From an uncultured SAR86 cluster bacterium (lineage in GTDB: Bacteria; Pseudomonadota; Gammaproteobacteria; Magnimaribacterales; D2472): a stretch of 64,000 bases of DNA. Below the pieces are notes generated by a model. That model ran no database searches, had not been told where the DNA came from, and saw nothing but the letters and a program-made list of their open reading frames with translations. The stretch lies in contig CACJCN010000006.1 of NCBI GenBank assembly GCA_902591925.1, positions 9,919 through 73,918 of the forward strand, in the 5' to 3' direction. Position 1 is the stretch's first letter. Each line of letters begins with the position of its first letter. The position numbers were made by a program, and so were the translations under genes. Below are positions 1-64,000 of the stretch, in pieces.

Positions 1-2
1 AT

Positions 3-653
3 TTTCTTTGTTATTGGGTGCCAATCAAATCCAACACTGTTTCTGACTCCATCTGCAACAGTTATTAGTTCTCCATCTTGATACTTGTGAATAGCTGCAA
101 ATCTTTTATCTTTTGTTTGTGGTTCCAAACAAATGTTACATGGGACACCAACCGGAATATATAAATTACCATCAGGGCCAAAATCTATATATTTAAAGCC
201 ATGCCAGGTTTCTGACGGGAGATTATCCATAAGAATTTTTTTTTCAGGTAATGTCTTAGAATTTTTACTAAGCCATTTATCGATATTTTTTATAATCCAA
301 ATAGTATCGATTTCAGCAAAATATAAATCACCATCATATACACTTACTCCAGTAGGATTTTGCAAACCATCTGCAACTAATATTTTTTTTTCAGCGTAAC
401 CATCTTGATTTTTGTCATAAAGCGCATAAATTTTGTCACCTTTTTTCGAACCAACTAAAATGAAACCTTGATCGGTTTCAGTTATTTGTCTAGGTGAATC
501 TAAGTCGTCAGCAAAGATATTTATTTCAAAGCCATCTGGAAGATTTAAAGTATCAAGTACTTCATTAGCATTTAAGAATAATGAGATAGAATAAGTATTA
601 AATATAATGAAAATAGAAACGAATTTTTTTAGATATGTATTAAATTTAATCAT
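3..653 (-). CDS. PQQ-dependent sugar/sorbosone dehydrogenase family beta-propeller protein (partial, 3' end runs off the window)
   Basis: Not in the ORF track. Manual translation from ATG at 653 is open to the window edge: MIKFNTYLKK...LNLPDGFEINIFADDLDSPRQI...GLQNPTGV...WHGFKYIDFGPDGNLYIPVGVPCNIC...VADGVRNSVGFDWHP, typical of this family. Confidence 0.8.
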   Translation of the reverse strand, partial: MIKFNTYLKKFVSIFIIFNTYSISLFLNANEVLDTLNLPDGFEINIFADDLDSPRQITETDQGFILVGSKKGDKIYALYDKNQDGYAEKKILVADGLQNPTGVSVYDGDLYFAEIDTIWIIKNIDKWLSKNSKTLPEKKILMDNLPSETWHGFKYIDFGPDGNLYIPVGVPCNICLEPQTKDKRFAAIHKYQDGELITVADGVRNSVGFDWHPITKK

Positions 654-674
654 AGTTAGTAATAAAATAAAAAA

Positions 675-1742
675 ATGGACTTAACAATAATATTAGATTA
701 CATAATTATAAGCATAATTGCATCAATGACTATAAATTCTGTTTTAAGAAATTATGCCAAAAGATATAAAATACTTGTCGATCTTCCTGATAGAAATAGA
801 AAATTTCATAGGAGACCAACTCCCATAACTGGAGGGATTGGCATTTTGTTGGCTCTTCTCATATCTGGGAAATTATATATTGATTTAAATGATTTAACAG
901 GTTACGTACCAGAATTTACTTTTCAGTTAGTGCTTATATCAGTTCCATTACTAATTTTATTTATTATTGATGATATAAAAGATTTAAAACCATATTTTAG
1001 AATTTTAATTCAGAGTTCTTTGACGGTTTATATGATCATGAGTACCGGAGTATATCTAGAAACATTAGGAAATTTATTTGGTTTTGGGAATATTAGTCTT
1101 GGAATATTAGGTATTCCTTTTACAATTTTTTGTGTTGTAGGTGTAATGAACGCCTTCAACATGATGGATGGGATCAATGGTTTATGTTCTGGTTGTGCAA
1201 TGCTTGCCTTACTTTTAATTGGTTTTTACTCGGGTTTAATTTATGACTCAATGTTAGTCTTAATTATTGGTTCCATGATAGGATTTTTAATATTTAACTT
1301 AGGTTTTTTTGGTAAAAAAAGGGGAGTATTTCTTGGAGATAGTGGTTCAAATTTAATAGGATTTTGGGTTGCTTGGATTGCAATATACTCCTCTCAGAAT
1401 GAAATTTATAGTATTGAGCCAGTAACTATGCTTTGGTTTATTGCTATTCCGCTTCTTGACTGTATTGGATTGATTGTTGATAGACTAAAAAAAGGAAAAA
1501 ATTGGAGCACTGCCGGAAGAGATCATATTCATCATAAACTAATGGAGAAGTTCTCATCAAGAGGAACTCTTTTTGTCATTTTGATCATAACTCTTATAAC
1601 GGGTTTATTTGGTATGTTAATTGATGAAATTTGGCCATCATATATTTCAATGATATTATTTTTAATATACGGACTTGTGTATTATGTAGTATTAGGTTTC
1701 TTTGGTAAAAATTTTCTAAAAATAAATAAAGAAAATGTTTAG
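675..1742 (+). CDS. wecA: UDP-GlcNAc:undecaprenyl-phosphate GlcNAc-1-phosphate transferase (WecA/MraY family)
   Basis: Polytopic membrane protein with DLPDRNRKFHRRPTP..GG, NAFNMMDGINGL, FLGDSGS and RDHIHHKL motifs. Confidence 0.85.
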   Translation: MDLTIILDYIIISIIASMTINSVLRNYAKRYKILVDLPDRNRKFHRRPTPITGGIGILLALLISGKLYIDLNDLTGYVPEFTFQLVLISVPLLILFIIDDIKDLKPYFRILIQSSLTVYMIMSTGVYLETLGNLFGFGNISLGILGIPFTIFCVVGVMNAFNMMDGINGLCSGCAMLALLLIGFYSGLIYDSMLVLIIGSMIGFLIFNLGFFGKKRGVFLGDSGSNLIGFWVAWIAIYSSQNEIYSIEPVTMLWFIAIPLLDCIGLIVDRLKKGKNWSTAGRDHIHHKLMEKFSSRGTLFVILIITLITGLFGMLIDEIWPSYISMILFLIYGLVYYVVLGFFGKNFLKINKENV

Positions 1743-2181
1743 TTTTTTTAAAAAAAGTAAAAGTGATAAAAAAATAAATGTTAAACCATCATTTGAGATG
1801 GAGCTTACTGCAGCTGTTTTAGCATATGAAATTGCGAGATCTGATGGAGAAATAAGTGATGATGAATTAAATATTCTAATGCAGGAGATTGAAAAAATAT
1901 CTGTAAAAGTTAGTAAAGATAAAAATGAAGTTTTAAAGATAGTAGAGATTTACAGCAAAGATAGTGTATCGTTTCACGAATTTATTGAAGATATAAATTC
2001 AACATATTCAAAAGAAGAGAAGATATCTCTTTTGAAGTTCATGTGGCAAACTGCATATGCTGACGGAAAGTTGGATGTAGATGAAGAAAAACTTGTTCGC
2101 AGAGTAGCAGATCTAATCAGAATCAAAGATATTGAGGTTCTCAAGCTAAAAGATTTAACAAAAAATACAACTCAATCATAA
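1735..2181 (+). CDS. TerB-family (tellurite-resistance / DjlA N-terminal-like) protein
   Basis: IARSDGEISDDE and AYADGKLDVDEE repeated motifs; start overlaps the wecA stop. Confidence 0.75.
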   Translation: MFSFFKKSKSDKKINVKPSFEMELTAAVLAYEIARSDGEISDDELNILMQEIEKISVKVSKDKNEVLKIVEIYSKDSVSFHEFIEDINSTYSKEEKISLLKFMWQTAYADGKLDVDEEKLVRRVADLIRIKDIEVLKLKDLTKNTTQS

Positions 2182-3968
2182 TCGATAGAGCTTGCATTTT
2201 CTATAATAAATCTTTCTGAACTTTTTCGGTCACAATCACCATTATAATTCTTTATATTTTTGTCATATTCATCATTACCTACAAAAGTAAACATTTGAAA
2301 AAGAACAACGCACTTTTCAATTTCACTGAGCCTTTTATCTAAATATAAATCTTCTGTTAAAGTTTGCAGTGACAAATTATCTTTAGCCATTTGGAGATTT
2401 TTTTTATTATCAATGATCATAAATGATCTTTTGCTTTGGTTTTCTTCAAAAAAAGGAAGCCATTGAATTTTATTTGAAGAAAATCCTGGGTCCCCTGTTT
2501 TTGCAAAATTACTCCAAAATAGCATCATATTCCTGGAAGTGAAAAATTTTGAAATGCCTTTTGGATATATAAAGTTTGAGATTGGTGAACCTCCCACTAG
2601 CGTAGCATCTCCAGCAAGTAATGGTATCTCAAGAGCATGAGATGCTCCAATTAATTGGCTAAAATCAGCAATTATGAACTTTCTCTGATCATCCCAGTCA
2701 AACCTATACGAATATAAATTTTTATTTCCAGCAATTCTTAAAGAATTTAATGGTTCATCTACTCCTCTTACTTTCCAAGCAGAACTCCTATAAAAATTAA
2801 AGGCTTCATATGCGTTTTTATCTTTAATTAAAACTTTTGGTATATCGAATAAAGAGGAGCCAACTGAATTATCAAGTTCTACGAAATAATCTGAAAAGGC
2901 TAGCCAGAATTTTACTTCATCTCTATTTGAACCAGCAATTGTTGGAACATTATTTACAAATTCTTTTTTAGATAAAGCTTCTTTAAGCCCAATTTTTGGA
3001 ATAACAATACCATCATTGGTTAATAATGGAATTTCTTCAAAATTTTTTCTGTTAAAGTAATATTTATAGAAATCTTGTCCCGATAAATTTAATAAAATTT
3101 CTTTTAGTTCCGCTTTAGAAAAATCATCCTGTGACTTATTATCATATTTATCTTCAATAATTCTATTAGCAATAGACCAACTTGTATGATTAGAAGAAAA
3201 TGAATCTTGTATCTGTTTATATGCTTGATCGGATGAAATTGACTCAGTATATCCTGACATAGAGATAGCTTTGTGAAACAATCCTTTTGCGTGTTTCGAT
3301 ACAAGTAAAGACAAAACATTATGACCTCCTGCAGATTCTCCAAAAATAGTTACATTATCTTGATTACCACCAAAAAGATTAATGTTTTCCTTTACCCATT
3401 CTAAAGATGCAATTATGTCTAAAGTGCCAAAATTTGAAGTTTTATCTATCCCATCCTGAAGTCCTTGAATTGCTGGATGTGTAAACCAGCCAAATGGTCC
3501 GAGCCTGTAATTAATTCTCACAATAATTACATTATGTCTTTTTACTAATTTGCTAAAATCATATATATCTTTTAGTCCAGATGTATTACCACCTCCATGA
3601 ATCCAAACCATAACTGGAAGTTTTTCTTTATTTTTTTTTGCTGGCTTAAAAATATCAAGATAAAGACAATCTTCACTACCTGAAATCAATTCATCACTAA
3701 AATCAGACGAACCTCCAAAGCCTGAAGTTCTCTGGATACAAAAATTTCCTGTTTTTGGTTGTATAATGCTTGAATTATCAGAAATTTTTCTTGGGGCTCT
3801 CCATCTCAAGTCATTAATAGGAGGCTTTGCATACGGAATATCCTCCCATATTATTACCTTATTATTTTTATATCCTTGAGTTATGCCAGAGGACGTCTTT
3901 ATAAGCAATTCGTCTGAGTTAATAAAACTAATAAATAATAAAGATAAAAGGAAAAAGATCTTTTTCAA
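2172..3968 (-). CDS. Secreted type-B carboxylesterase/lipase
   Basis: Signal peptide; SEDCLYL, WIHGGG oxyanion motif, GESAG nucleophile elbow, GSNRDE acid and GASHALE His; TTG start. Confidence 0.9.
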   Translation of the reverse strand: MKKIFFLLSLLFISFINSDELLIKTSSGITQGYKNNKVIIWEDIPYAKPPINDLRWRAPRKISDNSSIIQPKTGNFCIQRTSGFGGSSDFSDELISGSEDCLYLDIFKPAKKNKEKLPVMVWIHGGGNTSGLKDIYDFSKLVKRHNVIIVRINYRLGPFGWFTHPAIQGLQDGIDKTSNFGTLDIIASLEWVKENINLFGGNQDNVTIFGESAGGHNVLSLLVSKHAKGLFHKAISMSGYTESISSDQAYKQIQDSFSSNHTSWSIANRIIEDKYDNKSQDDFSKAELKEILLNLSGQDFYKYYFNRKNFEEIPLLTNDGIVIPKIGLKEALSKKEFVNNVPTIAGSNRDEVKFWLAFSDYFVELDNSVGSSLFDIPKVLIKDKNAYEAFNFYRSSAWKVRGVDEPLNSLRIAGNKNLYSYRFDWDDQRKFIIADFSQLIGASHALEIPLLAGDATLVGGSPISNFIYPKGISKFFTSRNMMLFWSNFAKTGDPGFSSNKIQWLPFFEENQSKRSFMIIDNKKNLQMAKDNLSLQTLTEDLYLDKRLSEIEKCVVLFQMFTFVGNDEYDKNIKNYNGDCDRKSSERFIIENASSIDYD

Positions 3969-4022
3969 TTTGAATTAGAATAAATGAATTTAAAAATTAA
4001 TGCATAATATTATATATAATTT

Positions 4023-4099
4023 CGGGATGTAGCGCAGCCTGGTAGCGCACTACACTGGGGGTGTAGTGGTCGTCGGTTCAAATCCGGCCATCCCGACCA
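4023..4099 (+). tRNA. tRNA-Pro(GGG)
   Basis: 77-nt cloverleaf CGGGATG...CATCCCG-ACCA; anticodon stem CTACA/TGTAG with loop CT-GGG-GG; GGTTCAAATCC T-arm; encoded CCA. Confidence 0.95.
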
Positions 4100-4103
4100 A
4101 AGC

Positions 4104-4379
4104 TTAATTTAATGAATTTTTTATATTATGTGAGGGTCGTAGAGTTAATTTTTTCCTTTCATTAATCATATATTCCACTTTTGTAAGTGGGTTTCTCCCA
4201 ATTCTTTTTGGTGAGAGATGATAGTAAAAAGTACCAAAATTGGATATCTTAACTTTACTTTTAAATGAATTCTCAACGACCAGTTTTATAAAGGTGTTTA
4301 GAAAAGAATTTGAATCTGAAGAAGAAATAAGAGTCTTGGAAGAGATATTTTTTGCAATATCCTTTTTTCCAAGACTCAT
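4104..4379 (-). CDS. ihfA: HU/IHF-family DNA-binding protein, IHF-alpha-like
   Basis: VKISNFGTF and GRNPLT motifs; lies downstream of the pheST region as ihfA usually does. Confidence 0.65.
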
Positions 4380-4392
4380 TAATTAGTTTCTT

Positions 4393-5907
4393 CTAAGTTC
4401 CTGTACCTGTTCCAGTGCCTGTACTTGTTCCAGTACCTGTACCTGTTCCAGTTCCTGTGGAGGTTCCAGTTCCTGTGGAGGTTCCAGTTCCTGTACTTGT
4501 TCCAGTACCTGTTGAAGTTCCAGTTCCTGTTGATGTATCAGTGTTAGTATTTGTTGCGGTACCAGTATCATTATTATCATCAAGACCACCAACATCTCTA
4601 ATACTAACAGTGATTTCTTGTGTAGCTGCATTTGAGCTTGCATCAGTTGCTGTTACGGTAGCAGTAATATCATATGTACTGCCATCGTAAGGAAGATCAA
4701 CAGGATTATCAGACTGAGCCTCATAATCCGCAGGTGTTACAAAAGTTAAAACACCATCAGCTGTAATAGTTAAATCATCATTTCCAGATAGAGTGAAAGT
4801 AATACTTTGAATATCTGTTGCTGTCACAGTTCCAACAGCTGTAGCACCTTCGTCTACCACAAAAGTTGATGATGAAGTGAATACTGGAGCAGTCGTATCA
4901 ACAACATTAACAGTTCTTGTTGCAGTACCTGCATTACCGGAAGCATCTGTAGAGGTATAAGTAATTGTATATGTTCCCAAAGTGTCAGGATCTACAGTAT
5001 CACCACTAGTGACAACAGTAACATCACCTGAAGCATCTGTTGCAGTTGCGCCAGCATCTGTGTATGTTGATCCTAATTCTACAGTTACTGAGGCATCACC
5101 GGTTAAAGTTATTACAGGCGCTGTAGTGTCTTCAACATAAACTGGTCTTGTTGCAACACTTCTGTTTCCAGATGCATCTGTAGCGTCATAATTTACCGAG
5201 TATCCACCAACTGTATTTTCGTCAACATTATTATCAACTGTAACTACGATAGGACCAGAAGCATCAGTTGCAGTCGCACCAGCATCGGTATAGGTTTCTC
5301 CTAATTCTGTATAAGCTGGAACATCGCCAAGAATAGTAATTACAGGAGCAGTAGTATCAACAACATTAACGGTTCTAGTTGCTGTTGCAGTATTACCATC
5401 TAAATCAGTAGCAGAATATGTAATAGTGTAAGTGCCAACAGTAGACGTATCCACTGTACCTGAGGAAGTAACTTGTGTTACGCCATGAAATTCATCAAAA
5501 GCTGACGCACCTTGGTCAGTATAAGTATCTCCTAGTTCAACAGTAGCAGGATTGTCACCTATTACTGTGATGACTGGAGGTACATTGTCATCGTAACCAT
5601 CATCGGTCACTGATGCAATTGCTCCAGCACCAACTAGTGCAAGAAGAACTTTTTGTATAGCACTTAGTTCTGCTCTAACTGCAGCAAGTCTTTCCGACAT
5701 CGCTTTGTTAGTTGATGGATTTTGTGTAACGTTGAGTTCATTCATTAAAGAATCTTCTTCATTAATTAAGAATGATCTCCTGTCTTGAAGTTCTTTTATC
5801 CCCATAGAACTAACTTTCTGCTCTATTTCAGCTAATTGAGCTGAACTTAAATCTGCATAAAGCCCCACAGAAAAAATTGTAAAACTTAAAAATAAAAATT
5901 TTTTCAT
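4393..5907 (-). CDS. Exported surface protein: signal peptide, coiled coil, hydrophobic segment, 3 Ig-like (DUF5011/HYR-type) repeats, cadherin-like domain, Thr/Gly tail
   Basis: GAGGT SD 7 nt before ATG; three ~77-aa PVIT..G...VELG.TYTD.GA.A.D...GN....R.V.V.DTT repeats; DEG...TATD...DYE cadherin-like domain; (STGTGT)n C-terminus. Confidence 0.85.
   Translation of the reverse strand: MKKFLFLSFTIFSVGLYADLSSAQLAEIEQKVSSMGIKELQDRRSFLINEEDSLMNELNVTQNPSTNKAMSERLAAVRAELSAIQKVLLALVGAGAIASVTDDGYDDNVPPVITVIGDNPATVELGDTYTDQGASAFDEFHGVTQVTSSGTVDTSTVGTYTITYSATDLDGNTATATRTVNVVDTTAPVITILGDVPAYTELGETYTDAGATATDASGPIVVTVDNNVDENTVGGYSVNYDATDASGNRSVATRPVYVEDTTAPVITLTGDASVTVELGSTYTDAGATATDASGDVTVVTSGDTVDPDTLGTYTITYTSTDASGNAGTATRTVNVVDTTAPVFTSSSTFVVDEGATAVGTVTATDIQSITFTLSGNDDLTITADGVLTFVTPADYEAQSDNPVDLPYDGSTYDITATVTATDASSNAATQEITVSIRDVGGLDDNNDTGTATNTNTDTSTGTGTSTGTGTSTGTGTSTGTGTSTGTGTGTGTGTSTGTGTGTGT
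4409..4534 (-). repeat. Seven tandem 18-bp units encoding (STGTGT)n
   Basis: Plus-strand units gttccagtNcctgtNNNN; two identical copies (4445-4462, 4463-4480), the others differ by a few bases. Confidence 0.9.
4891..5580 (-). repeat. Three intragenic Ig-like domain repeats (aa 110-339)
   Basis: Repeats of 77, 76 and 77 aa are visible in the translation. Confidence 0.85.
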
Positions 5908-6116
5908 AGCTATTACCTCAAATATTTGCTATTCAGAGTCATATTCACATAAATAATTAACTTACACAACTCTGGAAGAGAATAATACGTCATTTTTAAT
6001 CAAATTGACATACATTTAATATGTTTTTTTTATAATCATTATTTAAAAACAGCTTTTCATGTTTAATTTGGAATATTAAGCAGCAATATCAGTGCCAATT
6101 AAATTTTATCTAGCTC

Positions 6117-8072
6117 TTAATCAATTGGTCTGAATCGAACTAATAAATCATGTAATGTATTTCTTCTAACAAGCTTTGCACCAGGATCCTTGGTCAATGG
6201 CCTCCATGTATATGCTATTGAATTGCCAAAAATTGGTATGTTAAAGAAAATACCTTTATCAAAACTGCCCTCCCCAAATTGTTCAGATGAAACATCTGTA
6301 AATGTTGCAAAAGCACCGAAACTTACTCCACTTTCTAACCTTCTAGAAAATTCAACAGTTGTGCCTATATCACCTGCCAAATACTCACCCATAGATATTT
6401 TTAAATCAAAGGGTATTATTCCATAATTTCTATAGTAAAAATTTGCTGTCAAAAAAGTGTTTTCGTAATCTAAGTGACCAAAACTCCACTCATAATCCCT
6501 CTTTTTTACTTTAAAAAGTTCAGCACCAAAAGAATAATTTGTATTTGGTTTAAAAAATAAATATTCAGCTCCTACACCAGAGAACATATCCTCAAGAATG
6601 CCTCCTGTTATCATCATATGATGATTATCTTTTGGAGTCATATGATAATCAAATTGCGCTCTACCAATTAAAATACCCTCATCCATATTTTTAAGATATT
6701 GCTTCACATCAGATCTTACTTGGGCTGGAAAAGTATCTATTGGTGGAAACCTTAAATCATCAAAATTATTTGCAAGACTATATTTTAAATTAACATTAAA
6801 AAATAAATTTTCTCTCAAAATAATCTCAGTATTATTCTCAATAAGGAAGGCGCCTTTAAAAAATTCTTCCCTTGATGCAATAAAAGGTTTAAATCTAAAT
6901 CCTGTGGACGTATTAAAAAGACTAGTGGTTGGTCTTTCATAAATAACTGTAGCATTTCTTTTAAAAGCTTCGTCAATTTCAGAAACGCCTCTCAAATCTG
7001 CAATTTTGATGTCTTTTTTAATATTTTTATCAATACCAGCCTTTAATGATGCCTCTGAAATAATTCTTTCAACAACATTTAAATCAGGATGTATAAATTG
7101 AGTTAACTCTAAGCCAATTGATTTCGAACTTTCTGAAATTTTTTTTACACCAATTCCATTTTCTTCCAAATTTCTAATAAGCTTTGTATATTTATCATCA
7201 TCTTCATTAGTATCAGGATTTTGATATTCGTATTTTTTATAAGATGACTTTGGACTATTTTTGTAAACTATTTTCAACGAGGCATAATTGCCTCTTTCGT
7301 ATGAGAGACCAACATTAAAATTTTCATTTATTGAATAAGATATTCCAAATGAATATTCACTTTTCTTTTTTTCATATGCGATAATTTGAGAATCTACATT
7401 TGTAGTATCTTTTTCAATCATAAATAACAAGTTCCTATTTAAAGCATAAGAGACTCCATAAAAAGGAGAAGCTGTTTTACCTGAAAAATATTTTTTTAAA
7501 TTAAGTTGTCCGCCTTTATCTTCGAAATTTATAGGTCTATTTTTAAAATCTTCTCTAATGTACCCGAATGGATTAGATATTTTTGAATTAGATCCGTTTA
7601 ATTGTCCCCATCCAAGTCCAAGATGAAAATCTAATTTATTTTTTCCATAACTTGCAACAATATATTCAGAATTATGTAGCCCCGTTCCAGCAAAATCATT
7701 TAATCCGACAGCTATTGCAGGAAAAATACCTTCTTCTTTTAGTCTGATTTTTACATTAAATCCTTTATCTTTATAATCTTGATACGAATATCCTGGATAG
7801 GGTCTTCCTTGAATATTGCTGTAAAAAAAAGATGCCTCAAACCAGTCATATGGATTTGATGAAAGAGTTATTTTTTGATCTGGTGTTCCGTCATAAAGTG
7901 TTACTCCATGAGCACCTTCATCATAAAATCTGGCTGTAGGTAAATTTATAAGACCCACAACACCATGATTGTTATATATGTTATAAGTGAAATTATCCGC
8001 ATAAATAACGGATGATAAAAAAAGAAATATAAAAATAAAATCTTTTTTTATAAAATTAGAATTTTCTAACAT
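6117..8072 (-). CDS. YjbH/GfcD-family outer-membrane beta-barrel protein
   Basis: Signal peptide; GVVGLINLPTARF, YQDYKDKGFNVK, FAGTGL..SEY, QVRSDVKQY, GDIGTTVEFSRR, FDKGIFFNIP and WRPLTKDPG motifs characteristic of YjbH. Confidence 0.85.
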   Translation of the reverse strand: MLENSNFIKKDFIFIFLFLSSVIYADNFTYNIYNNHGVVGLINLPTARFYDEGAHGVTLYDGTPDQKITLSSNPYDWFEASFFYSNIQGRPYPGYSYQDYKDKGFNVKIRLKEEGIFPAIAVGLNDFAGTGLHNSEYIVASYGKNKLDFHLGLGWGQLNGSNSKISNPFGYIREDFKNRPINFEDKGGQLNLKKYFSGKTASPFYGVSYALNRNLLFMIEKDTTNVDSQIIAYEKKKSEYSFGISYSINENFNVGLSYERGNYASLKIVYKNSPKSSYKKYEYQNPDTNEDDDKYTKLIRNLEENGIGVKKISESSKSIGLELTQFIHPDLNVVERIISEASLKAGIDKNIKKDIKIADLRGVSEIDEAFKRNATVIYERPTTSLFNTSTGFRFKPFIASREEFFKGAFLIENNTEIILRENLFFNVNLKYSLANNFDDLRFPPIDTFPAQVRSDVKQYLKNMDEGILIGRAQFDYHMTPKDNHHMMITGGILEDMFSGVGAEYLFFKPNTNYSFGAELFKVKKRDYEWSFGHLDYENTFLTANFYYRNYGIIPFDLKISMGEYLAGDIGTTVEFSRRLESGVSFGAFATFTDVSSEQFGEGSFDKGIFFNIPIFGNSIAYTWRPLTKDPGAKLVRRNTLHDLLVRFRPID

Positions 8073-8085
8073 TCATAATCTCTAT

Positions 8086-9933
8086 CTAATTGTTATCAAT
8101 TGCAGATAAAGACGCTAATGCAACTCCAAGATTACCTAAAATAGATACATATGCTTGAGTTGCAAGCCTTCTTGATGCAGAGTTATCAATTTTTCTAGGT
8201 ACAAAAATTACTGATCCTGGATACATTTTGAGATCTCGAGGCTGATTTGCAAATAAGTTTCTTTGTTTTGAATATCTCTGTGTTTCACCGTTTGGATGAA
8301 GTATATAAATAGATTCCTTGTCAGCTAATCTCTTATAACCACCAGATTTTTCTACAAAATAATCAACACCTCTATTTGATGAAAAAGATACCGCACCCTC
8401 TGAAGAAACTTCTCCGTATACAAAAACACTATTTGTTTTTTCTGGAACAATTAAGGAATCTCCTTCACGTATATTTATAAAATTCTCACTTTCTTCACTC
8501 AATAAATCTATAACAATTCTGCCACTAGGAGAAGAATTTTTTATTTCCTCAGTTAATCTTACAATCGGCATTAAATCAGCATTCTGTCCAATGTTTAATT
8601 GACTAATAAGAATAATGTTATCGAGGAACTCCTCGTATAATAATTCTTGAGCTTTTTCATTAATTAATTTTGCATCATTATTTTCATAAACAGCCCCAAA
8701 AGGATAGGCATTTTCAGTAAATCCTCCAGCTTTTTTAACTAAATCTTCAATTGTTTCTCCTGCAGCCATTATATATTTACCTGGTTTATAAACAGCACCT
8801 GTAATTGAAGCAGTTCTGTATGAAAATTCTCTAATATAAATTAAATCTCCATCAATGGGTTTGATAGATTCAAACTGAGAAACATTTGTTATAGGTATTG
8901 ATCTAAGACTACCATCTAATATCCTTTCTAATGAAATGTTTTGAAGATCTGCTGTTTGTTTGATTCCATTTGAATATTTTACAATACTATCTAAAAATTG
9001 ATCTTCAGAAATTTCGTACTTTGCTGGTCTTTTAACTGCGCCATTGATTGTGATAACTCCTTTTCTGGCTTCAACAAAGACAACATCACCGGAACGAAGG
9101 CGTTTTTTTAATGAGTAATTTCCATCAATAAGTATGTCATACACATCCAAGGTATCAACTATCTTACCATTTCTTAGTAAATTTATTTCTCTGTAAGATC
9201 CAAATTCATTTACACCTCCAGCAGCATTCAAAGCATGTAATATGTTTGAGTTTCCAGTGAGAGTATAAACACCAGGATTTTCTGCATTACCGGATACTAA
9301 GATATTAACATCTCTTATTTTATCTAAGCTGATGTATGAATCAGTTTGAATGTATACAGAGTCAACAAAAGATTTCACAAGCGTGGAAGCTTCATCTAGA
9401 GTTAATCCAGCTAATGTTATTTTTCCAATATCTGGGATATTTATAGATCCATCTCCTTTGATAGTAAAAGTATCAAATAAATCTGATTCACCAATGAGTT
9501 GTATTCTTAAAATATCTCCGATATCCAGTGTGTAAGATGAATCAGGATTAGGCTCGTTTATTGGCATAAATGAAGTTTGAAATGTTTTGAAGAAGTCAGA
9601 TCCAAACAATTTAAGATCCTCAGAAATTTCGAGATTTTCGCTAGAATTAAGTCTTCTTTCAAGCTCCCTTAGATCATTCTCAAGTCTTGTCTTTAACTTA
9701 ATGAGTTCCTCTTGTTGCTCAAATTTGCTTGAGTAAAGTGTAGACCGATAATTGTTTTTAAGATCATCTATATTTTCATCTGCTCTATCCATTAGGTCAT
9801 CCTTTATATCCTCTGGAAGGCTATCTAGATATGATTCATCTAATTCTTGAGCATAAACAAAACTCAATGAAAACAAGAATATAAATGGTAAAAATTTTAA
9901 ACTATTCATAAATTTCTCTGGATTGAATAACAA
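8086..9933 (-). CDS. Polysaccharide export protein with multiple SLBB domains (KpsD/OtnA-like OPX)
   Basis: LFGSDFF, YTLDIGD Poly_export domain, repeated V.G.V..PG.Y SLBB units and a C-terminal amphipathic helix; no lipobox seen; true start may be MNSLKF (9909). Confidence 0.85.
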   Translation of the reverse strand: MLFNPEKFMNSLKFLPFIFLFSLSFVYAQELDESYLDSLPEDIKDDLMDRADENIDDLKNNYRSTLYSSKFEQQEELIKLKTRLENDLRELERRLNSSENLEISEDLKLFGSDFFKTFQTSFMPINEPNPDSSYTLDIGDILRIQLIGESDLFDTFTIKGDGSINIPDIGKITLAGLTLDEASTLVKSFVDSVYIQTDSYISLDKIRDVNILVSGNAENPGVYTLTGNSNILHALNAAGGVNEFGSYREINLLRNGKIVDTLDVYDILIDGNYSLKKRLRSGDVVFVEARKGVITINGAVKRPAKYEISEDQFLDSIVKYSNGIKQTADLQNISLERILDGSLRSIPITNVSQFESIKPIDGDLIYIREFSYRTASITGAVYKPGKYIMAAGETIEDLVKKAGGFTENAYPFGAVYENNDAKLINEKAQELLYEEFLDNIILISQLNIGQNADLMPIVRLTEEIKNSSPSGRIVIDLLSEESENFINIREGDSLIVPEKTNSVFVYGEVSSEGAVSFSSNRGVDYFVEKSGGYKRLADKESIYILHPNGETQRYSKQRNLFANQPRDLKMYPGSVIFVPRKIDNSASRRLATQAYVSILGNLGVALASLSAIDNN

Positions 9934-10001
9934 TTATATATAAACTAGCTGGATTATATATAATTTTGTAAATCATTACATTTTTTAAAATAAAGAGTAT
10001 T

Positions 10002-11909
10002 TTAAATTTCTAGGCCGGGAATAGTTACAGAGTCAATTGATAAAGCTTTCTTAATAATCTCATCCATTACTTCATTTACGTCTTCATCTTTTATAGTATT
10101 GAATTTGGATTGAAAAATAAATCTTATTCCAACTTTGATTTCTTTTGCAATATCATTTTTGTAATAATCAAATATAAATACTTCTTTAAGCAAATCATTT
10201 TCAAAAGATAAAATTGCCTTTTCTAATATTTTGCAATTTGAAAATTTTTTTATTGAAAAAGATAAATCTCTTGTGGAACAAGGGAAATCTGATATTTGAA
10301 TATACTTCTTACTATTAATATCAAAACAAACAGGATAGTCATCAGCATATTTAGTTTTTAAGGATGAGTCTAATTCTATTTCAAGATAAAATATTTTATT
10401 TTTTGATTTTGAGTTAATTTTTTCCCTAGATATTTCAACTATTTCAACATCTTTGCCAAGATTTTCATAATTTAAAAAATTACTAAGATACTCTAGATCA
10501 ATTTTTTTATTAAATTCTTTGTAATTCTTTCCAATTCTCCCGCTTGCAATTATTCCAATAACTCTTTTTTGTAAATCAGAATTTTTAACGTAAATGTCTG
10601 CTATCTCAAATAGCTTGATTATATCTTTTTGCCTATTTTCATTATAGATAAGATCATCTATGAGAGAGTCAAGAAGATCAGTTCTTAAGAAGTTTTTATT
10701 TTTATCCAGAGGATTATCAATGACAAATGAATTCTTGTTTTTTTTTGATGAAAAGGGATTATTTATGACTTCATAAAAACCCTTATCTATTAGTAATTTT
10801 TTTAATTTATTTTCATTGTTATGATTATGTCCTTTTGTATCAATACTAATCTTAAAGTTTTTTGTATTTATGTTGTCATAGCCTATAGCTCTAGCAATTT
10901 CCTCAGATAGATCATTTATATTTGATATATCATTTCTATAAGAAGGAACTAAAACAGAATTATCTTTAAATATGAAACCTAGTTTTCTGAGATATTCTTT
11001 ACATTTGATATCATCTAAATTCACTCCAAGGATACTTTTGATTTTTTCTATGTCGAAAAAAATCTTTTTAGAATTATGAGTTTTTGATTCTGAAAATAAC
11101 TCAACATTAATTATTTTTGTATGATTTTCAACAATATTTAAAAATCTTCTTAAAACATAATCGTGATTATTTTTGTCGGTATTTCTCTCAAATTTATAGG
11201 CAGCATCTGAAGTAATATTGTATTTTATTGGCCTTCCGAGTATTGCTTCAGGTTCAAAATATGCGCATTCTAAGAGAACATGTTTTGTTTTTTTGTTACA
11301 AGATGTATTCTTTCCACCAACAATTCCAGCAAAATTAATAACCTCCATATTATTATCTAAAAATACTAATTCATTTTCATCAATACAAATTTTACTACCC
11401 AACAAGGTTTCAAATTCTACTTTCTTGCTTAAAAAGTCTAGTGTTATAGGATCTTTTATTTTTAGAAAATCATAACAATGAGTTGGTTGACCTGTTTCAT
11501 AAGAAATAAAATTTGAAATATCTGTAAAAAAATTGATTTTTTTAAGATTTAAATCAATGAAGTAACTTTTTAAATCACCTTTATAATTTGAAGGGATATC
11601 TTCAATCTCTAATTTTAAAAAAGAAATATTACTACAAACTTTTTTTGCATTGTTATTGAAGGATAAAGAATAAGTCCTGATTTCCGGTTCATATATATCT
11701 TTATTGATATCAATTTCGTAAAACAATCTTAAATCTCTTAACAATCCATCAAGAGAGATACAATCTCCTCTGTTAGGCGTAAGTTCAAAGTTAAAAATTT
11801 CATCAGATATTTCATGTTCATGACCAAGTTGGAAAAATCTTTCTGACAATTCATTTATACTTGGTTTTGATTGAATATTTTCAACAAAATGTTTATGTGG
11901 AATCTTCAT
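10002..11909 (-). CDS. pheT: Phenylalanine-tRNA ligase beta subunit (short, 635 aa)
   Basis: TPNRGDC, GQPTH, LECAYF, VPSYRND..DL.EEIAR and C-terminal RDLSF anticodon-binding domain; follows pheS. Confidence 0.93.
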   Translation of the reverse strand: MKIPHKHFVENIQSKPSINELSERFFQLGHEHEISDEIFNFELTPNRGDCISLDGLLRDLRLFYEIDINKDIYEPEIRTYSLSFNNNAKKVCSNISFLKLEIEDIPSNYKGDLKSYFIDLNLKKINFFTDISNFISYETGQPTHCYDFLKIKDPITLDFLSKKVEFETLLGSKICIDENELVFLDNNMEVINFAGIVGGKNTSCNKKTKHVLLECAYFEPEAILGRPIKYNITSDAAYKFERNTDKNNHDYVLRRFLNIVENHTKIINVELFSESKTHNSKKIFFDIEKIKSILGVNLDDIKCKEYLRKLGFIFKDNSVLVPSYRNDISNINDLSEEIARAIGYDNINTKNFKISIDTKGHNHNNENKLKKLLIDKGFYEVINNPFSSKKNKNSFVIDNPLDKNKNFLRTDLLDSLIDDLIYNENRQKDIIKLFEIADIYVKNSDLQKRVIGIIASGRIGKNYKEFNKKIDLEYLSNFLNYENLGKDVEIVEISREKINSKSKNKIFYLEIELDSSLKTKYADDYPVCFDINSKKYIQISDFPCSTRDLSFSIKKFSNCKILEKAILSFENDLLKEVFIFDYYKNDIAKEIKVGIRFIFQSKFNTIKDEDVNEVMDEIIKKALSIDSVTIPGLEI

Positions 11910-12631
11910 TTAAATTGATTCAAAAAGTCTAGATTAGATTTGTAAAAATCTCGGATATCATTTACTCCATATTTAAGCATCGCAATTCTCTCAATTCCTA
12001 ATCCAAATGCAAGCCCAGAAAAATTATTTGAATCAATATTGCAATTCTCTAAAACAGTTGGATTTACGATTCCGCATCCCAATATTTCAAGCCACTTACC
12101 CTCTTTAGACATAATATCAACCTCAGCAGAAGGCTCTGTAAACGGAAAATAAGATGGCCTAAATCTAATCTTAGTTTCTGAACCAAATAAAGCCTGAATA
12201 ATGTCAAAAATTAAGTGTTTAAGATTTGAAAAACTAACATTTTCATCTACATAAATACCTTCAACTTGATGAAACATAGGAAGATGAGTCGCATCATCAT
12301 CTTTTCTATAGACTTTTCCACCAGAAATAAATGCTAAAGGAGGTTTTCTTTTTAACATACCTCTTATTTGAACAGGTGAAGTATGAGTTCTTAGAACATT
12401 GGTCTTATTACTGATATAAAATGTATCATGCATTTGTCGAGCAGGATGAGATTTTTTAATATTTAACATATCAAAATTATATTCTTCTGTTTCAATCTCA
12501 GGCCCACTAATTATTTCAAAGCCAAATGATTGCAAAAGATCCATAATAGAATCTTTAACTTGATTAATTGGATGATATGAACCTTTTTCTTCTATAAGTC
12601 TTGGAGCACTATGATCTATGGAATCTGGCAT
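11906..12631 (-). CDS. pheS: Phenylalanine-tRNA ligase alpha subunit (short, 241 aa)
   Basis: HPARQMHDTF, LRTHTSPVQ, FRPSYFPFTEPS, EILGCG and FGLGIERIAML motifs. Confidence 0.95.
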   Translation of the reverse strand: MPDSIDHSAPRLIEEKGSYHPINQVKDSIMDLLQSFGFEIISGPEIETEEYNFDMLNIKKSHPARQMHDTFYISNKTNVLRTHTSPVQIRGMLKRKPPLAFISGGKVYRKDDDATHLPMFHQVEGIYVDENVSFSNLKHLIFDIIQALFGSETKIRFRPSYFPFTEPSAEVDIMSKEGKWLEILGCGIVNPTVLENCNIDSNNFSGLAFGLGIERIAMLKYGVNDIRDFYKSNLDFLNQFK

Positions 12632-12642
12632 AATACCAGCGG

Positions 12643-12990
12643 CTAACTTGTTGCTATTTTAACAACCTTTCTAAAAGTTGAGTTGTCTGAAATAGCTAGG
12701 TCAGAGAGAATTTTTCTATCAATAATAATATTCTTTTTATTCATTGAGTCAACAAGTTTTGAATATGATACGCCGGCTTCCCTAGAGCCAGCATTAATTC
12801 TAGATATCCATAATGATCTAAAAGACCTTTTTCTATTTTTTCTATCTCTGAATGCGTACTGAAGTGATTTAATTTGAGATTGTTTTGCAGTTTTAAAAAG
12901 TCTGCTTCTGGCTCCATAATGACCTTTTGTAGATTTTAAAACCTTTTGATGTTTCGCTTTAGCTGTGACAGATTTTGTTACTCTAGGCAT
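12643..12990 (-). CDS. rplT: 50S ribosomal protein L20
   Basis: MPRV..., RSFRSLWISRINA, IDRKILSDLA. Confidence 0.97.
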   Translation of the reverse strand: MPRVTKSVTAKAKHQKVLKSTKGHYGARSRLFKTAKQSQIKSLQYAFRDRKNRKRSFRSLWISRINAGSREAGVSYSKLVDSMNKKNIIIDRKILSDLAISDNSTFRKVVKIATS

Positions 12991-12995
12991 ATGCG

Positions 12996-13190
12996 TTACT
13001 CATTGATTAATTTGGAAGCCATTTTCAAAACTGTTCCTGATAATTTGTTCAGGCCTCTATTATGACGCTTACGTTTAGTGGACTGTTTAGTAAGAATATG
13101 ATTTCTATTTGCGCTTTTGCTTTTTATAGATTTGCCAGTTTTTTTAAAACGCTTAGCAGCCCCAGAATGTGTTTTTAATTTATATCCCAT
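12996..13190 (-). CDS. rpmI: 50S ribosomal protein L35
   Basis: [21 protein letters not shown]. Confidence 0.97.
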
Positions 13191-13204
13191 AACAATATTT
13201 AAAT

Positions 13205-13741
13205 CTACTTCTTTTTTAAAGGAGATAAAACCATTAACAGTTGCCTGCCTTCAAGAGATGGTTCCTGATCAACTTGAGCGATATCTGCAACCTCATCTCT
13301 TAACTTCTGTAACAATCCTAATCCCATATCACTATTTAAAATTTCTCTTCCTCTAAAACGGACGCTTATTTTAGTCTTATCTCCATCAAGAATAAAGCTT
13401 TTAATCTTCTTTAATTTAATATTGTAATCTCCAACATCTGTTGAAGGTCTAAATTTTATTTCTTTTGTATTACTTCTCTTAGATTTTACTCTTGATGAAC
13501 TATTACTTTTTTTCTTATTAAATAAGTGCTTGCCATAATCTAAAATCTTACAAACAACTACCTCAGAATCACTTGATGAAACTTGAACCAAATCAAGAGA
13601 GGCTTTGTTAGCAGTACTAATTGCTTCATTTAAAGGAACCATTCCTTGTTTCTCACCATTTTCATTAATTAGCATAACCACATCAGCTTTTATCTTTTCA
13701 TTAATGGGAGAGGATTTAGTCTTACGAGTAGCTATTTTGAT
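13205..13741 (-). CDS. infC: Translation initiation factor IF-3 (probable non-canonical ATC start at 13741, or ATA at 13735)
   Basis: [26 protein letters not shown]. The frame extends upstream of the called GTG (13681) through PINEKI to an in-frame TAA at 13750, with no ATG/GTG/TTG in between. Confidence 0.9.
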
Positions 13742-13858
13742 TACCTTTTACAAGAGAAAATGTTGAATAAGTGATTTCAATATTAAATAAGTGAGGATAA
13801 ATTACTAATCATAAGAATCAATTTTAAACCATTAATATAATTTCGTAAATAAATCCAA

Positions 13859-14455
13859 CTAAGGCTGCAAAAAATGACTTGTCCATTTTGAATCAGTTAA
13901 GTTAAAAACTTCTCTCTTATTAACTCTAGACTCATGACCCTCCCAAAATTCAAAAAAATATGGCTTAAAGCTGAATCCACCCCAATATTTTGGTCTATTA
14001 AGATGTTCATCTCGGTTTAGAGTCGTCAAAAAATTTTCATAAACTTTTTCATAGGAATCAATTTTTTCAGACTGCATTGAGGATATTGCTAGAGCATTTT
14101 TTTCTCTTTTTCTTAAATTAAAATGGTAATCATTAAACGCATCATCTTTCTTTGAAATTATTGCTCTCATTCTTATCTGAATATTGATTGAAGACCAAAA
14201 AATAACAGCTGTTATTTTATTATTCTTTTGAAATTGTTTTGATTTAGGAGAATTATAATTTGAGAAAAAAATAAACTCATCATTGTCAACATACTTAAGA
14301 TTTACAAATCTTGAATCGGGAATTTCTAAATCTGAACAATATGAACTGATCATTATTGCTTCAATATATTCTTGTTTATTCTTTTCAGCTTCTTTATAAA
14401 ATTTTAAGAATTTTAAGAATGGGGGTTCGTCATTATTGTTTATAAAATTTACCAA
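13859..14455 (-). CDS. pdxH: Pyridoxine/pyridoxamine 5'-phosphate oxidase-like FMN-binding protein
   Basis: SRFVNLK, FFSNYNSPKSKQ, IQIRM, RPKYWGGF and FEFWEG motifs. Confidence 0.75.
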   Translation of the reverse strand: MVNFINNNDEPPFLKFLKFYKEAEKNKQEYIEAIMISSYCSDLEIPDSRFVNLKYVDNDEFIFFSNYNSPKSKQFQKNNKITAVIFWSSINIQIRMRAIISKKDDAFNDYHFNLRKREKNALAISSMQSEKIDSYEKVYENFLTTLNRDEHLNRPKYWGGFSFKPYFFEFWEGHESRVNKREVFNLTDSKWTSHFLQP

Positions 14456-14457
14456 AT

Positions 14458-15243
14458 TTATTCTTCCTGATAATATCTAATTCTTTCAATGTCATCCTCA
14501 ATAGTTTGTTCACCATATTGGATCTCAATAATATGGCATGGTTCATCATATGGATTAATAATTTGATGCCATGACTTTTTTTTTATAAATAAACTATCTT
14601 CGATTTTTAAATTAATTTCTTTAAAATTTTCTGGTTCTTTTTCACTGTAATTAACAATACATTTACCTTTACTTACAAACCATATTTCACTTCTTTGAAA
14701 ATGCCTTTGAAAGCTTAGTCCCTTTTTTGGATATACAATTAATTCTTTAACTTTGACATTAATATCGCCTGTATCTTCGAAAAGGTTGAAAAACTTTCCC
14801 CATATTCTGTCTTCATTCGAATATTGCCAATCTTTTAGGATCCAGCTTGAAGAATTGATCTTATCTTTCCCTCCAACTCCGAAGGCAAAGTTAATTCCTT
14901 TTACTTTCATTTCTGGTATGTTTTCTTTATTTCTGTCTCCGCCATTACAAAAAATAATCTCTTCTCTAGGGTTGAGTTTTTTTATTTTTTCTAAAGCATT
15001 TATGCAGCTTCCAATTTCATCATCCTCAAAATCTATGACACTATCAATCATGTATAAATTCTCTAGAATGCTCTTTCTCTCATTAAAAGGCAGTAAAAAT
15101 TTTCCTTTCTTCTTTTTGAGCCAATCGTCACTATTCAAAGCAACATAAAGCTTATCTCCTAATTTATAAGCTTCTTTGAAATAAGAAATATGGCCGGAAT
15201 GAACAGGATCAAATCCTCCACTTACAACAACTATTTTCTTCAT
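14458..15243 (-). CDS. HIGH-class cytidylyl/adenylyltransferase fused to a cupin (mannose-6-phosphate isomerase-like) domain
   Basis: True start MKKIVVVSGGFDPVHSGH (15243); C-terminal RIWGKF, LSFQRHFQRSEIW, IEIQYG..EDDIER cupin. Confidence 0.8.
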   Translation of the reverse strand: MKKIVVVSGGFDPVHSGHISYFKEAYKLGDKLYVALNSDDWLKKKKGKFLLPFNERKSILENLYMIDSVIDFEDDEIGSCINALEKIKKLNPREEIIFCNGGDRNKENIPEMKVKGINFAFGVGGKDKINSSSWILKDWQYSNEDRIWGKFFNLFEDTGDINVKVKELIVYPKKGLSFQRHFQRSEIWFVSKGKCIVNYSEKEPENFKEINLKIEDSLFIKKKSWHQIINPYDEPCHIIEIQYGEQTIEDDIERIRYYQEE

Positions 15244-15329
15244 AATAATTTTTGGTTTGATTATATCATCAAGAAATAATAAAAAAATCAGATATATGGT
15301 AACCAAAAAAATTTTAATTAACTTATAAT

Positions 15330-16133
15330 TTGAGACCCTTGATAGAAAAAAACAAACAGTTAGTTTCAATTGTGATGCCTGCTTATAATTGCGAGGAGAA
15401 AATACATCACGCAATTGAATCAGTAAAATCACAAACATATTGTAATTGGGAGTTAATAATTGTTGATGATTGCTCTAAAGATGAAACATTAAGAGTAATA
15501 GAGAACTATGCTAACTCTGATAAGAGAATATTATCCCTTAAGAATATACGAAATAAGGGTGCTGCAGAGTCAAGAAATATTGCAACAGATAAAGCATTGG
15601 GACACTATATAGCTTTTTTAGATTCTGATGATTTATGGTCAAAAGATAAACTTTTGAATCAAATTACATTTATGGAGTCAAATAGTTACGATTTCACTTA
15701 TACATATTATGAGGTCAAAAAGGAAGACCAAAGAAAAAGGATAATTTATAAAGCTCCAAAAATTCTTAACAAAATTAAAATGTCTTTCATGTGTCCAATT
15801 GGTTGTCTTACAGTTATGTATAATGTAAAAAAAATTGGAAAAATATATGCTCCAAAACTCCAAAGAAGGAATGATTATATCTTATGGATTGAAATACTTA
15901 GAAAATCAAAATTGGCGTTTTGCTTAAATCAGAATTTAGCAACTTACAAAGTTAATAATGCTGGTTTATCATCAAGCAAACTACTTAATATCTATTATTA
16001 TTTCAAAGTTATAAAATTATCTTACAAATATTGGTATTTAATACTCCCATTAACTACACCAATATATTTATTGCTAATACTTATAAAAAAAACAACACCA
16101 GAATTTTATAATATCATTATAAAAAATTTATAA
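15330..16133 (+). CDS. Glycosyltransferase family 2
   Basis: VSIVMPAYN, IIVDDCSKD, AFLDSDD, RRNDYILW. Confidence 0.9.
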   Translation: MRPLIEKNKQLVSIVMPAYNCEEKIHHAIESVKSQTYCNWELIIVDDCSKDETLRVIENYANSDKRILSLKNIRNKGAAESRNIATDKALGHYIAFLDSDDLWSKDKLLNQITFMESNSYDFTYTYYEVKKEDQRKRIIYKAPKILNKIKMSFMCPIGCLTVMYNVKKIGKIYAPKLQRRNDYILWIEILRKSKLAFCLNQNLATYKVNNAGLSSSKLLNIYYYFKVIKLSYKYWYLILPLTTPIYLLLILIKKTTPEFYNIIIKNL

Positions 16134-16149
16134 ATATTGATTCTTGCAA

Positions 16150-17142
16150 TTATAAATACCATTTGATTGTTTCTATAATACCTTCTTCAAAATTTATTGA
16201 TGGGGACCATCCTAAATCATTTTGGATATTATTAATGTCAACTGCGTATCTAAAATCATGGCCCTGACGATCTTCGATGTGTTCAACTAGGTCAAGGTGA
16301 TTAAAATTAGTATCGAAATTTTCATTAAAAAATTTACATATCAAAGTTGCAACGTCAATATTTCTTAATTCGCAATTACCTCCAACATTGTAGGTTTGTC
16401 CAACTTCAGAACTTCTTATAATTAAATCTATTGCTTTACAATGATCATAAACATGCAACCAATCTCTTATATTGTTACCCTCCCCATATATAGGAATGAC
16501 TTTTTTATTTTTACAGGCATCAATAATTGTAGGTATAAATTTTTCTGAATGTTGATATGGTCCATAGTTGTTTGAGCAATTTGATATAGTTATTGGAAGT
16601 CCGTATGTCTCGTGCCATGCCCTAACAAGATGGTCTGATCCAGCTTTTGAGGCAGAGTATGGTGAATTGGGAAAATACTTATTAGTTTCTTTAAATTTGA
16701 AATCTTTTATCTTTAGGGATCCATAAACTTCATCGGTAGATATATGATGAAATCTATATTTTTTTTTAGAAGATGAGGACTGCAAATCCCAGCACGATTT
16801 TGCACATTCTAAAAGAGAATAGGTACCTAAAACATTTGTTTCAATAAATGTTCTTGGGTTATTTATAGATTTATCTACATGACTTTCAGCTGCAAAATTT
16901 ATAATCGTATCAATTTTATTATTTTTTATAATTAAATTTACTAAATTTTTGTCACAAATATCTCCTTTTATAAATTCATAATTTATCTTGTTATTTACTA
17001 ATTTTTTATTAGCAGCATATGTTTGGTTATCAATATTTATGATTGAGACATCATTATACTTTTCTAGAAAAAACTCGATAAAATTTGTTCCTATAAAGCC
17101 AAGTCCACCTGTAACAAGTATATTTAATGGTTTATATTTCAT
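16150..17142 (-). CDS. rmlB: dTDP-glucose 4,6-dehydratase
   Basis: GGLGFIG, NFAAESHVDKSI, HISTDEVYG, PYSASK, SNNYGPYQ. Confidence 0.95.
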   Translation of the reverse strand: MKYKPLNILVTGGLGFIGTNFIEFFLEKYNDVSIINIDNQTYAANKKLVNNKINYEFIKGDICDKNLVNLIIKNNKIDTIINFAAESHVDKSINNPRTFIETNVLGTYSLLECAKSCWDLQSSSSKKKYRFHHISTDEVYGSLKIKDFKFKETNKYFPNSPYSASKAGSDHLVRAWHETYGLPITISNCSNNYGPYQHSEKFIPTIIDACKNKKVIPIYGEGNNIRDWLHVYDHCKAIDLIIRSSEVGQTYNVGGNCELRNIDVATLICKFFNENFDTNFNHLDLVEHIEDRQGHDFRYAVDINNIQNDLGWSPSINFEEGIIETIKWYL

Positions 17143-18010
17143 TTTTGTTTTTTGAAAAAATATTAATCAGCGATGACTCCCAAGAATCAATACTAATGTT
17201 GAATGTCTTGCAAATTTTTATAGTAGACATTCTTGAATTCATTGGTCTTTTTGCTTTTGTTTTGTACTGAGAAGAATGCACCTTCTTAATAATTGTTTTA
17301 TCTTTCAAAAAACCTTTTTCGAAAGAGATATTTATGATTTTTTCTGCAAATTCTGCCCATGAAACAGAAGGATTTTGAACCAGATTATACACACCCCAAT
17401 TATCATTAATTTTTGGAAGTATTTCTATTATTTTTTTTGAAACTTCATCTGTAGATGTCGGATTACCTATTTGATCAGATACAACATCAATTTTTGTATT
17501 TAATTTTGATAGTTCTAAAATTTTTGACAAAAAATTTCCCTCAAAGTCAGAAAATACCCAACTTATTCTAATAATGAGATATTTTTCAATCGTTTTAAAA
17601 ATTTGTTCTTCGCCTTGTAATTTTGATAATCCGTATTTGTTAATTGGATTGGGTTTGTCATCCTCTGAGTACAAGTCTTTTTTTAGCCCGTCAAAAATAT
17701 AATCTGTTGAGAAATGTATTAGTGGTATATCAAATTCTTTACAAATCTTAGATAAATTGAATACGCCATCTCTATTTATTTGAAAGACTTTTTCTTCATT
17801 GTCCTCTGCATCGTCAACTTGAGTGTAGGCCGCAGTATTAATAATAATATCAGGTCTAAAATTTTTGATGACACTGAAAGAATTCTCAAAATTACAAATA
17901 TCCATTTCTCTTTTGTTAAGTGCAGAAAACACATGAATACTGCTTTTTTTTAAATTTTTTAAAAATGATTTACCGAGCTGACCGTCGGCACCGGTAATTA
18001 AAATTCTCAA
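17132..18010 (-). CDS. rmlD: dTDP-4-dehydrorhamnose reductase
   Basis: GADGQLG, HFSTDYIFDG, YGLSKLQGE, DQIGNPT, AKRP.NS. Confidence 0.95.
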   Translation of the reverse strand: MRILITGADGQLGKSFLKNLKKSSIHVFSALNKREMDICNFENSFSVIKNFRPDIIINTAAYTQVDDAEDNEEKVFQINRDGVFNLSKICKEFDIPLIHFSTDYIFDGLKKDLYSEDDKPNPINKYGLSKLQGEEQIFKTIEKYLIIRISWVFSDFEGNFLSKILELSKLNTKIDVVSDQIGNPTSTDEVSKKIIEILPKINDNWGVYNLVQNPSVSWAEFAEKIINISFEKGFLKDKTIIKKVHSSQYKTKAKRPMNSRMSTIKICKTFNISIDSWESSLINIFSKNKNEI

Positions 18011-18537
18011 AATAACTCACAAAACTTTAACCCTTTTGAATCTTTTTCAGAGATTTTAGGGTTTTCAATTTTCCAGTCTATATTTAATTTTGGATCATTC
18101 CATATAAGGGTACATTCATCATCAGGATCATAATAATCAGTGCATTTATAAATAATATTGGCATCTTCGAAGGTCACAAACCCATGGGCCAATCCAGGTG
18201 GTATCCATAACTGATGTCCATTAGACATACTTAAGTCTACCCCAATCCATTTCATAAATGTTGCAGAATTTTTTCTAATATCTACAACCACGTCATAGAT
18301 TCTTCCTTTAACAACATAAATAAGTTTTCCTTGAGGTTTGTTTTTTTGAAAATGTAAACCCCTGAGAACTCCCTTTGATGACGAAGAAAAATTATCTTGA
18401 ACAAAATTAAGACTTATTTTGGCATCATTTAAATATCTTTCTTTTTGGAAAGTTTCTAGAAAAAAACCTCTATTATCTTTATATATTTTAGGTTTAATTA
18501 ATAAACAATCTTGAATATCTGTTTTCTCAATTTTCAT
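18007..18537 (-). CDS. rmlC: dTDP-4-dehydrorhamnose 3,5-epimerase
   Basis: DNRGFF, FVQDN, GVLRGLHFQ, LWIPPGLAHGF. Confidence 0.95.
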   Translation of the reverse strand: MKIEKTDIQDCLLIKPKIYKDNRGFFLETFQKERYLNDAKISLNFVQDNFSSSSKGVLRGLHFQKNKPQGKLIYVVKGRIYDVVVDIRKNSATFMKWIGVDLSMSNGHQLWIPPGLAHGFVTFEDANIIYKCTDYYDPDDECTLIWNDPKLNIDWKIENPKISEKDSKGLKFCELF

Positions 18538-18547
18538 AATTAATCCG

Positions 18548-19438
18548 TCATATTTTATTTAAAACATTCTTAAGATGTAAGCCATAATTATTTGAAGGAT
18601 ATATATCAATAATTTTTGCAAATTGTTCTCTAGTAATCCAATTATTTTTAAATGCTATTTCCTCAATACAACCAACTTTGAATCCATGTCTTTTTTCAAC
18701 AGCCATAATAAAATTCGATGCCTCTAGTAGGGCATTAGGAGTTCCAGTATCAAGCCATACGAAGCCTTCACCAAGATTATTTAATCTCAATAGATCTTTT
18801 TTTAGATAGGACAAATTTATATCAGTAATTTCCAACTCTCCTCTTCTTGAGGGCTTTAGGCCTTTTGAAATTTTAATCACATTATTATCATAAAAATATA
18901 AACCAGTTATAACTTGATTAGATTTTGGTGAACTTGGTTTTTCTTCAATTGATAGAATTCTATCGTTATTGTCTAACTCAACAACTCCAAAGTCTTGAGG
19001 ATTATCTACAACACATGAAAAAATTGTGCCACCAGAATTAAAACTTGTAGCTTTAATTAATTTTTCTTGAAAATTATCACCATAAAAAAGATTATCACCA
19101 AGTATTAAGGCTACATTTTTATTTGAAATAAATTCTTCACCGATAATAAATGCTTGAGCTATTCCTTCTGGTTTTTCTTGAACTTTATATGATATTTTTA
19201 TTCCTAAATTGCTTCCATTGCCAAGCAGTTTTTTATAAATAGGCATGTGATCAGGAGTAGAAATAATTAAAATATCTCTTATCTTGGCCATCATTAATGT
19301 TGACAAAGAGTAATAAATCATAGGCTTATCGTAGATAGGAATTAATTGTTTGGATATTGCAAAAGTTGAAGGAAACAGTCTAGATCCGCTTCCACCAGCC
19401 AAAATAATACCTTTAAACAAATCATTACTATTCATCAT
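18548..19438 (-). CDS. rmlA: Glucose-1-phosphate thymidylyltransferase
   Basis: GIILAGGSGSRL, SKQLIPIYDKPM, LGDN, EKP, RGELEITD, WLDTGT. Confidence 0.96.
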   Translation of the reverse strand: MMNSNDLFKGIILAGGSGSRLFPSTFAISKQLIPIYDKPMIYYSLSTLMMAKIRDILIISTPDHMPIYKKLLGNGSNLGIKISYKVQEKPEGIAQAFIIGEEFISNKNVALILGDNLFYGDNFQEKLIKATSFNSGGTIFSCVVDNPQDFGVVELDNNDRILSIEEKPSSPKSNQVITGLYFYDNNVIKISKGLKPSRRGELEITDINLSYLKKDLLRLNNLGEGFVWLDTGTPNALLEASNFIMAVEKRHGFKVGCIEEIAFKNNWITREQFAKIIDIYPSNNYGLHLKNVLNKI

Positions 19439-20577
19439 TTTTTTAAAGAAGAATATATTTCTAATATTTTATTTGCTGTGACATCCCAATCGTCAATCTT
19501 GCGAGCTAAATCAGAAATTTTTTGACTCATATTTACTAAATAAAATTTATTCTCAATCATTTTTTCTATAGTTAAAGACAGAGCCTTTTCGTTTGCTGAA
19601 TCGAACAAATATCCCATTTCATTTTCAATAATTAATTCACTAAAACTTCCAATATCTGAAGCTATTACAGGAAGATTATACTCAAATGCATCTGCTAACA
19701 CACCACTTCCATCAATATGCAAATATGGCAAAACAACCAAATGTGCATTTTCAAATAAATCTTCTTTGGTGTTTTCGTCGATCCAACCAAAATTAAAATT
19801 AACATACTTGCCTAAATTATACTTTTTGGAAATTTCTAAGATGGAGTTCCTTTTAACTAATAACTTACCAGCAATATTTATATTTAATTGACTTAGAATA
19901 TTCTCATCTAAAAATCTTAATGATCTTAAAAAAATATCTACCCCTTTATACTTATTAATAATTCCAAAATATAAAATATTAATTTTTTTTCTATCTAAAT
20001 CACAATATTTTTTAGAATTAATCTTGCGGACTTTATTAAATAAAGGGTGATGAATTATAAAAATATTATCACTTCGTATATCATAATCATCCTCAAGTAC
20101 TTTTTTACTGTATGACGAGTGCACGATGCATAAATCATAATTTCTTATTAAAGATTTGAATCCAATTCTTTGTAAAAAATTGGCGCCTCCATGAAATGAC
20201 AATGTATTATGAATTGTGCAGATCACTTTACATTTTCTTTTATAAAGTTTTAAGAAAATATTATCAATCCACGGAAGTGGAGATATTTGAAAATGAAGAA
20301 TATCTACCTTATAAAAATTTACATGAAATAAAAGTCTTATAAGTCCAATAAAATGATTAATACCCTTAAGAAATTTCATTAAAGATCTCAAGTGCATTGA
20401 ATCGAATTTAGGTAACGGTAATGTTCCAAAAAAATTTAGATAGTATTTTTGTATATCCTGATCATCCTTTTTAGAGCATACAAGCTTAATTACGCAATCT
20501 TTTTTTATCAGAGAATCGCAAAGTAATTTCGTATACTGCCATGTTAGGCAGGCGCTATCAATAATTAATATTTTCAC
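19435..20577 (-). CDS. Glycosyltransferase family 4 (GT-B)
   Basis: FGIINKYKGVD, VVLPY...SGVLADAF...PVIASDIG. Confidence 0.85.
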   Translation of the reverse strand: MKILIIDSACLTWQYTKLLCDSLIKKDCVIKLVCSKKDDQDIQKYYLNFFGTLPLPKFDSMHLRSLMKFLKGINHFIGLIRLLFHVNFYKVDILHFQISPLPWIDNIFLKLYKRKCKVICTIHNTLSFHGGANFLQRIGFKSLIRNYDLCIVHSSYSKKVLEDDYDIRSDNIFIIHHPLFNKVRKINSKKYCDLDRKKINILYFGIINKYKGVDIFLRSLRFLDENILSQLNINIAGKLLVKRNSILEISKKYNLGKYVNFNFGWIDENTKEDLFENAHLVVLPYLHIDGSGVLADAFEYNLPVIASDIGSFSELIIENEMGYLFDSANEKALSLTIEKMIENKFYLVNMSQKISDLARKIDDWDVTANKILEIYSSLKK

Positions 20578-21512
20578 TTTAGAGTTGATATTTTATCAAG
20601 CCATATTTTTGAAGAACTCCTAAATATACTTGCTTTAGACGAAAAGTTTCTGTTGAAAAATATAAAAGATAACGATCTGAGAATTAAATACATTTTAATA
20701 TTATGTGTCCATTCAAGGATAGCAAAAAACTTTAAATTTGTATTTGGACAATTTAACTTTACAAAGAGTAATTTGCTTTTTACTAATAGGTTCTGAAAGT
20801 AATCTCTTTTATCAGAAATTTTAGAAGAGCTGCCTCCTCTAGTATGAAAAATTTTTGCGCCAGGTTCGAATACTAATTTCCAATTTTTTTGCTTTAATCT
20901 AAAAGCAAAATCTGCCTCTTCAGCATAAAAAAAATAATCCTCATTAAATCCATCCACATCTCTAAAAGCAGAATTTCGGACTAAAATTGCCCCTCCATCA
21001 AGATAATTTACAAATTTTATTTTTTTATTGTCAAAATACTTTAACTTAATGCGTTCAAATAAATTAATTAAAGAAGTTATAAAAAACAAATTATATAAAG
21101 CATCTCTAATGCCAGGAAAATTTCCATAACTTCTTTGCCAAGAATCATCATCATTAATTTGTTGGCCTCCTGCAGCTGCTATAGTGTCATCAGATTCAAT
21201 TATTTGTCTAAGAATATTAAGAGAGTCTAATTTAAAAATTGTATCTGGATTTGCAATCAAGCAATATTTCTCAATAATTTCATTCATGCCAATATTAACT
21301 GCTTTTGCATATCCAAGATTACTTGAGTTTTTAATAACTTTAATCATGGGAAAATTTTTTTCCACTATTTCGACAGTATCATCCTCAGAATCATTATCAA
21401 CAACAATTACATTGCCTATATTTTCTGAATTATTGATTATTAATGATTTAAGACAATCGAGAATATAACTATTGCAATTGTAGGTTACAAGCACAATACC
21501 AATATCTTTCAT
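20574..21512 (-). CDS. Glycosyltransferase family 2 (WbbL-like, possible rhamnosyltransferase)
   Basis: VLVTYN, VVDNDS.D, NLGYA.A.N.G, NPD, FFYAEEAD, H..GGSS. Confidence 0.85.
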   Translation of the reverse strand: MKDIGIVLVTYNCNSYILDCLKSLIINNSENIGNVIVVDNDSEDDTVEIVEKNFPMIKVIKNSSNLGYAKAVNIGMNEIIEKYCLIANPDTIFKLDSLNILRQIIESDDTIAAAGGQQINDDDSWQRSYGNFPGIRDALYNLFFITSLINLFERIKLKYFDNKKIKFVNYLDGGAILVRNSAFRDVDGFNEDYFFYAEEADFAFRLKQKNWKLVFEPGAKIFHTRGGSSSKISDKRDYFQNLLVKSKLLFVKLNCPNTNLKFFAILEWTHNIKMYLILRSLSFIFFNRNFSSKASIFRSSSKIWLDKISTLK

Positions 21513-21521
21513 AAAATAATT

Positions 21522-22358
21522 TTATACCTTTATTTTTCTTATAAATGGAAAAATTTTAAGGATAAAAGGAGCTACTTTTTTGAATAGCCTGTATTTTTTT
21601 AATTTATTACTAATATTGAATAATATTGAATTTAACGAGGATCTTTTCCTAAAAATCATTAAGTCATTTTCAAAAAATTTCATTTGATTTATAAAATAGT
21701 TATTATCTTTACAAAAATTTTCAAAATCATTTTTTACTAACATCTCTTTATAGTTATTAACTTCAGTTTTTTTTATGATTATTAACTTATTAAAACAATA
21801 TATCCATGGCACAAAATCTTCATTTTCAATTAAAAATCTACACACTCCTTCTGAAACTCCTGGAAAACCGGCATTAAAATAATCATCGACTGCGATAATA
21901 CCTTCATTAAGTAACGCATTCTTAGCTGTTAACAAGTCGTTATATGTCTCATCGGCGCTATGGCCACCATCAATACTAAAAAAAATACAAGAATTTGAAG
22001 TGTCACCAACAGAAAGTTCTCGACTAGGTTTTTCAATAATTTGTAATCCGCCATCCGAATTAAAAAATTTTAAATAATTTTTTTTGAAAATTTCTTTTGA
22101 GCCAAGACCAGAATTTGAAATATTTAATTCTTGTTGATCAAAAATATCATTGACTATAAGCTTATGTTTTTTTGGATCGATAAAAATTCCTAGCAACAAT
22201 GCAGATTTTCCATGATGGACTCCAATTTCAAAGATATTTCCAAATAGACCTTCTTCCCTTTGTAAGTTATTTAAGAAGTAGAAAATCCTAGCAGCATCTT
22301 GGTCAAACCAACCATTAATTGCCTTTGATATATTTAAATATTCTTCAAAACTTTTCAT
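21522..22358 (-). CDS. Class I SAM-dependent methyltransferase (Methyltransf_24-like)
   Basis: FEIGVHHGKS, IDGGHS..ETYNDL, GIIAVDDY. Confidence 0.8.
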   Translation of the reverse strand: MKSFEEYLNISKAINGWFDQDAARIFYFLNNLQREEGLFGNIFEIGVHHGKSALLLGIFIDPKKHKLIVNDIFDQQELNISNSGLGSKEIFKKNYLKFFNSDGGLQIIEKPSRELSVGDTSNSCIFFSIDGGHSADETYNDLLTAKNALLNEGIIAVDDYFNAGFPGVSEGVCRFLIENEDFVPWIYCFNKLIIIKKTEVNNYKEMLVKNDFENFCKDNNYFINQMKFFENDLMIFRKRSSLNSILFNISNKLKKYRLFKKVAPFILKIFPFIRKIKV

Positions 22359-22385
22359 AATTTATATTAAAACCCCGCTATCATA

Positions 22386-23249
22386 TTACACACAATTATC
22401 TTTAAGTTTTTGTTTTTTATGTAATTTTTTTATATTTAAAAGACTTAAACAGCTTCTGAAAGCAATTTTAAATATTTCATCATTTTGATTTGATGTATTT
22501 ATAATATTTTCAATAGCCGTATTAATTAAGTTATACATAGGTTTTGAAGAGAATATTTTCTCATCCTCTTTAAAAAAATATTTTGAGTTATCATTGTTAT
22601 AAAAAATTATTTCTCTTTTCTTTTTATCAAAACCATTACCAGTTAATATCTTGATATCGATGGATGATTTATCTTTTAAATGAATGAACCACTTCTCTCC
22701 GATATTATTAACTTCTTTTAATATCTTTTCATAATGAATATCATTTAAAAAATAGTTTGCTATTCCAAGTGAATGAGGACCCCAGTCAAAAATAGGTTCA
22801 ATAAATTCTCTATACGGTCCTTTGCCGTAATCATAAATATGTATTTTTTTAATAGTCTTCTTATTAAGGTTATTAAGTATTTTTAAAAAATCATTTGAGA
22901 AAAAATGAAAATGATTAATAAGCATTCTCTTTGACTTTAATGAGTTTAGACTTTTATAAAAAGATTTCTCAGCCGAAGAGGTAAATAATGGTTTTTCTAA
23001 TATTAATTGTCCTTTAAATTCTTTTAGAGCTCTAACTATTTCGATTTGAACACTTGGAAGTGTTGATATGATTATTACTTGAATTTTGTTATTTTTTATA
23101 ATTTCATCTAAATAAAAAGACGGATTAATAGTTTTTTCGAGTATGTGTCTTGCACTTATATGGGAAGCTAAATTAGCTTTTGGATGAGATTTGATTGTAT
23201 TTAAATAATTCTTAGACCAGTGTCCTTTTCCAATAACAAGGAAGTTCAC
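22386..23249 (-). CDS. Gfo/Idh/MocA-family oxidoreductase
   Basis: N-terminal IGKGHWS Rossmann motif, LILEKPL, DWGPH; GTG start. Confidence 0.7.
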   Translation of the reverse strand: MNFLVIGKGHWSKNYLNTIKSHPKANLASHISARHILEKTINPSFYLDEIIKNNKIQVIIISTLPSVQIEIVRALKEFKGQLILEKPLFTSSAEKSFYKSLNSLKSKRMLINHFHFFSNDFLKILNNLNKKTIKKIHIYDYGKGPYREFIEPIFDWGPHSLGIANYFLNDIHYEKILKEVNNIGEKWFIHLKDKSSIDIKILTGNGFDKKKREIIFYNNDNSKYFFKEDEKIFSSKPMYNLINTAIENIINTSNQNDEIFKIAFRSCLSLLNIKKLHKKQKLKDNCV

Positions 23250-23254
23250 TATTT

Positions 23255-24310
23255 TTAAAATTCCTCCACCCAGTTTATTAAGCGTGAAACACCATCTTTC
23301 AATTTTACTATTGGTTTGTAGTTTAAATCATCAATTGCTTTTTGAATAGATGGGCATCTTCTGCTTGGCTCATCTTCTGGATAATTATCAGGATATTCTT
23401 TAATCTGAACATTGACCTCTCTAGGATGCACATCAACAAAAATATTTGCAAGTTCTAATGCAGATACTTCTGGCTCAGGATTACCTATATTGTATGCCTC
23501 TCCAGATATGCCATGTAAAAAAACTTTTATAAATCCAGTAATTGCATCAGTTATATAGCAATATGTTCTTGTTTGTTTTCCAGAACCATAAACTTCCAAA
23601 GATCTACCCTCTTTTGCATTAAAGGCAAAATTAGGCATTACACGATAGTCAGTTTTTTGCATACCAGGCCCAAAAACATTAAATGGCCTAATAACATTTG
23701 TATGCACATCCTCATAATTATTATAGACATATGCCAAAGTTTCTCCTGCGCGTTTACTTTCATCATAGCAGGACCTTGGCCCCATTGAACTCACATATCC
23801 TTTATATGATTCTTTTACTGGAATATTTTGTAAGTCAGGATCACCATAAATCTCACTTGAGCTAAAAAAAATATATCTAGAATTTTTAAGTTTAGCTAGT
23901 TCAAGAAGTGATTTTGAACCATTTATGGCAACATCAAAGGTCTGCATAGGTCTCAATTTATACTGAGCAGGACTAGCAATTCCAGCTGCATGAACAACAA
24001 AATCAATATTATCTTTAATATCAAATGATTGTAACTTTGACAGATCTAATTTTTTAAATGAGAACCATTTCTCATCATAACTCTCAATATATTCTCCAAG
24101 TAAGCCTGATGATACAAAATTGTCTACTCCAATTATTTTTATATTTGAACCATTTACAAGATTGGTTTGATTGAGAGTCTCTAAAAAATATCTTCCAAGA
24201 AACCCAGCAACGCCAGCAATAAAAATAGTTTTGTTCTCAAGAAATTTAATATCATCTTGAAGATTTTCACAAATTTCTTTTATGTCCTGATCCAAAAAAA
24301 ATGATTTCAT
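23255..24310 (-). CDS. NAD-dependent epimerase/dehydratase, UDP-glucuronate decarboxylase-like
   Basis: GVAGFLG, SSSEIYGDP, GPRSCYDESKRAGE, GKQTRTYCY. Confidence 0.8.
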   Translation of the reverse strand: MKSFFLDQDIKEICENLQDDIKFLENKTIFIAGVAGFLGRYFLETLNQTNLVNGSNIKIIGVDNFVSSGLLGEYIESYDEKWFSFKKLDLSKLQSFDIKDNIDFVVHAAGIASPAQYKLRPMQTFDVAINGSKSLLELAKLKNSRYIFFSSSEIYGDPDLQNIPVKESYKGYVSSMGPRSCYDESKRAGETLAYVYNNYEDVHTNVIRPFNVFGPGMQKTDYRVMPNFAFNAKEGRSLEVYGSGKQTRTYCYITDAITGFIKVFLHGISGEAYNIGNPEPEVSALELANIFVDVHPREVNVQIKEYPDNYPEDEPSRRCPSIQKAIDDLNYKPIVKLKDGVSRLINWVEEF

Positions 24311-25518
24311 TATTTAATTTGTTTTGGTGGAATTGGTTGATAGTGAGGAATCCCAAGTTGCTTTGTATACTCAAAAATTGATTCAATGTACTCATAAGCA
24401 AAAACTACTAATAAATCTGGCTTTTCTTTTAAAAGGTGGTCCTTGTTAACAATTGGAATATGCATGCCAGGACTATACCTACCAGCTTTTAAAGGACTAT
24501 CATCCACAACATATTTAATTTTATTAATATCAATGTTTGCAAAATTTGTAATTGTGGCTAGCCTTGCGGGGGCTCCATAACCGGCAATTGTGAGGTTATC
24601 TTTATTCAGTAAATCAACTAAATCTTTTGCATTTTTTTCAATTTCTTTTTGAAAATCATTTACATTGCTACTTTTAAAGAAATTTCTTTCAAGTTCAAGG
24701 AAATTTTTAACTGAATCATCAATTTTTAAATTATGATCTCTTTTCATGAATGATAGTCTTAATGATCCTCCATGAGGTGATATTTCTTTTACATTTGTAA
24801 GCACTAAATTATTTTCTTCAAAAATATTCTTCATTGAAGTTACGGAATAATAGAATGGCCTATCAAAATAAAATCTTTCAAACTGACATTTCTTGACGAG
24901 ATTGAGTAAATACTCAATTTCAATAAAAATTTCTCCATTATTAGAAATGAGATACTCCAAAGATTCTATGAAATCTTTTGGTTTTTCTAAATGAGTAAAG
25001 ATGCTTGAAGCTACAATTGCATCAGGCTTTCCATAGTTTTCTTTAATATATTTTGCTGAATCCATATTAAAAAAATCTACAATAGTCTCCAATCCTTCAT
25101 TATTAGCAATTTCTCCAACATTTATAGAGGGATCAATGCCAAGGCATTTAACATTATTATTCTTCAGAGGCCTAAGCAAGATACCATCATTAGAACCAAC
25201 ATCTAGAACAAAGTTAAAATCTAATAGATCTTTTGCAAAATCATCAAAATGTTTATTAAGCTCAGCATTTACAGAAGAAAGATAGTAGTAGTCCTCAAAC
25301 ATTTCAGATCGATCTATCATCTCATTTAGCTGTCCACAAAAACAATTTGAACAAATGAGTGCTTTTAAATGCCAAAATTTTTCTTTTTTAAAAGCATCTT
25401 TATTTGCAGGATATTTATTTGCAAGAGGTTGATTACCAAGATCTGCTAACACATTACAATCTGATCCGCATAGTTCACATTTTTTTTCAGTAGATTTTTT
25501 TTCTGGAATTACTTTCAT
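24310..25518 (-). CDS. NDP-hexose C-methyltransferase (Zn-binding N-terminus, class I SAM)
   Basis: CELCG..DLG.QPLAN, C..CFCGQL, DVGSNDG, FERFYFDR, HGGSLR, GYGAPAR, VDDSPLK.GRY.PG.HIPI. Confidence 0.85.
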   Translation of the reverse strand: MKVIPEKKSTEKKCELCGSDCNVLADLGNQPLANKYPANKDAFKKEKFWHLKALICSNCFCGQLNEMIDRSEMFEDYYYLSSVNAELNKHFDDFAKDLLDFNFVLDVGSNDGILLRPLKNNNVKCLGIDPSINVGEIANNEGLETIVDFFNMDSAKYIKENYGKPDAIVASSIFTHLEKPKDFIESLEYLISNNGEIFIEIEYLLNLVKKCQFERFYFDRPFYYSVTSMKNIFEENNLVLTNVKEISPHGGSLRLSFMKRDHNLKIDDSVKNFLELERNFFKSSNVNDFQKEIEKNAKDLVDLLNKDNLTIAGYGAPARLATITNFANIDINKIKYVVDDSPLKAGRYSPGMHIPIVNKDHLLKEKPDLLVVFAYEYIESIFEYTKQLGIPHYQPIPPKQIK

Positions 25519-25574
25519 TTGTGTATGCGATTTTTTAATGACTATATGCGAATTCTTTAATAAAGTCGACTAAA

Positions 25575-26537
25575 TTATAATTTAGATCTATCAAAATAAC
25601 CTTTCACAATTTTAAATACATCAATTGCATCAATTGAACAATAACATGGATATTCAACTAGTTTTTCGTAATACTTTTCTGCAATTGGATCATGCATTTT
25701 ATTTATTTCTTTAAAACATTTTTTTGGTGAGTAGTCTCCTCCATGCACATAAACAAACTCTTCAGTTAGATAACTTTTAGCATAATATCCACAAAACTTT
25801 TTAGGATTTATTTTTACAGTAATGTGCTTTTTAGATTTATCTTTTATAAATTCATTTTGTGAAAACTCCGGCATGTCCCACTTAGGATTAAAAGCACAAC
25901 TTATTCCTATAGTAGGAATGCCAACAGCAACAGCCCCATGAAGATTTGCAGAAATACCACCCAAATATAGGTCACATTTAGAAATAACCGCTGCAGCCTG
26001 TCTTATATTAAGTTGTTTATTATTAATTTTCATACTGTGACCTATTTCGATTAAATTAAAATCTTTGATAAGCATCTTCTTTAATTTTATAACTTCAGTT
26101 TCATTCCATTTTCTTTCAAAGTCTTCTTGGATTGCTATATTCTTTTTTTCTTTGTTGTAGCTTTGGCATTGATCTAAATAGTTATCTGCTAGAGACAAAT
26201 CTTTTTCAGTCAAATATAGTTTTGTTTTGAAGTTTTTTCTTTCTAATCCAACATCCGCCATAAAACTTTGTAACATGTTTGCTTGTGGAAGCCAGTGCTT
26301 AAGATGAAATGATTTATCATAAAATTTTTTTACTATTTGAAAATATATTTTTTCAAACCTTTTTGGTAAATGTCTTTCATAAGATACATCGATATATGGA
26401 TTTGTTTCAGTTAGTGCTTTATGAGATGTTATATATGTTATTTGTGAATCTGGATAAGTTTTTTTGAGTTGCTTCGCAGCAGTTGTTCCTAGGATAATAT
26501 CTCCAAACATTCTTGGTTGGAAAATCAATATTCTCAT
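25575..26537 (-). CDS. Glycosyltransferase family 9 (heptosyltransferase-like)
   Basis: RMFGDIIL, AAVISKCDLYLGG.SA.LH.AVAVGIPTI, Cys-rich C-terminus. Confidence 0.7.
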   Translation of the reverse strand: MRILIFQPRMFGDIILGTTAAKQLKKTYPDSQITYITSHKALTETNPYIDVSYERHLPKRFEKIYFQIVKKFYDKSFHLKHWLPQANMLQSFMADVGLERKNFKTKLYLTEKDLSLADNYLDQCQSYNKEKKNIAIQEDFERKWNETEVIKLKKMLIKDFNLIEIGHSMKINNKQLNIRQAAAVISKCDLYLGGISANLHGAVAVGIPTIGISCAFNPKWDMPEFSQNEFIKDKSKKHITVKINPKKFCGYYAKSYLTEEFVYVHGGDYSPKKCFKEINKMHDPIAEKYYEKLVEYPCYCSIDAIDVFKIVKGYFDRSKL

Positions 26538-26541
26538 TTAA

Positions 26542-27102
26542 TTAATATTTTGAGTCTATGTAACTACATATAATGTGGCCAATTGTAATATGCATTTCTT
26601 GTATATGAGCAGTTACATTTGAAGGAACAACTATTGAATGACCGGCAAGACTTTTTGCAACTCCGCCATCTTTTCCAAGAAGACCTACAGTAATGCATCC
26701 TAGTTGATTGCTAGTTTTTATAGCATTAATGATATTTTTACTATTTCCGCTTGTGGAGATAGCAATTAATATATCTTTTTCATTTGCAAGAGACTCTATT
26801 TGTCTAGAAAATATATTTTCATATCCATAATCATTTGAAATAGCAGTCATAGCTGAGGTATCAGTATTAAGAGCTATTGCCGGTAATCCTTTCCTTTCTT
26901 TTAAAAATCTTCCAACAAATTCTGCAGCTATGTGCTGAGCATCTGAGGCACTACCTCCATTACCACAAATTAATAATTTTCCACTTTGATCTAAGCATTG
27001 ATATATTTCCAAGCATACTTCTTCAATGATTGTTGATTGATCAAGTAATTCTATAGCTACCTTAGAATGTTGATCAATGTGATTAGAGATAAGTTTATTC
27101 AT
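26542..27102 (-). CDS. gmhA: D-sedoheptulose 7-phosphate isomerase
   Basis: CGNGGSASDAQH, TAISNDYGY, ISTSGNS.N, HIQEMH. Confidence 0.95.
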   Translation of the reverse strand: MNKLISNHIDQHSKVAIELLDQSTIIEEVCLEIYQCLDQSGKLLICGNGGSASDAQHIAAEFVGRFLKERKGLPAIALNTDTSAMTAISNDYGYENIFSRQIESLANEKDILIAISTSGNSKNIINAIKTSNQLGCITVGLLGKDGGVAKSLAGHSIVVPSNVTAHIQEMHITIGHIICSYIDSKY

Positions 27103-27121
27103 AATACTAATTATAGAGATT

Positions 27122-28414
27122 TTATTTATTTAATCTAAAATTTGATGAAAACAATAAGTATAAAACCCAAAAACTTGCTTCTAGAAGAGTTCCTGTAGCT
27201 GCTAGACTCGCTAAAAAAGGTAAAGCACCAATGAAAGTTGAAGCGCGAATAACAAATAAGAGACTGCCTAAAAAAAGAAAAAAACCAATATAACCAAGTG
27301 ATGCTAGATAATATAAAGGAATATTGTGAATAACAGCTTCTTGCAAATCTATTTGCTCATCCCTGCCAGTAATATAAGATAATTGACCTCCTGACTTATC
27401 AAAAAATATATCAACATTGCCAAGTGAGCTTCCGTAGATAGGAGACCTTTCAATAACATAAGATGCTGTATCTAATGAACCATATAATCTCTTAACACTT
27501 GATCTATCAGTTCCCCCTATTACCTCTGAAGTTCTATTCAATATTAGCTGATTGAATATTTTTGAAGGTGCGACTGGTGATAGTTCTGCCAATATTAAAA
27601 AAATCATTATTGAAAAAACGCCAATTCTTATATTTTTTAATGTTAAAAAAAATTTTCTATCTTTTATAAAAATACAAACTATTAAAAGAAAGATTAAGAA
27701 ATATGCTGTTAATGATACTGTTAAAAATAATGTAAAAATAACAAAAGAAATTTTATAAAGTGATTCTTTAAACAACTTCTCATCTTTCAAATAAATAAAA
27801 GTTAGCATTAATACTTGAGATATTGCATATAATGATGGTTCACCAAATTGTCCTCTTAATTTCACTAACATTATATTTCCAATAGTCCATCTATCTAAAT
27901 CCTCACCAATTGAAAGAGGACCATCATGCCCTAGCCAAAAAAAGTTATATGGAATTTGTATTCCAGTAATATCTTTTAATAATTGGGAAAATAAGATGTA
28001 AACGCCAATAATAGAGTTAATAAATACAACATTTAACATTATTTTTGATATTATTTTTATATCAATTTTTTTAAGAAAAATTGATATGATTGATACGCTT
28101 AAAAAATAAAACGAATATTTAAAAAAGGATTTGAAAAATTCGTCTGAAGCAAAAAATATGGAATATTGGTATGCAAAGAATGCAGTTATGAGTATCCACA
28201 AATAAATAAAAAATCCATAAAATACCCATGTTGGAATTATAAAAAAATCTTTTGATCTTAAAAAAAGAAATGCCAATGACACAGATGTCAATAATGTAAT
28301 ATCGCTTAGTGCAATCCCAGGAGCAATTAAGCCTTTAGTCAGAGAAGGAGTAAAAAATAAAAGGTATAAAATAATTTTTAAATATTTTATATTTTTTAAT
28401 TCATCAGTAGACAT
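27122..28414 (-). CDS. O-antigen polymerase/ligase-family membrane protein (Wzy or WaaL-like)
   Basis: About ten hydrophobic segments, GQFGEPS loop, large loop ending DRSSVKR...IHNIPLYYLASLGYIG. Confidence 0.7.
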   Translation of the reverse strand: MSTDELKNIKYLKIILYLLFFTPSLTKGLIAPGIALSDITLLTSVSLAFLFLRSKDFFIIPTWVFYGFFIYLWILITAFFAYQYSIFFASDEFFKSFFKYSFYFLSVSIISIFLKKIDIKIISKIMLNVVFINSIIGVYILFSQLLKDITGIQIPYNFFWLGHDGPLSIGEDLDRWTIGNIMLVKLRGQFGEPSLYAISQVLMLTFIYLKDEKLFKESLYKISFVIFTLFLTVSLTAYFLIFLLIVCIFIKDRKFFLTLKNIRIGVFSIMIFLILAELSPVAPSKIFNQLILNRTSEVIGGTDRSSVKRLYGSLDTASYVIERSPIYGSSLGNVDIFFDKSGGQLSYITGRDEQIDLQEAVIHNIPLYYLASLGYIGFFLFLGSLLFVIRASTFIGALPFLASLAATGTLLEASFWVLYLLFSSNFRLNK

Positions 28415-28432
28415 GACAATTAAATAAGCAAC

Positions 28433-29269
28433 TCAATTATATTTTTCATAAACATCTTTCCAGTTAATGGTAGGCGATATTCCATCTTTATCTAAGTGAG
28501 TTCCTAAACTTGGTAACGGCGCCCATAGTTTATATTTTTTTCCAAAAAGTATTTGTCTCCAACAAAACAACCAAGATTTGATAATCCTTATTAAATCTCT
28601 ATCCTGAGATTTAAGGAATCTATAAAGGGAAGATAACTGCAAAATATTCTTTTTAGTTAGGCTCATCCATAAACTTGAATCAAAATTATTATTTTTTGAT
28701 AAGGTCTCAAAAATCCATCTATTTTTCTTAAGTAATGTTTTTGAGGTCATAAAGGATCCAGTTGTACAAGATACTGTTCTCCAGATTGTTTTTGAATGAA
28801 ATCTAATAACACTTTGATAACTGTGAAGTTGTTTTTTGTAGTAATCCAAGTTGTCATATATCGTTATAAAATCAACATCATTTGATGAATTGAAGTACTT
28901 ATATGCTTCTTCAAGAGCGTTGGGTAAAAATAAATAATCATCTTCAGCCAAGTAAACCGTTTCTGCAATATTTTGATTAATTAAAATTTCGATTTGTTTT
29001 TCATATGTACCATAATTACCTACGCCGTTTAAATGAAGGAACTCAACATCATAATTAAATAGAATTTCTTTAAATAGGTTTTCATAAATATCTGGGCAAT
29101 TGTCTAAAATGATCCAAAATTTAACATTTAGTTTTCCTAAAGCATCTTTTAAAGATTTAACAGCTACTTTTGATAATTCAAATTTATCTTCTGGGTGGAT
29201 TAGAGGAATTTTTGAAACTCCAGGATAAATCCTGTATACAATTACAAGATCTTTTTTATTAGTCATCAT
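28433..29269 (-). CDS. GT-A fold glycosyltransferase-like protein
   Basis: ILDNC, VYLAEDDYLF, TTGSF motifs; start likely MMTNKK (29269 or 29266). Confidence 0.65.
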   Translation of the reverse strand: MMTNKKDLVIVYRIYPGVSKIPLIHPEDKFELSKVAVKSLKDALGKLNVKFWIILDNCPDIYENLFKEILFNYDVEFLHLNGVGNYGTYEKQIEILINQNIAETVYLAEDDYLFLPNALEEAYKYFNSSNDVDFITIYDNLDYYKKQLHSYQSVIRFHSKTIWRTVSCTTGSFMTSKTLLKKNRWIFETLSKNNNFDSSLWMSLTKKNILQLSSLYRFLKSQDRDLIRIIKSWLFCWRQILFGKKYKLWAPLPSLGTHLDKDGISPTINWKDVYEKYN

Positions 29270-31001
29270 AATATTTATTAGATTCACCCAAAAGCAAGTT
29301 TGTTACAATATCAAGTCCCTTATTCTTTCCTTTTTTTAAATCATCTAAATTATTTATATTGAGGTATGCATCTCTAGAAGTATTTTTCCCACTTACAGCA
29401 GTAGAGACATAAGGAAAGTCAAACACTTTTCTAAAATTAAAGTGATATGCATACTTTTTTGCACGTTCAACTTGTTGAGGAGTATTAGCTTTTACTAAAG
29501 AAGGTTCTTTTAGAATTTTAAAATAATGGTCTTTTGAATCGGGTTCTTTTGAAAATCCTTTATTTCTTGAGAAAGCCTCTCCAACAATTAGCAAAGGATT
29601 GGCTCTTAAAGCTATTTCAAGAGAAATATTTGATCCATAAACAACAGATAAATCTGAAATATCAGATAATATGTATGAGCTTATGTCACTATCGGGCTCA
29701 ATGATTTTGATATTTGATGGGATATTATCAAACATTTTTTTTATTTCTTCTGCAATTGGCTGATCTGTAGTAAAGCCTCCTTTAGACTCAGCAGGATGAA
29801 TTCTTACTGCAAGTTGTAAGTTATTTTCAATACTGAATTTTATAGTTTGATTTAACCAATCCAAAAGATCATTAAATATTGATGAAGGATAGAATATTTG
29901 GGCATCCCATAGAACATTTGTAAAAAGTGAAATCAGAGGTTTGGATTGATCGATATCTAATTTATCAATAATTTTTTGTTTATCAAGAATTGGATTTGGG
30001 TGATAATTAACATTATCTCTTCCTCCAGCAAGTTTTGATTGCATATATTTTTCAATTTTGATCTTTTTCTCATCTGTTAGAATTAAATTTTCCCAAATTT
30101 CATCGCTCTCTGTCAGATATGTTCTGTGATAAGTGTCATTGACTGATAATATAATAGTTTTTTGCCTATATGGCGTTCCCCAGATATAAATCGGTATTCC
30201 CTCTTTTCTAGCAAAGTCTGTAAGAATACCGTGTTCTAAATAAATTCCATGAACTGCGAAAATGCTACTAGGCTTAAAGTCTTTAAGCGATCTTTCAAGA
30301 AGGTCTATGTATTTAATTGATGATAATAAATATCTGTAATAAATTGCTTTATGGTAATGATTTGATTCTTCGAGACTGCCTCTAGCCAAAACTCGAAGTG
30401 CTGTAGATTTGGAATGTTCAGATATATTAATATTTTTATAGTAAATATCCTCTGAAAAAGATGTATTTTGTTGTTTTAAAAATGATTCAGCGTCTATTAT
30501 GTCTGAGTGTCTCTCAAAATGTTCTAGTTTAAGTTGATCAAGGCTTAGCTTAGTACAGAGCGCATTAATATTTTCATCACTTAACTTACACAAATCTAAT
30601 TCATTATATGCAAACTTTTTAAATTTATTTTCAAAAAAATATGGGTTATTATTTCCTGCAGGATCATGTGCGTATGCAGGCAAAGCAAAGCTGCATGACA
30701 TTATCCTGACATCAGCGCCCCTCATTTGTAGGGCTTTAGCTATTAAAGTTTCAGTAGCCAAAGGAGCCTCATAAAAACCGGTTACAGGGGCAATCAGAAT
30801 CTTTTTGTTAATAGCTTTATTTGGAATACATTCTGCACTGTTAATAAGCACTCTATCCCATTGATATAAAATAGGAAGGTGCAAAAAATACTTTAAAGGG
30901 CTCCCAATAAATCTTGAGAACCCAATTTTTTTTATTCTAGATAAAGTCTTTTTTATAACTGATTTTAAGAACCAATATAATTTCGGAATGATATCTTTCA
31001 T
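29259..31001 (-). CDS. Capsule-synthesis (KpsS/KpsC-like) GT-B protein
   Basis: HGIY.E.GIL, VRIHPAE, GSNISLE motifs in the C-terminal half; start likely MKDII (31001). Confidence 0.6.
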   Translation of the reverse strand: MKDIIPKLYWFLKSVIKKTLSRIKKIGFSRFIGSPLKYFLHLPILYQWDRVLINSAECIPNKAINKKILIAPVTGFYEAPLATETLIAKALQMRGADVRIMSCSFALPAYAHDPAGNNNPYFFENKFKKFAYNELDLCKLSDENINALCTKLSLDQLKLEHFERHSDIIDAESFLKQQNTSFSEDIYYKNINISEHSKSTALRVLARGSLEESNHYHKAIYYRYLLSSIKYIDLLERSLKDFKPSSIFAVHGIYLEHGILTDFARKEGIPIYIWGTPYRQKTIILSVNDTYHRTYLTESDEIWENLILTDEKKIKIEKYMQSKLAGGRDNVNYHPNPILDKQKIIDKLDIDQSKPLISLFTNVLWDAQIFYPSSIFNDLLDWLNQTIKFSIENNLQLAVRIHPAESKGGFTTDQPIAEEIKKMFDNIPSNIKIIEPDSDISSYILSDISDLSVVYGSNISLEIALRANPLLIVGEAFSRNKGFSKEPDSKDHYFKILKEPSLVKANTPQQVERAKKYAYHFNFRKVFDFPYVSTAVSGKNTSRDAYLNINNLDDLKKGKNKGLDIVTNLLLGESNKYYDD

Positions 31002-31008
31002 GAGAGTT

Positions 31009-32319
31009 CTAGGAGAATATTTTTTTGAGCTCCACAAGGTAATGCTTAATTTTTTTTAAATCACTTAATTTAATTATTGAGATATCTGCTAGCTTTTTAT
31101 TGGAGGTGTTAATGAATTTATACATATATGTAAACCAAACTAGTATTCTTGATATCAAAATTATAACAGGCATACCTAATATTCCTAATGATTTTATGGC
31201 CGGCACACATAAAATAAAAATTAAACATGAACCAAGAAAATTAACGAATGTAACAAAGCCTGGTCTATTTATTGACAAGAAGAAAGATTCAAATGAAGTT
31301 ATTGATGAAACAAAAATTGCCGAAGACATTAATACAATTGTAGGTGCAATTGCTTCACTAAAATCTTGTCCAAAGATTAAGGGGATAAAAAATATTGATA
31401 GTGTAGATAATAATAGAAATAAACATGAAACAATTGCCATCATCACTCTTGACGATTTTGCAGTCAGTTCAGCAGCTGACTCAAAATCTTTTCCTGAGAT
31501 TTCACCAAATAAATATGTACTAATTGATCTTGGAAGAGAATTAAGCCCATTGAAGGCTGTCAACGCAACAGAGTATATTCCTAAAGATCTCAATCCCAAT
31601 ATTCCTACCAAGAAAATATTTGGTAAGTTATTTATGAATATGGGGAAGATTGAAGATGGATATCTTTTTAGTGAATACCAATATAATTGCCTTATTCTAT
31701 GAAACTTAATACTAGATATGCTAGAAAATAAAATTTCTCTAAAAAAAAATATCCCAATCGAAGAGGATATAACATTTGATATTAAAAGAGATAGAGTTGC
31801 CGAGAAGCTATTTAAGCTTTCTTCCAAAGAAAATATAATTACTAATAAAAAATACGATATTACATTAGTTAAAATAATAATAGAATACTCTTTTGCCATG
31901 CCCTTTCCTAAAAACATGGTATGGAGAAACGTTAAAATAACAGTTATAAATATTAAGCAAATTATTGTAACTAAATAATAATTTGAGATCTTACTTATAT
32001 TTAATACTTGGAAGAGGTATTCATTAAAAAAAATACTAAATATAGACAAGATAGATATGAAACTTAATAAATTAAATATATTTATTAGAGCTATTTGGTT
32101 AAATTTTAAAAAATTTTTTTTATAAAAAAATAGTGAGCCAGTTGGTAAGGATAATGAGGTTAATGCAGCAGCCATTGTTGCAATTGTTACCATAAGTACA
32201 TATAGACCTCTATCTTCTGGTCCTAGGAGTCTGATAACTATAATGTTTGTAACTATCCCAATCGGAATTTGCAATGAATTAGCTAAGAAAACTTTAAAAA
32301 ATTTATCTAATAGTTTCAT
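31009..32319 (-). CDS. wzx: Oligosaccharide flippase (Wzx, MOP family)
   Basis: About 12 TM segments; RLLGPEDRG.Y and LGIYSVA motifs; located in the glycan cluster. Confidence 0.85.
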   Translation of the reverse strand: MKLLDKFFKVFLANSLQIPIGIVTNIIVIRLLGPEDRGLYVLMVTIATMAAALTSLSLPTGSLFFYKKNFLKFNQIALINIFNLLSFISILSIFSIFFNEYLFQVLNISKISNYYLVTIICLIFITVILTFLHTMFLGKGMAKEYSIIILTNVISYFLLVIIFSLEESLNSFSATLSLLISNVISSSIGIFFFREILFSSISSIKFHRIRQLYWYSLKRYPSSIFPIFINNLPNIFLVGILGLRSLGIYSVALTAFNGLNSLPRSISTYLFGEISGKDFESAAELTAKSSRVMMAIVSCLFLLLSTLSIFFIPLIFGQDFSEAIAPTIVLMSSAIFVSSITSFESFFLSINRPGFVTFVNFLGSCLIFILCVPAIKSLGILGMPVIILISRILVWFTYMYKFINTSNKKLADISIIKLSDLKKIKHYLVELKKIFS

Positions 32320-32339
32320 ATTTTATTATTTTTATCTTT

Positions 32340-32858
32340 TTATTTGATTTGATCCCACTTTGATGCTATTTCATTTAAACCTTTAAAAATTTCATATGGT
32401 TCATCATTATTTAAATGCGAATTAATTAAGAAACACTTCTTGAGCTTGCTTTTTTTAGAAGCCTGCATATCTGAATGCTTATCTCCAACAAAATATGACA
32501 ATTTTCTATTGATTTTATATTCCTTAATAGCCTTTTCTATTAAATAATTTTTTGGTTTTCTGCACTTACAATTATCATTTGGATGATGAGGACAGTAATA
32601 TACGCCATTAATATTAATAGAATCATTTTTCAAAATTCTTAACATATGTGAATTGATTTCTTGAAATTCTTGTTCAGTAAAATATCCTCTACCAATGCCA
32701 GATTGATTAGTTACAATAATAAGCAAATATTTTTTAAGTTGAAAAAACTTTAGTGCGTCAACAACTCCTTCAATTAATCTAAAATCTGAAATTTTATAGA
32801 CATAACCATGATCATAATTTATGACTCCATCTCTATCCAAAAATATTGCTTTATTCAT
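32340..32858 (-). CDS. gmhB: D,D-heptose 1,7-bisphosphate phosphatase
   Basis: FLDRDGVIN, TNQSGIGRG, CPHHP..CKCRKP, VGDKHSD. Confidence 0.92.
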   Translation of the reverse strand: MNKAIFLDRDGVINYDHGYVYKISDFRLIEGVVDALKFFQLKKYLLIIVTNQSGIGRGYFTEQEFQEINSHMLRILKNDSININGVYYCPHHPNDNCKCRKPKNYLIEKAIKEYKINRKLSYFVGDKHSDMQASKKSKLKKCFLINSHLNNDEPYEIFKGLNEIASKWDQIK

Positions 32859-33278
32859 TTAGCTATCAATAGTTTCATTAATTATTCTAGTTGAAGATTG
32901 ATTAGGGATAAGATCAACCAGAACTACTCTGCCTCCATACGAATTTACAAAATCATTGCCAATCACCTTGTCGATTGGATAATCTGATCCTTTTACAAGA
33001 ACATCTGGTTTAATTTTTATAATTAAATTAAGTGGGTCGGTTTCTTCAAAAATGATAACCTCATCAACAAATTTTATAGCCTTGAGAACTGTCAATCTAT
33101 TTTCTTGAGAATTTATAGGCCTATCAGGACCCTTAATTTTTTTTACAGAAGTGTCTGAGTTAAGTCCAACAATTAGCTTATCCCCCATTTTTTTTGCTTG
33201 TTTTAAAAGATGTATATGACCTGAATGAATAATGTCAAAACATCCATTAGTGAAAACAATTTTTTCTGTTTTTTTCAA
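32859..33278 (-). CDS. rfaE2: D-glycero-beta-D-manno-heptose 1-phosphate adenylyltransferase (stand-alone HldE domain II)
   Basis: VFTNGCFDIIHSGH, GLNSD.SV..IKG..RPIN, LVKGSDY. Confidence 0.92.
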   Translation of the reverse strand: MKKTEKIVFTNGCFDIIHSGHIHLLKQAKKMGDKLIVGLNSDTSVKKIKGPDRPINSQENRLTVLKAIKFVDEVIIFEETDPLNLIIKIKPDVLVKGSDYPIDKVIGNDFVNSYGGRVVLVDLIPNQSSTRIINETIDS

Positions 33279-33284
33279 AATATT

Positions 33285-34208
33285 TTAAGGTTTGATTTCA
33301 TCTTGGCAAACAGTAGAAGTTCCAAATTTTGAAACTACTATTGATGCGCACTTATTGGCAAAATTCATTGAATCTTCATAACTCATTCCGATCGCTAAAC
33401 AAGCAGAAAAGGCTGCAACTACTGTGTCTCCAGCACCAGTTACATCATAAACTTCTTTTGAAGTTGTAGCTTCATGAAACATTTCTTTATTTTTATATAA
33501 AGTCATTCCCTCACTACCCCTAGTAATTAATAATGCGTCCAAATTTATATCATCTACTAACTTAAATGCTTTTTTATTAAAATCATCTTGATCTTTAAAT
33601 TCTCCAGTCATTTTTTTAAATTCCAGAACATTTGGAGTTAATACAGATGCTCCAAAATATGAAGACAAATCGTATTTTTTGGGATCAACAATAACTTTTT
33701 TGTTAGCTTTTTTTATGATTTTTATCAAAGCTTGTGGATCATAGATGAATCCTTTGGCGTAATCTGATACAACAATGATATCTGCTTGAGTGATTAAATG
33801 TTTATAAGAATCATACTTTCCTGGGTTATGAACTTCTGGTTTTGACTCAAAATCTACTCTCATTAATTGTTGAGAGTTTGAAATTAATCTTAATTTTTTT
33901 GTTGAAATTGCTTTATTTACTTTATTGAAAATTGATTTGATATTAGCTTCATCTAATAAATTTTCTATCACTATAGAATCTTGATCGTCCCCGACAGAAG
34001 AAACAAGAGTTACTTGCGCTCCTAAAGATTTTAAATTGATTGCAACATTTGCGGCACCACCTAGACGGAACTCTTTAGATTCCATATTTATTACTGGAAC
34101 TGGTGCTTCGGGTGAAATTCTATGACTTTCACCATGCCAATATTCATCTAACATCACATCACCAAATACAAGCACTTTTGCCAAAGAGAAGTCCAGTTTA
34201 TTAGTCAT
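33285..34208 (-). CDS. rfaE1: D-glycero-beta-D-manno-heptose 7-phosphate kinase (stand-alone HldE domain I)
   Basis: GDVMLDEY, RISPEAPVPV, GGAANVA, SDYAKG, DVTGAGDTV. Confidence 0.93.
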   Translation of the reverse strand: MTNKLDFSLAKVLVFGDVMLDEYWHGESHRISPEAPVPVINMESKEFRLGGAANVAINLKSLGAQVTLVSSVGDDQDSIVIENLLDEANIKSIFNKVNKAISTKKLRLISNSQQLMRVDFESKPEVHNPGKYDSYKHLITQADIIVVSDYAKGFIYDPQALIKIIKKANKKVIVDPKKYDLSSYFGASVLTPNVLEFKKMTGEFKDQDDFNKKAFKLVDDINLDALLITRGSEGMTLYKNKEMFHEATTSKEVYDVTGAGDTVVAAFSACLAIGMSYEDSMNFANKCASIVVSKFGTSTVCQDEIKP

Positions 34209-35112
34209 TTTTTAATGGCCTTGATATCAAATTTAAATATGGATAAAAGTATTGTTTCGGGATTCCAAAATTAATAAATACATTTGGAAAAAGACTGATA
34301 CCAAAGAAAAAATTTTTTCCAAAAAAATTAAAATTTTTACCTATTCTATGAACTGGAGGACATTTTTCTAAACTTGGATAAATGTACTCATCGGGAAGAT
34401 AGTCCAGTTGGAAGTTATGCTTATTGAAAACTTTTTTTATACCGTTTAGATATCTGTAATAGACATCCCATTCACCTGATCTGGATATGGAATATCTGTA
34501 TTTCTCACCTCTTAAATTAATATATCTTGTTGCGAGCCATCTTGGCATATGTCCCAGAAATGCAAGTCCTGTATGATCATCAATTGGTTTAATGGGATTA
34601 GGTACTAAGGTGAAAACACAGCCACGACATATTCTAAAAATTTCTGGAAGCATCCATTCTAAAACTTCATTTTCAAGATGTTCAAAGACAGAAAACGAAG
34701 TTATCAAATCAAATGAATTATCTTCAAATGGAAGAGACTTTTTATCATTATAAATAAAGGTCGATTCGTCCATATTATTTTCTTTTGCTAATATATTTGC
34801 TAGCTCAAGATGCTCAGTATGGAGATCAATGCCCCTTGCATCATGACCAAGAGCATTCATTAAAACAACAAATTCTCCAGTTCCTGTACCAATATCTAAA
34901 ATTTTTAGCTTTTCATTGTTTGTTTGTGTATTACATTCTTTTAACGATATATAATCAAGAATACTCTTCATCCAATCAGCATAACCAAGCTCGTTGGTGT
35001 AATTAAGTTTCTCATAATGTTCTTTTAGATGCGCATTCACTCTAGACTTATTAATTCCCTCTTTAGAATAATATTTATCCAAAGCTATCATAAAATTCTT
35101 ACATTCAATCAT
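34201..35112 (-). CDS. Class I SAM-dependent methyltransferase
   Basis: ILDIGTGTGE, LPFEDNSFDLI..FSVFEHL. Confidence 0.85.
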   Translation of the reverse strand: MIECKNFMIALDKYYSKEGINKSRVNAHLKEHYEKLNYTNELGYADWMKSILDYISLKECNTQTNNEKLKILDIGTGTGEFVVLMNALGHDARGIDLHTEHLELANILAKENNMDESTFIYNDKKSLPFEDNSFDLITSFSVFEHLENEVLEWMLPEIFRICRGCVFTLVPNPIKPIDDHTGLAFLGHMPRWLATRYINLRGEKYRYSISRSGEWDVYYRYLNGIKKVFNKHNFQLDYLPDEYIYPSLEKCPPVHRIGKNFNFFGKNFFFGISLFPNVFINFGIPKQYFYPYLNLISRPLKND

Positions 35113-35861
35113 TTGGACACCTCTGCTGCAACAATAAAAGTGTCATCTCTGCCAGGCATCTTATCAATGACTAAAAAAATTTTACAACTTAAATATTTAA
35201 GAAGGCTAACAATTTGATCTTGAGTCCAAACATGAAAGTGGAAGCATCCATTATCAATTATCCATTTTTTATTCCAAGTCCCATCACCATTTTTTGCATC
35301 TTTTTCCCATGGATGGTTGTATGGGTCACATGTAATTTTCAAAAACTCATCCATTAAATGAGAATATCTACCTTCTCTCTTAATATAATCGTTTTCATTG
35401 ACATCATTTTCAAAATCATAAATATGCTTATCAAGTTTTGATATCTCTCTGCCCTTATCAAAGGTTCTCTCACAATGAGGCAACATAATAAAAATTATTC
35501 CACCATTTTTAGTCACTCTAATAAATTCATTTATAGTTTTTATTGGATTGATACAATGTTCAAGGCAATGAGCTGTAACTAAAAAATCAAATTCACTATC
35601 ATTTACGGGAATATCATCAGCATCACCAGATAAATATTTGAACTGATTTTTTCTTGATTCTGTATACTTGTCTAACAAAATGGTATTTTTTGAAGAAGAG
35701 AAGGGAAAGTCTCCTGGGCCAATTTCTAGTCCGTTGCCAGTAAAGTATTTTTTATTAATATAGTGTTTGAATAATTTAAGTTTAGGATGATTATGTTCAT
35801 TCAGAACTTTAAGAATAATTTGCTTTAACTTATTAGGTAATATCTTTTTTAGAAAATTCAT
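35109..35861 (-). CDS. Class I SAM-dependent methyltransferase (Methyltransf_11-like)
   Basis: GLEIGPG, IPVNDSEFDFL..HCLEH..NP, HFHVWT. Confidence 0.8.
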   Translation of the reverse strand: MNFLKKILPNKLKQIILKVLNEHNHPKLKLFKHYINKKYFTGNGLEIGPGDFPFSSSKNTILLDKYTESRKNQFKYLSGDADDIPVNDSEFDFLVTAHCLEHCINPIKTINEFIRVTKNGGIIFIMLPHCERTFDKGREISKLDKHIYDFENDVNENDYIKREGRYSHLMDEFLKITCDPYNHPWEKDAKNGDGTWNKKWIIDNGCFHFHVWTQDQIVSLLKYLSCKIFLVIDKMPGRDDTFIVAAEVSK

Positions 35862-35867
35862 ATATTT

Positions 35868-36206
35868 TTAATTATTTGCTTCTAAAACATCCATTAATGT
35901 AATAATTGAAATTATTTTTTTTGAGGAATCTACAACAGGAACAGCATGAATCTTATTTGATAACAAAACCCGTTTGGCTTCTTCAAGGCATCTATCACTG
36001 TCTTCAACAAATGTCGGGTTAAGTTCAGCAATATCCTTGGATTGAACTTTCAAAGATGCTCCGTCAATTAAGGCTCTAATAATATCACCTTGGCTAATAC
36101 ATCCAGTTAGTTGTCCCTTCTCATTAGTTAAAAATGTTATTCTAGTATTGCTTGTGTCTATAACTTCGAGCATTTCTTTAATACTAATGTTTTCATCAAC
36201 TATCAT
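35868..36206 (-). CDS. Stand-alone CBS-pair protein
   Basis: LTGCISQGDIIRAL and HAVPVVD..KIISIIT CBS motifs; start MIVDE overlaps the neuC stop. Confidence 0.8.
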   Translation of the reverse strand: MIVDENISIKEMLEVIDTSNTRITFLTNEKGQLTGCISQGDIIRALIDGASLKVQSKDIAELNPTFVEDSDRCLEEAKRVLLSNKIHAVPVVDSSKKIISIITLMDVLEANN

Positions 36207-37356
36207 TATCTTCCTCCGAAACAAACTTATTTCTTAGATTCATATTTAATTTAGTTTTTTTCAAAATATCAATAATTCTTTTTGAACTCTTACCATCTCC
36301 ATATGGATTTTTCACAATTTTTAATTTATTTTGAAATGAATCTGACTCAATCTCTTTTAAAGCTTTTTTTAATTTTTCAAATCCAGGTTTTTCTACGTCT
36401 AACACTGATTCAGCAGCAATCCTTGCCCTTTGTCTTAAACCAAGATTAATAGTTGGTATTTTGAAACTTGGTGCCTCCAGAATGCCAGAACTACTATTAC
36501 CAATTATAAATTTACAATGCTTTAAAAGAGAAAGATATTTTTTTCTATTTAAGCTTCTGAAACCTAAATCTCTTTCAGAAATAGAAGATTCAATAGAGTT
36601 TATTATTTTTAAGCTTCCAGAATCATTATTTGGATATATCCATATTTGCTGAATTTTTTTTGCTATACATACTTTATTTATCAAATCTACATAATCTTTG
36701 CATTCATCTGGATTTTCTGAAGTTGGATGAACAATACATAAAGCGAATTCTTTTTCAATTTTAGAATTAAGATTCTTCTTAAGTTGATTTAGTGAAAAAA
36801 GCTTTTGATTTACAATATCATCTAGTTGAGGAGCTCCAACATTATGTATCCTAAATTCTTGTTCACCGAATCTTTTTAATCTGTTGCTGGCATCTTCATT
36901 GCTGGCAAAATGAATGTGGGCCAGTTTGCCTATAGCATGCCTAACCATTCCATCTTTATGTCCGGACAATTCACCTGCTTGAATATGAGCTATGGGTATA
37001 TCAGAATAATAGGCTGCATTAGCAGCAATAAATGTTTCAGCCCTATCTCCCGCAAGAAGCAAAATATCTATATCCAATTTATTTATAATATCAGGAAGTT
37101 GCATCAGAAGAAGACCAAGAGATTTTGACCAAGATATTTCATCGGGTCCGCTTATATTCATATAAATTTTTTCATCTATTTTAAAACCATCTTTCTCAAT
37201 TTCTCTATAAGTAAATCCTTTTTCTGGTAAGAGATGCATGTTAGCAATTATCGTTTTGAAGTCTACTTTATTAATTTTCATCTGTTCCATTACAGGCCTT
37301 AAATATCCCCACTCACCTCTTGAACCTGTAAATATTCCAATTCTATTCTTCATCAA
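36196..37356 (-). CDS. neuC: Hydrolysing UDP-GlcNAc 2-epimerase (NeuC/LegG-like)
   Basis: TGSRGEW, GDRAE, HIQAGELSG, RHAIGKLAHIHF, GNSSSG, NLG.RQ..R. Confidence 0.88.
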   Translation of the reverse strand: MMKNRIGIFTGSRGEWGYLRPVMEQMKINKVDFKTIIANMHLLPEKGFTYREIEKDGFKIDEKIYMNISGPDEISWSKSLGLLLMQLPDIINKLDIDILLLAGDRAETFIAANAAYYSDIPIAHIQAGELSGHKDGMVRHAIGKLAHIHFASNEDASNRLKRFGEQEFRIHNVGAPQLDDIVNQKLFSLNQLKKNLNSKIEKEFALCIVHPTSENPDECKDYVDLINKVCIAKKIQQIWIYPNNDSGSLKIINSIESSISERDLGFRSLNRKKYLSLLKHCKFIIGNSSSGILEAPSFKIPTINLGLRQRARIAAESVLDVEKPGFEKLKKALKEIESDSFQNKLKIVKNPYGDGKSSKRIIDILKKTKLNMNLRNKFVSEEDNDS

Positions 37357-38359
37357 GATCTTTCCAAGATATTAGGGTATTTTCTTTGATTAAATTTAAG
37401 GCTTTTTTTCCAATAACTTTTTTATATTGATTGCTAGGGATGCCAAGACCAGGTCTTTTGGTTTGAATATCATTTGATGAAATTATTTCACCGGGATTTA
37501 TATTTCTTTTAGCGACTATACTTCTATATGCCCAGGTTCTAATATCTACTTCCTTGTCCTGTATTTTTTTTTCAAACCCGGATGTTTTATCAATATATTG
37601 AACTGCACTGATTAATTTTTTAAATTCATCGGATTCAATTGATACAGACTGATCTGGTCCAGGTACAAAGCTAGAAATAGTGATATGTTTTTCAAGGATT
37701 CTAGCGCCCAAGAAAGCAGATACAATTGTGGTATAAATCTCTGGGGAATGATCTGAGTGGCCGATTATTATATTTGGAAATTCTTCAATCATTTTCTCAA
37801 TCAAATTCAAATTCATATCGGCATATTTAGGAGGATACTCACTTAGACAATTCATCAATGCAAAATCCAAATTAGTTTTTTTAATATACTCAACATTTGA
37901 TTTAAGTTCGTCCCATGAACACATTCCAGTCGAAAATAAAACAGGCTTACCAATAGTTTTTAAATTATCAATAAACCAATGGTCTTGGAATTCTCCAGAT
38001 CCAATCTTAAAAAAAGGAACCAATGACTGAATTTCTTCAGCAGCTTTGAAAGAAAAAGGTGTACACAAATATGTTATTTTTTTTGAATCACAATATTCCT
38101 TTAATTTATAGTGCTGTTCAAGACTTAGAGAGTTTCTCTGAAGAAAATCAAATAATGGTTCCTCAAAATTATCTGACATTGGAGATTCTTCAAGCATTTC
38201 TTCATAAGCTAAATGATGTTGGAATTTCACCGCATCTGCTCCTGCATCAATTGCAGCATCTACAAGCGCAATAGCCATATCAAAACTGCCCATATGATTG
38301 TCACATGCCTCTGCAATGACATAAATTTTGTTTTTTGTTAATGTATTAAAAAATGACAT
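37343..38359 (-). CDS. neuB: Nonulosonate (N-acetylneuraminate-like) synthase with C-terminal SAF domain
   Basis: GADAVKFQ, KIGSGE, STGM, GHSDH, LEKHIT, GPDQ..S, KRPG.GI. Confidence 0.9.
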   Translation of the reverse strand: MSFFNTLTKNKIYVIAEACDNHMGSFDMAIALVDAAIDAGADAVKFQHHLAYEEMLEESPMSDNFEEPLFDFLQRNSLSLEQHYKLKEYCDSKKITYLCTPFSFKAAEEIQSLVPFFKIGSGEFQDHWFIDNLKTIGKPVLFSTGMCSWDELKSNVEYIKKTNLDFALMNCLSEYPPKYADMNLNLIEKMIEEFPNIIIGHSDHSPEIYTTIVSAFLGARILEKHITISSFVPGPDQSVSIESDEFKKLISAVQYIDKTSGFEKKIQDKEVDIRTWAYRSIVAKRNINPGEIISSNDIQTKRPGLGIPSNQYKKVIGKKALNLIKENTLISWKDLDEE

Positions 38360-38385
38360 ATTTTAAATATTTAGGCCATTATACC

Positions 38386-39057
38386 TTACCGAGAAGATAA
38401 AATTGCTTCTGCAATCCTAAAGTCATCTTCATCATTTATATCCATTGCACTAATCTTATCAACAACATAAGGGTAGATTTTCTTGCCTAATACACGTTTA
38501 TTGGAAATTAGATTTTCATATTTGGTAACATAAACATTTCCTGTTTCAAAATACATTTTTTCACGATCTTGTCTTCTTCTGGGTTGATTTTTTATAGTGT
38601 GTTGAAATTTATTATCAACAATATTTCCAAAACAAGAGTCTGTTTCACAAATGCACATTACTGAGTCATATTCATTTTTATTAAGTAATATATCGATACA
38701 ATCATCTATTGTTGATGTCTTTCTCAAGGGAGATGTTGGTTCAAGCGTTACAACTATTTTTGGAACTTGATTTCCCTTTTTTACTAATGTTTCACATACA
38801 TGTATTAATGAAAGTTCTGTTGGTGATTTATCATCAGATATCGAACTAGGTCTTTTTATAACTATTAATTTTTCATATTTTTTACATATATTAATTATGT
38901 CATCATGATCTGTACTAACTATTAATTTATCAATTTTTTTTGATTTAAGTCCAGATTCTATTGTGTATTCAATTAATGGCTTACCGTTAAGCAACTTGAT
39001 ATTCTTAAGTGGTATAGATTTTGATCCGCCCCTTGCAGGAATAATTCCGTATATCAT
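38386..39057 (-). CDS. neuA: CMP-nonulosonate (acylneuraminate) cytidylyltransferase
   Basis: IPARGGSKSIPLKN, VSTD, EPTSPLR, DINDEDDF. Confidence 0.9.
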   Translation of the reverse strand: MIYGIIPARGGSKSIPLKNIKLLNGKPLIEYTIESGLKSKKIDKLIVSTDHDDIINICKKYEKLIVIKRPSSISDDKSPTELSLIHVCETLVKKGNQVPKIVVTLEPTSPLRKTSTIDDCIDILLNKNEYDSVMCICETDSCFGNIVDNKFQHTIKNQPRRRQDREKMYFETGNVYVTKYENLISNKRVLGKKIYPYVVDKISAMDINDEDDFRIAEAILSSR

Positions 39058-39058
39058 A

Positions 39059-40231
39059 TTAATCTCTTTTAAAAATATCTCTCGTGTAAATTATAGATTT
39101 ATCAAAATTTACCAAATCATCTGAAAATCTATTCGCAATTATTAGATCTGATTCAATAAAAAGCTCATTTAAACTATTTATAATCTTTAATGGTAAGTCT
39201 AGTTCATTGTTGTAGTTGGGTTCGTAAAGCAAGAACTCTATTTGAGAATCTTGAATGCTATTTAAAATGTCTATAATTGCAGAAGATCTAAAGTTATCTG
39301 ATCCAGATTTCATAGTCAATCCAAAAATCCCAAGCCTTTTTGGAGATTTTTTAAGAATTTGGCTCTTAATAAAATCTTTTCTAACAGAATTTGAATCAAC
39401 TATTGCAGAAATTAATTTCTGAGGAATATTCTCAAAATTTGACAATAGCTGTTTTGTATCTTTTGGCAAACAATAACCGCCATATCCAAAAGAAGGATTA
39501 TTATAATAATCTCCAATTCTTGGATCTAAGCTAATACCTGTAATAATATCTTTTGAACTTAAATCATTTATCTCTGCATATGTATCCAATTCATTAAAGT
39601 AAGAAATTCTCATAGCCAGGAAAGTATTTGCAAATAATTTTATAGCTTCTGCTTCGGTAGATTCAGTTAATAAAATTTCAATATTTTTCTTCAGAGCTGC
39701 TTTTGACATTAACTCTGAAAATTCTTTACCAACCTTATGCATATCTCCTACAATTATTCTTGAAGGATATAAATTATCGTATAGGGCTTTACCTTCTCTT
39801 AAAAATTCAGGTGAAAAATAAATATTCTCATAATTAAATTTTTCTCTTGCTTTTTTTGTGAAGCCAACAGGAATTGTAGACTTTATTATGATTTTGGCAT
39901 TGGGGTTAAATTTAATAATGTCATCTATAACCATCTCAACTGAACTAGTGTCAAAATAATTAGTATCTGGATTATAATTAGTTGGTGTAGCGATTATAAC
40001 GAATTCCGCATCGACATATGCCTGTTTTTTAGAGGAAGATGCAATAAGATTTAATTTTTTATTTTTAAAATATTCATTAATTTCATCATCAGCAATAGGT
40101 GAAATTCTTTTATTAATCATATCAATTTTTTCTTTGTTGATATCGAATAGGTGAACATTGTTACTTTGTGATAGAAGAATGGCGTTAGATAAACCTACGT
40201 AACCACTTCCAATAATAGATATTTTCTTCAT
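39059..40231 (-). CDS. ugd: UDP-glucose 6-dehydrogenase
   Basis: GSGYVG, IATPT, SPEFLREG, SFGYGGYCLPKD. Confidence 0.93.
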   Translation of the reverse strand: MKKISIIGSGYVGLSNAILLSQSNNVHLFDINKEKIDMINKRISPIADDEINEYFKNKKLNLIASSSKKQAYVDAEFVIIATPTNYNPDTNYFDTSSVEMVIDDIIKFNPNAKIIIKSTIPVGFTKKAREKFNYENIYFSPEFLREGKALYDNLYPSRIIVGDMHKVGKEFSELMSKAALKKNIEILLTESTEAEAIKLFANTFLAMRISYFNELDTYAEINDLSSKDIITGISLDPRIGDYYNNPSFGYGGYCLPKDTKQLLSNFENIPQKLISAIVDSNSVRKDFIKSQILKKSPKRLGIFGLTMKSGSDNFRSSAIIDILNSIQDSQIEFLLYEPNYNNELDLPLKIINSLNELFIESDLIIANRFSDDLVNFDKSIIYTRDIFKRD

Positions 40232-40246
40232 ATAAAAATTATGCCT

Positions 40247-41290
40247 TTACTCTCTTTGATATTTATAAGCATTCCATGCATCTAAAATCATTGACTTAAT
40301 ATCTCTTTTTGCTTCCCATTGAAGAAAATTTTTTGCATATTCAACATTGGCAAAAGATGACCCTATATCTCCAGATCTCCTATCTACAATTTTATATGGT
40401 ATTTCTATTCCGGTATATTTTATAAAGTTTTTTATTAATTCAAGAACTGTATAGCCCTCGCCAGTACCTAAATTAATTGCTTTACAAAAGTTTTCTTTAT
40501 CAGCTGTTAGGAATAAATTATTTAATGCTGCAACATGACCATCAGCTAAGTCCATTACATGAATATAATCTCTAACTCCAGTGCCATCTTTAGTCTCATA
40601 GTCATCACCAAATATAGATAACTTATTCATTTCTCCAGATGCAACTCTAAGAATGAGTGGCATAATATTAGAGGGTACATTTGGTACTTTTTCAGAGATT
40701 AGTCCAGATTCATGTGCGCCAATTGGGTTAAAGTACCTTAACATTATAATTTGCCAGTTTTTACTTGAACTTTCATTATTGCTATTAGATAAACTGGTTA
40801 AAATATTTTCTATAATTAACTTTGAATATGCATAAGGACTTAGAGGTAATAGTTCTGAGTCTTCTTTTAAAGGAACACTTTCGTTATTACCATATACACT
40901 TGCCGAAGATGAAAAAATAAATTTACTGACACCGTATCTGTTACACATATCGAGAACATTAATTGTTCCTTGAATATTATTTCTAAAATATAGCAAAGGA
41001 TAATTAACCGAGTCTCCTACAGATTTAAAACCAGCAAAATGAATAACAGAAGAGAAATCATTATCTTTAAAAACTTTCTCTAGTTCATTAAAATTCAATA
41101 GATTCAATTTGTAAAATTTAATTTCTCTGGAAGTAATTTTTTCAACAGCATGAATTGTCTTTATAGAACTGTTAGATAGGTTGTCAATGATGATCGGATT
41201 ATAGTCATTGTTGATTAAGGATATTAGAGAATGACTGCCTATGAATCCTGCCCCTCCTGTAACCAAAACATGAGAATTGTTTGTGCTCAT
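40247..41290 (-). CDS. galE: UDP-glucose 4-epimerase
   Basis: GGAGFIGSH, HFAGFKSVG, LRYFNPIGAH, DGTGVRDYIHV.DLA. Confidence 0.93.
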   Translation of the reverse strand: MSTNNSHVLVTGGAGFIGSHSLISLINNDYNPIIIDNLSNSSIKTIHAVEKITSREIKFYKLNLLNFNELEKVFKDNDFSSVIHFAGFKSVGDSVNYPLLYFRNNIQGTINVLDMCNRYGVSKFIFSSSASVYGNNESVPLKEDSELLPLSPYAYSKLIIENILTSLSNSNNESSSKNWQIIMLRYFNPIGAHESGLISEKVPNVPSNIMPLILRVASGEMNKLSIFGDDYETKDGTGVRDYIHVMDLADGHVAALNNLFLTADKENFCKAINLGTGEGYTVLELIKNFIKYTGIEIPYKIVDRRSGDIGSSFANVEYAKNFLQWEAKRDIKSMILDAWNAYKYQRE

Positions 41291-41305
41291 TTCTATATTT
41301 GTTTA

Positions 41306-42217
41306 TTAACCTTCAGTTTGTCTTCTTCGATCAATAAAATAAGCAGTCAACATAGAAATCAAGAAGCTCAAAATCGTTCCAATTATGCAAATTATTGATC
41401 TTTGAGGTTTAGATTTTTTTTCAGGTATATATGGCTTATCAATAATTGTTACCGCGTAATCATCTTTTATATTTGTAACCATCTTTGTATTTAATTGGGA
41501 CTCTGTCAATTGAATTAAAGCCTCCTTGAGGGAATTAATTTTTTCATTAACTATTTCTTCTCTTAAATAATTAAGAGCCATATCAGCTTCAGCATATGCT
41601 TTCTCTTTTAAACTTTTGTTTAGTTCTGTAATTATTATTTCTAGAAAATTTTTAGCAAATACGGGAGATTTGTGTTCGACATAAATAGTTATATAGTCAG
41701 TAATTTCGTTATGCTCAACTCTAAAAGTCTCCATATATGTCTCGTAGGCTTCTAATACTGAAGGCTTTGGTTTGAAGGGATAATTTACATCCCTAATCCA
41801 TAATTTTTTTTCCTTATTGTACTGTTTTATATCATGGATTATCTCACCTTTTGTATGATCAAAGTAATCTGTTGCCAACAAATCAGCTAGAACGTCATAG
41901 TTTAAAATAATTCTTCCAAGAAAGTCTCTTGATCTTAATGTTTCAATTATTAATTGAGTTTCGCTACTTGCACCAGACGGGATCCTGATTCCAGTTAGAG
42001 ATGCTAGTCCACCAAATTGAGATAGAGTAGATGAAGATGATTGTGATTCAGTTGGTTTCAATAACGCTGAAGATTGATAATAATTTGACAAAGTCAGAGC
42101 ATATAATACCGATAAGATTGCTCCAAAAAAAGTTATCGTGGAAATTATAAATTTATATTTTAATAAAAAATCTACGAGATCTTTAAGGTTAATCTCGCCT
42201 TGAGTGTATTCTTCCAT
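41306..42217 (-). CDS. wzz: Polysaccharide co-polymerase / chain-length determinant (no kinase domain)
   Basis: EINLKDL N-terminus, two TM segments, IIDKPYIPEKKSKP before TM2. Confidence 0.85.
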   Translation of the reverse strand: MEEYTQGEINLKDLVDFLLKYKFIISTITFFGAILSVLYALTLSNYYQSSALLKPTESQSSSSTLSQFGGLASLTGIRIPSGASSETQLIIETLRSRDFLGRIILNYDVLADLLATDYFDHTKGEIIHDIKQYNKEKKLWIRDVNYPFKPKPSVLEAYETYMETFRVEHNEITDYITIYVEHKSPVFAKNFLEIIITELNKSLKEKAYAEADMALNYLREEIVNEKINSLKEALIQLTESQLNTKMVTNIKDDYAVTIIDKPYIPEKKSKPQRSIICIIGTILSFLISMLTAYFIDRRRQTEG

Positions 42218-42257
42218 TTCTAAAACCCTATTATTATTTTATACAAAATATATAAAA

Positions 42258-42344
42258 TGGTACCCGGAGCCGGACTTGAACCGGCACGCCATTGCTGGCG
42301 AGGGATTTTAAGTCCCTTGTGTCTACCAATTCCACCACCCGGGC
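42258..42344 (-). tRNA. tRNA-Leu(TAA)
   Basis: 87 nt, GCCCGGG...CCGGGT-ACCA; anticodon arm AGGGA-CT TAA AA-TCCCT; long variable arm. Confidence 0.95.
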
Positions 42345-42602
42345 ATACATAATTGTGGATTATATTACATAATTAGGAATAACATTATAATTTTCTGTAT
42401 AGGTATTGTTTTAAACTTCACTTTTAGTTTTAAATTATCCCTTAAAATACAACCAAAGAGATGTCAACAATCGAATCTTTGGAGCAATTGTCGTTGTTTA
42501 TGAATATTTTTAAAGGCAAGTAAGAAAATAAGGAGTTCTAACTGCATAACTCAAAGCTCCAGATTGCATAATTTGAATTTTAAAAATTTTTTTTAAATAC
42601 TC

Positions 42603-42676
42603 TGGAGGCTGAGGCCGGAATCGAACCGGCGTAAACGGCTTTGCAGGCCGCTGCATGACCACTCTGCCACCCAGCC
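42603..42676 (-). tRNA. tRNA-Cys(GCA)
   Basis: 74 nt, GGCTGGG...CTCAGCC-TCCA; anticodon arm GCGGC-CT GCA AA-GCCGT. Confidence 0.95.
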
Positions 42677-42763
42677 TAAATTTTTGTTTATTATATATCA
42701 GGGGCACGAATAAGATGCATGGGTATCTAAAAAAGGACGCAAAAAATCTGTGTATCTTAAATT

Positions 42764-43699
42764 TTAAACTGGTTTTTGTGGAAAATCATTAGTATCAAAT
42801 CTAGGGAGTTCTAAATTATTATGTTGAGTAAGATTTGCTATCTCAGGCTTAACAGTAAGTCCCACAGAACAATTTTTTTTATTTAATAAATCGAGTGTAT
42901 TTTTATTATATCCTCCATAAGGATAGCACATTATCCAATCAGAGAGTTTCACCCCAATATCCTCAAGAAATTCAAGAGATTCGTCAATATCTAGTTCTTG
43001 ATTTTTTTTGTTAAGTTTATCTAACCAATAATGCATAGAGCCATGTGAACCAATAAACATATTATTTTCAATCAGTTCATTTAATTCATCCTTTGTCATA
43101 TATAATTTTTTAGAAAACTCTTGAGGAGATTGCTTAACATGCTTCAAAAATAATTTATTAATAACATTTTTCCTTACTGAAGCAGGTAAAGCATGTTGAA
43201 GCATATTTTTGAAGAATCTTACGTCAGCAGAGTCAAATCTACTTGAAATATAAAAATTTTTTTTAAGATTAATAAATTGTTTTTTTGAAATGCCTCTGTC
43301 ATAGCACTCATTTTCAAGATCTTCATTAAGAGATTTGATGTCATTTTGACAAGCAAGAATAAAATGTATGCAATTGACATCAAGCATCTCATTATTTTTT
43401 ATAGCATGCGCAGGCGGAAAAAATGATCCTTGAATACCTCTTTTTTTGAGTTCGGGAAATACATAATCATAATGATCTTTATATCCGTCATCAAATGTAA
43501 GCCAGCAAGAATTTTCTGATAATTTTTTTTGGTTTTTAATTGAATAAATTACTTCTTCAGCAGTTACAAAGTTATAGTTTTCAGATAAGAAATCCAATTG
43601 AAAACTGAAGTCAGCAAACTCAAGCCCCTTTATGTTTGGATACTTCGATTGCATAATCGGCCTAACATAGTGATACATTATGATAGTAAGATTATTCAT
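42764..43699 (-). CDS. Polysaccharide deacetylase (CE4/NodB family)
   Basis: IMYHYVR, LTFDDGY.DH, GSHGSMH, CYPYG, LPRFDTND. Confidence 0.85.
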   Translation of the reverse strand: MNNLTIIMYHYVRPIMQSKYPNIKGLEFADFSFQLDFLSENYNFVTAEEVIYSIKNQKKLSENSCWLTFDDGYKDHYDYVFPELKKRGIQGSFFPPAHAIKNNEMLDVNCIHFILACQNDIKSLNEDLENECYDRGISKKQFINLKKNFYISSRFDSADVRFFKNMLQHALPASVRKNVINKLFLKHVKQSPQEFSKKLYMTKDELNELIENNMFIGSHGSMHYWLDKLNKKNQELDIDESLEFLEDIGVKLSDWIMCYPYGGYNKNTLDLLNKKNCSVGLTVKPEIANLTQHNNLELPRFDTNDFPQKPV

Positions 43700-44651
43700 T
43701 CAATTTATTTGGTCTTTCTTGATCACAATCACCTGTAATTATGTTTAGGCCATATGAGACTTCAGTTAATTTCTTGTAACAAAAGTTTTTTACTTTATAT
43801 TTATTGATAAGTGGTTCAAAATATAAAGGTAGAAAATTTTGGTTATCACAAATCTCAAAAATTCCTTTCTCAATTTCTGAAATATCTGATAATAGAATAT
43901 CTATATAGTTGACCTCTCTTTCAAAGAGTTCATTGGAAACATTTCTAGCAAAAATTGAAATTCCATTAAAATCACCAGCAAAATCTACAATCCTAAAAAT
44001 GCTATTATTATTTGATTCATCAAATAATAGTCTTCCAACTATGAGAGATATTTCTTTACCTTCTTTTTCTATAGAAAAGCAAATATAGTCATAAAAACTA
44101 GTACTAAGATATTTATTCTTAATATATTTAGCTTTTTTTAATTCTTCAAAAATCTCGTTATTATTTATCCTACTGATTTTATATTCAATGGTCTTATTTT
44201 TTTGTTGAATTAATTTTTCTACCGGCTTTAATAACTGATACATCTTGCCAGTAATGTATCCCATCCTTTCATAAATAGGTATGACATCTGAACCGACACC
44301 CATACTTGCAATATAATCGGTATCTATATTACTTTCTAAATAATTAATTAATTTAATACCGCAAGGCTCACTAAGATTCTTTTTACTCATCCACATTGAT
44401 AGCCATGCAACATCTTGAACAATTTTGGGATCAAACTGAGTATTTGTAATATATCCTAAAATACCAACAATATTTTTATCTTTGTCTTTTGCAAGAAAAA
44501 ATTGGAGTTCATTTCCTCTTAGGAAGTAATGTTCAAAAACTCTATTATTCTTGCAGAGAATATGATCCTTAGACCAATTTTCTTTTATAAAAAGTTGTAT
44601 ATTTTTATAGTCCTTTATTGATGCAATTGAATAATCAAACATTTTCTTCAA
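43692..44651 (-). CDS. GNAT-fold acyltransferase-like protein
   Basis: IVGILGY, WLSMW, G..LINYL, IPIYERMGY resemble GNAT motifs; second half of unclear fold. Confidence 0.5.
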   Translation of the reverse strand: MKKMFDYSIASIKDYKNIQLFIKENWSKDHILCKNNRVFEHYFLRGNELQFFLAKDKDKNIVGILGYITNTQFDPKIVQDVAWLSMWMSKKNLSEPCGIKLINYLESNIDTDYIASMGVGSDVIPIYERMGYITGKMYQLLKPVEKLIQQKNKTIEYKISRINNNEIFEELKKAKYIKNKYLSTSFYDYICFSIEKEGKEISLIVGRLLFDESNNNSIFRIVDFAGDFNGISIFARNVSNELFEREVNYIDILLSDISEIEKGIFEICDNQNFLPLYFEPLINKYKVKNFCYKKLTEVSYGLNIITGDCDQERPNKLNE

Positions 44652-45036
44652 TTAACTCAACAATAAATCCTAATGGAGATAATAGAAAGATAACTCTTTG
44701 TCCATTAAAGGCAATAGCATTAAAAAATTTTGTTAAAAAACCATAGCCTCTTTCTCTAAATAAAATACATTGATCCTCTATCTTGTTGCACTTATAGGCA
44801 AAATGATGAATATTTGATCCCTGATTATCTAGGACCGATGCAATTGGACTTCCTGATGAGAGTGGCTGTATTAGTTCAATATTTGAAGAGTTTTTGTATT
44901 TAAGAAATTGAACCTTTACATTGATTTCGATGTCTTCAAACACTTGAGAAGATATAAAGCCAGGAAAATCTCTTTCAAAAACATCTTTAGCTTTTTCTAT
45001 GTTGTCTACGACAACTCCAATGTGATGAAATCTCAT
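44635..45036 (-). CDS. VOC-family protein, methylmalonyl-CoA epimerase-like
   Basis: FHHIGVVV, IELIQP, IHHFAY, VELIE metal-ligand pattern. Confidence 0.85.
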   Translation of the reverse strand: MRFHHIGVVVDNIEKAKDVFERDFPGFISSQVFEDIEINVKVQFLKYKNSSNIELIQPLSSGSPIASVLDNQGSNIHHFAYKCNKIEDQCILFRERGYGFLTKFFNAIAFNGQRVIFLLSPLGFIVELIEENV

Positions 45037-45263
45037 TTGTTAGAAGTTAGGCTACTTATCTTAAGTTTAATAGCTTTAATTGATAACAATTCAGACATAT
45101 CATCAAAACTGAATCTAATTCCAAGATTTTTTTCTAAAGCCATAAGAAACAACATATTAGAGAGTGAATCCCATTTACTTATGTCCCCTATTTCTAAGTC
45201 TTCAAAGTTCTCTGGTATAGAGTCAATCTGCATTACTTCACAAAATATATCTTCAATTTTCAT
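45033..45263 (-). CDS. Acyl carrier protein
   Basis: 76 aa, acidic, WDSL phosphopantetheine attachment motif. Confidence 0.88.
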   Translation of the reverse strand: MKIEDIFCEVMQIDSIPENFEDLEIGDISKWDSLSNMLFLMALEKNLGIRFSFDDMSELLSIKAIKLKISSLTSNK

Positions 45264-45268
45264 CTGTA

Positions 45269-46885
45269 TTAATTATATAGACTATCTATATTAACAACAG
45301 ATTTAGAAGAGGGATACTTCACCATAATTTCACCATTTTTAGAAGTTTTCATTTCAAGATCTTTGCAAAGATCTAATAGAAATTCTTTTACTAATTTATT
45401 CCTTTCTGTTTCAAGATATTGTATTTGCAAATATGGAATGTCGTTTTCTTTGACGATATTTAAAACGGATTGCATCATCCATAACTCAATATCTCTTCCA
45501 AGAATCCTGCAACTCAGTAAGAATGTATCTAAAAAAGCTGTTTTTTTTGCAAGATCAAGTTTCAAAATAAACATCCCTATTTGACCGTGATCTCCAAAAT
45601 CATCTTTTACAGACAAAATAAATGATTTAAAGTTTCTATTTGCTTGAATTTTGCTTAAATCATTTTCTGAATATCTAATAGTTCTCATGTTAAATTGATT
45701 AGTTTTTTGTGACATTTGAGAAGCTCTTAACAAACTTGATTCAGAAATTTCTGTTAAATTAGGTTTTAAGTTTATTTTTTTTAAAAAACTTTTTTTGTCA
45801 AAATTAATCTCTTTGGACGCTTTATTAAATTTTGCACGAGATTTATATTGTTCAGACTTATTGATATCTTCTTGAGTAACTTGAATTTTTGAAAAATCAA
45901 ATAAATTTTCTAAAATTTTAGGCCATTTTTCTACCTCAGGAGGAGCTTCAACAACCATAACATCCGGGAGTACTTTTTTAACTTTTTCTCTTTCAATTGG
46001 ATTATCATCCCAAAATACAAAACTATCCAGACCAAGGTTTAATTCACTTGCGATTTGAATTATATTCTCTGATTTTTCAATCCAATTTATCCTGCTGCAA
46101 ACAATATCATCTTTTTTTAAAATCATTTCATCGTGACCATCAAATACACTCCATACATCTTTTTCTTCATTCTTTGAAGAAATTGCCAATAAGACTCCAT
46201 TTTTTTTGATGTTTTTAATTATTGCTTGAAAATCTTTAAAGGCATGACCAATGCCGTCACCTCCAAGTCTAATACCTTTGATTTCATCTTCTCCAATAAC
46301 ACCACCCCACAGGGTATTATCACAATCTAAAACAAGAACTTTTTTACATGCTGAAATAGATCTTTCAATTACTTTAGAAATCATTTTATCTATTTCCGAG
46401 AAACCCAATAATGAAACTCGCATATGTGAGAAATACCAATTTCTAGAATCAAATATGTTTTCATGTCCTAGTTCAGCAAATCGTTTATCCATATCAATTA
46501 AAAATAAATTTGGATTATCTTTTGCCAAATCATAAATTTTATCTTTAAAACTTATATATTCATTCAAATCATAATCAGCATATCTTGCTGATGTAATTAA
46601 ATTTTTACAAAAGTTATAGCTTATTGATAGATATATTTTTTTATTTAATTTAAGAGAGTCTTTAAGAGAGTCAACAATAAGATCAGTAGAGTTTTTTGAT
46701 TCTTCAGAATATATGTCTTCAAAAAAAATAATAGATATTAAGGTATCATAATCTTCAACTTTGGAGAAAGCATTTATTAAATTACCATAGTCGGCAAAAT
46801 TGATTTTTGTGAAATGTTTAGAAGTATTTTTCCAATTTGAAATAGATTGAGGCAAATAGGAAGATGCTACTAGAAGGGTTTTCAT
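45269..46885 (-). CDS. FkbH-like HAD-IIIC phosphatase / glyceryl-ACP transferase
   Basis: LVLDCDNTLWGG, ISSKN, INW..KS.N, FWDDNPIER, QKTNQFN, DDFGDHG, FLLSCR.LGR.IE. Confidence 0.92.
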   Translation of the reverse strand: MKTLLVASSYLPQSISNWKNTSKHFTKINFADYGNLINAFSKVEDYDTLISIIFFEDIYSEESKNSTDLIVDSLKDSLKLNKKIYLSISYNFCKNLITSARYADYDLNEYISFKDKIYDLAKDNPNLFLIDMDKRFAELGHENIFDSRNWYFSHMRVSLLGFSEIDKMISKVIERSISACKKVLVLDCDNTLWGGVIGEDEIKGIRLGGDGIGHAFKDFQAIIKNIKKNGVLLAISSKNEEKDVWSVFDGHDEMILKKDDIVCSRINWIEKSENIIQIASELNLGLDSFVFWDDNPIEREKVKKVLPDVMVVEAPPEVEKWPKILENLFDFSKIQVTQEDINKSEQYKSRAKFNKASKEINFDKKSFLKKINLKPNLTEISESSLLRASQMSQKTNQFNMRTIRYSENDLSKIQANRNFKSFILSVKDDFGDHGQIGMFILKLDLAKKTAFLDTFLLSCRILGRDIELWMMQSVLNIVKENDIPYLQIQYLETERNKLVKEFLLDLCKDLEMKTSKNGEIMVKYPSSKSVVNIDSLYN

Positions 46886-46910
46886 ACTTATAAATAATTA
46901 TTAATCGATT

Positions 46911-46940
46911 TTAACATTAAAATTAAGCATCAGTTATAAT
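46911..46940 (+). promoter_or_regulatory. Putative sigma70 promoter for the TylF-like gene
   Basis: TTAACA (46911-46916), 18-nt spacer, TATAAT (46935-46940), 35 nt upstream of the ATG; weak evidence in AT-rich DNA. Confidence 0.35.
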
Positions 46941-46975
46941 ACATATGTAGTAATTTTTATGAGCTTAATTAAATA

Positions 46976-47749
46976 ATGCCTACTAAAAAGTCCAAATTTA
47001 AAGATAGCAAAACTGGTGAGATTTTTAATAGTTCAGATGAAGAGACCAAAGATTTAAATAAATTAAGGAATCATCATATGAACTTGATTCCTAAACTTGG
47101 CTTGGGTTGGAATCAACACTCCATAGTTACACTCAGAAGGCAATCCATATCAAGAATTCTTTATTATGACTGGGTATACAAAAAACTATTAGGTAAGCCG
47201 GGTGTTATTTGTGAGTTTGGTGTTCAATGGGGAGCAACAATGAGCCTTCTTACTGCGCTAAGAGGTATCTATGAACCATATAACTATACCAGAAAAATTT
47301 TTGGTTTTGATACCTTTGAAGGCTTTGTAGATACTTCTGAAAAAGATACTAAAACCTCAAAAAAAGGCGATTATGTTGTCACTAAAAATTATGAAGAAAC
47401 ATTAGAAGAAATTCTATCTATTCAAGATGAGCAAAATCCTGTTAGTCACATTCAAAAAAATCATCTTATAAAAGGTGACGCGAGCAAAACAATTAAAAAA
47501 TGGCTTAAAGATTATCCTGGAAATGTAATTGGAATGGCAATTTTTGATATGGATGTATACGACTCAACATATGATGTTTTAAAGTTAATTAAGCCAAGAT
47601 TATTTAAGGGATCTATCCTTGTATTTGATGAGTTTAATGACGACAACTGGCCTGGTGAAACCCAGGCTGTATTCGATGCACTCGAGATGAACGATTTAGA
47701 AATGAAGCATTTTCCAAACCAACCAAACTGCGCTATTTGTATTTTATAG
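46976..47749 (+). CDS. TylF/MycF/NovP-like sugar O-methyltransferase
   Basis: ICEFGVQWG, GFDTFEGF, IKGD, FDMDVY, GSILVFDE, WPGE. Confidence 0.8.
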   Translation: MPTKKSKFKDSKTGEIFNSSDEETKDLNKLRNHHMNLIPKLGLGWNQHSIVTLRRQSISRILYYDWVYKKLLGKPGVICEFGVQWGATMSLLTALRGIYEPYNYTRKIFGFDTFEGFVDTSEKDTKTSKKGDYVVTKNYEETLEEILSIQDEQNPVSHIQKNHLIKGDASKTIKKWLKDYPGNVIGMAIFDMDVYDSTYDVLKLIKPRLFKGSILVFDEFNDDNWPGETQAVFDALEMNDLEMKHFPNQPNCAICIL

Positions 47750-48295
47750 AAATTTTTTATTTCTAAACGATTCAAAAGTATAGATATATCCAGTATAGAC
47801 GGTAATAAGTACTGAAGTAATTAAAAATAAATCGGCTACCAAGATCAATAACATAATGTTAAATGCAAGTCCTGCAATATAAATTAATATTGTAAACAAC
47901 TGAATAGTGGTTTTTATCTTTGCTAAATTTGTAACCTTAGTTGCACCAGTGTTGTTATTTCTGGAATTGTAGTCTCTTAGTGCACTCACTAAAATCTCTC
48001 TAGAAATTATAATTGCTCCTAAAAATGCTATTAAATAGCTATTCAAGTTTACTGCCAAAGCAAATAAGATAAATATTATTAGTACTTTATCAGCAATAGG
48101 ATCGAGTATCTCTCCTAGTAAAGAAGAGGCATTATATTTTCTGGCAAAGTATCCATCAAGATAATCAGTAACACCAGCAAAACAAAATAATATCAATGCT
48201 AAGAAATAACCATCTTTAATAATAAGAAGCATAAAAATTAAAACGGCTAGAAGAATCCTAAGAATGGTCAATGCATTTATTAATTTAGTTATCAT
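47744..48295 (-). CDS. pgsA: CDP-diacylglycerol-glycerol-3-phosphate 3-phosphatidyltransferase
   Basis: TDYLDGYFAR...G..LDPIADK CDP-alcohol motif, AKIKTTIQ; follows uvrC. Confidence 0.93.
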   Translation of the reverse strand: MITKLINALTILRILLAVLIFMLLIIKDGYFLALILFCFAGVTDYLDGYFARKYNASSLLGEILDPIADKVLIIFILFALAVNLNSYLIAFLGAIIISREILVSALRDYNSRNNNTGATKVTNLAKIKTTIQLFTILIYIAGLAFNIMLLILVADLFLITSVLITVYTGYIYTFESFRNKKFL

Positions 48296-50072
48296 TTAAG
48301 TCCAATTTAATATCTTTGGCTATTTTCTCATTTATGCCTTCTACAGTCATTAATTCTTTAATATCAGCTGATTTAATTTTCTTTATGCTCTTAAATTTCG
48401 TTAAAAGGCGTTTTTTTAAAATTTCCCCAATACCTTTAATAGAGTCTAATTCAGATTGAGAAATTTTCTTTCTTTTTTTATTTCTTTGTGCTCGAATTGC
48501 AAACCTATGCGACTCGTCACGAATCTCTTGAAGTATTAAAAAAGCCTTAGAGTATTTATCTAATTCAATAATGCCATCCTGGCTTATTATGGTTTCAGAA
48601 GCTCGTACTCTTTTAGAACCTTTTACGATAGAAATTACCTTGATGTCATGATGATCTGATTTATTAATAATAGTATTAACAAAGTTGAGTTGATTTTTAC
48701 CACCATCAATTAAAATTACATCAGGCTTTAACTCTGGATCAGCATAGTATTTAATTCTTCTCTCTAAAACATGTTCAAGCGAACCGATATCGTTACCAGA
48801 TAGTTCTGCTGGAATATTAAACAATCTATAGTTCTTTTTTTGTGGTCCTTGCTTAGAGAAAACTACACATGATGCTACAGCGTTATCACCCGAAAAATGA
48901 CTTACATCATAACCCTCAATTTTTTTAATATCTTGTATTACTAAGTAATTGCTGAGCTCCTGCATTGCAAAAGTATACTTATCTTCTTTGCTAATATGAT
49001 TTTTTATGACCTGCTTTGCATTAAGTTTGCATAAATTAAAAATAGGTCTTATGGATTTATTTGGCGAGTGAATAATTTTTACTTTTTTTTGATGTTTTGT
49101 GCAGAACATGTCCTCTAGCAATTTATTATTTTCTAAAGAGTTAGTGCATAAAATCTTCTTAGGAATATCTGTCTGGTAATCATAAAAATTAACAATGGCA
49201 CTTTGATAAACATCCTCGATATTTTCAAAATGAGCCTGTTTTATAAGATGAGTCTTAGTACCTCTAATTTTTCCATTTCTTACAACAATAATTGATACAC
49301 CAAGATAGGTCAATTCTGCATGCACAGAAAAAATATCTACATTTGAAGCAAATGTTACAACTGATTGCTCCTCCTTTAGTAAATTTAATCTCTTTAAACG
49401 ATCTCTTATTTCAGCAGCTTTTTCAAAGTCTAATTTACTAACGGCAGCATCAATATCTTTAGTCAATCTTTGGATAGTTTTATTATCAGAAGAAGAAATA
49501 AATGACTTTGCGCCAGTTACATCTTCAAAGTAATCAACCTTTTTTATATGATTTACACAAGGAGCAGAACACCTTTTCATTTGATATTCAATGCATGGTC
49601 TAGTTCTGTTTGCAAATGTGGTATCACTACAATTTCTCACCTTATATATTTTTTGAATTTCTTTAATTGATTTTTTGACAGCCTCAGAACTAACAAATGG
49701 TCCAAAGTAATTTCTATCGACTGCTTTTTTGGTTCTCTTTAAATAAACTCCTGGGAAATCATGATCTAAAGAGAAGTATATGTATGGATAAGTCTTATCA
49801 TCTCTTAAAAGAATATTAAATTTTGGTTTATTTTCTTTAATAAGCATTTGCTCAAGTAATAATGCTTCAACTTCATTTTTTGTTGTAAAAGTTTCTACTT
49901 TGTCAGTAAGAAATCTGATTTGTGAAGTCTTTCTGTCTTTGTGAGATTTTCCAAAATAAGATGAGACCCTTTTTTTTAAATTTTTTGCTTTACCAATATA
50001 AATAATTTCATGATTACTGAAAAACTTGTAAACTCCAGGCGTATTGGGTACTTTCTTTAAATTAATAGACAT
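48285..50072 (-). CDS. uvrC: Excinuclease ABC subunit C
   Basis: PGVY..IYIGKAKNLKKRVSSYF GIY-YIG, FEKAAEIRD UVR, IEGYDVSH, LIDGG.Q, RDESHRFAI, HhH tail. Confidence 0.96.
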   Translation of the reverse strand: MSINLKKVPNTPGVYKFFSNHEIIYIGKAKNLKKRVSSYFGKSHKDRKTSQIRFLTDKVETFTTKNEVEALLLEQMLIKENKPKFNILLRDDKTYPYIYFSLDHDFPGVYLKRTKKAVDRNYFGPFVSSEAVKKSIKEIQKIYKVRNCSDTTFANRTRPCIEYQMKRCSAPCVNHIKKVDYFEDVTGAKSFISSSDNKTIQRLTKDIDAAVSKLDFEKAAEIRDRLKRLNLLKEEQSVVTFASNVDIFSVHAELTYLGVSIIVVRNGKIRGTKTHLIKQAHFENIEDVYQSAIVNFYDYQTDIPKKILCTNSLENNKLLEDMFCTKHQKKVKIIHSPNKSIRPIFNLCKLNAKQVIKNHISKEDKYTFAMQELSNYLVIQDIKKIEGYDVSHFSGDNAVASCVVFSKQGPQKKNYRLFNIPAELSGNDIGSLEHVLERRIKYYADPELKPDVILIDGGKNQLNFVNTIINKSDHHDIKVISIVKGSKRVRASETIISQDGIIELDKYSKAFLILQEIRDESHRFAIRAQRNKKRKKISQSELDSIKGIGEILKKRLLTKFKSIKKIKSADIKELMTVEGINEKIAKDIKLDLNDN

Positions 50073-50092
50073 GGCGAAAAATATTTTTGCTT

Positions 50093-51469
50093 TTAATCTT
50101 TGTCAGCTAAATATTTCTTAGTATAAATCTTGCCAGCATTTACACCAAACTGATCAAAAGGATTTATTTGCAACATAACCGAGGTTAAAAAAACTCTATG
50201 TTCCCAAGTTGCAATTAAAAATCCTAATTTTTTTGCATCAATACCATCAAAAATGAAAAGATTAACAGGAACATTGCCATTTATAATTTCTTCATCTTTC
50301 AGAAGAGTTGAAGCTCCTTCTGACAGAAGCCTTGCTTGGGTTATGCCTTGAGAATAAGCTAGACTGTCATGTTTATTTTGTGAATTTAAAATTATATCTG
50401 CACAAATATTGTGAGTTCCTTGATGAAATAGTTGAAAATATGAGTGTTGTGCTGTTGGACCATATCCTCCAAAAATAATTTGACCAGTTTTTTTGAATTC
50501 AGAATTTTTATTGGGCTTTTTTCCAAGCGATTCCATTTCAAGTTGTTGAAAATAATTAGACAGAGATCTGAGCTTCCAGTCATAGGATAAAATTGCTCTA
50601 GTATTTTTTTCTTTGACGTTATGAAGCCAAACATCTGAAAAAGCTAACATTTTTACAAACTTTTGATAATCTTCATCATCTGAGAGATAACTATCTGCAA
50701 TTGAGCCGCCTAAACAAAAATTATCAAAAGTATTTTCATGATTGGCTGGCATAGCAAAAAAAGCAGCAGCAAAAGATATTCTAGACCATATCGAATATCT
50801 CCCACCAATTTCTGTATCAAATTCAGTAATATGTTTAAAGTTAAATTTTTGAGCTTCGTTCTTATTTGCTGTTATTGCAATAAATTTATTTATATCTCCT
50901 GACCATTGAATTGCGTCTTTTAGGCTCTCAATTGTTTCATCTGTTGTAAATGATTTAGAAGAAACTATAAAAACAGTCTTTTTTGGATCTAGTTTTTTTA
51001 GTTTTTCATGCAACTCAGTTTTATCTGAACCAGTTATAAAATAATGTTTATAAGTGTTAAGTACCTCACCATGACCAAGGCTTTCAATTAATAGTTTTGG
51101 TCCTTCATACGATCCACCAATCCCCAAAGAAACAATATTTTCAGCATTAGATTTTGCAACTTCATCCGCAAAGTTATTTAATGCTTCATCTTTTAAACAC
51201 TCTCTATCTGGAACAAAATCAGTATTTGATTTTATAAATTCATTAATAAAGCCTTTGTTTTTTCTATATTTAGGATGAAATGCTGATTGATTTTCAGTTA
51301 GGTTAACAACTCTGCCACTTAATAAATCATCTATCTTTGAATTAAGGCCAAGTTTTGTTGCTTTATGATCAAACTCTGTATAAAGGTCATTTGTAAAATC
51401 ATTATTACGAAATTCATATCGGAAGAAGTTATTTTCGTAAGTATAGGTTTTAGGCATTTCTATGCTCAT
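50093..51469 (-). CDS. pgi: Glucose-6-phosphate isomerase (compact, 458 aa)
   Basis: GIGGS, SSKSFTT.ET, GGRYSIWS, QQLEMESLGK, QHSYFQL.HQG, NPFDQFGV.AGK. Confidence 0.9.
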   Translation of the reverse strand: MSIEMPKTYTYENNFFRYEFRNNDFTNDLYTEFDHKATKLGLNSKIDDLLSGRVVNLTENQSAFHPKYRKNKGFINEFIKSNTDFVPDRECLKDEALNNFADEVAKSNAENIVSLGIGGSYEGPKLLIESLGHGEVLNTYKHYFITGSDKTELHEKLKKLDPKKTVFIVSSKSFTTDETIESLKDAIQWSGDINKFIAITANKNEAQKFNFKHITEFDTEIGGRYSIWSRISFAAAFFAMPANHENTFDNFCLGGSIADSYLSDDEDYQKFVKMLAFSDVWLHNVKEKNTRAILSYDWKLRSLSNYFQQLEMESLGKKPNKNSEFKKTGQIIFGGYGPTAQHSYFQLFHQGTHNICADIILNSQNKHDSLAYSQGITQARLLSEGASTLLKDEEIINGNVPVNLFIFDGIDAKKLGFLIATWEHRVFLTSVMLQINPFDQFGVNAGKIYTKKYLADKD

Positions 51470-52128
51470 GATATGTTTTGAAAAATCTTGTCTAAAGCCT
51501 CGCCAACATTTTCAGCCCCTGTAATAGGTCTTCCAATTACAAGAAAATCTGCACCAAGATTTATTGCCTCTTTTGGGGTCATAACTCTTTTTTGATCATC
51601 ATTTGAATCTTGCAGCCTTATTCCAGGAGTAATTGATAAAAGTGTGCCTCTTTTTTTAACAAGCTTGAGTTCGTGTGGTGAACATACAATACCATCAATA
51701 CCTGCTAATTCAGCTAAATCAAGCATTGCATTTACTTGCTCTGAAGAAGTTCTTTGAAATATCTCATTTATTTCATCGTCACTGAGGCTTGTCAAAGCTG
51801 TAACACCAAAGACTTTTATTTGGGTATCTGAGGTTGCCTCCATTGCAGCCATCATCATATCTCTACCACCAGAGGTATGAATCGTAAGCATTCTTATTGG
51901 CAGTGAAGCCAGTCCTTGAATAGATTTTTTAACAGTGTTAGGTATGTCATGAAATTTTAAATCAAGAAAAATATCAAATCCTTTGTCTGCTGCATAATCA
52001 ATTATTTTCTTTCCCATAGAATTAAAAGCAACGCTTCCTATCTTTACCATACATTTTTTTGGGTCAAGATTGTCTACGAGCTTGGAGGCTTTCAAAAATT
52101 TGATTTCATCTATTGCTACTATAATCAT
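51466..52128 (-). CDS. pyrF: Orotidine 5'-phosphate decarboxylase
   Basis: FLDLKFHDIPNTV, TPGIR, DQKRVMTP, VIGRPIT. Confidence 0.96.
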   Translation of the reverse strand: MIIVAIDEIKFLKASKLVDNLDPKKCMVKIGSVAFNSMGKKIIDYAADKGFDIFLDLKFHDIPNTVKKSIQGLASLPIRMLTIHTSGGRDMMMAAMEATSDTQIKVFGVTALTSLSDDEINEIFQRTSSEQVNAMLDLAELAGIDGIVCSPHELKLVKKRGTLLSITPGIRLQDSNDDQKRVMTPKEAINLGADFLVIGRPITGAENVGEALDKIFQNIS

Positions 52129-52418
52129 TTTCTTAACAATGATTTTGACGGTTTAAAATGCATTGTTGCAGTTTCTCCTAAGTACGAAATTTTTTTTGTT
52201 TTAGGATTAACAAATTTTCTAGGTCTTATATATTTTTTTGAAAAAGTTCCAAAACCTCTGATTTCCACTTTTTCATCTAAAGCAACTGCTTCAGTTATTG
52301 ATTCTAATATTATATCAATAGAATCAGCAATATCAGATTTACTTAATTCTGGGAATTCTTTTTTAAGTGATAGCTCTATATCAGATCTTGTGAAAGTGTC
52401 TTTATTTTTTCTATTCAC
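52125..52418 (-). CDS. ihfB: Integration host factor beta-like protein
   Basis: VEIRGFGTF, NPKT, HFKPS; position after rpsA. Confidence 0.85.
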   Translation of the reverse strand: MNRKNKDTFTRSDIELSLKKEFPELSKSDIADSIDIILESITEAVALDEKVEIRGFGTFSKKYIRPRKFVNPKTKKISYLGETATMHFKPSKSLLRK

Positions 52419-53718
52419 TCAGTTTTAATGAAATTCTTTCTCTTTCTGCATCAATTGCAAAAACAATACACTCAAGTTTTTGATCTTTTTTATAATTTTG
52501 AAGAGCGGCTTTTGGATCTTCTTCTTCAGAAATATCTGAAAGATGTATTAATCCATCAATATCGCCTTCAAGACCTATAAATATACCAAAATCAGTTATT
52601 GATTTGATGCTACCTTCAACTTTATCTCCAATTCCATATTTATTATCAAATTCAATCCATGGATTTGATTTTGTCTGCTTTAGTCCTAGGGAGATCCTTC
52701 TTTTATCATGATCAATTTCTAATATCATGACTTTTATTTTTTCACCCATTTCAACAACTTTAGATGGATGGATATTCTTGCTAGTCCAATCTAACTCTGA
52801 TAAATGTATGAGGCCTTCTATACCTTGTTCCAACTCTGCAAAACACCCGTAATCAGTTATGTTTGAAACATCTGCTTCATAGATGCCGCCAACAGTATAA
52901 TTTGATTCAACATTTTCCCAAGGATCATTCTGAATTTGTTTTAGACCAAGTGAAACTCTAAGCTTTTCTTTGTCAAAACTTAAAACTTTTACTTCTATTT
53001 CATCACCAACATTAAGATATTCATTTGGATTTGTTACTCTTGACCATGATATATCCGTTATATGAAGCAATCCATCAAGACCTCCTAAATCAATAAATGC
53101 TCCATAATCAGTTATATTTTTTACAGTTCCAGTTACTATTTGGCCCTCTTCAAGATTCTTAAGAAGCTCAACTTTTACTTCTGAATTATTTTTTTCTAAT
53201 ACAGCCTTCCTCGAAAGAACAACATTATTTCTTTTGTAGTCTAATTTAATTACCTTAAACTCTTGTAATGTATTTTCTATATCAGGAGCTTCTTTTAGTG
53301 GTCGCACATCAACTAATGACCCTGGAAGAAAAGCTTTGACAACATCAACCTCAACTGCAAAACCACCTTTAACGCGATTATGGATCTTTCCTGTTACAAA
53401 TTCTCCAGTTTCAAGTGCTTCTTCAAGCATCTTCCATGTAGAAATTTTTCTAGCTTTTTCTCTTGAGATTCTTGTTTCTCCGTGACCATCTTCTACTGCT
53501 TCAAGGGCCACTTCAACCTCATCACCAACTTCAATTTCTATTTCACCATCATTACTTCTAAATTCATCTAAGGAAATTATTCCCTCAGATTTAAGACCAA
53601 CATGAATCGTAACCCAATCTTTATCAATATCTAAAACTACACCTGATACTATAGATCCAGGTTGCATGTCTAAAGTGCTTAAATTTTTATCTAGTAACGT
53701 CGAAAAAGATTCTGACAT
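52411..53718 (-). CDS. rpsA: 30S ribosomal protein S1 (five S1 domains)
   Basis: GLKSEG, AFLPGSLVD, DYGAFIDLGG.DGLLHITDISW, RISLGLKQ repeats. Confidence 0.96.
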   Translation of the reverse strand: MSESFSTLLDKNLSTLDMQPGSIVSGVVLDIDKDWVTIHVGLKSEGIISLDEFRSNDGEIEIEVGDEVEVALEAVEDGHGETRISREKARKISTWKMLEEALETGEFVTGKIHNRVKGGFAVEVDVVKAFLPGSLVDVRPLKEAPDIENTLQEFKVIKLDYKRNNVVLSRKAVLEKNNSEVKVELLKNLEEGQIVTGTVKNITDYGAFIDLGGLDGLLHITDISWSRVTNPNEYLNVGDEIEVKVLSFDKEKLRVSLGLKQIQNDPWENVESNYTVGGIYEADVSNITDYGCFAELEQGIEGLIHLSELDWTSKNIHPSKVVEMGEKIKVMILEIDHDKRRISLGLKQTKSNPWIEFDNKYGIGDKVEGSIKSITDFGIFIGLEGDIDGLIHLSDISEEEDPKAALQNYKKDQKLECIVFAIDAERERISLKLSE

Positions 53719-54378
53719 TTAATTAAATTCCTTTCTTATCATACTTTCAGTAAAACTGAATACTTCATCTAGCGACATTTCTGAAGAGTCAATTGTTATT
53801 GAATCCTCAGCAGGAATAAGAGGTGATATTTCCCTTGAACTATCTTTAAAGTCTCTTTTCTTAATATCAGCTATTAGTGCGGGCATATTAACTTCTTGAC
53901 CACGATTCTGCAACTCTAAGTAACGTCTTTTTGCCCTTTCTTCAGGAGAAGCTGTAAGAAAAATTTTTAACTTTGCGTCTTTAAAGACCACTGTACCCAT
54001 ATCTCTCCCATCTGCTACCAATATATCTCCGTCATAAAAATTCCTTTGGATATTAAAAAGTGTATCTCTAACTTCTTTTTTTGAACTAAGTTCTGAAGCT
54101 AATTTTGCAATTGATTCTGACCTTAATTCGGATGAGATATCATCTTCTTTATAGATAATTGAAAGTCTATTTTTATGATTATTAAAGATAATATTCATAT
54201 TGATTTGACTTATTATTTCATCTGGTGAAAAATTCATTTTAAAAAAATAAGCATAAAGTCTATATAAAGCTCCGCTATCAAGAATCTTAAAACCGAAAAT
54301 ATTTGCAATTCTCAAAGCAAGAGCTCCTTTGCCTGATGCTGAAGGTCCATCTATTGTTATCACATTAATTTTCATCAT
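53719..54378 (-). CDS. cmk: Cytidylate kinase
   Basis: ITIDGPSASGKG, LDSGALYR, DGRDMGTVVF, LTASPEERAKRR. Confidence 0.96.
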   Translation of the reverse strand: MMKINVITIDGPSASGKGALALRIANIFGFKILDSGALYRLYAYFFKMNFSPDEIISQINMNIIFNNHKNRLSIIYKEDDISSELRSESIAKLASELSSKKEVRDTLFNIQRNFYDGDILVADGRDMGTVVFKDAKLKIFLTASPEERAKRRYLELQNRGQEVNMPALIADIKKRDFKDSSREISPLIPAEDSITIDSSEMSLDEVFSFTESMIRKEFN

Positions 54379-55678
54379 CGATTTTCATACCTATTGAGTT
54401 CATAATATCTTTAAAGTTTGGAAAGGAGGTTTCAATATTTTTGCAGTTTTTAACTCGAACACAATTCTCTGATCTAACCCCAGAAATCAAAAAACTCATA
54501 GCAATTCTGTGATCGTCAAAAGAATTTATGAACTCGTCACACCTTATTTCTTTTGATGTACCAGTAATTGATATTCCATCATCTAAAATATCATGTTTTA
54601 TTTTTAACTTGAGCAGTCCCTCTGAAATCGCATTTAGCCTATCAGACTCTTTGACTCTTAATTCAGATGCATTTCTAATAACTGTCTGACCATCTGCAAA
54701 ACATGAAGCAATACTCAATATAGGAATTTCATCAATAATATTAGGGATGATATCATCAGGCACATCAACTCCATTCAATTCTGAAGATCGAACATATATA
54801 TCTCCAACAATTTCATTTGAAATTTCTTTTTGATTTTTTATAAAAATATCTGCTCCCATTAATGTAAGAATTTCCAACAAGCCTTTCCTAGATTCATTTA
54901 GACCAACGTTTTTAATTAATACCTCAGAATCCTTGGAAATAATTGTTGCAACAATTATGAAAGAAGCTGAAGAAAAATCACCCGGTACATTAAATGTATC
55001 TTTTGGTTCAAGTTCGGAATAATTTAACTCAATTAATCTTGAGTTTTGATTATTTCCATAAGCAATATCTCCTCCAAAAAAATCAATCATTCTCTCTGTG
55101 TGATCTCTTGTAATTTTTGGTTCAGTTATTTTTATATTTTTTTTAGCTGACATTGCGGTTAATAGCAGGCATGACTTTACTTGAGCACTAGCAATTGGCA
55201 TTTCATATTCAAAATTATTCATAATTTTTGAAGCATGTGTACTTATTGGAAGCATACCTTTATCACTACTTAACCTCGCTCCCATCATATTAAGTGGTTC
55301 GATTATCCTATTCATTGGTCTTTTTGAAAGTGACGAGTCTCCAGTTATTGTTGATCTTAAGCCTAGTCCGGAAATGAGACCTAATAACAATCTTGCACCT
55401 GTACCTGAATTACCAAGATTTAATACCTGCTCAGGATCTTTAAACATGACTTCTCTTTTTTTTAAGATTACTTCATTTCCATTTATTGATATTGAAGATC
55501 CAATAGAATTAAGTGCATTTACAGTTGAAAGTGGGTCTTGAGCATTTAAAAATCCACTAACACGCATATCACAATTAAGTAATGATCCAATAATTACAAT
55601 TCTTTGAGATACTGATTTATCACCTGGACAAGTAACTTCTCCATGTAAAGATTTTGTTTTGTAGGAGGCTAAATTCAA
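54365..55678 (-). CDS. aroA: 3-phosphoshikimate 1-carboxyvinyltransferase
   Basis: PGDKS.SQR, GNSGT, SAQVKS, RDHTERM, IDEIP, LRVKESDRL, DDHRIAMSF. Confidence 0.96.
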   Translation of the reverse strand: MNLASYKTKSLHGEVTCPGDKSVSQRIVIIGSLLNCDMRVSGFLNAQDPLSTVNALNSIGSSISINGNEVILKKREVMFKDPEQVLNLGNSGTGARLLLGLISGLGLRSTITGDSSLSKRPMNRIIEPLNMMGARLSSDKGMLPISTHASKIMNNFEYEMPIASAQVKSCLLLTAMSAKKNIKITEPKITRDHTERMIDFFGGDIAYGNNQNSRLIELNYSELEPKDTFNVPGDFSSASFIIVATIISKDSEVLIKNVGLNESRKGLLEILTLMGADIFIKNQKEISNEIVGDIYVRSSELNGVDVPDDIIPNIIDEIPILSIASCFADGQTVIRNASELRVKESDRLNAISEGLLKLKIKHDILDDGISITGTSKEIRCDEFINSFDDHRIAMSFLISGVRSENCVRVKNCKNIETSFPNFKDIMNSIGMKIDDEN

Positions 55679-56547
55679 AACTTGTCTTCTTTAAAAGATT
55701 TAATTTCATCAAGTTCTTTATTCAACATTTCAAGGTGAGAAAAGACATCTGGAATCTGTTTGGTTTCAGTGATTAATTCTAAAAGATTATTTAATGAAAC
55801 TTGCATACCAGCTAGAGCTTTTATCAAGTCAACTCTATTAAGCATAAAAATATCTCGCCACATTTCTGAGTTTGATCCGCTAAGTCTGAGAAACTCTTTC
55901 AATCCTCCTCCAGCATTATCATCTACATTATGATTAGATAGTCTAATTGAATCAATCAATGCATATGAAACTAAGTGAGGAAGATGACTTGTCATTGCGA
56001 ATACTAAATCATGCTCACTAACGGTCATCAATGCTGTTTTCATCTGAAGTGCATTCTTCCAAAAATTATCAACTTTTTCAAAGTGGCCTTTTTTACTTTT
56101 GAAAGGATCACACAAAACATTTTTTTTATTTTTAAAAAGATCTCCATTAGCCGCAGAAATTCCTGATTGATCAGAACCTGCAATTGGGTGAGAAAGGACA
56201 ATATTTGAAACATCAGTCAATTTAATATGATTTTTTACACTTGATGTATCAGTAATGGTTACATCCGTATTCCAAATATTCTTTAAGTTATTTAAAACAT
56301 CTAATGTTTGTTTTGGAGGGACAGCAACAATAATTAGATCAACTTTTTTGACAAAATCTTTTAAATTTATATCTTCAATAGACTCGACTTTTGAGTCAAT
56401 TATTTTTTTTTCTAAAGCCTCATTTGTGCAATCATTTGATTTATCAAATCCATAAACTTTTATACCTTTAGATTTTGAAGCTAAGGCAATTGATGAACCA
56501 ATCATGCCAAGGCCAATTATTAGAATATTATCTACATTTAGATTCAT
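55675..56547 (-). CDS. tyrA: Prephenate/arogenate dehydrogenase
   Basis: GLGMIGSS, TDTSSVK, HPIAGS, EHD...A.TSHLPH, MWRDIF. Confidence 0.9.
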   Translation of the reverse strand: MNLNVDNILIIGLGMIGSSIALASKSKGIKVYGFDKSNDCTNEALEKKIIDSKVESIEDINLKDFVKKVDLIIVAVPPKQTLDVLNNLKNIWNTDVTITDTSSVKNHIKLTDVSNIVLSHPIAGSDQSGISAANGDLFKNKKNVLCDPFKSKKGHFEKVDNFWKNALQMKTALMTVSEHDLVFAMTSHLPHLVSYALIDSIRLSNHNVDDNAGGGLKEFLRLSGSNSEMWRDIFMLNRVDLIKALAGMQVSLNNLLELITETKQIPDVFSHLEMLNKELDEIKSFKEDKF

Positions 56548-57632
56548 ATATATTCAGGATATGAGCCAAAATTTCTTACAATAGCACCAGTATCAATAAC
56601 TTCTTTTATAGCTAGACGTAATTTTTGGTCTTTGATATGTCCTTCACAATCAACAAAGAAATCATGAGAATTTATATTTCCTCTTGATGGACGAGTCTCA
56701 ATCTTGCTTAAGTTGATTTTTCTTTTTTCAAAAGGTTGTAGAACTGACATTAAGGAGCCAGGTCTATTTGGAGTTTGGATTAAAAAAGAGCTCTTATCTT
56801 TGCTTGTCTTTTCAACTTTATTTTTACCTATTACTAGGAATCTAGTTTTATTTTCTGAGTAATCCTGAATATTTTTGTTGATTAACTTCAATTTATACTT
56901 GTTTAATGCCATTGAATTTACGATACATAAAATATTTTTATTCTCTTTTGCATATTGCGCAGCGACTGCTGAGCTCGGCATTTCAAGTCTTTTTATGCTT
57001 CCCAAATTTCTTTCAATCCATTTTGAGCATTGTCCTAATGCCTGAGGATGAGATGCAATAGCGAAAGCTTGTTCAATTTTAAATTTATTTCCTGCTGCTA
57101 ATTGATGATCAATATTTAAATATATCTCTCCAATAATATTTATGTCTTTACTGTCTGCAAGACAATTTAGAGTAGTATTTATGACTCCTTCCGATGAATT
57201 TTCTACTGGAACAACCCCTAAATTTACATCATCGTTTATTACTTGATAAAAGACATCATCAATAGTTGATGTAGGTATTCTTAGAGCCTGAGAGCCAAAT
57301 TGATTATGAACAGCTGCCTCTGAATGAGTTGCCTCAGGTCCAAGATATGCAACTTTTAAAATTTCTTCAAGAGACAGACAGCCAGAAATTAATTCTTTAT
57401 AAATGGCTCTAATCTTAGAATCTGGTAATAGTCCTTTTTTATTTGCATTTAAGATATTTCGTAAAATTTTTGTCTCTCTATCAGGTTTATAAAATGACTC
57501 TTTAGGACTTACTTTTGATTTAATCTTTCCAATTGCCACAGCATGTGAAGCTCTTTTTTGAATAAGAGAATAAATTTCTTTGTCTATTTTATCAATTTTG
57601 ACTCTGTGACTTTTTAATTTCTTATCTGTCAT
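56544..57632 (-). CDS. pheA: Chorismate mutase / prephenate dehydratase (P-protein)
   Basis: N-terminal CM domain, YLGPE.T.SE, PVENSSEG, SHPQAL.QC, NKTRF, ACT domain ETRPS. Confidence 0.95.
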   Translation of the reverse strand: MTDKKLKSHRVKIDKIDKEIYSLIQKRASHAVAIGKIKSKVSPKESFYKPDRETKILRNILNANKKGLLPDSKIRAIYKELISGCLSLEEILKVAYLGPEATHSEAAVHNQFGSQALRIPTSTIDDVFYQVINDDVNLGVVPVENSSEGVINTTLNCLADSKDINIIGEIYLNIDHQLAAGNKFKIEQAFAIASHPQALGQCSKWIERNLGSIKRLEMPSSAVAAQYAKENKNILCIVNSMALNKYKLKLINKNIQDYSENKTRFLVIGKNKVEKTSKDKSSFLIQTPNRPGSLMSVLQPFEKRKINLSKIETRPSRGNINSHDFFVDCEGHIKDQKLRLAIKEVIDTGAIVRNFGSYPEYI

Positions 57633-57637
57633 TTTTG

Positions 57638-58714
57638 TTAACCATATTTTGACTCAAAGTATTTCATATACTTTATAAGTTCCTCAACCCCCTCTAAAGG
57701 CATTGCATTATATATGCTAGCTCTCATTCCTCCAACTGATCTATGTCCTTTTAAATTTAAAAGGCCATTTTCTTCTGCATGTAATAAGAATGGAGAATCT
57801 AATTCATCATTTTCAAGAAAAAATGTAACATTCATAATTGATCTGTTTTCAATATCTATGTTATTTGAATAAAAATCTGAACTATCAATATATTGATATA
57901 ATTTTGATGCTTTTGAATAATTCTGCTGTTTAAAAAATTCAAGCCCTCCTTTCTCTTTTATCCATTTAAAAACCTTTCCAGCCATATACCATGCAAATGT
58001 AGGAGGTGTATTTAACATTGATTCTGCAATTGAATGTTCAGAATATTTCAGAATATTTGGAATTTTTTGATTTCCTAATTCCATGAAGTCTTTATCAATA
58101 ATTACTATTGTTAAGCCAGCAGGACCAATATTCTTTTGAGCACCTGCGTATATTAATGAGAATTTACTAACATCTAGAGGCTCACTCAAAATTACTGAAG
58201 ATGCATCTGAAATAATAGGTTTATTTAAATTAGGTGCTTCATGAATTGCGACTCCCTGAATCGTCTCATTTGGACAATAATGAACATATGCAGAATTTTC
58301 AGATATCTTCCAAGCTTTTGGATCAGGGGCATAACAGTAATTTTTCGCTTCAGATGAAGCAATTGTATTCACTTTTGTTATCTTTGATGCTTCAGAAATT
58401 GCTTTTTTTGACCATGAGCCTGACAAAATATAGTCAGCCCCGCCCGAACTGTTACCAAAATTATATGGAACCATTGAAAATTGATGTGTTGCTCCACCTT
58501 GGAGGAATAAAACATCATAATTTTTAGGTATATTCAAAATATCAATTAAGTCTTGTTTTGCCTCTACAGCGACGGAAGAATATAACTTTGACCTGTGACT
58601 TACCTCCATTATGGAGGCTCCAGAATTGTTATATTCTAATAACTCAGATTTAACCTCTTCTAAAACCTCTTCAGAAATTACTGCAGGACCAGCACAGAAA
58701 TTCCATTTTCTCAT
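57638..58714 (-). CDS. serC: Phosphoserine aminotransferase
   Basis: True start MRKWNFCAGP (58714); EVSHRS, GAQKNIGPAG, NTPP, GHRSVGGMRASIYNA. Confidence 0.96.
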   Translation of the reverse strand: MRKWNFCAGPAVISEEVLEEVKSELLEYNNSGASIMEVSHRSKLYSSVAVEAKQDLIDILNIPKNYDVLFLQGGATHQFSMVPYNFGNSSGGADYILSGSWSKKAISEASKITKVNTIASSEAKNYCYAPDPKAWKISENSAYVHYCPNETIQGVAIHEAPNLNKPIISDASSVILSEPLDVSKFSLIYAGAQKNIGPAGLTIVIIDKDFMELGNQKIPNILKYSEHSIAESMLNTPPTFAWYMAGKVFKWIKEKGGLEFFKQQNYSKASKLYQYIDSSDFYSNNIDIENRSIMNVTFFLENDELDSPFLLHAEENGLLNLKGHRSVGGMRASIYNAMPLEGVEELIKYMKYFESKYG

Positions 58715-58719
58715 TACTA

Positions 58720-61257
58720 TTAATCTTGATCTTCTTCTTGAGGTATAGTTACACACTCAATAAGTTTTTCTTCTTCTTTTGGAGTAATGATTTTTACTCC
58801 TTGGGTGTTTCTGCTTAATGTTGGAACTTGGGAAACATTCGTTCTTATCATAGTACCTTTATCACTTATCAACATTATTCCATCTTCTTCCTCAACTAAT
58901 GCTGCCGCAACCATCATTCCGTTTCTCTCACTTGTTTTTATAGAAATTACACCTTGTCCACCTCTGTTATGTGTTGGGAAATCTTCTAGTTCAGTCTTTT
59001 TACCATAACCATTTTCTGACACACACAGAATAGTCTTTGTTGGATCAGCAACATTTAACGAAATTAGTCTTTGGTCTTTTTTTAATTTCATGCCTTTCAC
59101 ACCTCTTGCGGTTCTACCCATAGGCCTAACTTTAGACTCATTAAATCTGATCAATTTTCCTGCAGATGAGGCCAATAAAATTTCTTTTTTACCATCAGTT
59201 ATTGCGGTCCCTATTAATCTATCATCATCATCAAGATTTATAGCCTTAATTCCTGATTTCCACTTTCTTGCAAAAAGGCTTAGGCTAGTTTTCTTTGTTA
59301 TACCTTTTCTTGTTGCCATAAAAATAAATTTATCTTCAGAAAATTCTTCAACTGGCAAGATATCGCTCACCCTTTCATCATCATCTAATTTAAGCATGTT
59401 TACTAAAGGTCTTCCTTTTGACGTTCTAGATGCAACAGGTATCTCATAAACTTTAAGCCAGAATACCTTTCCCTTTGTTGTGAAGCATAAAATTTGAACA
59501 TGACTACTCAAAACATAAAGATTTTGAATTAAATCTTCTTCTTTTACAGATGCAGCCGCCTTGCCTTGTCCTCCTCTTCTTTGTTCTCTATATTCATCGA
59601 GAGGTTGGGTTTTAGCATAACCACTTCTTGAAACTGTAAGCACCCTTGTTTCTTCTGGAATAAGATCCTCATTTGTAATACCTCTTCTAGTGTCATTAAT
59701 TAATGTCCTTCTATCATCACCAAAATTTTCTTTAATTTCTTCAAGCTCTCCTATCATCAAATCGATCAGTGTTTGCTTATCATCGAGAATTTTTTGAAGA
59801 CCAAGAATCTTTTCAACGATATCTGAAAATTCTTTGCTTAAATTATCTTGCTCCAAACCAGTCAGTCTTCCAAGCCTTAGCTCGAGAATTGCTTTTGCCT
59901 GGTCTTCAGAAAGTTTATATTTTTTACCTTTGAGTCCAAGATCCTTACTTAATCCTTTTGGTTTACATGCGTCACTTCCAACTTTTTTAAGAATTGCTTC
60001 AACTGGACCAGATTTCCATACCTTTTTACAAAGTTCTTTGGCTGCTATCTTTGGATCTTTTGATTTTTTGATTATTGAAATAATTTGATCGATATTTGCA
60101 ATTGCAACCATCAAGCCCTCAACAACATGGCCCCTATCCTTGGCTTTTCGAAGATCATACTTAGTCCTTTTTGTAATAATATCTTTTCTATGCTTAACAA
60201 ATGCTTTAAGCATTTCTTTTAAATTAACTTCTTTTGGCTGGCCTTCTGATAGAACAGTGAAGTTAATTCCAAAAGATTGTTCAAGTTGAGTTTGAGCAAA
60301 AAGGTTATTCTCTAAAACATCAACCGAATCACCTTTTCTAACTTCAATTACTACTCTTAATCCATCCTTATCTGACTCATCCCTAATTTCAGTTATCCCC
60401 TCTATTTTCTTTTCTTTAACTAACTCAGCAATTTTTTCTAACATCTTTGCTTTATTAACCATAAAAGGTATCTCATTTATGATTAAACTTTGTTTGCCAG
60501 ATTTGTCCTCTTCAATAGAGGTATTAGACCTAATATGAATTATTCCTCTGCCTGTTTTATAAGCCTCATATATTCCAGCTTTTCCGTCTATAGTTCCACC
60601 TGTTGGAAAGTCTGGACCAGAGATATCCTTGATCAATTCATCAATTGAGATTTTTGGATTATTGATTAAATTGATACATCCATTTAAAACTTCGTTTAAA
60701 TTATGTGGAGGAATATTTGTTGCCATGCCAACTGCAATTCCAGAAGAGCCGTTTACAAGTAAATTTGGAATTTTTGTTGGCAGGACGTCTGGAATATCTT
60801 CACTACCATCATAGTTTGGTGAAAAAGAAACAGTCTCCTTTTCTATATCACCTAACATTTGATCTGTAATTTTAGACATTCTTACTTCTGTATAACGCAT
60901 TGCGGCAGGAGGATCGCCATCAATTGATCCAAAATTTCCTTGACCCTCGACTATCGGATATCTCATTGAAAAATCTTGAGCCATTCTGACCATTGCATCG
61001 TAAACAGCAGAGTCTCCATGTGGATGATATTTTCCAATGACATCTCCAACAACTCTTGCAGATTTTTTATAAGGTCTATTATAGAAATTTTTAAGATCAT
61101 ACATTGCGAATAAAATTCTTCTATGGACCGGTTTTAAGCCATCTCTTATGTCGGGAAGAGCCCTTCCATGAATAACGCTTAATGCATAACTTAAGTAAGA
61201 TTGCTTAAGTTCATCTTCAATATTTACAGATATAATTTCTTTAGCGAAATCATTCAT
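58720..61257 (-). CDS. gyrA: DNA gyrase subunit A
   Basis: [20 protein letters not shown], GyrA-box QRRGGQG, beta-pinwheel repeats. Confidence 0.97.
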
Positions 61258-61339
61258 TTTATAGCTCGGAAAACCCTTGTTTTATGCACAAATTTTATAA
61301 CCCTAATAGGGTAATATTTTAACATATTTATAAGTGAAA

Positions 61340-62719
61340 TTACTCTTTAAATTCAGTAACTAAGCCGCCAATTGACTCCTTTGCGTCACCAAATAACATT
61401 CTGGTATTTTCTTTGAAAAACAAAGGATTTTGCACACCTGCAAAACCAGATGACATTGATCTTTTTAGAACAAAAACTGTCCTTGCATTATGAACTTCGA
61501 TTATAGGCATTCCGTAAATTGGACTTCCTGGTTCTTCTGTTGCAGATGGATTTACTACGTCATTTGCTCCAATTACTACAGCAACATCAACAGTGTCCAT
61601 AGATGGATTTACATCTTCTGGTTCAACTAAAACATCATAGGGTACGTTTGCTTCTGCAAGCAAGACATTCATATGACCTGGCATTCTTCCAGCAACTGGA
61701 TGAATTCCATATCTTACTTCAGTACCGTTTGCTTCAAGAAGCTCTCCTAGTTCTCTTACAACATGCTGAGCTTGCGCAACTGCCATACCATATCCTGGAA
61801 TTACTAGAACAGAACTCGCATTCTCTAAAATTAAATATGCATCCGATACATTTATTGGTTTGACCTCACCAGTTTCTTCAGATTTTGAAGCAGAAGTTGA
61901 TGAAGCGTAGCCAACAAATAAAATGTTGCCAATTGAGCGATTCATAGCCTTAGCCATGATGATAGTTAAAATTAAACCACTAGCTCCAACTAAAGATCCA
62001 GCAACAATAAGAACATTATTTAATAGTAACAATCCTGCAAATGCTGCAGCAATACCTGAGAATGAGTTTAATAATGAAATAACTACTGGCATATCACCAC
62101 CACCAATTGGAATTACGAATCCCACACCGCCTAGCAATGTTAAAATCAATAAAATTGTGTAGAAATCAAAGCCTGGACTGAAAACCTTTGTTATAAGAAT
62201 TGAGTACAACAAATATATAATTGAAATGTAGAAAAAAGTTGTGAAGAATTTTGTAATTATCGAGGACTTTTCGACCTTTAGTGTCTCTGATAATTTGCCA
62301 TAGGCAATAACACTTCCAGAGAATGTGACGCCTCCAATGTAAGTTGTAATCATTACCAATATATATTGAAAATTATTTGATGGTATTGAATTAAATTCAG
62401 ACCAAGCAATAAAGAATGTTGCCAAACCTCCAAATCCATTAAAAAGTGCTACCATCTCAGGGATAGAAGTCATTTTTACTTTTAGTGCAATAAGTGAACC
62501 TATAATTGCACCAATTCCGATCCCAACTAAAACTAAAATAGGATTTATTACATTAATAAATGTGACAGAAACAGCGATGAACATTGCTAATGCCGATAAG
62601 AAATTACCTCTTACGGCAGTATCTTCTTTCCCAAGCATCTTGATGCCTGAAATAAATAATATAGACGAAAATATATAAATAATATTTTGAATAGAAGATA
62701 TGTTTTCAAAAAAGCTCAT
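61340..62719 (-). CDS. pntB: NAD(P) transhydrogenase subunit beta
   Basis: PEMVALFNGFGG, GGDMPVVISLLNS, PGYGMAVAQAQ, HPVAGRMPGHMNV. Confidence 0.96.
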   Translation of the reverse strand: MSFFENISSIQNIIYIFSSILFISGIKMLGKEDTAVRGNFLSALAMFIAVSVTFINVINPILVLVGIGIGAIIGSLIALKVKMTSIPEMVALFNGFGGLATFFIAWSEFNSIPSNNFQYILVMITTYIGGVTFSGSVIAYGKLSETLKVEKSSIITKFFTTFFYISIIYLLYSILITKVFSPGFDFYTILLILTLLGGVGFVIPIGGGDMPVVISLLNSFSGIAAAFAGLLLLNNVLIVAGSLVGASGLILTIIMAKAMNRSIGNILFVGYASSTSASKSEETGEVKPINVSDAYLILENASSVLVIPGYGMAVAQAQHVVRELGELLEANGTEVRYGIHPVAGRMPGHMNVLLAEANVPYDVLVEPEDVNPSMDTVDVAVVIGANDVVNPSATEEPGSPIYGMPIIEVHNARTVFVLKRSMSSGFAGVQNPLFFKENTRMLFGDAKESIGGLVTEFKE

Positions 62720-62721
62720 TG

Positions 62722-62994
62722 TTATTTCTTCTTAAACATTTTTAACATTCTGTTTGTAACAAGATAGCCACCAAAAACGTTAATTGATGCAAACATTACT
62801 GCAAGGAAAGCTAAGGCTTGTTGAAGTTGAGTATCGGAACCAAGAACTAAAGCTCCAACTAAAGCAATTCCTGAAATTGCATTAGCACCTGACATAAGAG
62901 GTGTATGCAAGGTACTTGGAACTTTAGATATAAGCTCTAATCCAAGATAAATTGAAAGAATAAGGACAAATCCTAAGAGAATATATATTTCCAT
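62722..62994 (-). CDS. pntA: NAD(P) transhydrogenase alpha subunit, membrane part (alpha2)
   Basis: LHTPLMSGANAISG, GGYLVTNRML.MF. Confidence 0.93.
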   Translation of the reverse strand: MEIYILLGFVLILSIYLGLELISKVPSTLHTPLMSGANAISGIALVGALVLGSDTQLQQALAFLAVMFASINVFGGYLVTNRMLKMFKKK

Positions 62995-63998
62995 TATTGC
63001 TTAAACCTCTCATTTTTAATTTCGCCATTGTGAACTAAAACACTACTTGAAATAATTTCATCATCAAAGTCAAAGCTAATGCTTAGATTTTCTTTATCAA
63101 AAAAATCTGAAATCCAATTATTGTAATTATTTGAAAGTGCTAAAGAAGCATGATTAGATACTTTTGAAGCTAAATTTGATATGCCAATAATCTTAACTCC
63201 ATTTCTTTCAACAACTTTATCTACTTCAGACCCTTCAACATTGCCACCTGATTCTACTGCCATATCAAAAATAACACTTCCAGGCATCATTCTATCAATT
63301 GTTTTATTATCAACTAATAAAGGTGCTGGCCTCCCAAATAACTGTGCTGTGGTTATAACAATATCAGATCTCTCACACACTTTTGACTGAAGTTCTTTTT
63401 GTTTTGTTATTTGTTCTTCTGTAAGTTCTTTTGCATATCCTTGATCAGTTTCTCCTGTTTCTCCTAAATCAATTTTTACAAACTTCGCTCCAAGAGAATT
63501 TACTTGTTCCTCAACAACATCTCTTGTATCAAATGCTTCAACTCTAGCTCCCAATCTTTTTGCAGTTGCGATAGCTTGAAGACCGGCAACTCCGACACCT
63601 ATAACAAATACCTTTGCAGGTTTTAGAGTACCTGCTGCTGTCATCATCATTGGTAATGCTGTTGATAAATGTTTTGCGGATTCAATAACAGCAACATAAC
63701 CAGCGAGGTTTGCTTGTGAGCTTAAAACATCCATCTTTTGAGCTCTAGTTATTCTGGGAATAAATTCCATACTAACTAAATTAATTTTTAAGTGAGAGCA
63801 TGATTCGATTAATGCTTGATTACTGAATGGATTTATCATGCCGAGTATAGTTGAATTTGGTCTAATTAATTTTAGTTCATCATCTCCTAATGGTTGATTA
63901 GTAATTATTAAATCGCCCTTTTTGAGACACTCTTCTCGTGAAAATTTCTTTAATCCACTTTGTTCAAAGATTTTATCGCTAACATTAATACCTATTCC
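62994..63998 (-). CDS. pntA: NAD(P) transhydrogenase alpha subunit, NAD(H)-binding part (alpha1; 5' end outside the window)
   Basis: Frame stays open upstream of the called ATG to the window edge (GIGINVSD...RPNSTILG); RITRAQKMDVLSSQ, GVGVAGL, FGRPAP, GGNVE. Confidence 0.93.
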   Translation of the reverse strand, partial: GIGINVSDKIFEQSGLKKFSREECLKKGDLIITNQPLGDDELKLIRPNSTILGMINPFSNQALIESCSHLKINLVSMEFIPRITRAQKMDVLSSQANLAGYVAVIESAKHLSTALPMMMTAAGTLKPAKVFVIGVGVAGLQAIATAKRLGARVEAFDTRDVVEEQVNSLGAKFVKIDLGETGETDQGYAKELTEEQITKQKELQSKVCERSDIVITTAQLFGRPAPLLVDNKTIDRMMPGSVIFDMAVESGGNVEGSEVDKVVERNGVKIIGISNLASKVSNHASLALSNNYNNWISDFFDKENLSISFDFDDEIISSSVLVHNGEIKNERFKQ

Positions 63999-64000
63999 AA

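Follow-up and report, generated by a model that had tools for sequence, protein, structure and literature searches.

Introduction

In PKS/NRPS pathways, enzymes of the FkbH type load D-1,3-bisphosphoglycerate on a carrier and dephosphorylate it there (PMC8949500). Vioprolide carries L-glyceric acid, and the FkbH of its pathway activates D-3-phosphoglycerate (PMC7383572, PMC10099666), while a D-glyceroyl substituent is found in the O-antigen of Pragia (PMC10609480). In Campylobacter jejuni 11168, cj1301, "annotated as an epimerase", lies beside the fkbH gene cj1302, the product being 2,3-di-O-methylglyceroyl-pseudaminate (PMC3068675, PMC7099621). Strains without cj1301 or cj1302 showed no dimethylglyceroyl product, amid other strain differences (PMC7099621, PMC3068675), and the deacylase-like, DUF4910-type gene cj1295 is required for the glyceroyl product. 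According to the literature, the genes that decorate nonulosonates and amino sugars with N-glyceroyl have yet to be identified: in Tannerella their identity "remains elusive" (PMC6120980), and in Campylobacter only cj1295 was tested (PMC3068675).

A further described relative is CA_C2192 of Clostridium acetobutylicum, a VOC protein published as a glyoxalase I (GlxI) (PMC5412262; PDB titles 2QH0 and 3HDP). Its gene sits in a flagellar glycan island together with an ACP (CA_C2198), an FkbH (CA_C2199), an N-acyltransferase (CA_C2197) and a DUF4910 protein (CA_C2195) (PMC4000134, PMC13317340). When the neighbourhood of CA_C2195 was described in 2014, the VOC protein was given no role (PMC4000134). 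In the literature searched, no test of CA_C2192 on an acyl-ACP was found, nor any paper joining FkbH to a VOC enzyme or glyoxalase, or methylmalonyl-CoA epimerase (MMCE) to ACP and glyceryl.

Genetic organisation of the cassette

The window, i.e., the whole stretch of 64,000 nucleotides analysed, belongs to a genome of an uncultured SAR86 cluster bacterium (1.2 Mb, ~32% GC, 93% complete) and harbours, within a surface-glycan locus, a minus-strand operon in the order FkbH-ACP-VOC-GNAT-CE4 deacetylase. The FkbH-type glyceryl transferase/phosphatase (HAD-IIIC, 538 aa; 45269..46885, minus strand) scores 268.6 bits on TIGR01686 against a cut-off of 146.65, its motifs DCDNT (at 187) and LSCR (at 457) being intact. 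It adjoins an acyl carrier protein (ACP) of 76 aa (45033..45263, minus strand; PF00550), the phosphopantetheine site of which, W31-D32-S33, lies in a WDSL motif with Ser33, WD[S] being kept in 25 FkbH-linked ACPs. With DxDxT and an acyl-transfer Cys on the one side and the DS motif on the other, the pair has the features of a glyceryl-ACP loading system, and the FkbH protein is predicted to charge the ACP with glycerate taken from 1,3-bisphosphoglycerate. Elsewhere in the genome, pgk, an ACP synthase and a second, separate ACP are present.

The gene for the VOC metalloenzyme (133 aa, FkbH-linked or CA_C2192-like subfamily; 44635..45036, minus strand; PF13669) follows. As the original prediction had noticed, its start overlaps the ACP stop, ATG and TGA forming a 4-nt overlap (ATGA; AAATGAGA), and no in-frame start is present upstream of this ATG. 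The overlap was rejected as proof of coupling between the two proteins, since overlaps of exactly 4 nt are ordinary in this window (10/48 gene pairs, with neighbours overlapping in 23/48). The evidence tying the VOC protein to the cassette is conservation, not gene overlap. An ORF of 128 aa on the plus strand (44908-45294), lying over the VOC and ACP genes, was treated as a shadow ORF.

The next gene (43692..44642, minus strand) encodes a tandem-GNAT-fold acyltransferase and overlaps the VOC stop by 8 nt; the listed ORF opens at TTG 44651 but its homologues begin at the MFDY position, matching ATG 44642, the probable start. No Pfam or NCBIfam match was obtained for this protein (43692-44651), which was identified from Atlas GNAT clusters at 0.95-0.96 and from Foldseek matches to 2OZG, Eis and NMT (TM ~0.5), and which shows a conserved C-terminal motif, namely GD[CG]DQ[DE]RPN. 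The tandem GNAT is predicted to move the acyl group from the ACP to a sugar, and the CE4 polysaccharide deacetylase encoded after it (311 aa; 42764..43699, minus strand; PF01522, 69 bits) to free an amine for later re-acylation. These two genes travel together in loci L001-L004, L052, L054, L060 and L104-L108.

Divergently from the cassette lies a gene for a TylF-like O-methyltransferase (46976..47749, plus strand; PF05711), which also flanks loci L005, L102 and L114 and is possibly a tailoring partner. Downstream, the glycan genes wzz, galE, ugd, neuA-like, neuB and neuC (36196..42217, minus strand; Pfam/NCBIfam) possibly constitute the acceptor pathway. The region 32340-38359 contains, after neuB/neuC, genes for CBS and two methyltransferases, along with separate genes for a PfkB kinase, a cytidylyltransferase-like protein and a HAD protein, which together recall a heptose pathway in split form. 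A possible integration boundary is marked by tRNA-Cys and tRNA-Leu (42258-42676), located between the cassette and wzz, and the GC content of cassette genes is 26-31%, vs. 31-34% for their contigs. Among 40 relatives searched, many of them incomplete, no VOC protein of this type was found and FkbH was not found either, with one exception; the cassette is thus accessory. FkbH DNA had no match in Escherichia coli genomes, and a search of viral contigs gave no match.

The VOC protein and its subfamily

Membership in the VOC superfamily is indicated by PF13669 (56.5 bits for a cut-off of 27) and by the paired beta-alpha-beta-beta-beta fold observed in the structural model and by Foldseek. The model (pLDDT 95.5) aligns with a TM of 0.89 to 3HDP/2QH0, 0.75-0.85 to MMCEs and 0.43 to E. 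coli GlxI. When compared with the domain-swapped GlxI 1F9Z (TM 0.43, rmsd 13 Å), it exhibits instead the active-site topology of MMCE, set within a single subunit; the domain-swapped dimer of glyoxalase I is thus not seen here, CA_C2192 being a published exception in this respect. The His/Glu/His/Glu ligands claimed in the original prediction are indeed retained, as H5, E54, H78 and E127 coincide in alignment with the metal-binding residues of 2QH0/3HDP and of human MCEE. Among 127 relatives, E54 and E127 are conserved in 127/127, H5 in 126 and H78 in 121. The protein would thereby bind a divalent metal through these four residues, which cannot identify the reaction since glyoxalase I and MMCE of the human type both have the same set.

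Respective to known families, TIGR03081 (MMCE) is the best NCBIfam match, yet with 56.4 bits against a cut-off of 114.95, and TIGR00068 (glyoxalase I) gives 21.6 bits against 120. The protein scores 165 bits on an FkbH-linked profile, which contains it among its rows, vs. 64 bits on an MMCE profile. The MMCE motifs are replaced by AIAFNG and FLLSP, whereas GAHG and HP are present in 16/16 canonical rows; more generally, FkbH-linked VOC proteins show AxA[FY] in place of GAHG together with an invariant Asp35, a residue that occurs in 118/127 relatives. In alignment with the MMCE of Streptomyces coelicolor, F110 falls at S115 and D35 at N36, the AxA[FY] loop position corresponding to G114-S115, and the S115 site is the one mutated in the substrate-analogue structures of that enzyme. 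In the phylogenetic tree, canonical MMCEs (GAHG/FLHPK) form their own clade (support 100/99), none of which adjoins an FkbH, and FkbH-linked VOC proteins comprise a core clade of 37 rows (100/99) besides deeper rows, which are long-branched and weakly placed. As such, the VOC protein of the window is assigned, from sequence, to an MMCE-fold subfamily apart from MMCE, with a substrate loop that appears remodelled. CA_C2192 is assigned to the same subfamily, scoring 128 bits on its profile, for 77 with human MCEE and 26 with E. coli GlxI; cj1301 (~138 codons) may belong there as well, judging by annotation and size.

The predicted complex between the VOC protein and the ACP scored 0.01 and was not used as evidence. 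A search for fused forms returned three long proteins with no ACP or FkbH fusion, two of which score MMCE-like and carry a GTPase-type family, and no VOC domain was present within the FkbH-bearing ORFs examined.

Co-occurrence with the loading system

The comparison of gene neighbourhoods covered 44 VOC-anchored loci, which are not independent and were scanned with one motif in a manner favouring this clade. An FkbH or an ACP is seen at 35/44, the other nine being contigs of 1-4 kb, and FkbH occurs in 28/29 loci of at least 4.5 kb, the 29th having one ~19 kb off on the same plasmid. The subfamily spreads over at least five phyla, additional cases being a VOC-ACP-FkbH arrangement by neuB/neuC in Nitratidesulfovibrio vulgaris, a pse cluster, and an acidobacterial genome with the VOC gene at each of its two FkbH sites. 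While the acyltransferase varies between loci, i.e., GNAT, AAC(3), MBOAT, NeuD-like or PseH-like, the loader and carrier are constant, and therefore the constant partner of the VOC protein is the loaded carrier. The coupling to ACP chemistry advanced in the original prediction is in this way strongly supported by comparative genomics, for a reason other than the gene overlap on which it had drawn.

In the reverse direction, a VOC protein is encountered at only ~9/109 FkbH sites over 401 genomes, a minimum figure, and loci L052, L054 and L060 have the CE4/ACP/FkbH/GNAT chassis without it. In this widespread acyl-donor cassette, the VOC gene is an optional module. Of 60 loci anchored on FkbH, 0/8 with VOC vs. 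20/52 without have a MaoC dehydratase/SDR cluster, and 4/8 vs. 2/52 a methyltransferase; since the eight VOC loci were chosen knowingly and related loci are not independent, both counts are trends rather than tests. In the same genus, locus L169 (G418:C43, 8196-11653) exhibits FkbH-ACP-MaoC/SDR with no VOC gene, in the slot held here by FkbH-ACP-VOC, which suggests a lactyl-type variant of the cassette.

Three exceptions lack the full FkbH/ACP cassette. In L165 (5794-9966), a PseF/PseG/PIG-L locus, the VOC gene has a GNAT gene on one side and an acyl-CoA ligase gene on the other, without FkbH or ACP, possibly as a CoA-based version of the system; in L170, it accompanies an ACP, an MBOAT and a methyltransferase, with no FkbH within 8 kb; and in L171, it occurs without the cassette.

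Other arrangements were also observed. The pair DUF4910 and AAC(3) (L005, L043, L120 and L135) parallels CE4 and tandem GNAT, one FkbH/ACP chassis thereby serving two unrelated remove-and-replace pairs. In the marine locus L005, two different VOC proteins (1-316 and 8001-8405) flank a DUF4910-FkbH-ACP-AAC(3) cassette, and in L161 (Sinorhizobium meliloti 1021 pSymB, 173-6202) an ACP and an FkbH divided between two ORFs are accompanied ~3 kb off by a VOC-like ORF (70 bits). In Tannerella forsythia, the unassigned ORFs Tanf_01195-01230 fall within the pse cluster of a Pse5Am7Gra-producing strain (PMC6120980); because locus L167 places ACP-FkbH-VOC among pseB/C/F/I/H/G-like genes, these ORFs become candidate glyceroyl genes.

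Proposed function and alternative explanations

Taking these elements together, the VOC protein of the window is proposed to be a C2 epimerase interconverting D- and L-glyceryl-ACP, with a probability of about 0.55. In the proposed sequence of events, FkbH would convert D-1,3-bisphosphoglycerate into D-glyceryl-S-ACP, the VOC metal would chelate the glyceryl thioester on the ACP by its C1 carbonyl and C2 hydroxyl, one glutamate would take the C2 proton and the second would give a proton back on the other face, for a net equilibrium between D-glyceryl-ACP and L-glyceryl-ACP. The GNAT would then transfer the glyceroyl group to the sugar amine exposed by the CE4 deacetylase, and O-methylation may accompany this transfer.

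C2 epimerisation is favoured because it is a formula-neutral reaction on a 2-hydroxyacyl thioester, for which two glutamates stand beside the metal. The single-chain topology of the MMCE type and the presence of both glutamates in all relatives speak for it, and the pattern of occurrence agrees with an optional step acting on a C3 thioester held by the carrier. The C. jejuni 11168 genes cj1301 and cj1302, with the dimethylglyceroyl product of that strain, are also counted on this side. The existence of both glycerate enantiomers in nature, D in Pragia and L in vioprolide, is likewise counted in its favour, although the literature yielded no case with both glyceroyl configuration and VOC status known. 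Vioprolide contains L-glycerate although its module is described with no VOC domain, and inversion may therefore proceed without a VOC enzyme; this case is the sign of a need for an inversion, not of this enzyme. Counted against the epimerase are the publication of CA_C2192, the sole characterised member, as a glyoxalase I, the confounding of the cj1301 correlation by other strain differences, and the three exceptional loci L165, L170 and L171.

C2 epimerisation and glyoxalase I catalysis share the same enediolate intermediate. The nearest solved relative being published as GlxI, and the four ligands being the same, the VOC protein could be an isomerase of that type, making a 2-hydroxyacyl thioester from the hemithioacetal of a 2-oxoaldehyde, with glutathione (in detoxification) or the ACP thiol as the carrier; on the ACP, methylglyoxal would give lactoyl-ACP and hydroxypyruvaldehyde glyceryl-ACP. 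We regard this as unlikely, since the TIGR00068 score (21.6 vs. 120) and the TM to E. coli GlxI (0.43) are low, a detoxifying enzyme is not expected to track FkbH over five phyla or to be missing from the 40 relatives searched, loading of the ACP is already done by FkbH, and the acyl-CoA ligase next to the VOC gene in L165 points to a pre-formed thioester as substrate. Moreover, a side GlxI activity is expected from any 2-hydroxyacyl-thioester epimerase, so that the shared enediolate would also explain such an activity in CA_C2192. It is distinctly unlikely that the protein acts within the cassette on some other target, whether by editing or hydrolysing mis-loaded acyl-ACP, by epimerising the sugar acceptor, or in a non-catalytic role; the variety of partner acyltransferases and loci, and the occurrences without FkbH and/or ACP nearby, agree with such a role, but both catalytic glutamates are invariant and the constant partner is FkbH/ACP, which no sugar pathway is.

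About as doubtful is an eliminase standing in for MaoC, which by enolisation would expel the C3 hydroxyl or phosphate of (phospho)glyceryl-ACP to give enolpyruvyl- or pyruvoyl-ACP, a reductase encoded elsewhere then leading to lactyl. The near mutual exclusion of VOC and MaoC/SDR, either of which can follow the ACP at the same position in a single genus, is what such an enzyme would leave behind; against it, a linked reductase is present at 1/31 VOC loci, that one an SDR fragment, methyltransferases are enriched at VOC loci, and the C. jejuni product retains both glycerate oxygens. This last point, the filling of that slot by MaoC and SDR in other FkbH loci and the lack of a reductant also disfavour the lactoyl-forming enzyme entertained in the original prediction. 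A VOC enzyme cannot reduce, and the route to lactyl in lactyl-starter PKS modules is a dehydratase followed by a reductase. Lastly, an ordinary methylmalonyl/ethylmalonyl-CoA epimerase present by chance in the operon would account for the best NCBIfam match, the fold and the JGI labels of relatives, but is highly improbable considering the score (56 bits vs. 115), the loss of GAHG and HPK, the separate clade, the far better fit to the FkbH-linked profile mentioned above, and the failure to find a methylmalonyl-CoA mutase (PF01642) in the genome at 93% completeness.

Significance

Should the VOC protein be a glyceryl-ACP epimerase, its family would gain a new substrate class, the "glyoxalase I" CA_C2192 would be reassigned, many MMCE annotations would be corrected, and both the type and the chirality of the substituent would become predictable from gene content. 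The gain remains that of a specialist, i.e., familiar chemistry on a new substrate. The activity had been put forward as new for the family; no contrary report was found, but the subfamily itself had already been seen, CA_C2192 having been solved as a glyoxalase I. What is new here is the subfamily assignment of CA_C2192, the residue-level split from MMCE, the alternation of VOC with MaoC/SDR and the Campylobacter correlation. More tentatively, at somewhat under even odds, the whole subfamily, spread over at least five phyla and annotated as MMCE or glyoxalase I, may be a dedicated 2-hydroxyacyl-ACP epimerase, with a three-way code on FkbH-loaded carriers. If true, an untailored carrier would deliver D-glyceroyl, a carrier with VOC L-glyceroyl, and one with MaoC and SDR lactoyl, so that the presence of VOC would predict L- vs. 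D-glyceroyl on surface glycans.

Comparison with known systems

MMCE (TIGR03081; 1JC4, 6WF6 and 3RMU) resembles the VOC protein in its single-chain metal site (TM 0.75-0.85), with H/E/H/E as in human MCEE, and in what is probably a 1,1-proton transfer by two bases on a thioester. The VOC protein differs from it in falling below the family cut-off, in AxA[FY] for GAHG, in the loss of HPK, in Asp35, in having no mutase found and in its glycan-locus context. CA_C2192 is closer in fold (TM 0.89) and belongs with it by subfamily assignment, but the two proteins are ~30% identical, and the clostridial cassette combines DUF4910 with an aminosugar N-acetyltransferase (AAC(3) type in L005) in place of the CE4 and tandem GNAT of the window. 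The Cj1295-Cj1302 region of C. jejuni shows, as in the window, an FkbH with an "epimerase" neighbour and a 75-codon ORF at the position of the ACP, but with a different deacylase/transferase pair. The FkbH systems of PKS/NRPS pathways, namely vioprolide, cystomanamide and corramycin, share the carrier loading predicted for the window cassette, which, unlike them, includes no PKS/NRPS and has its acyl group predicted to go to a sugar.
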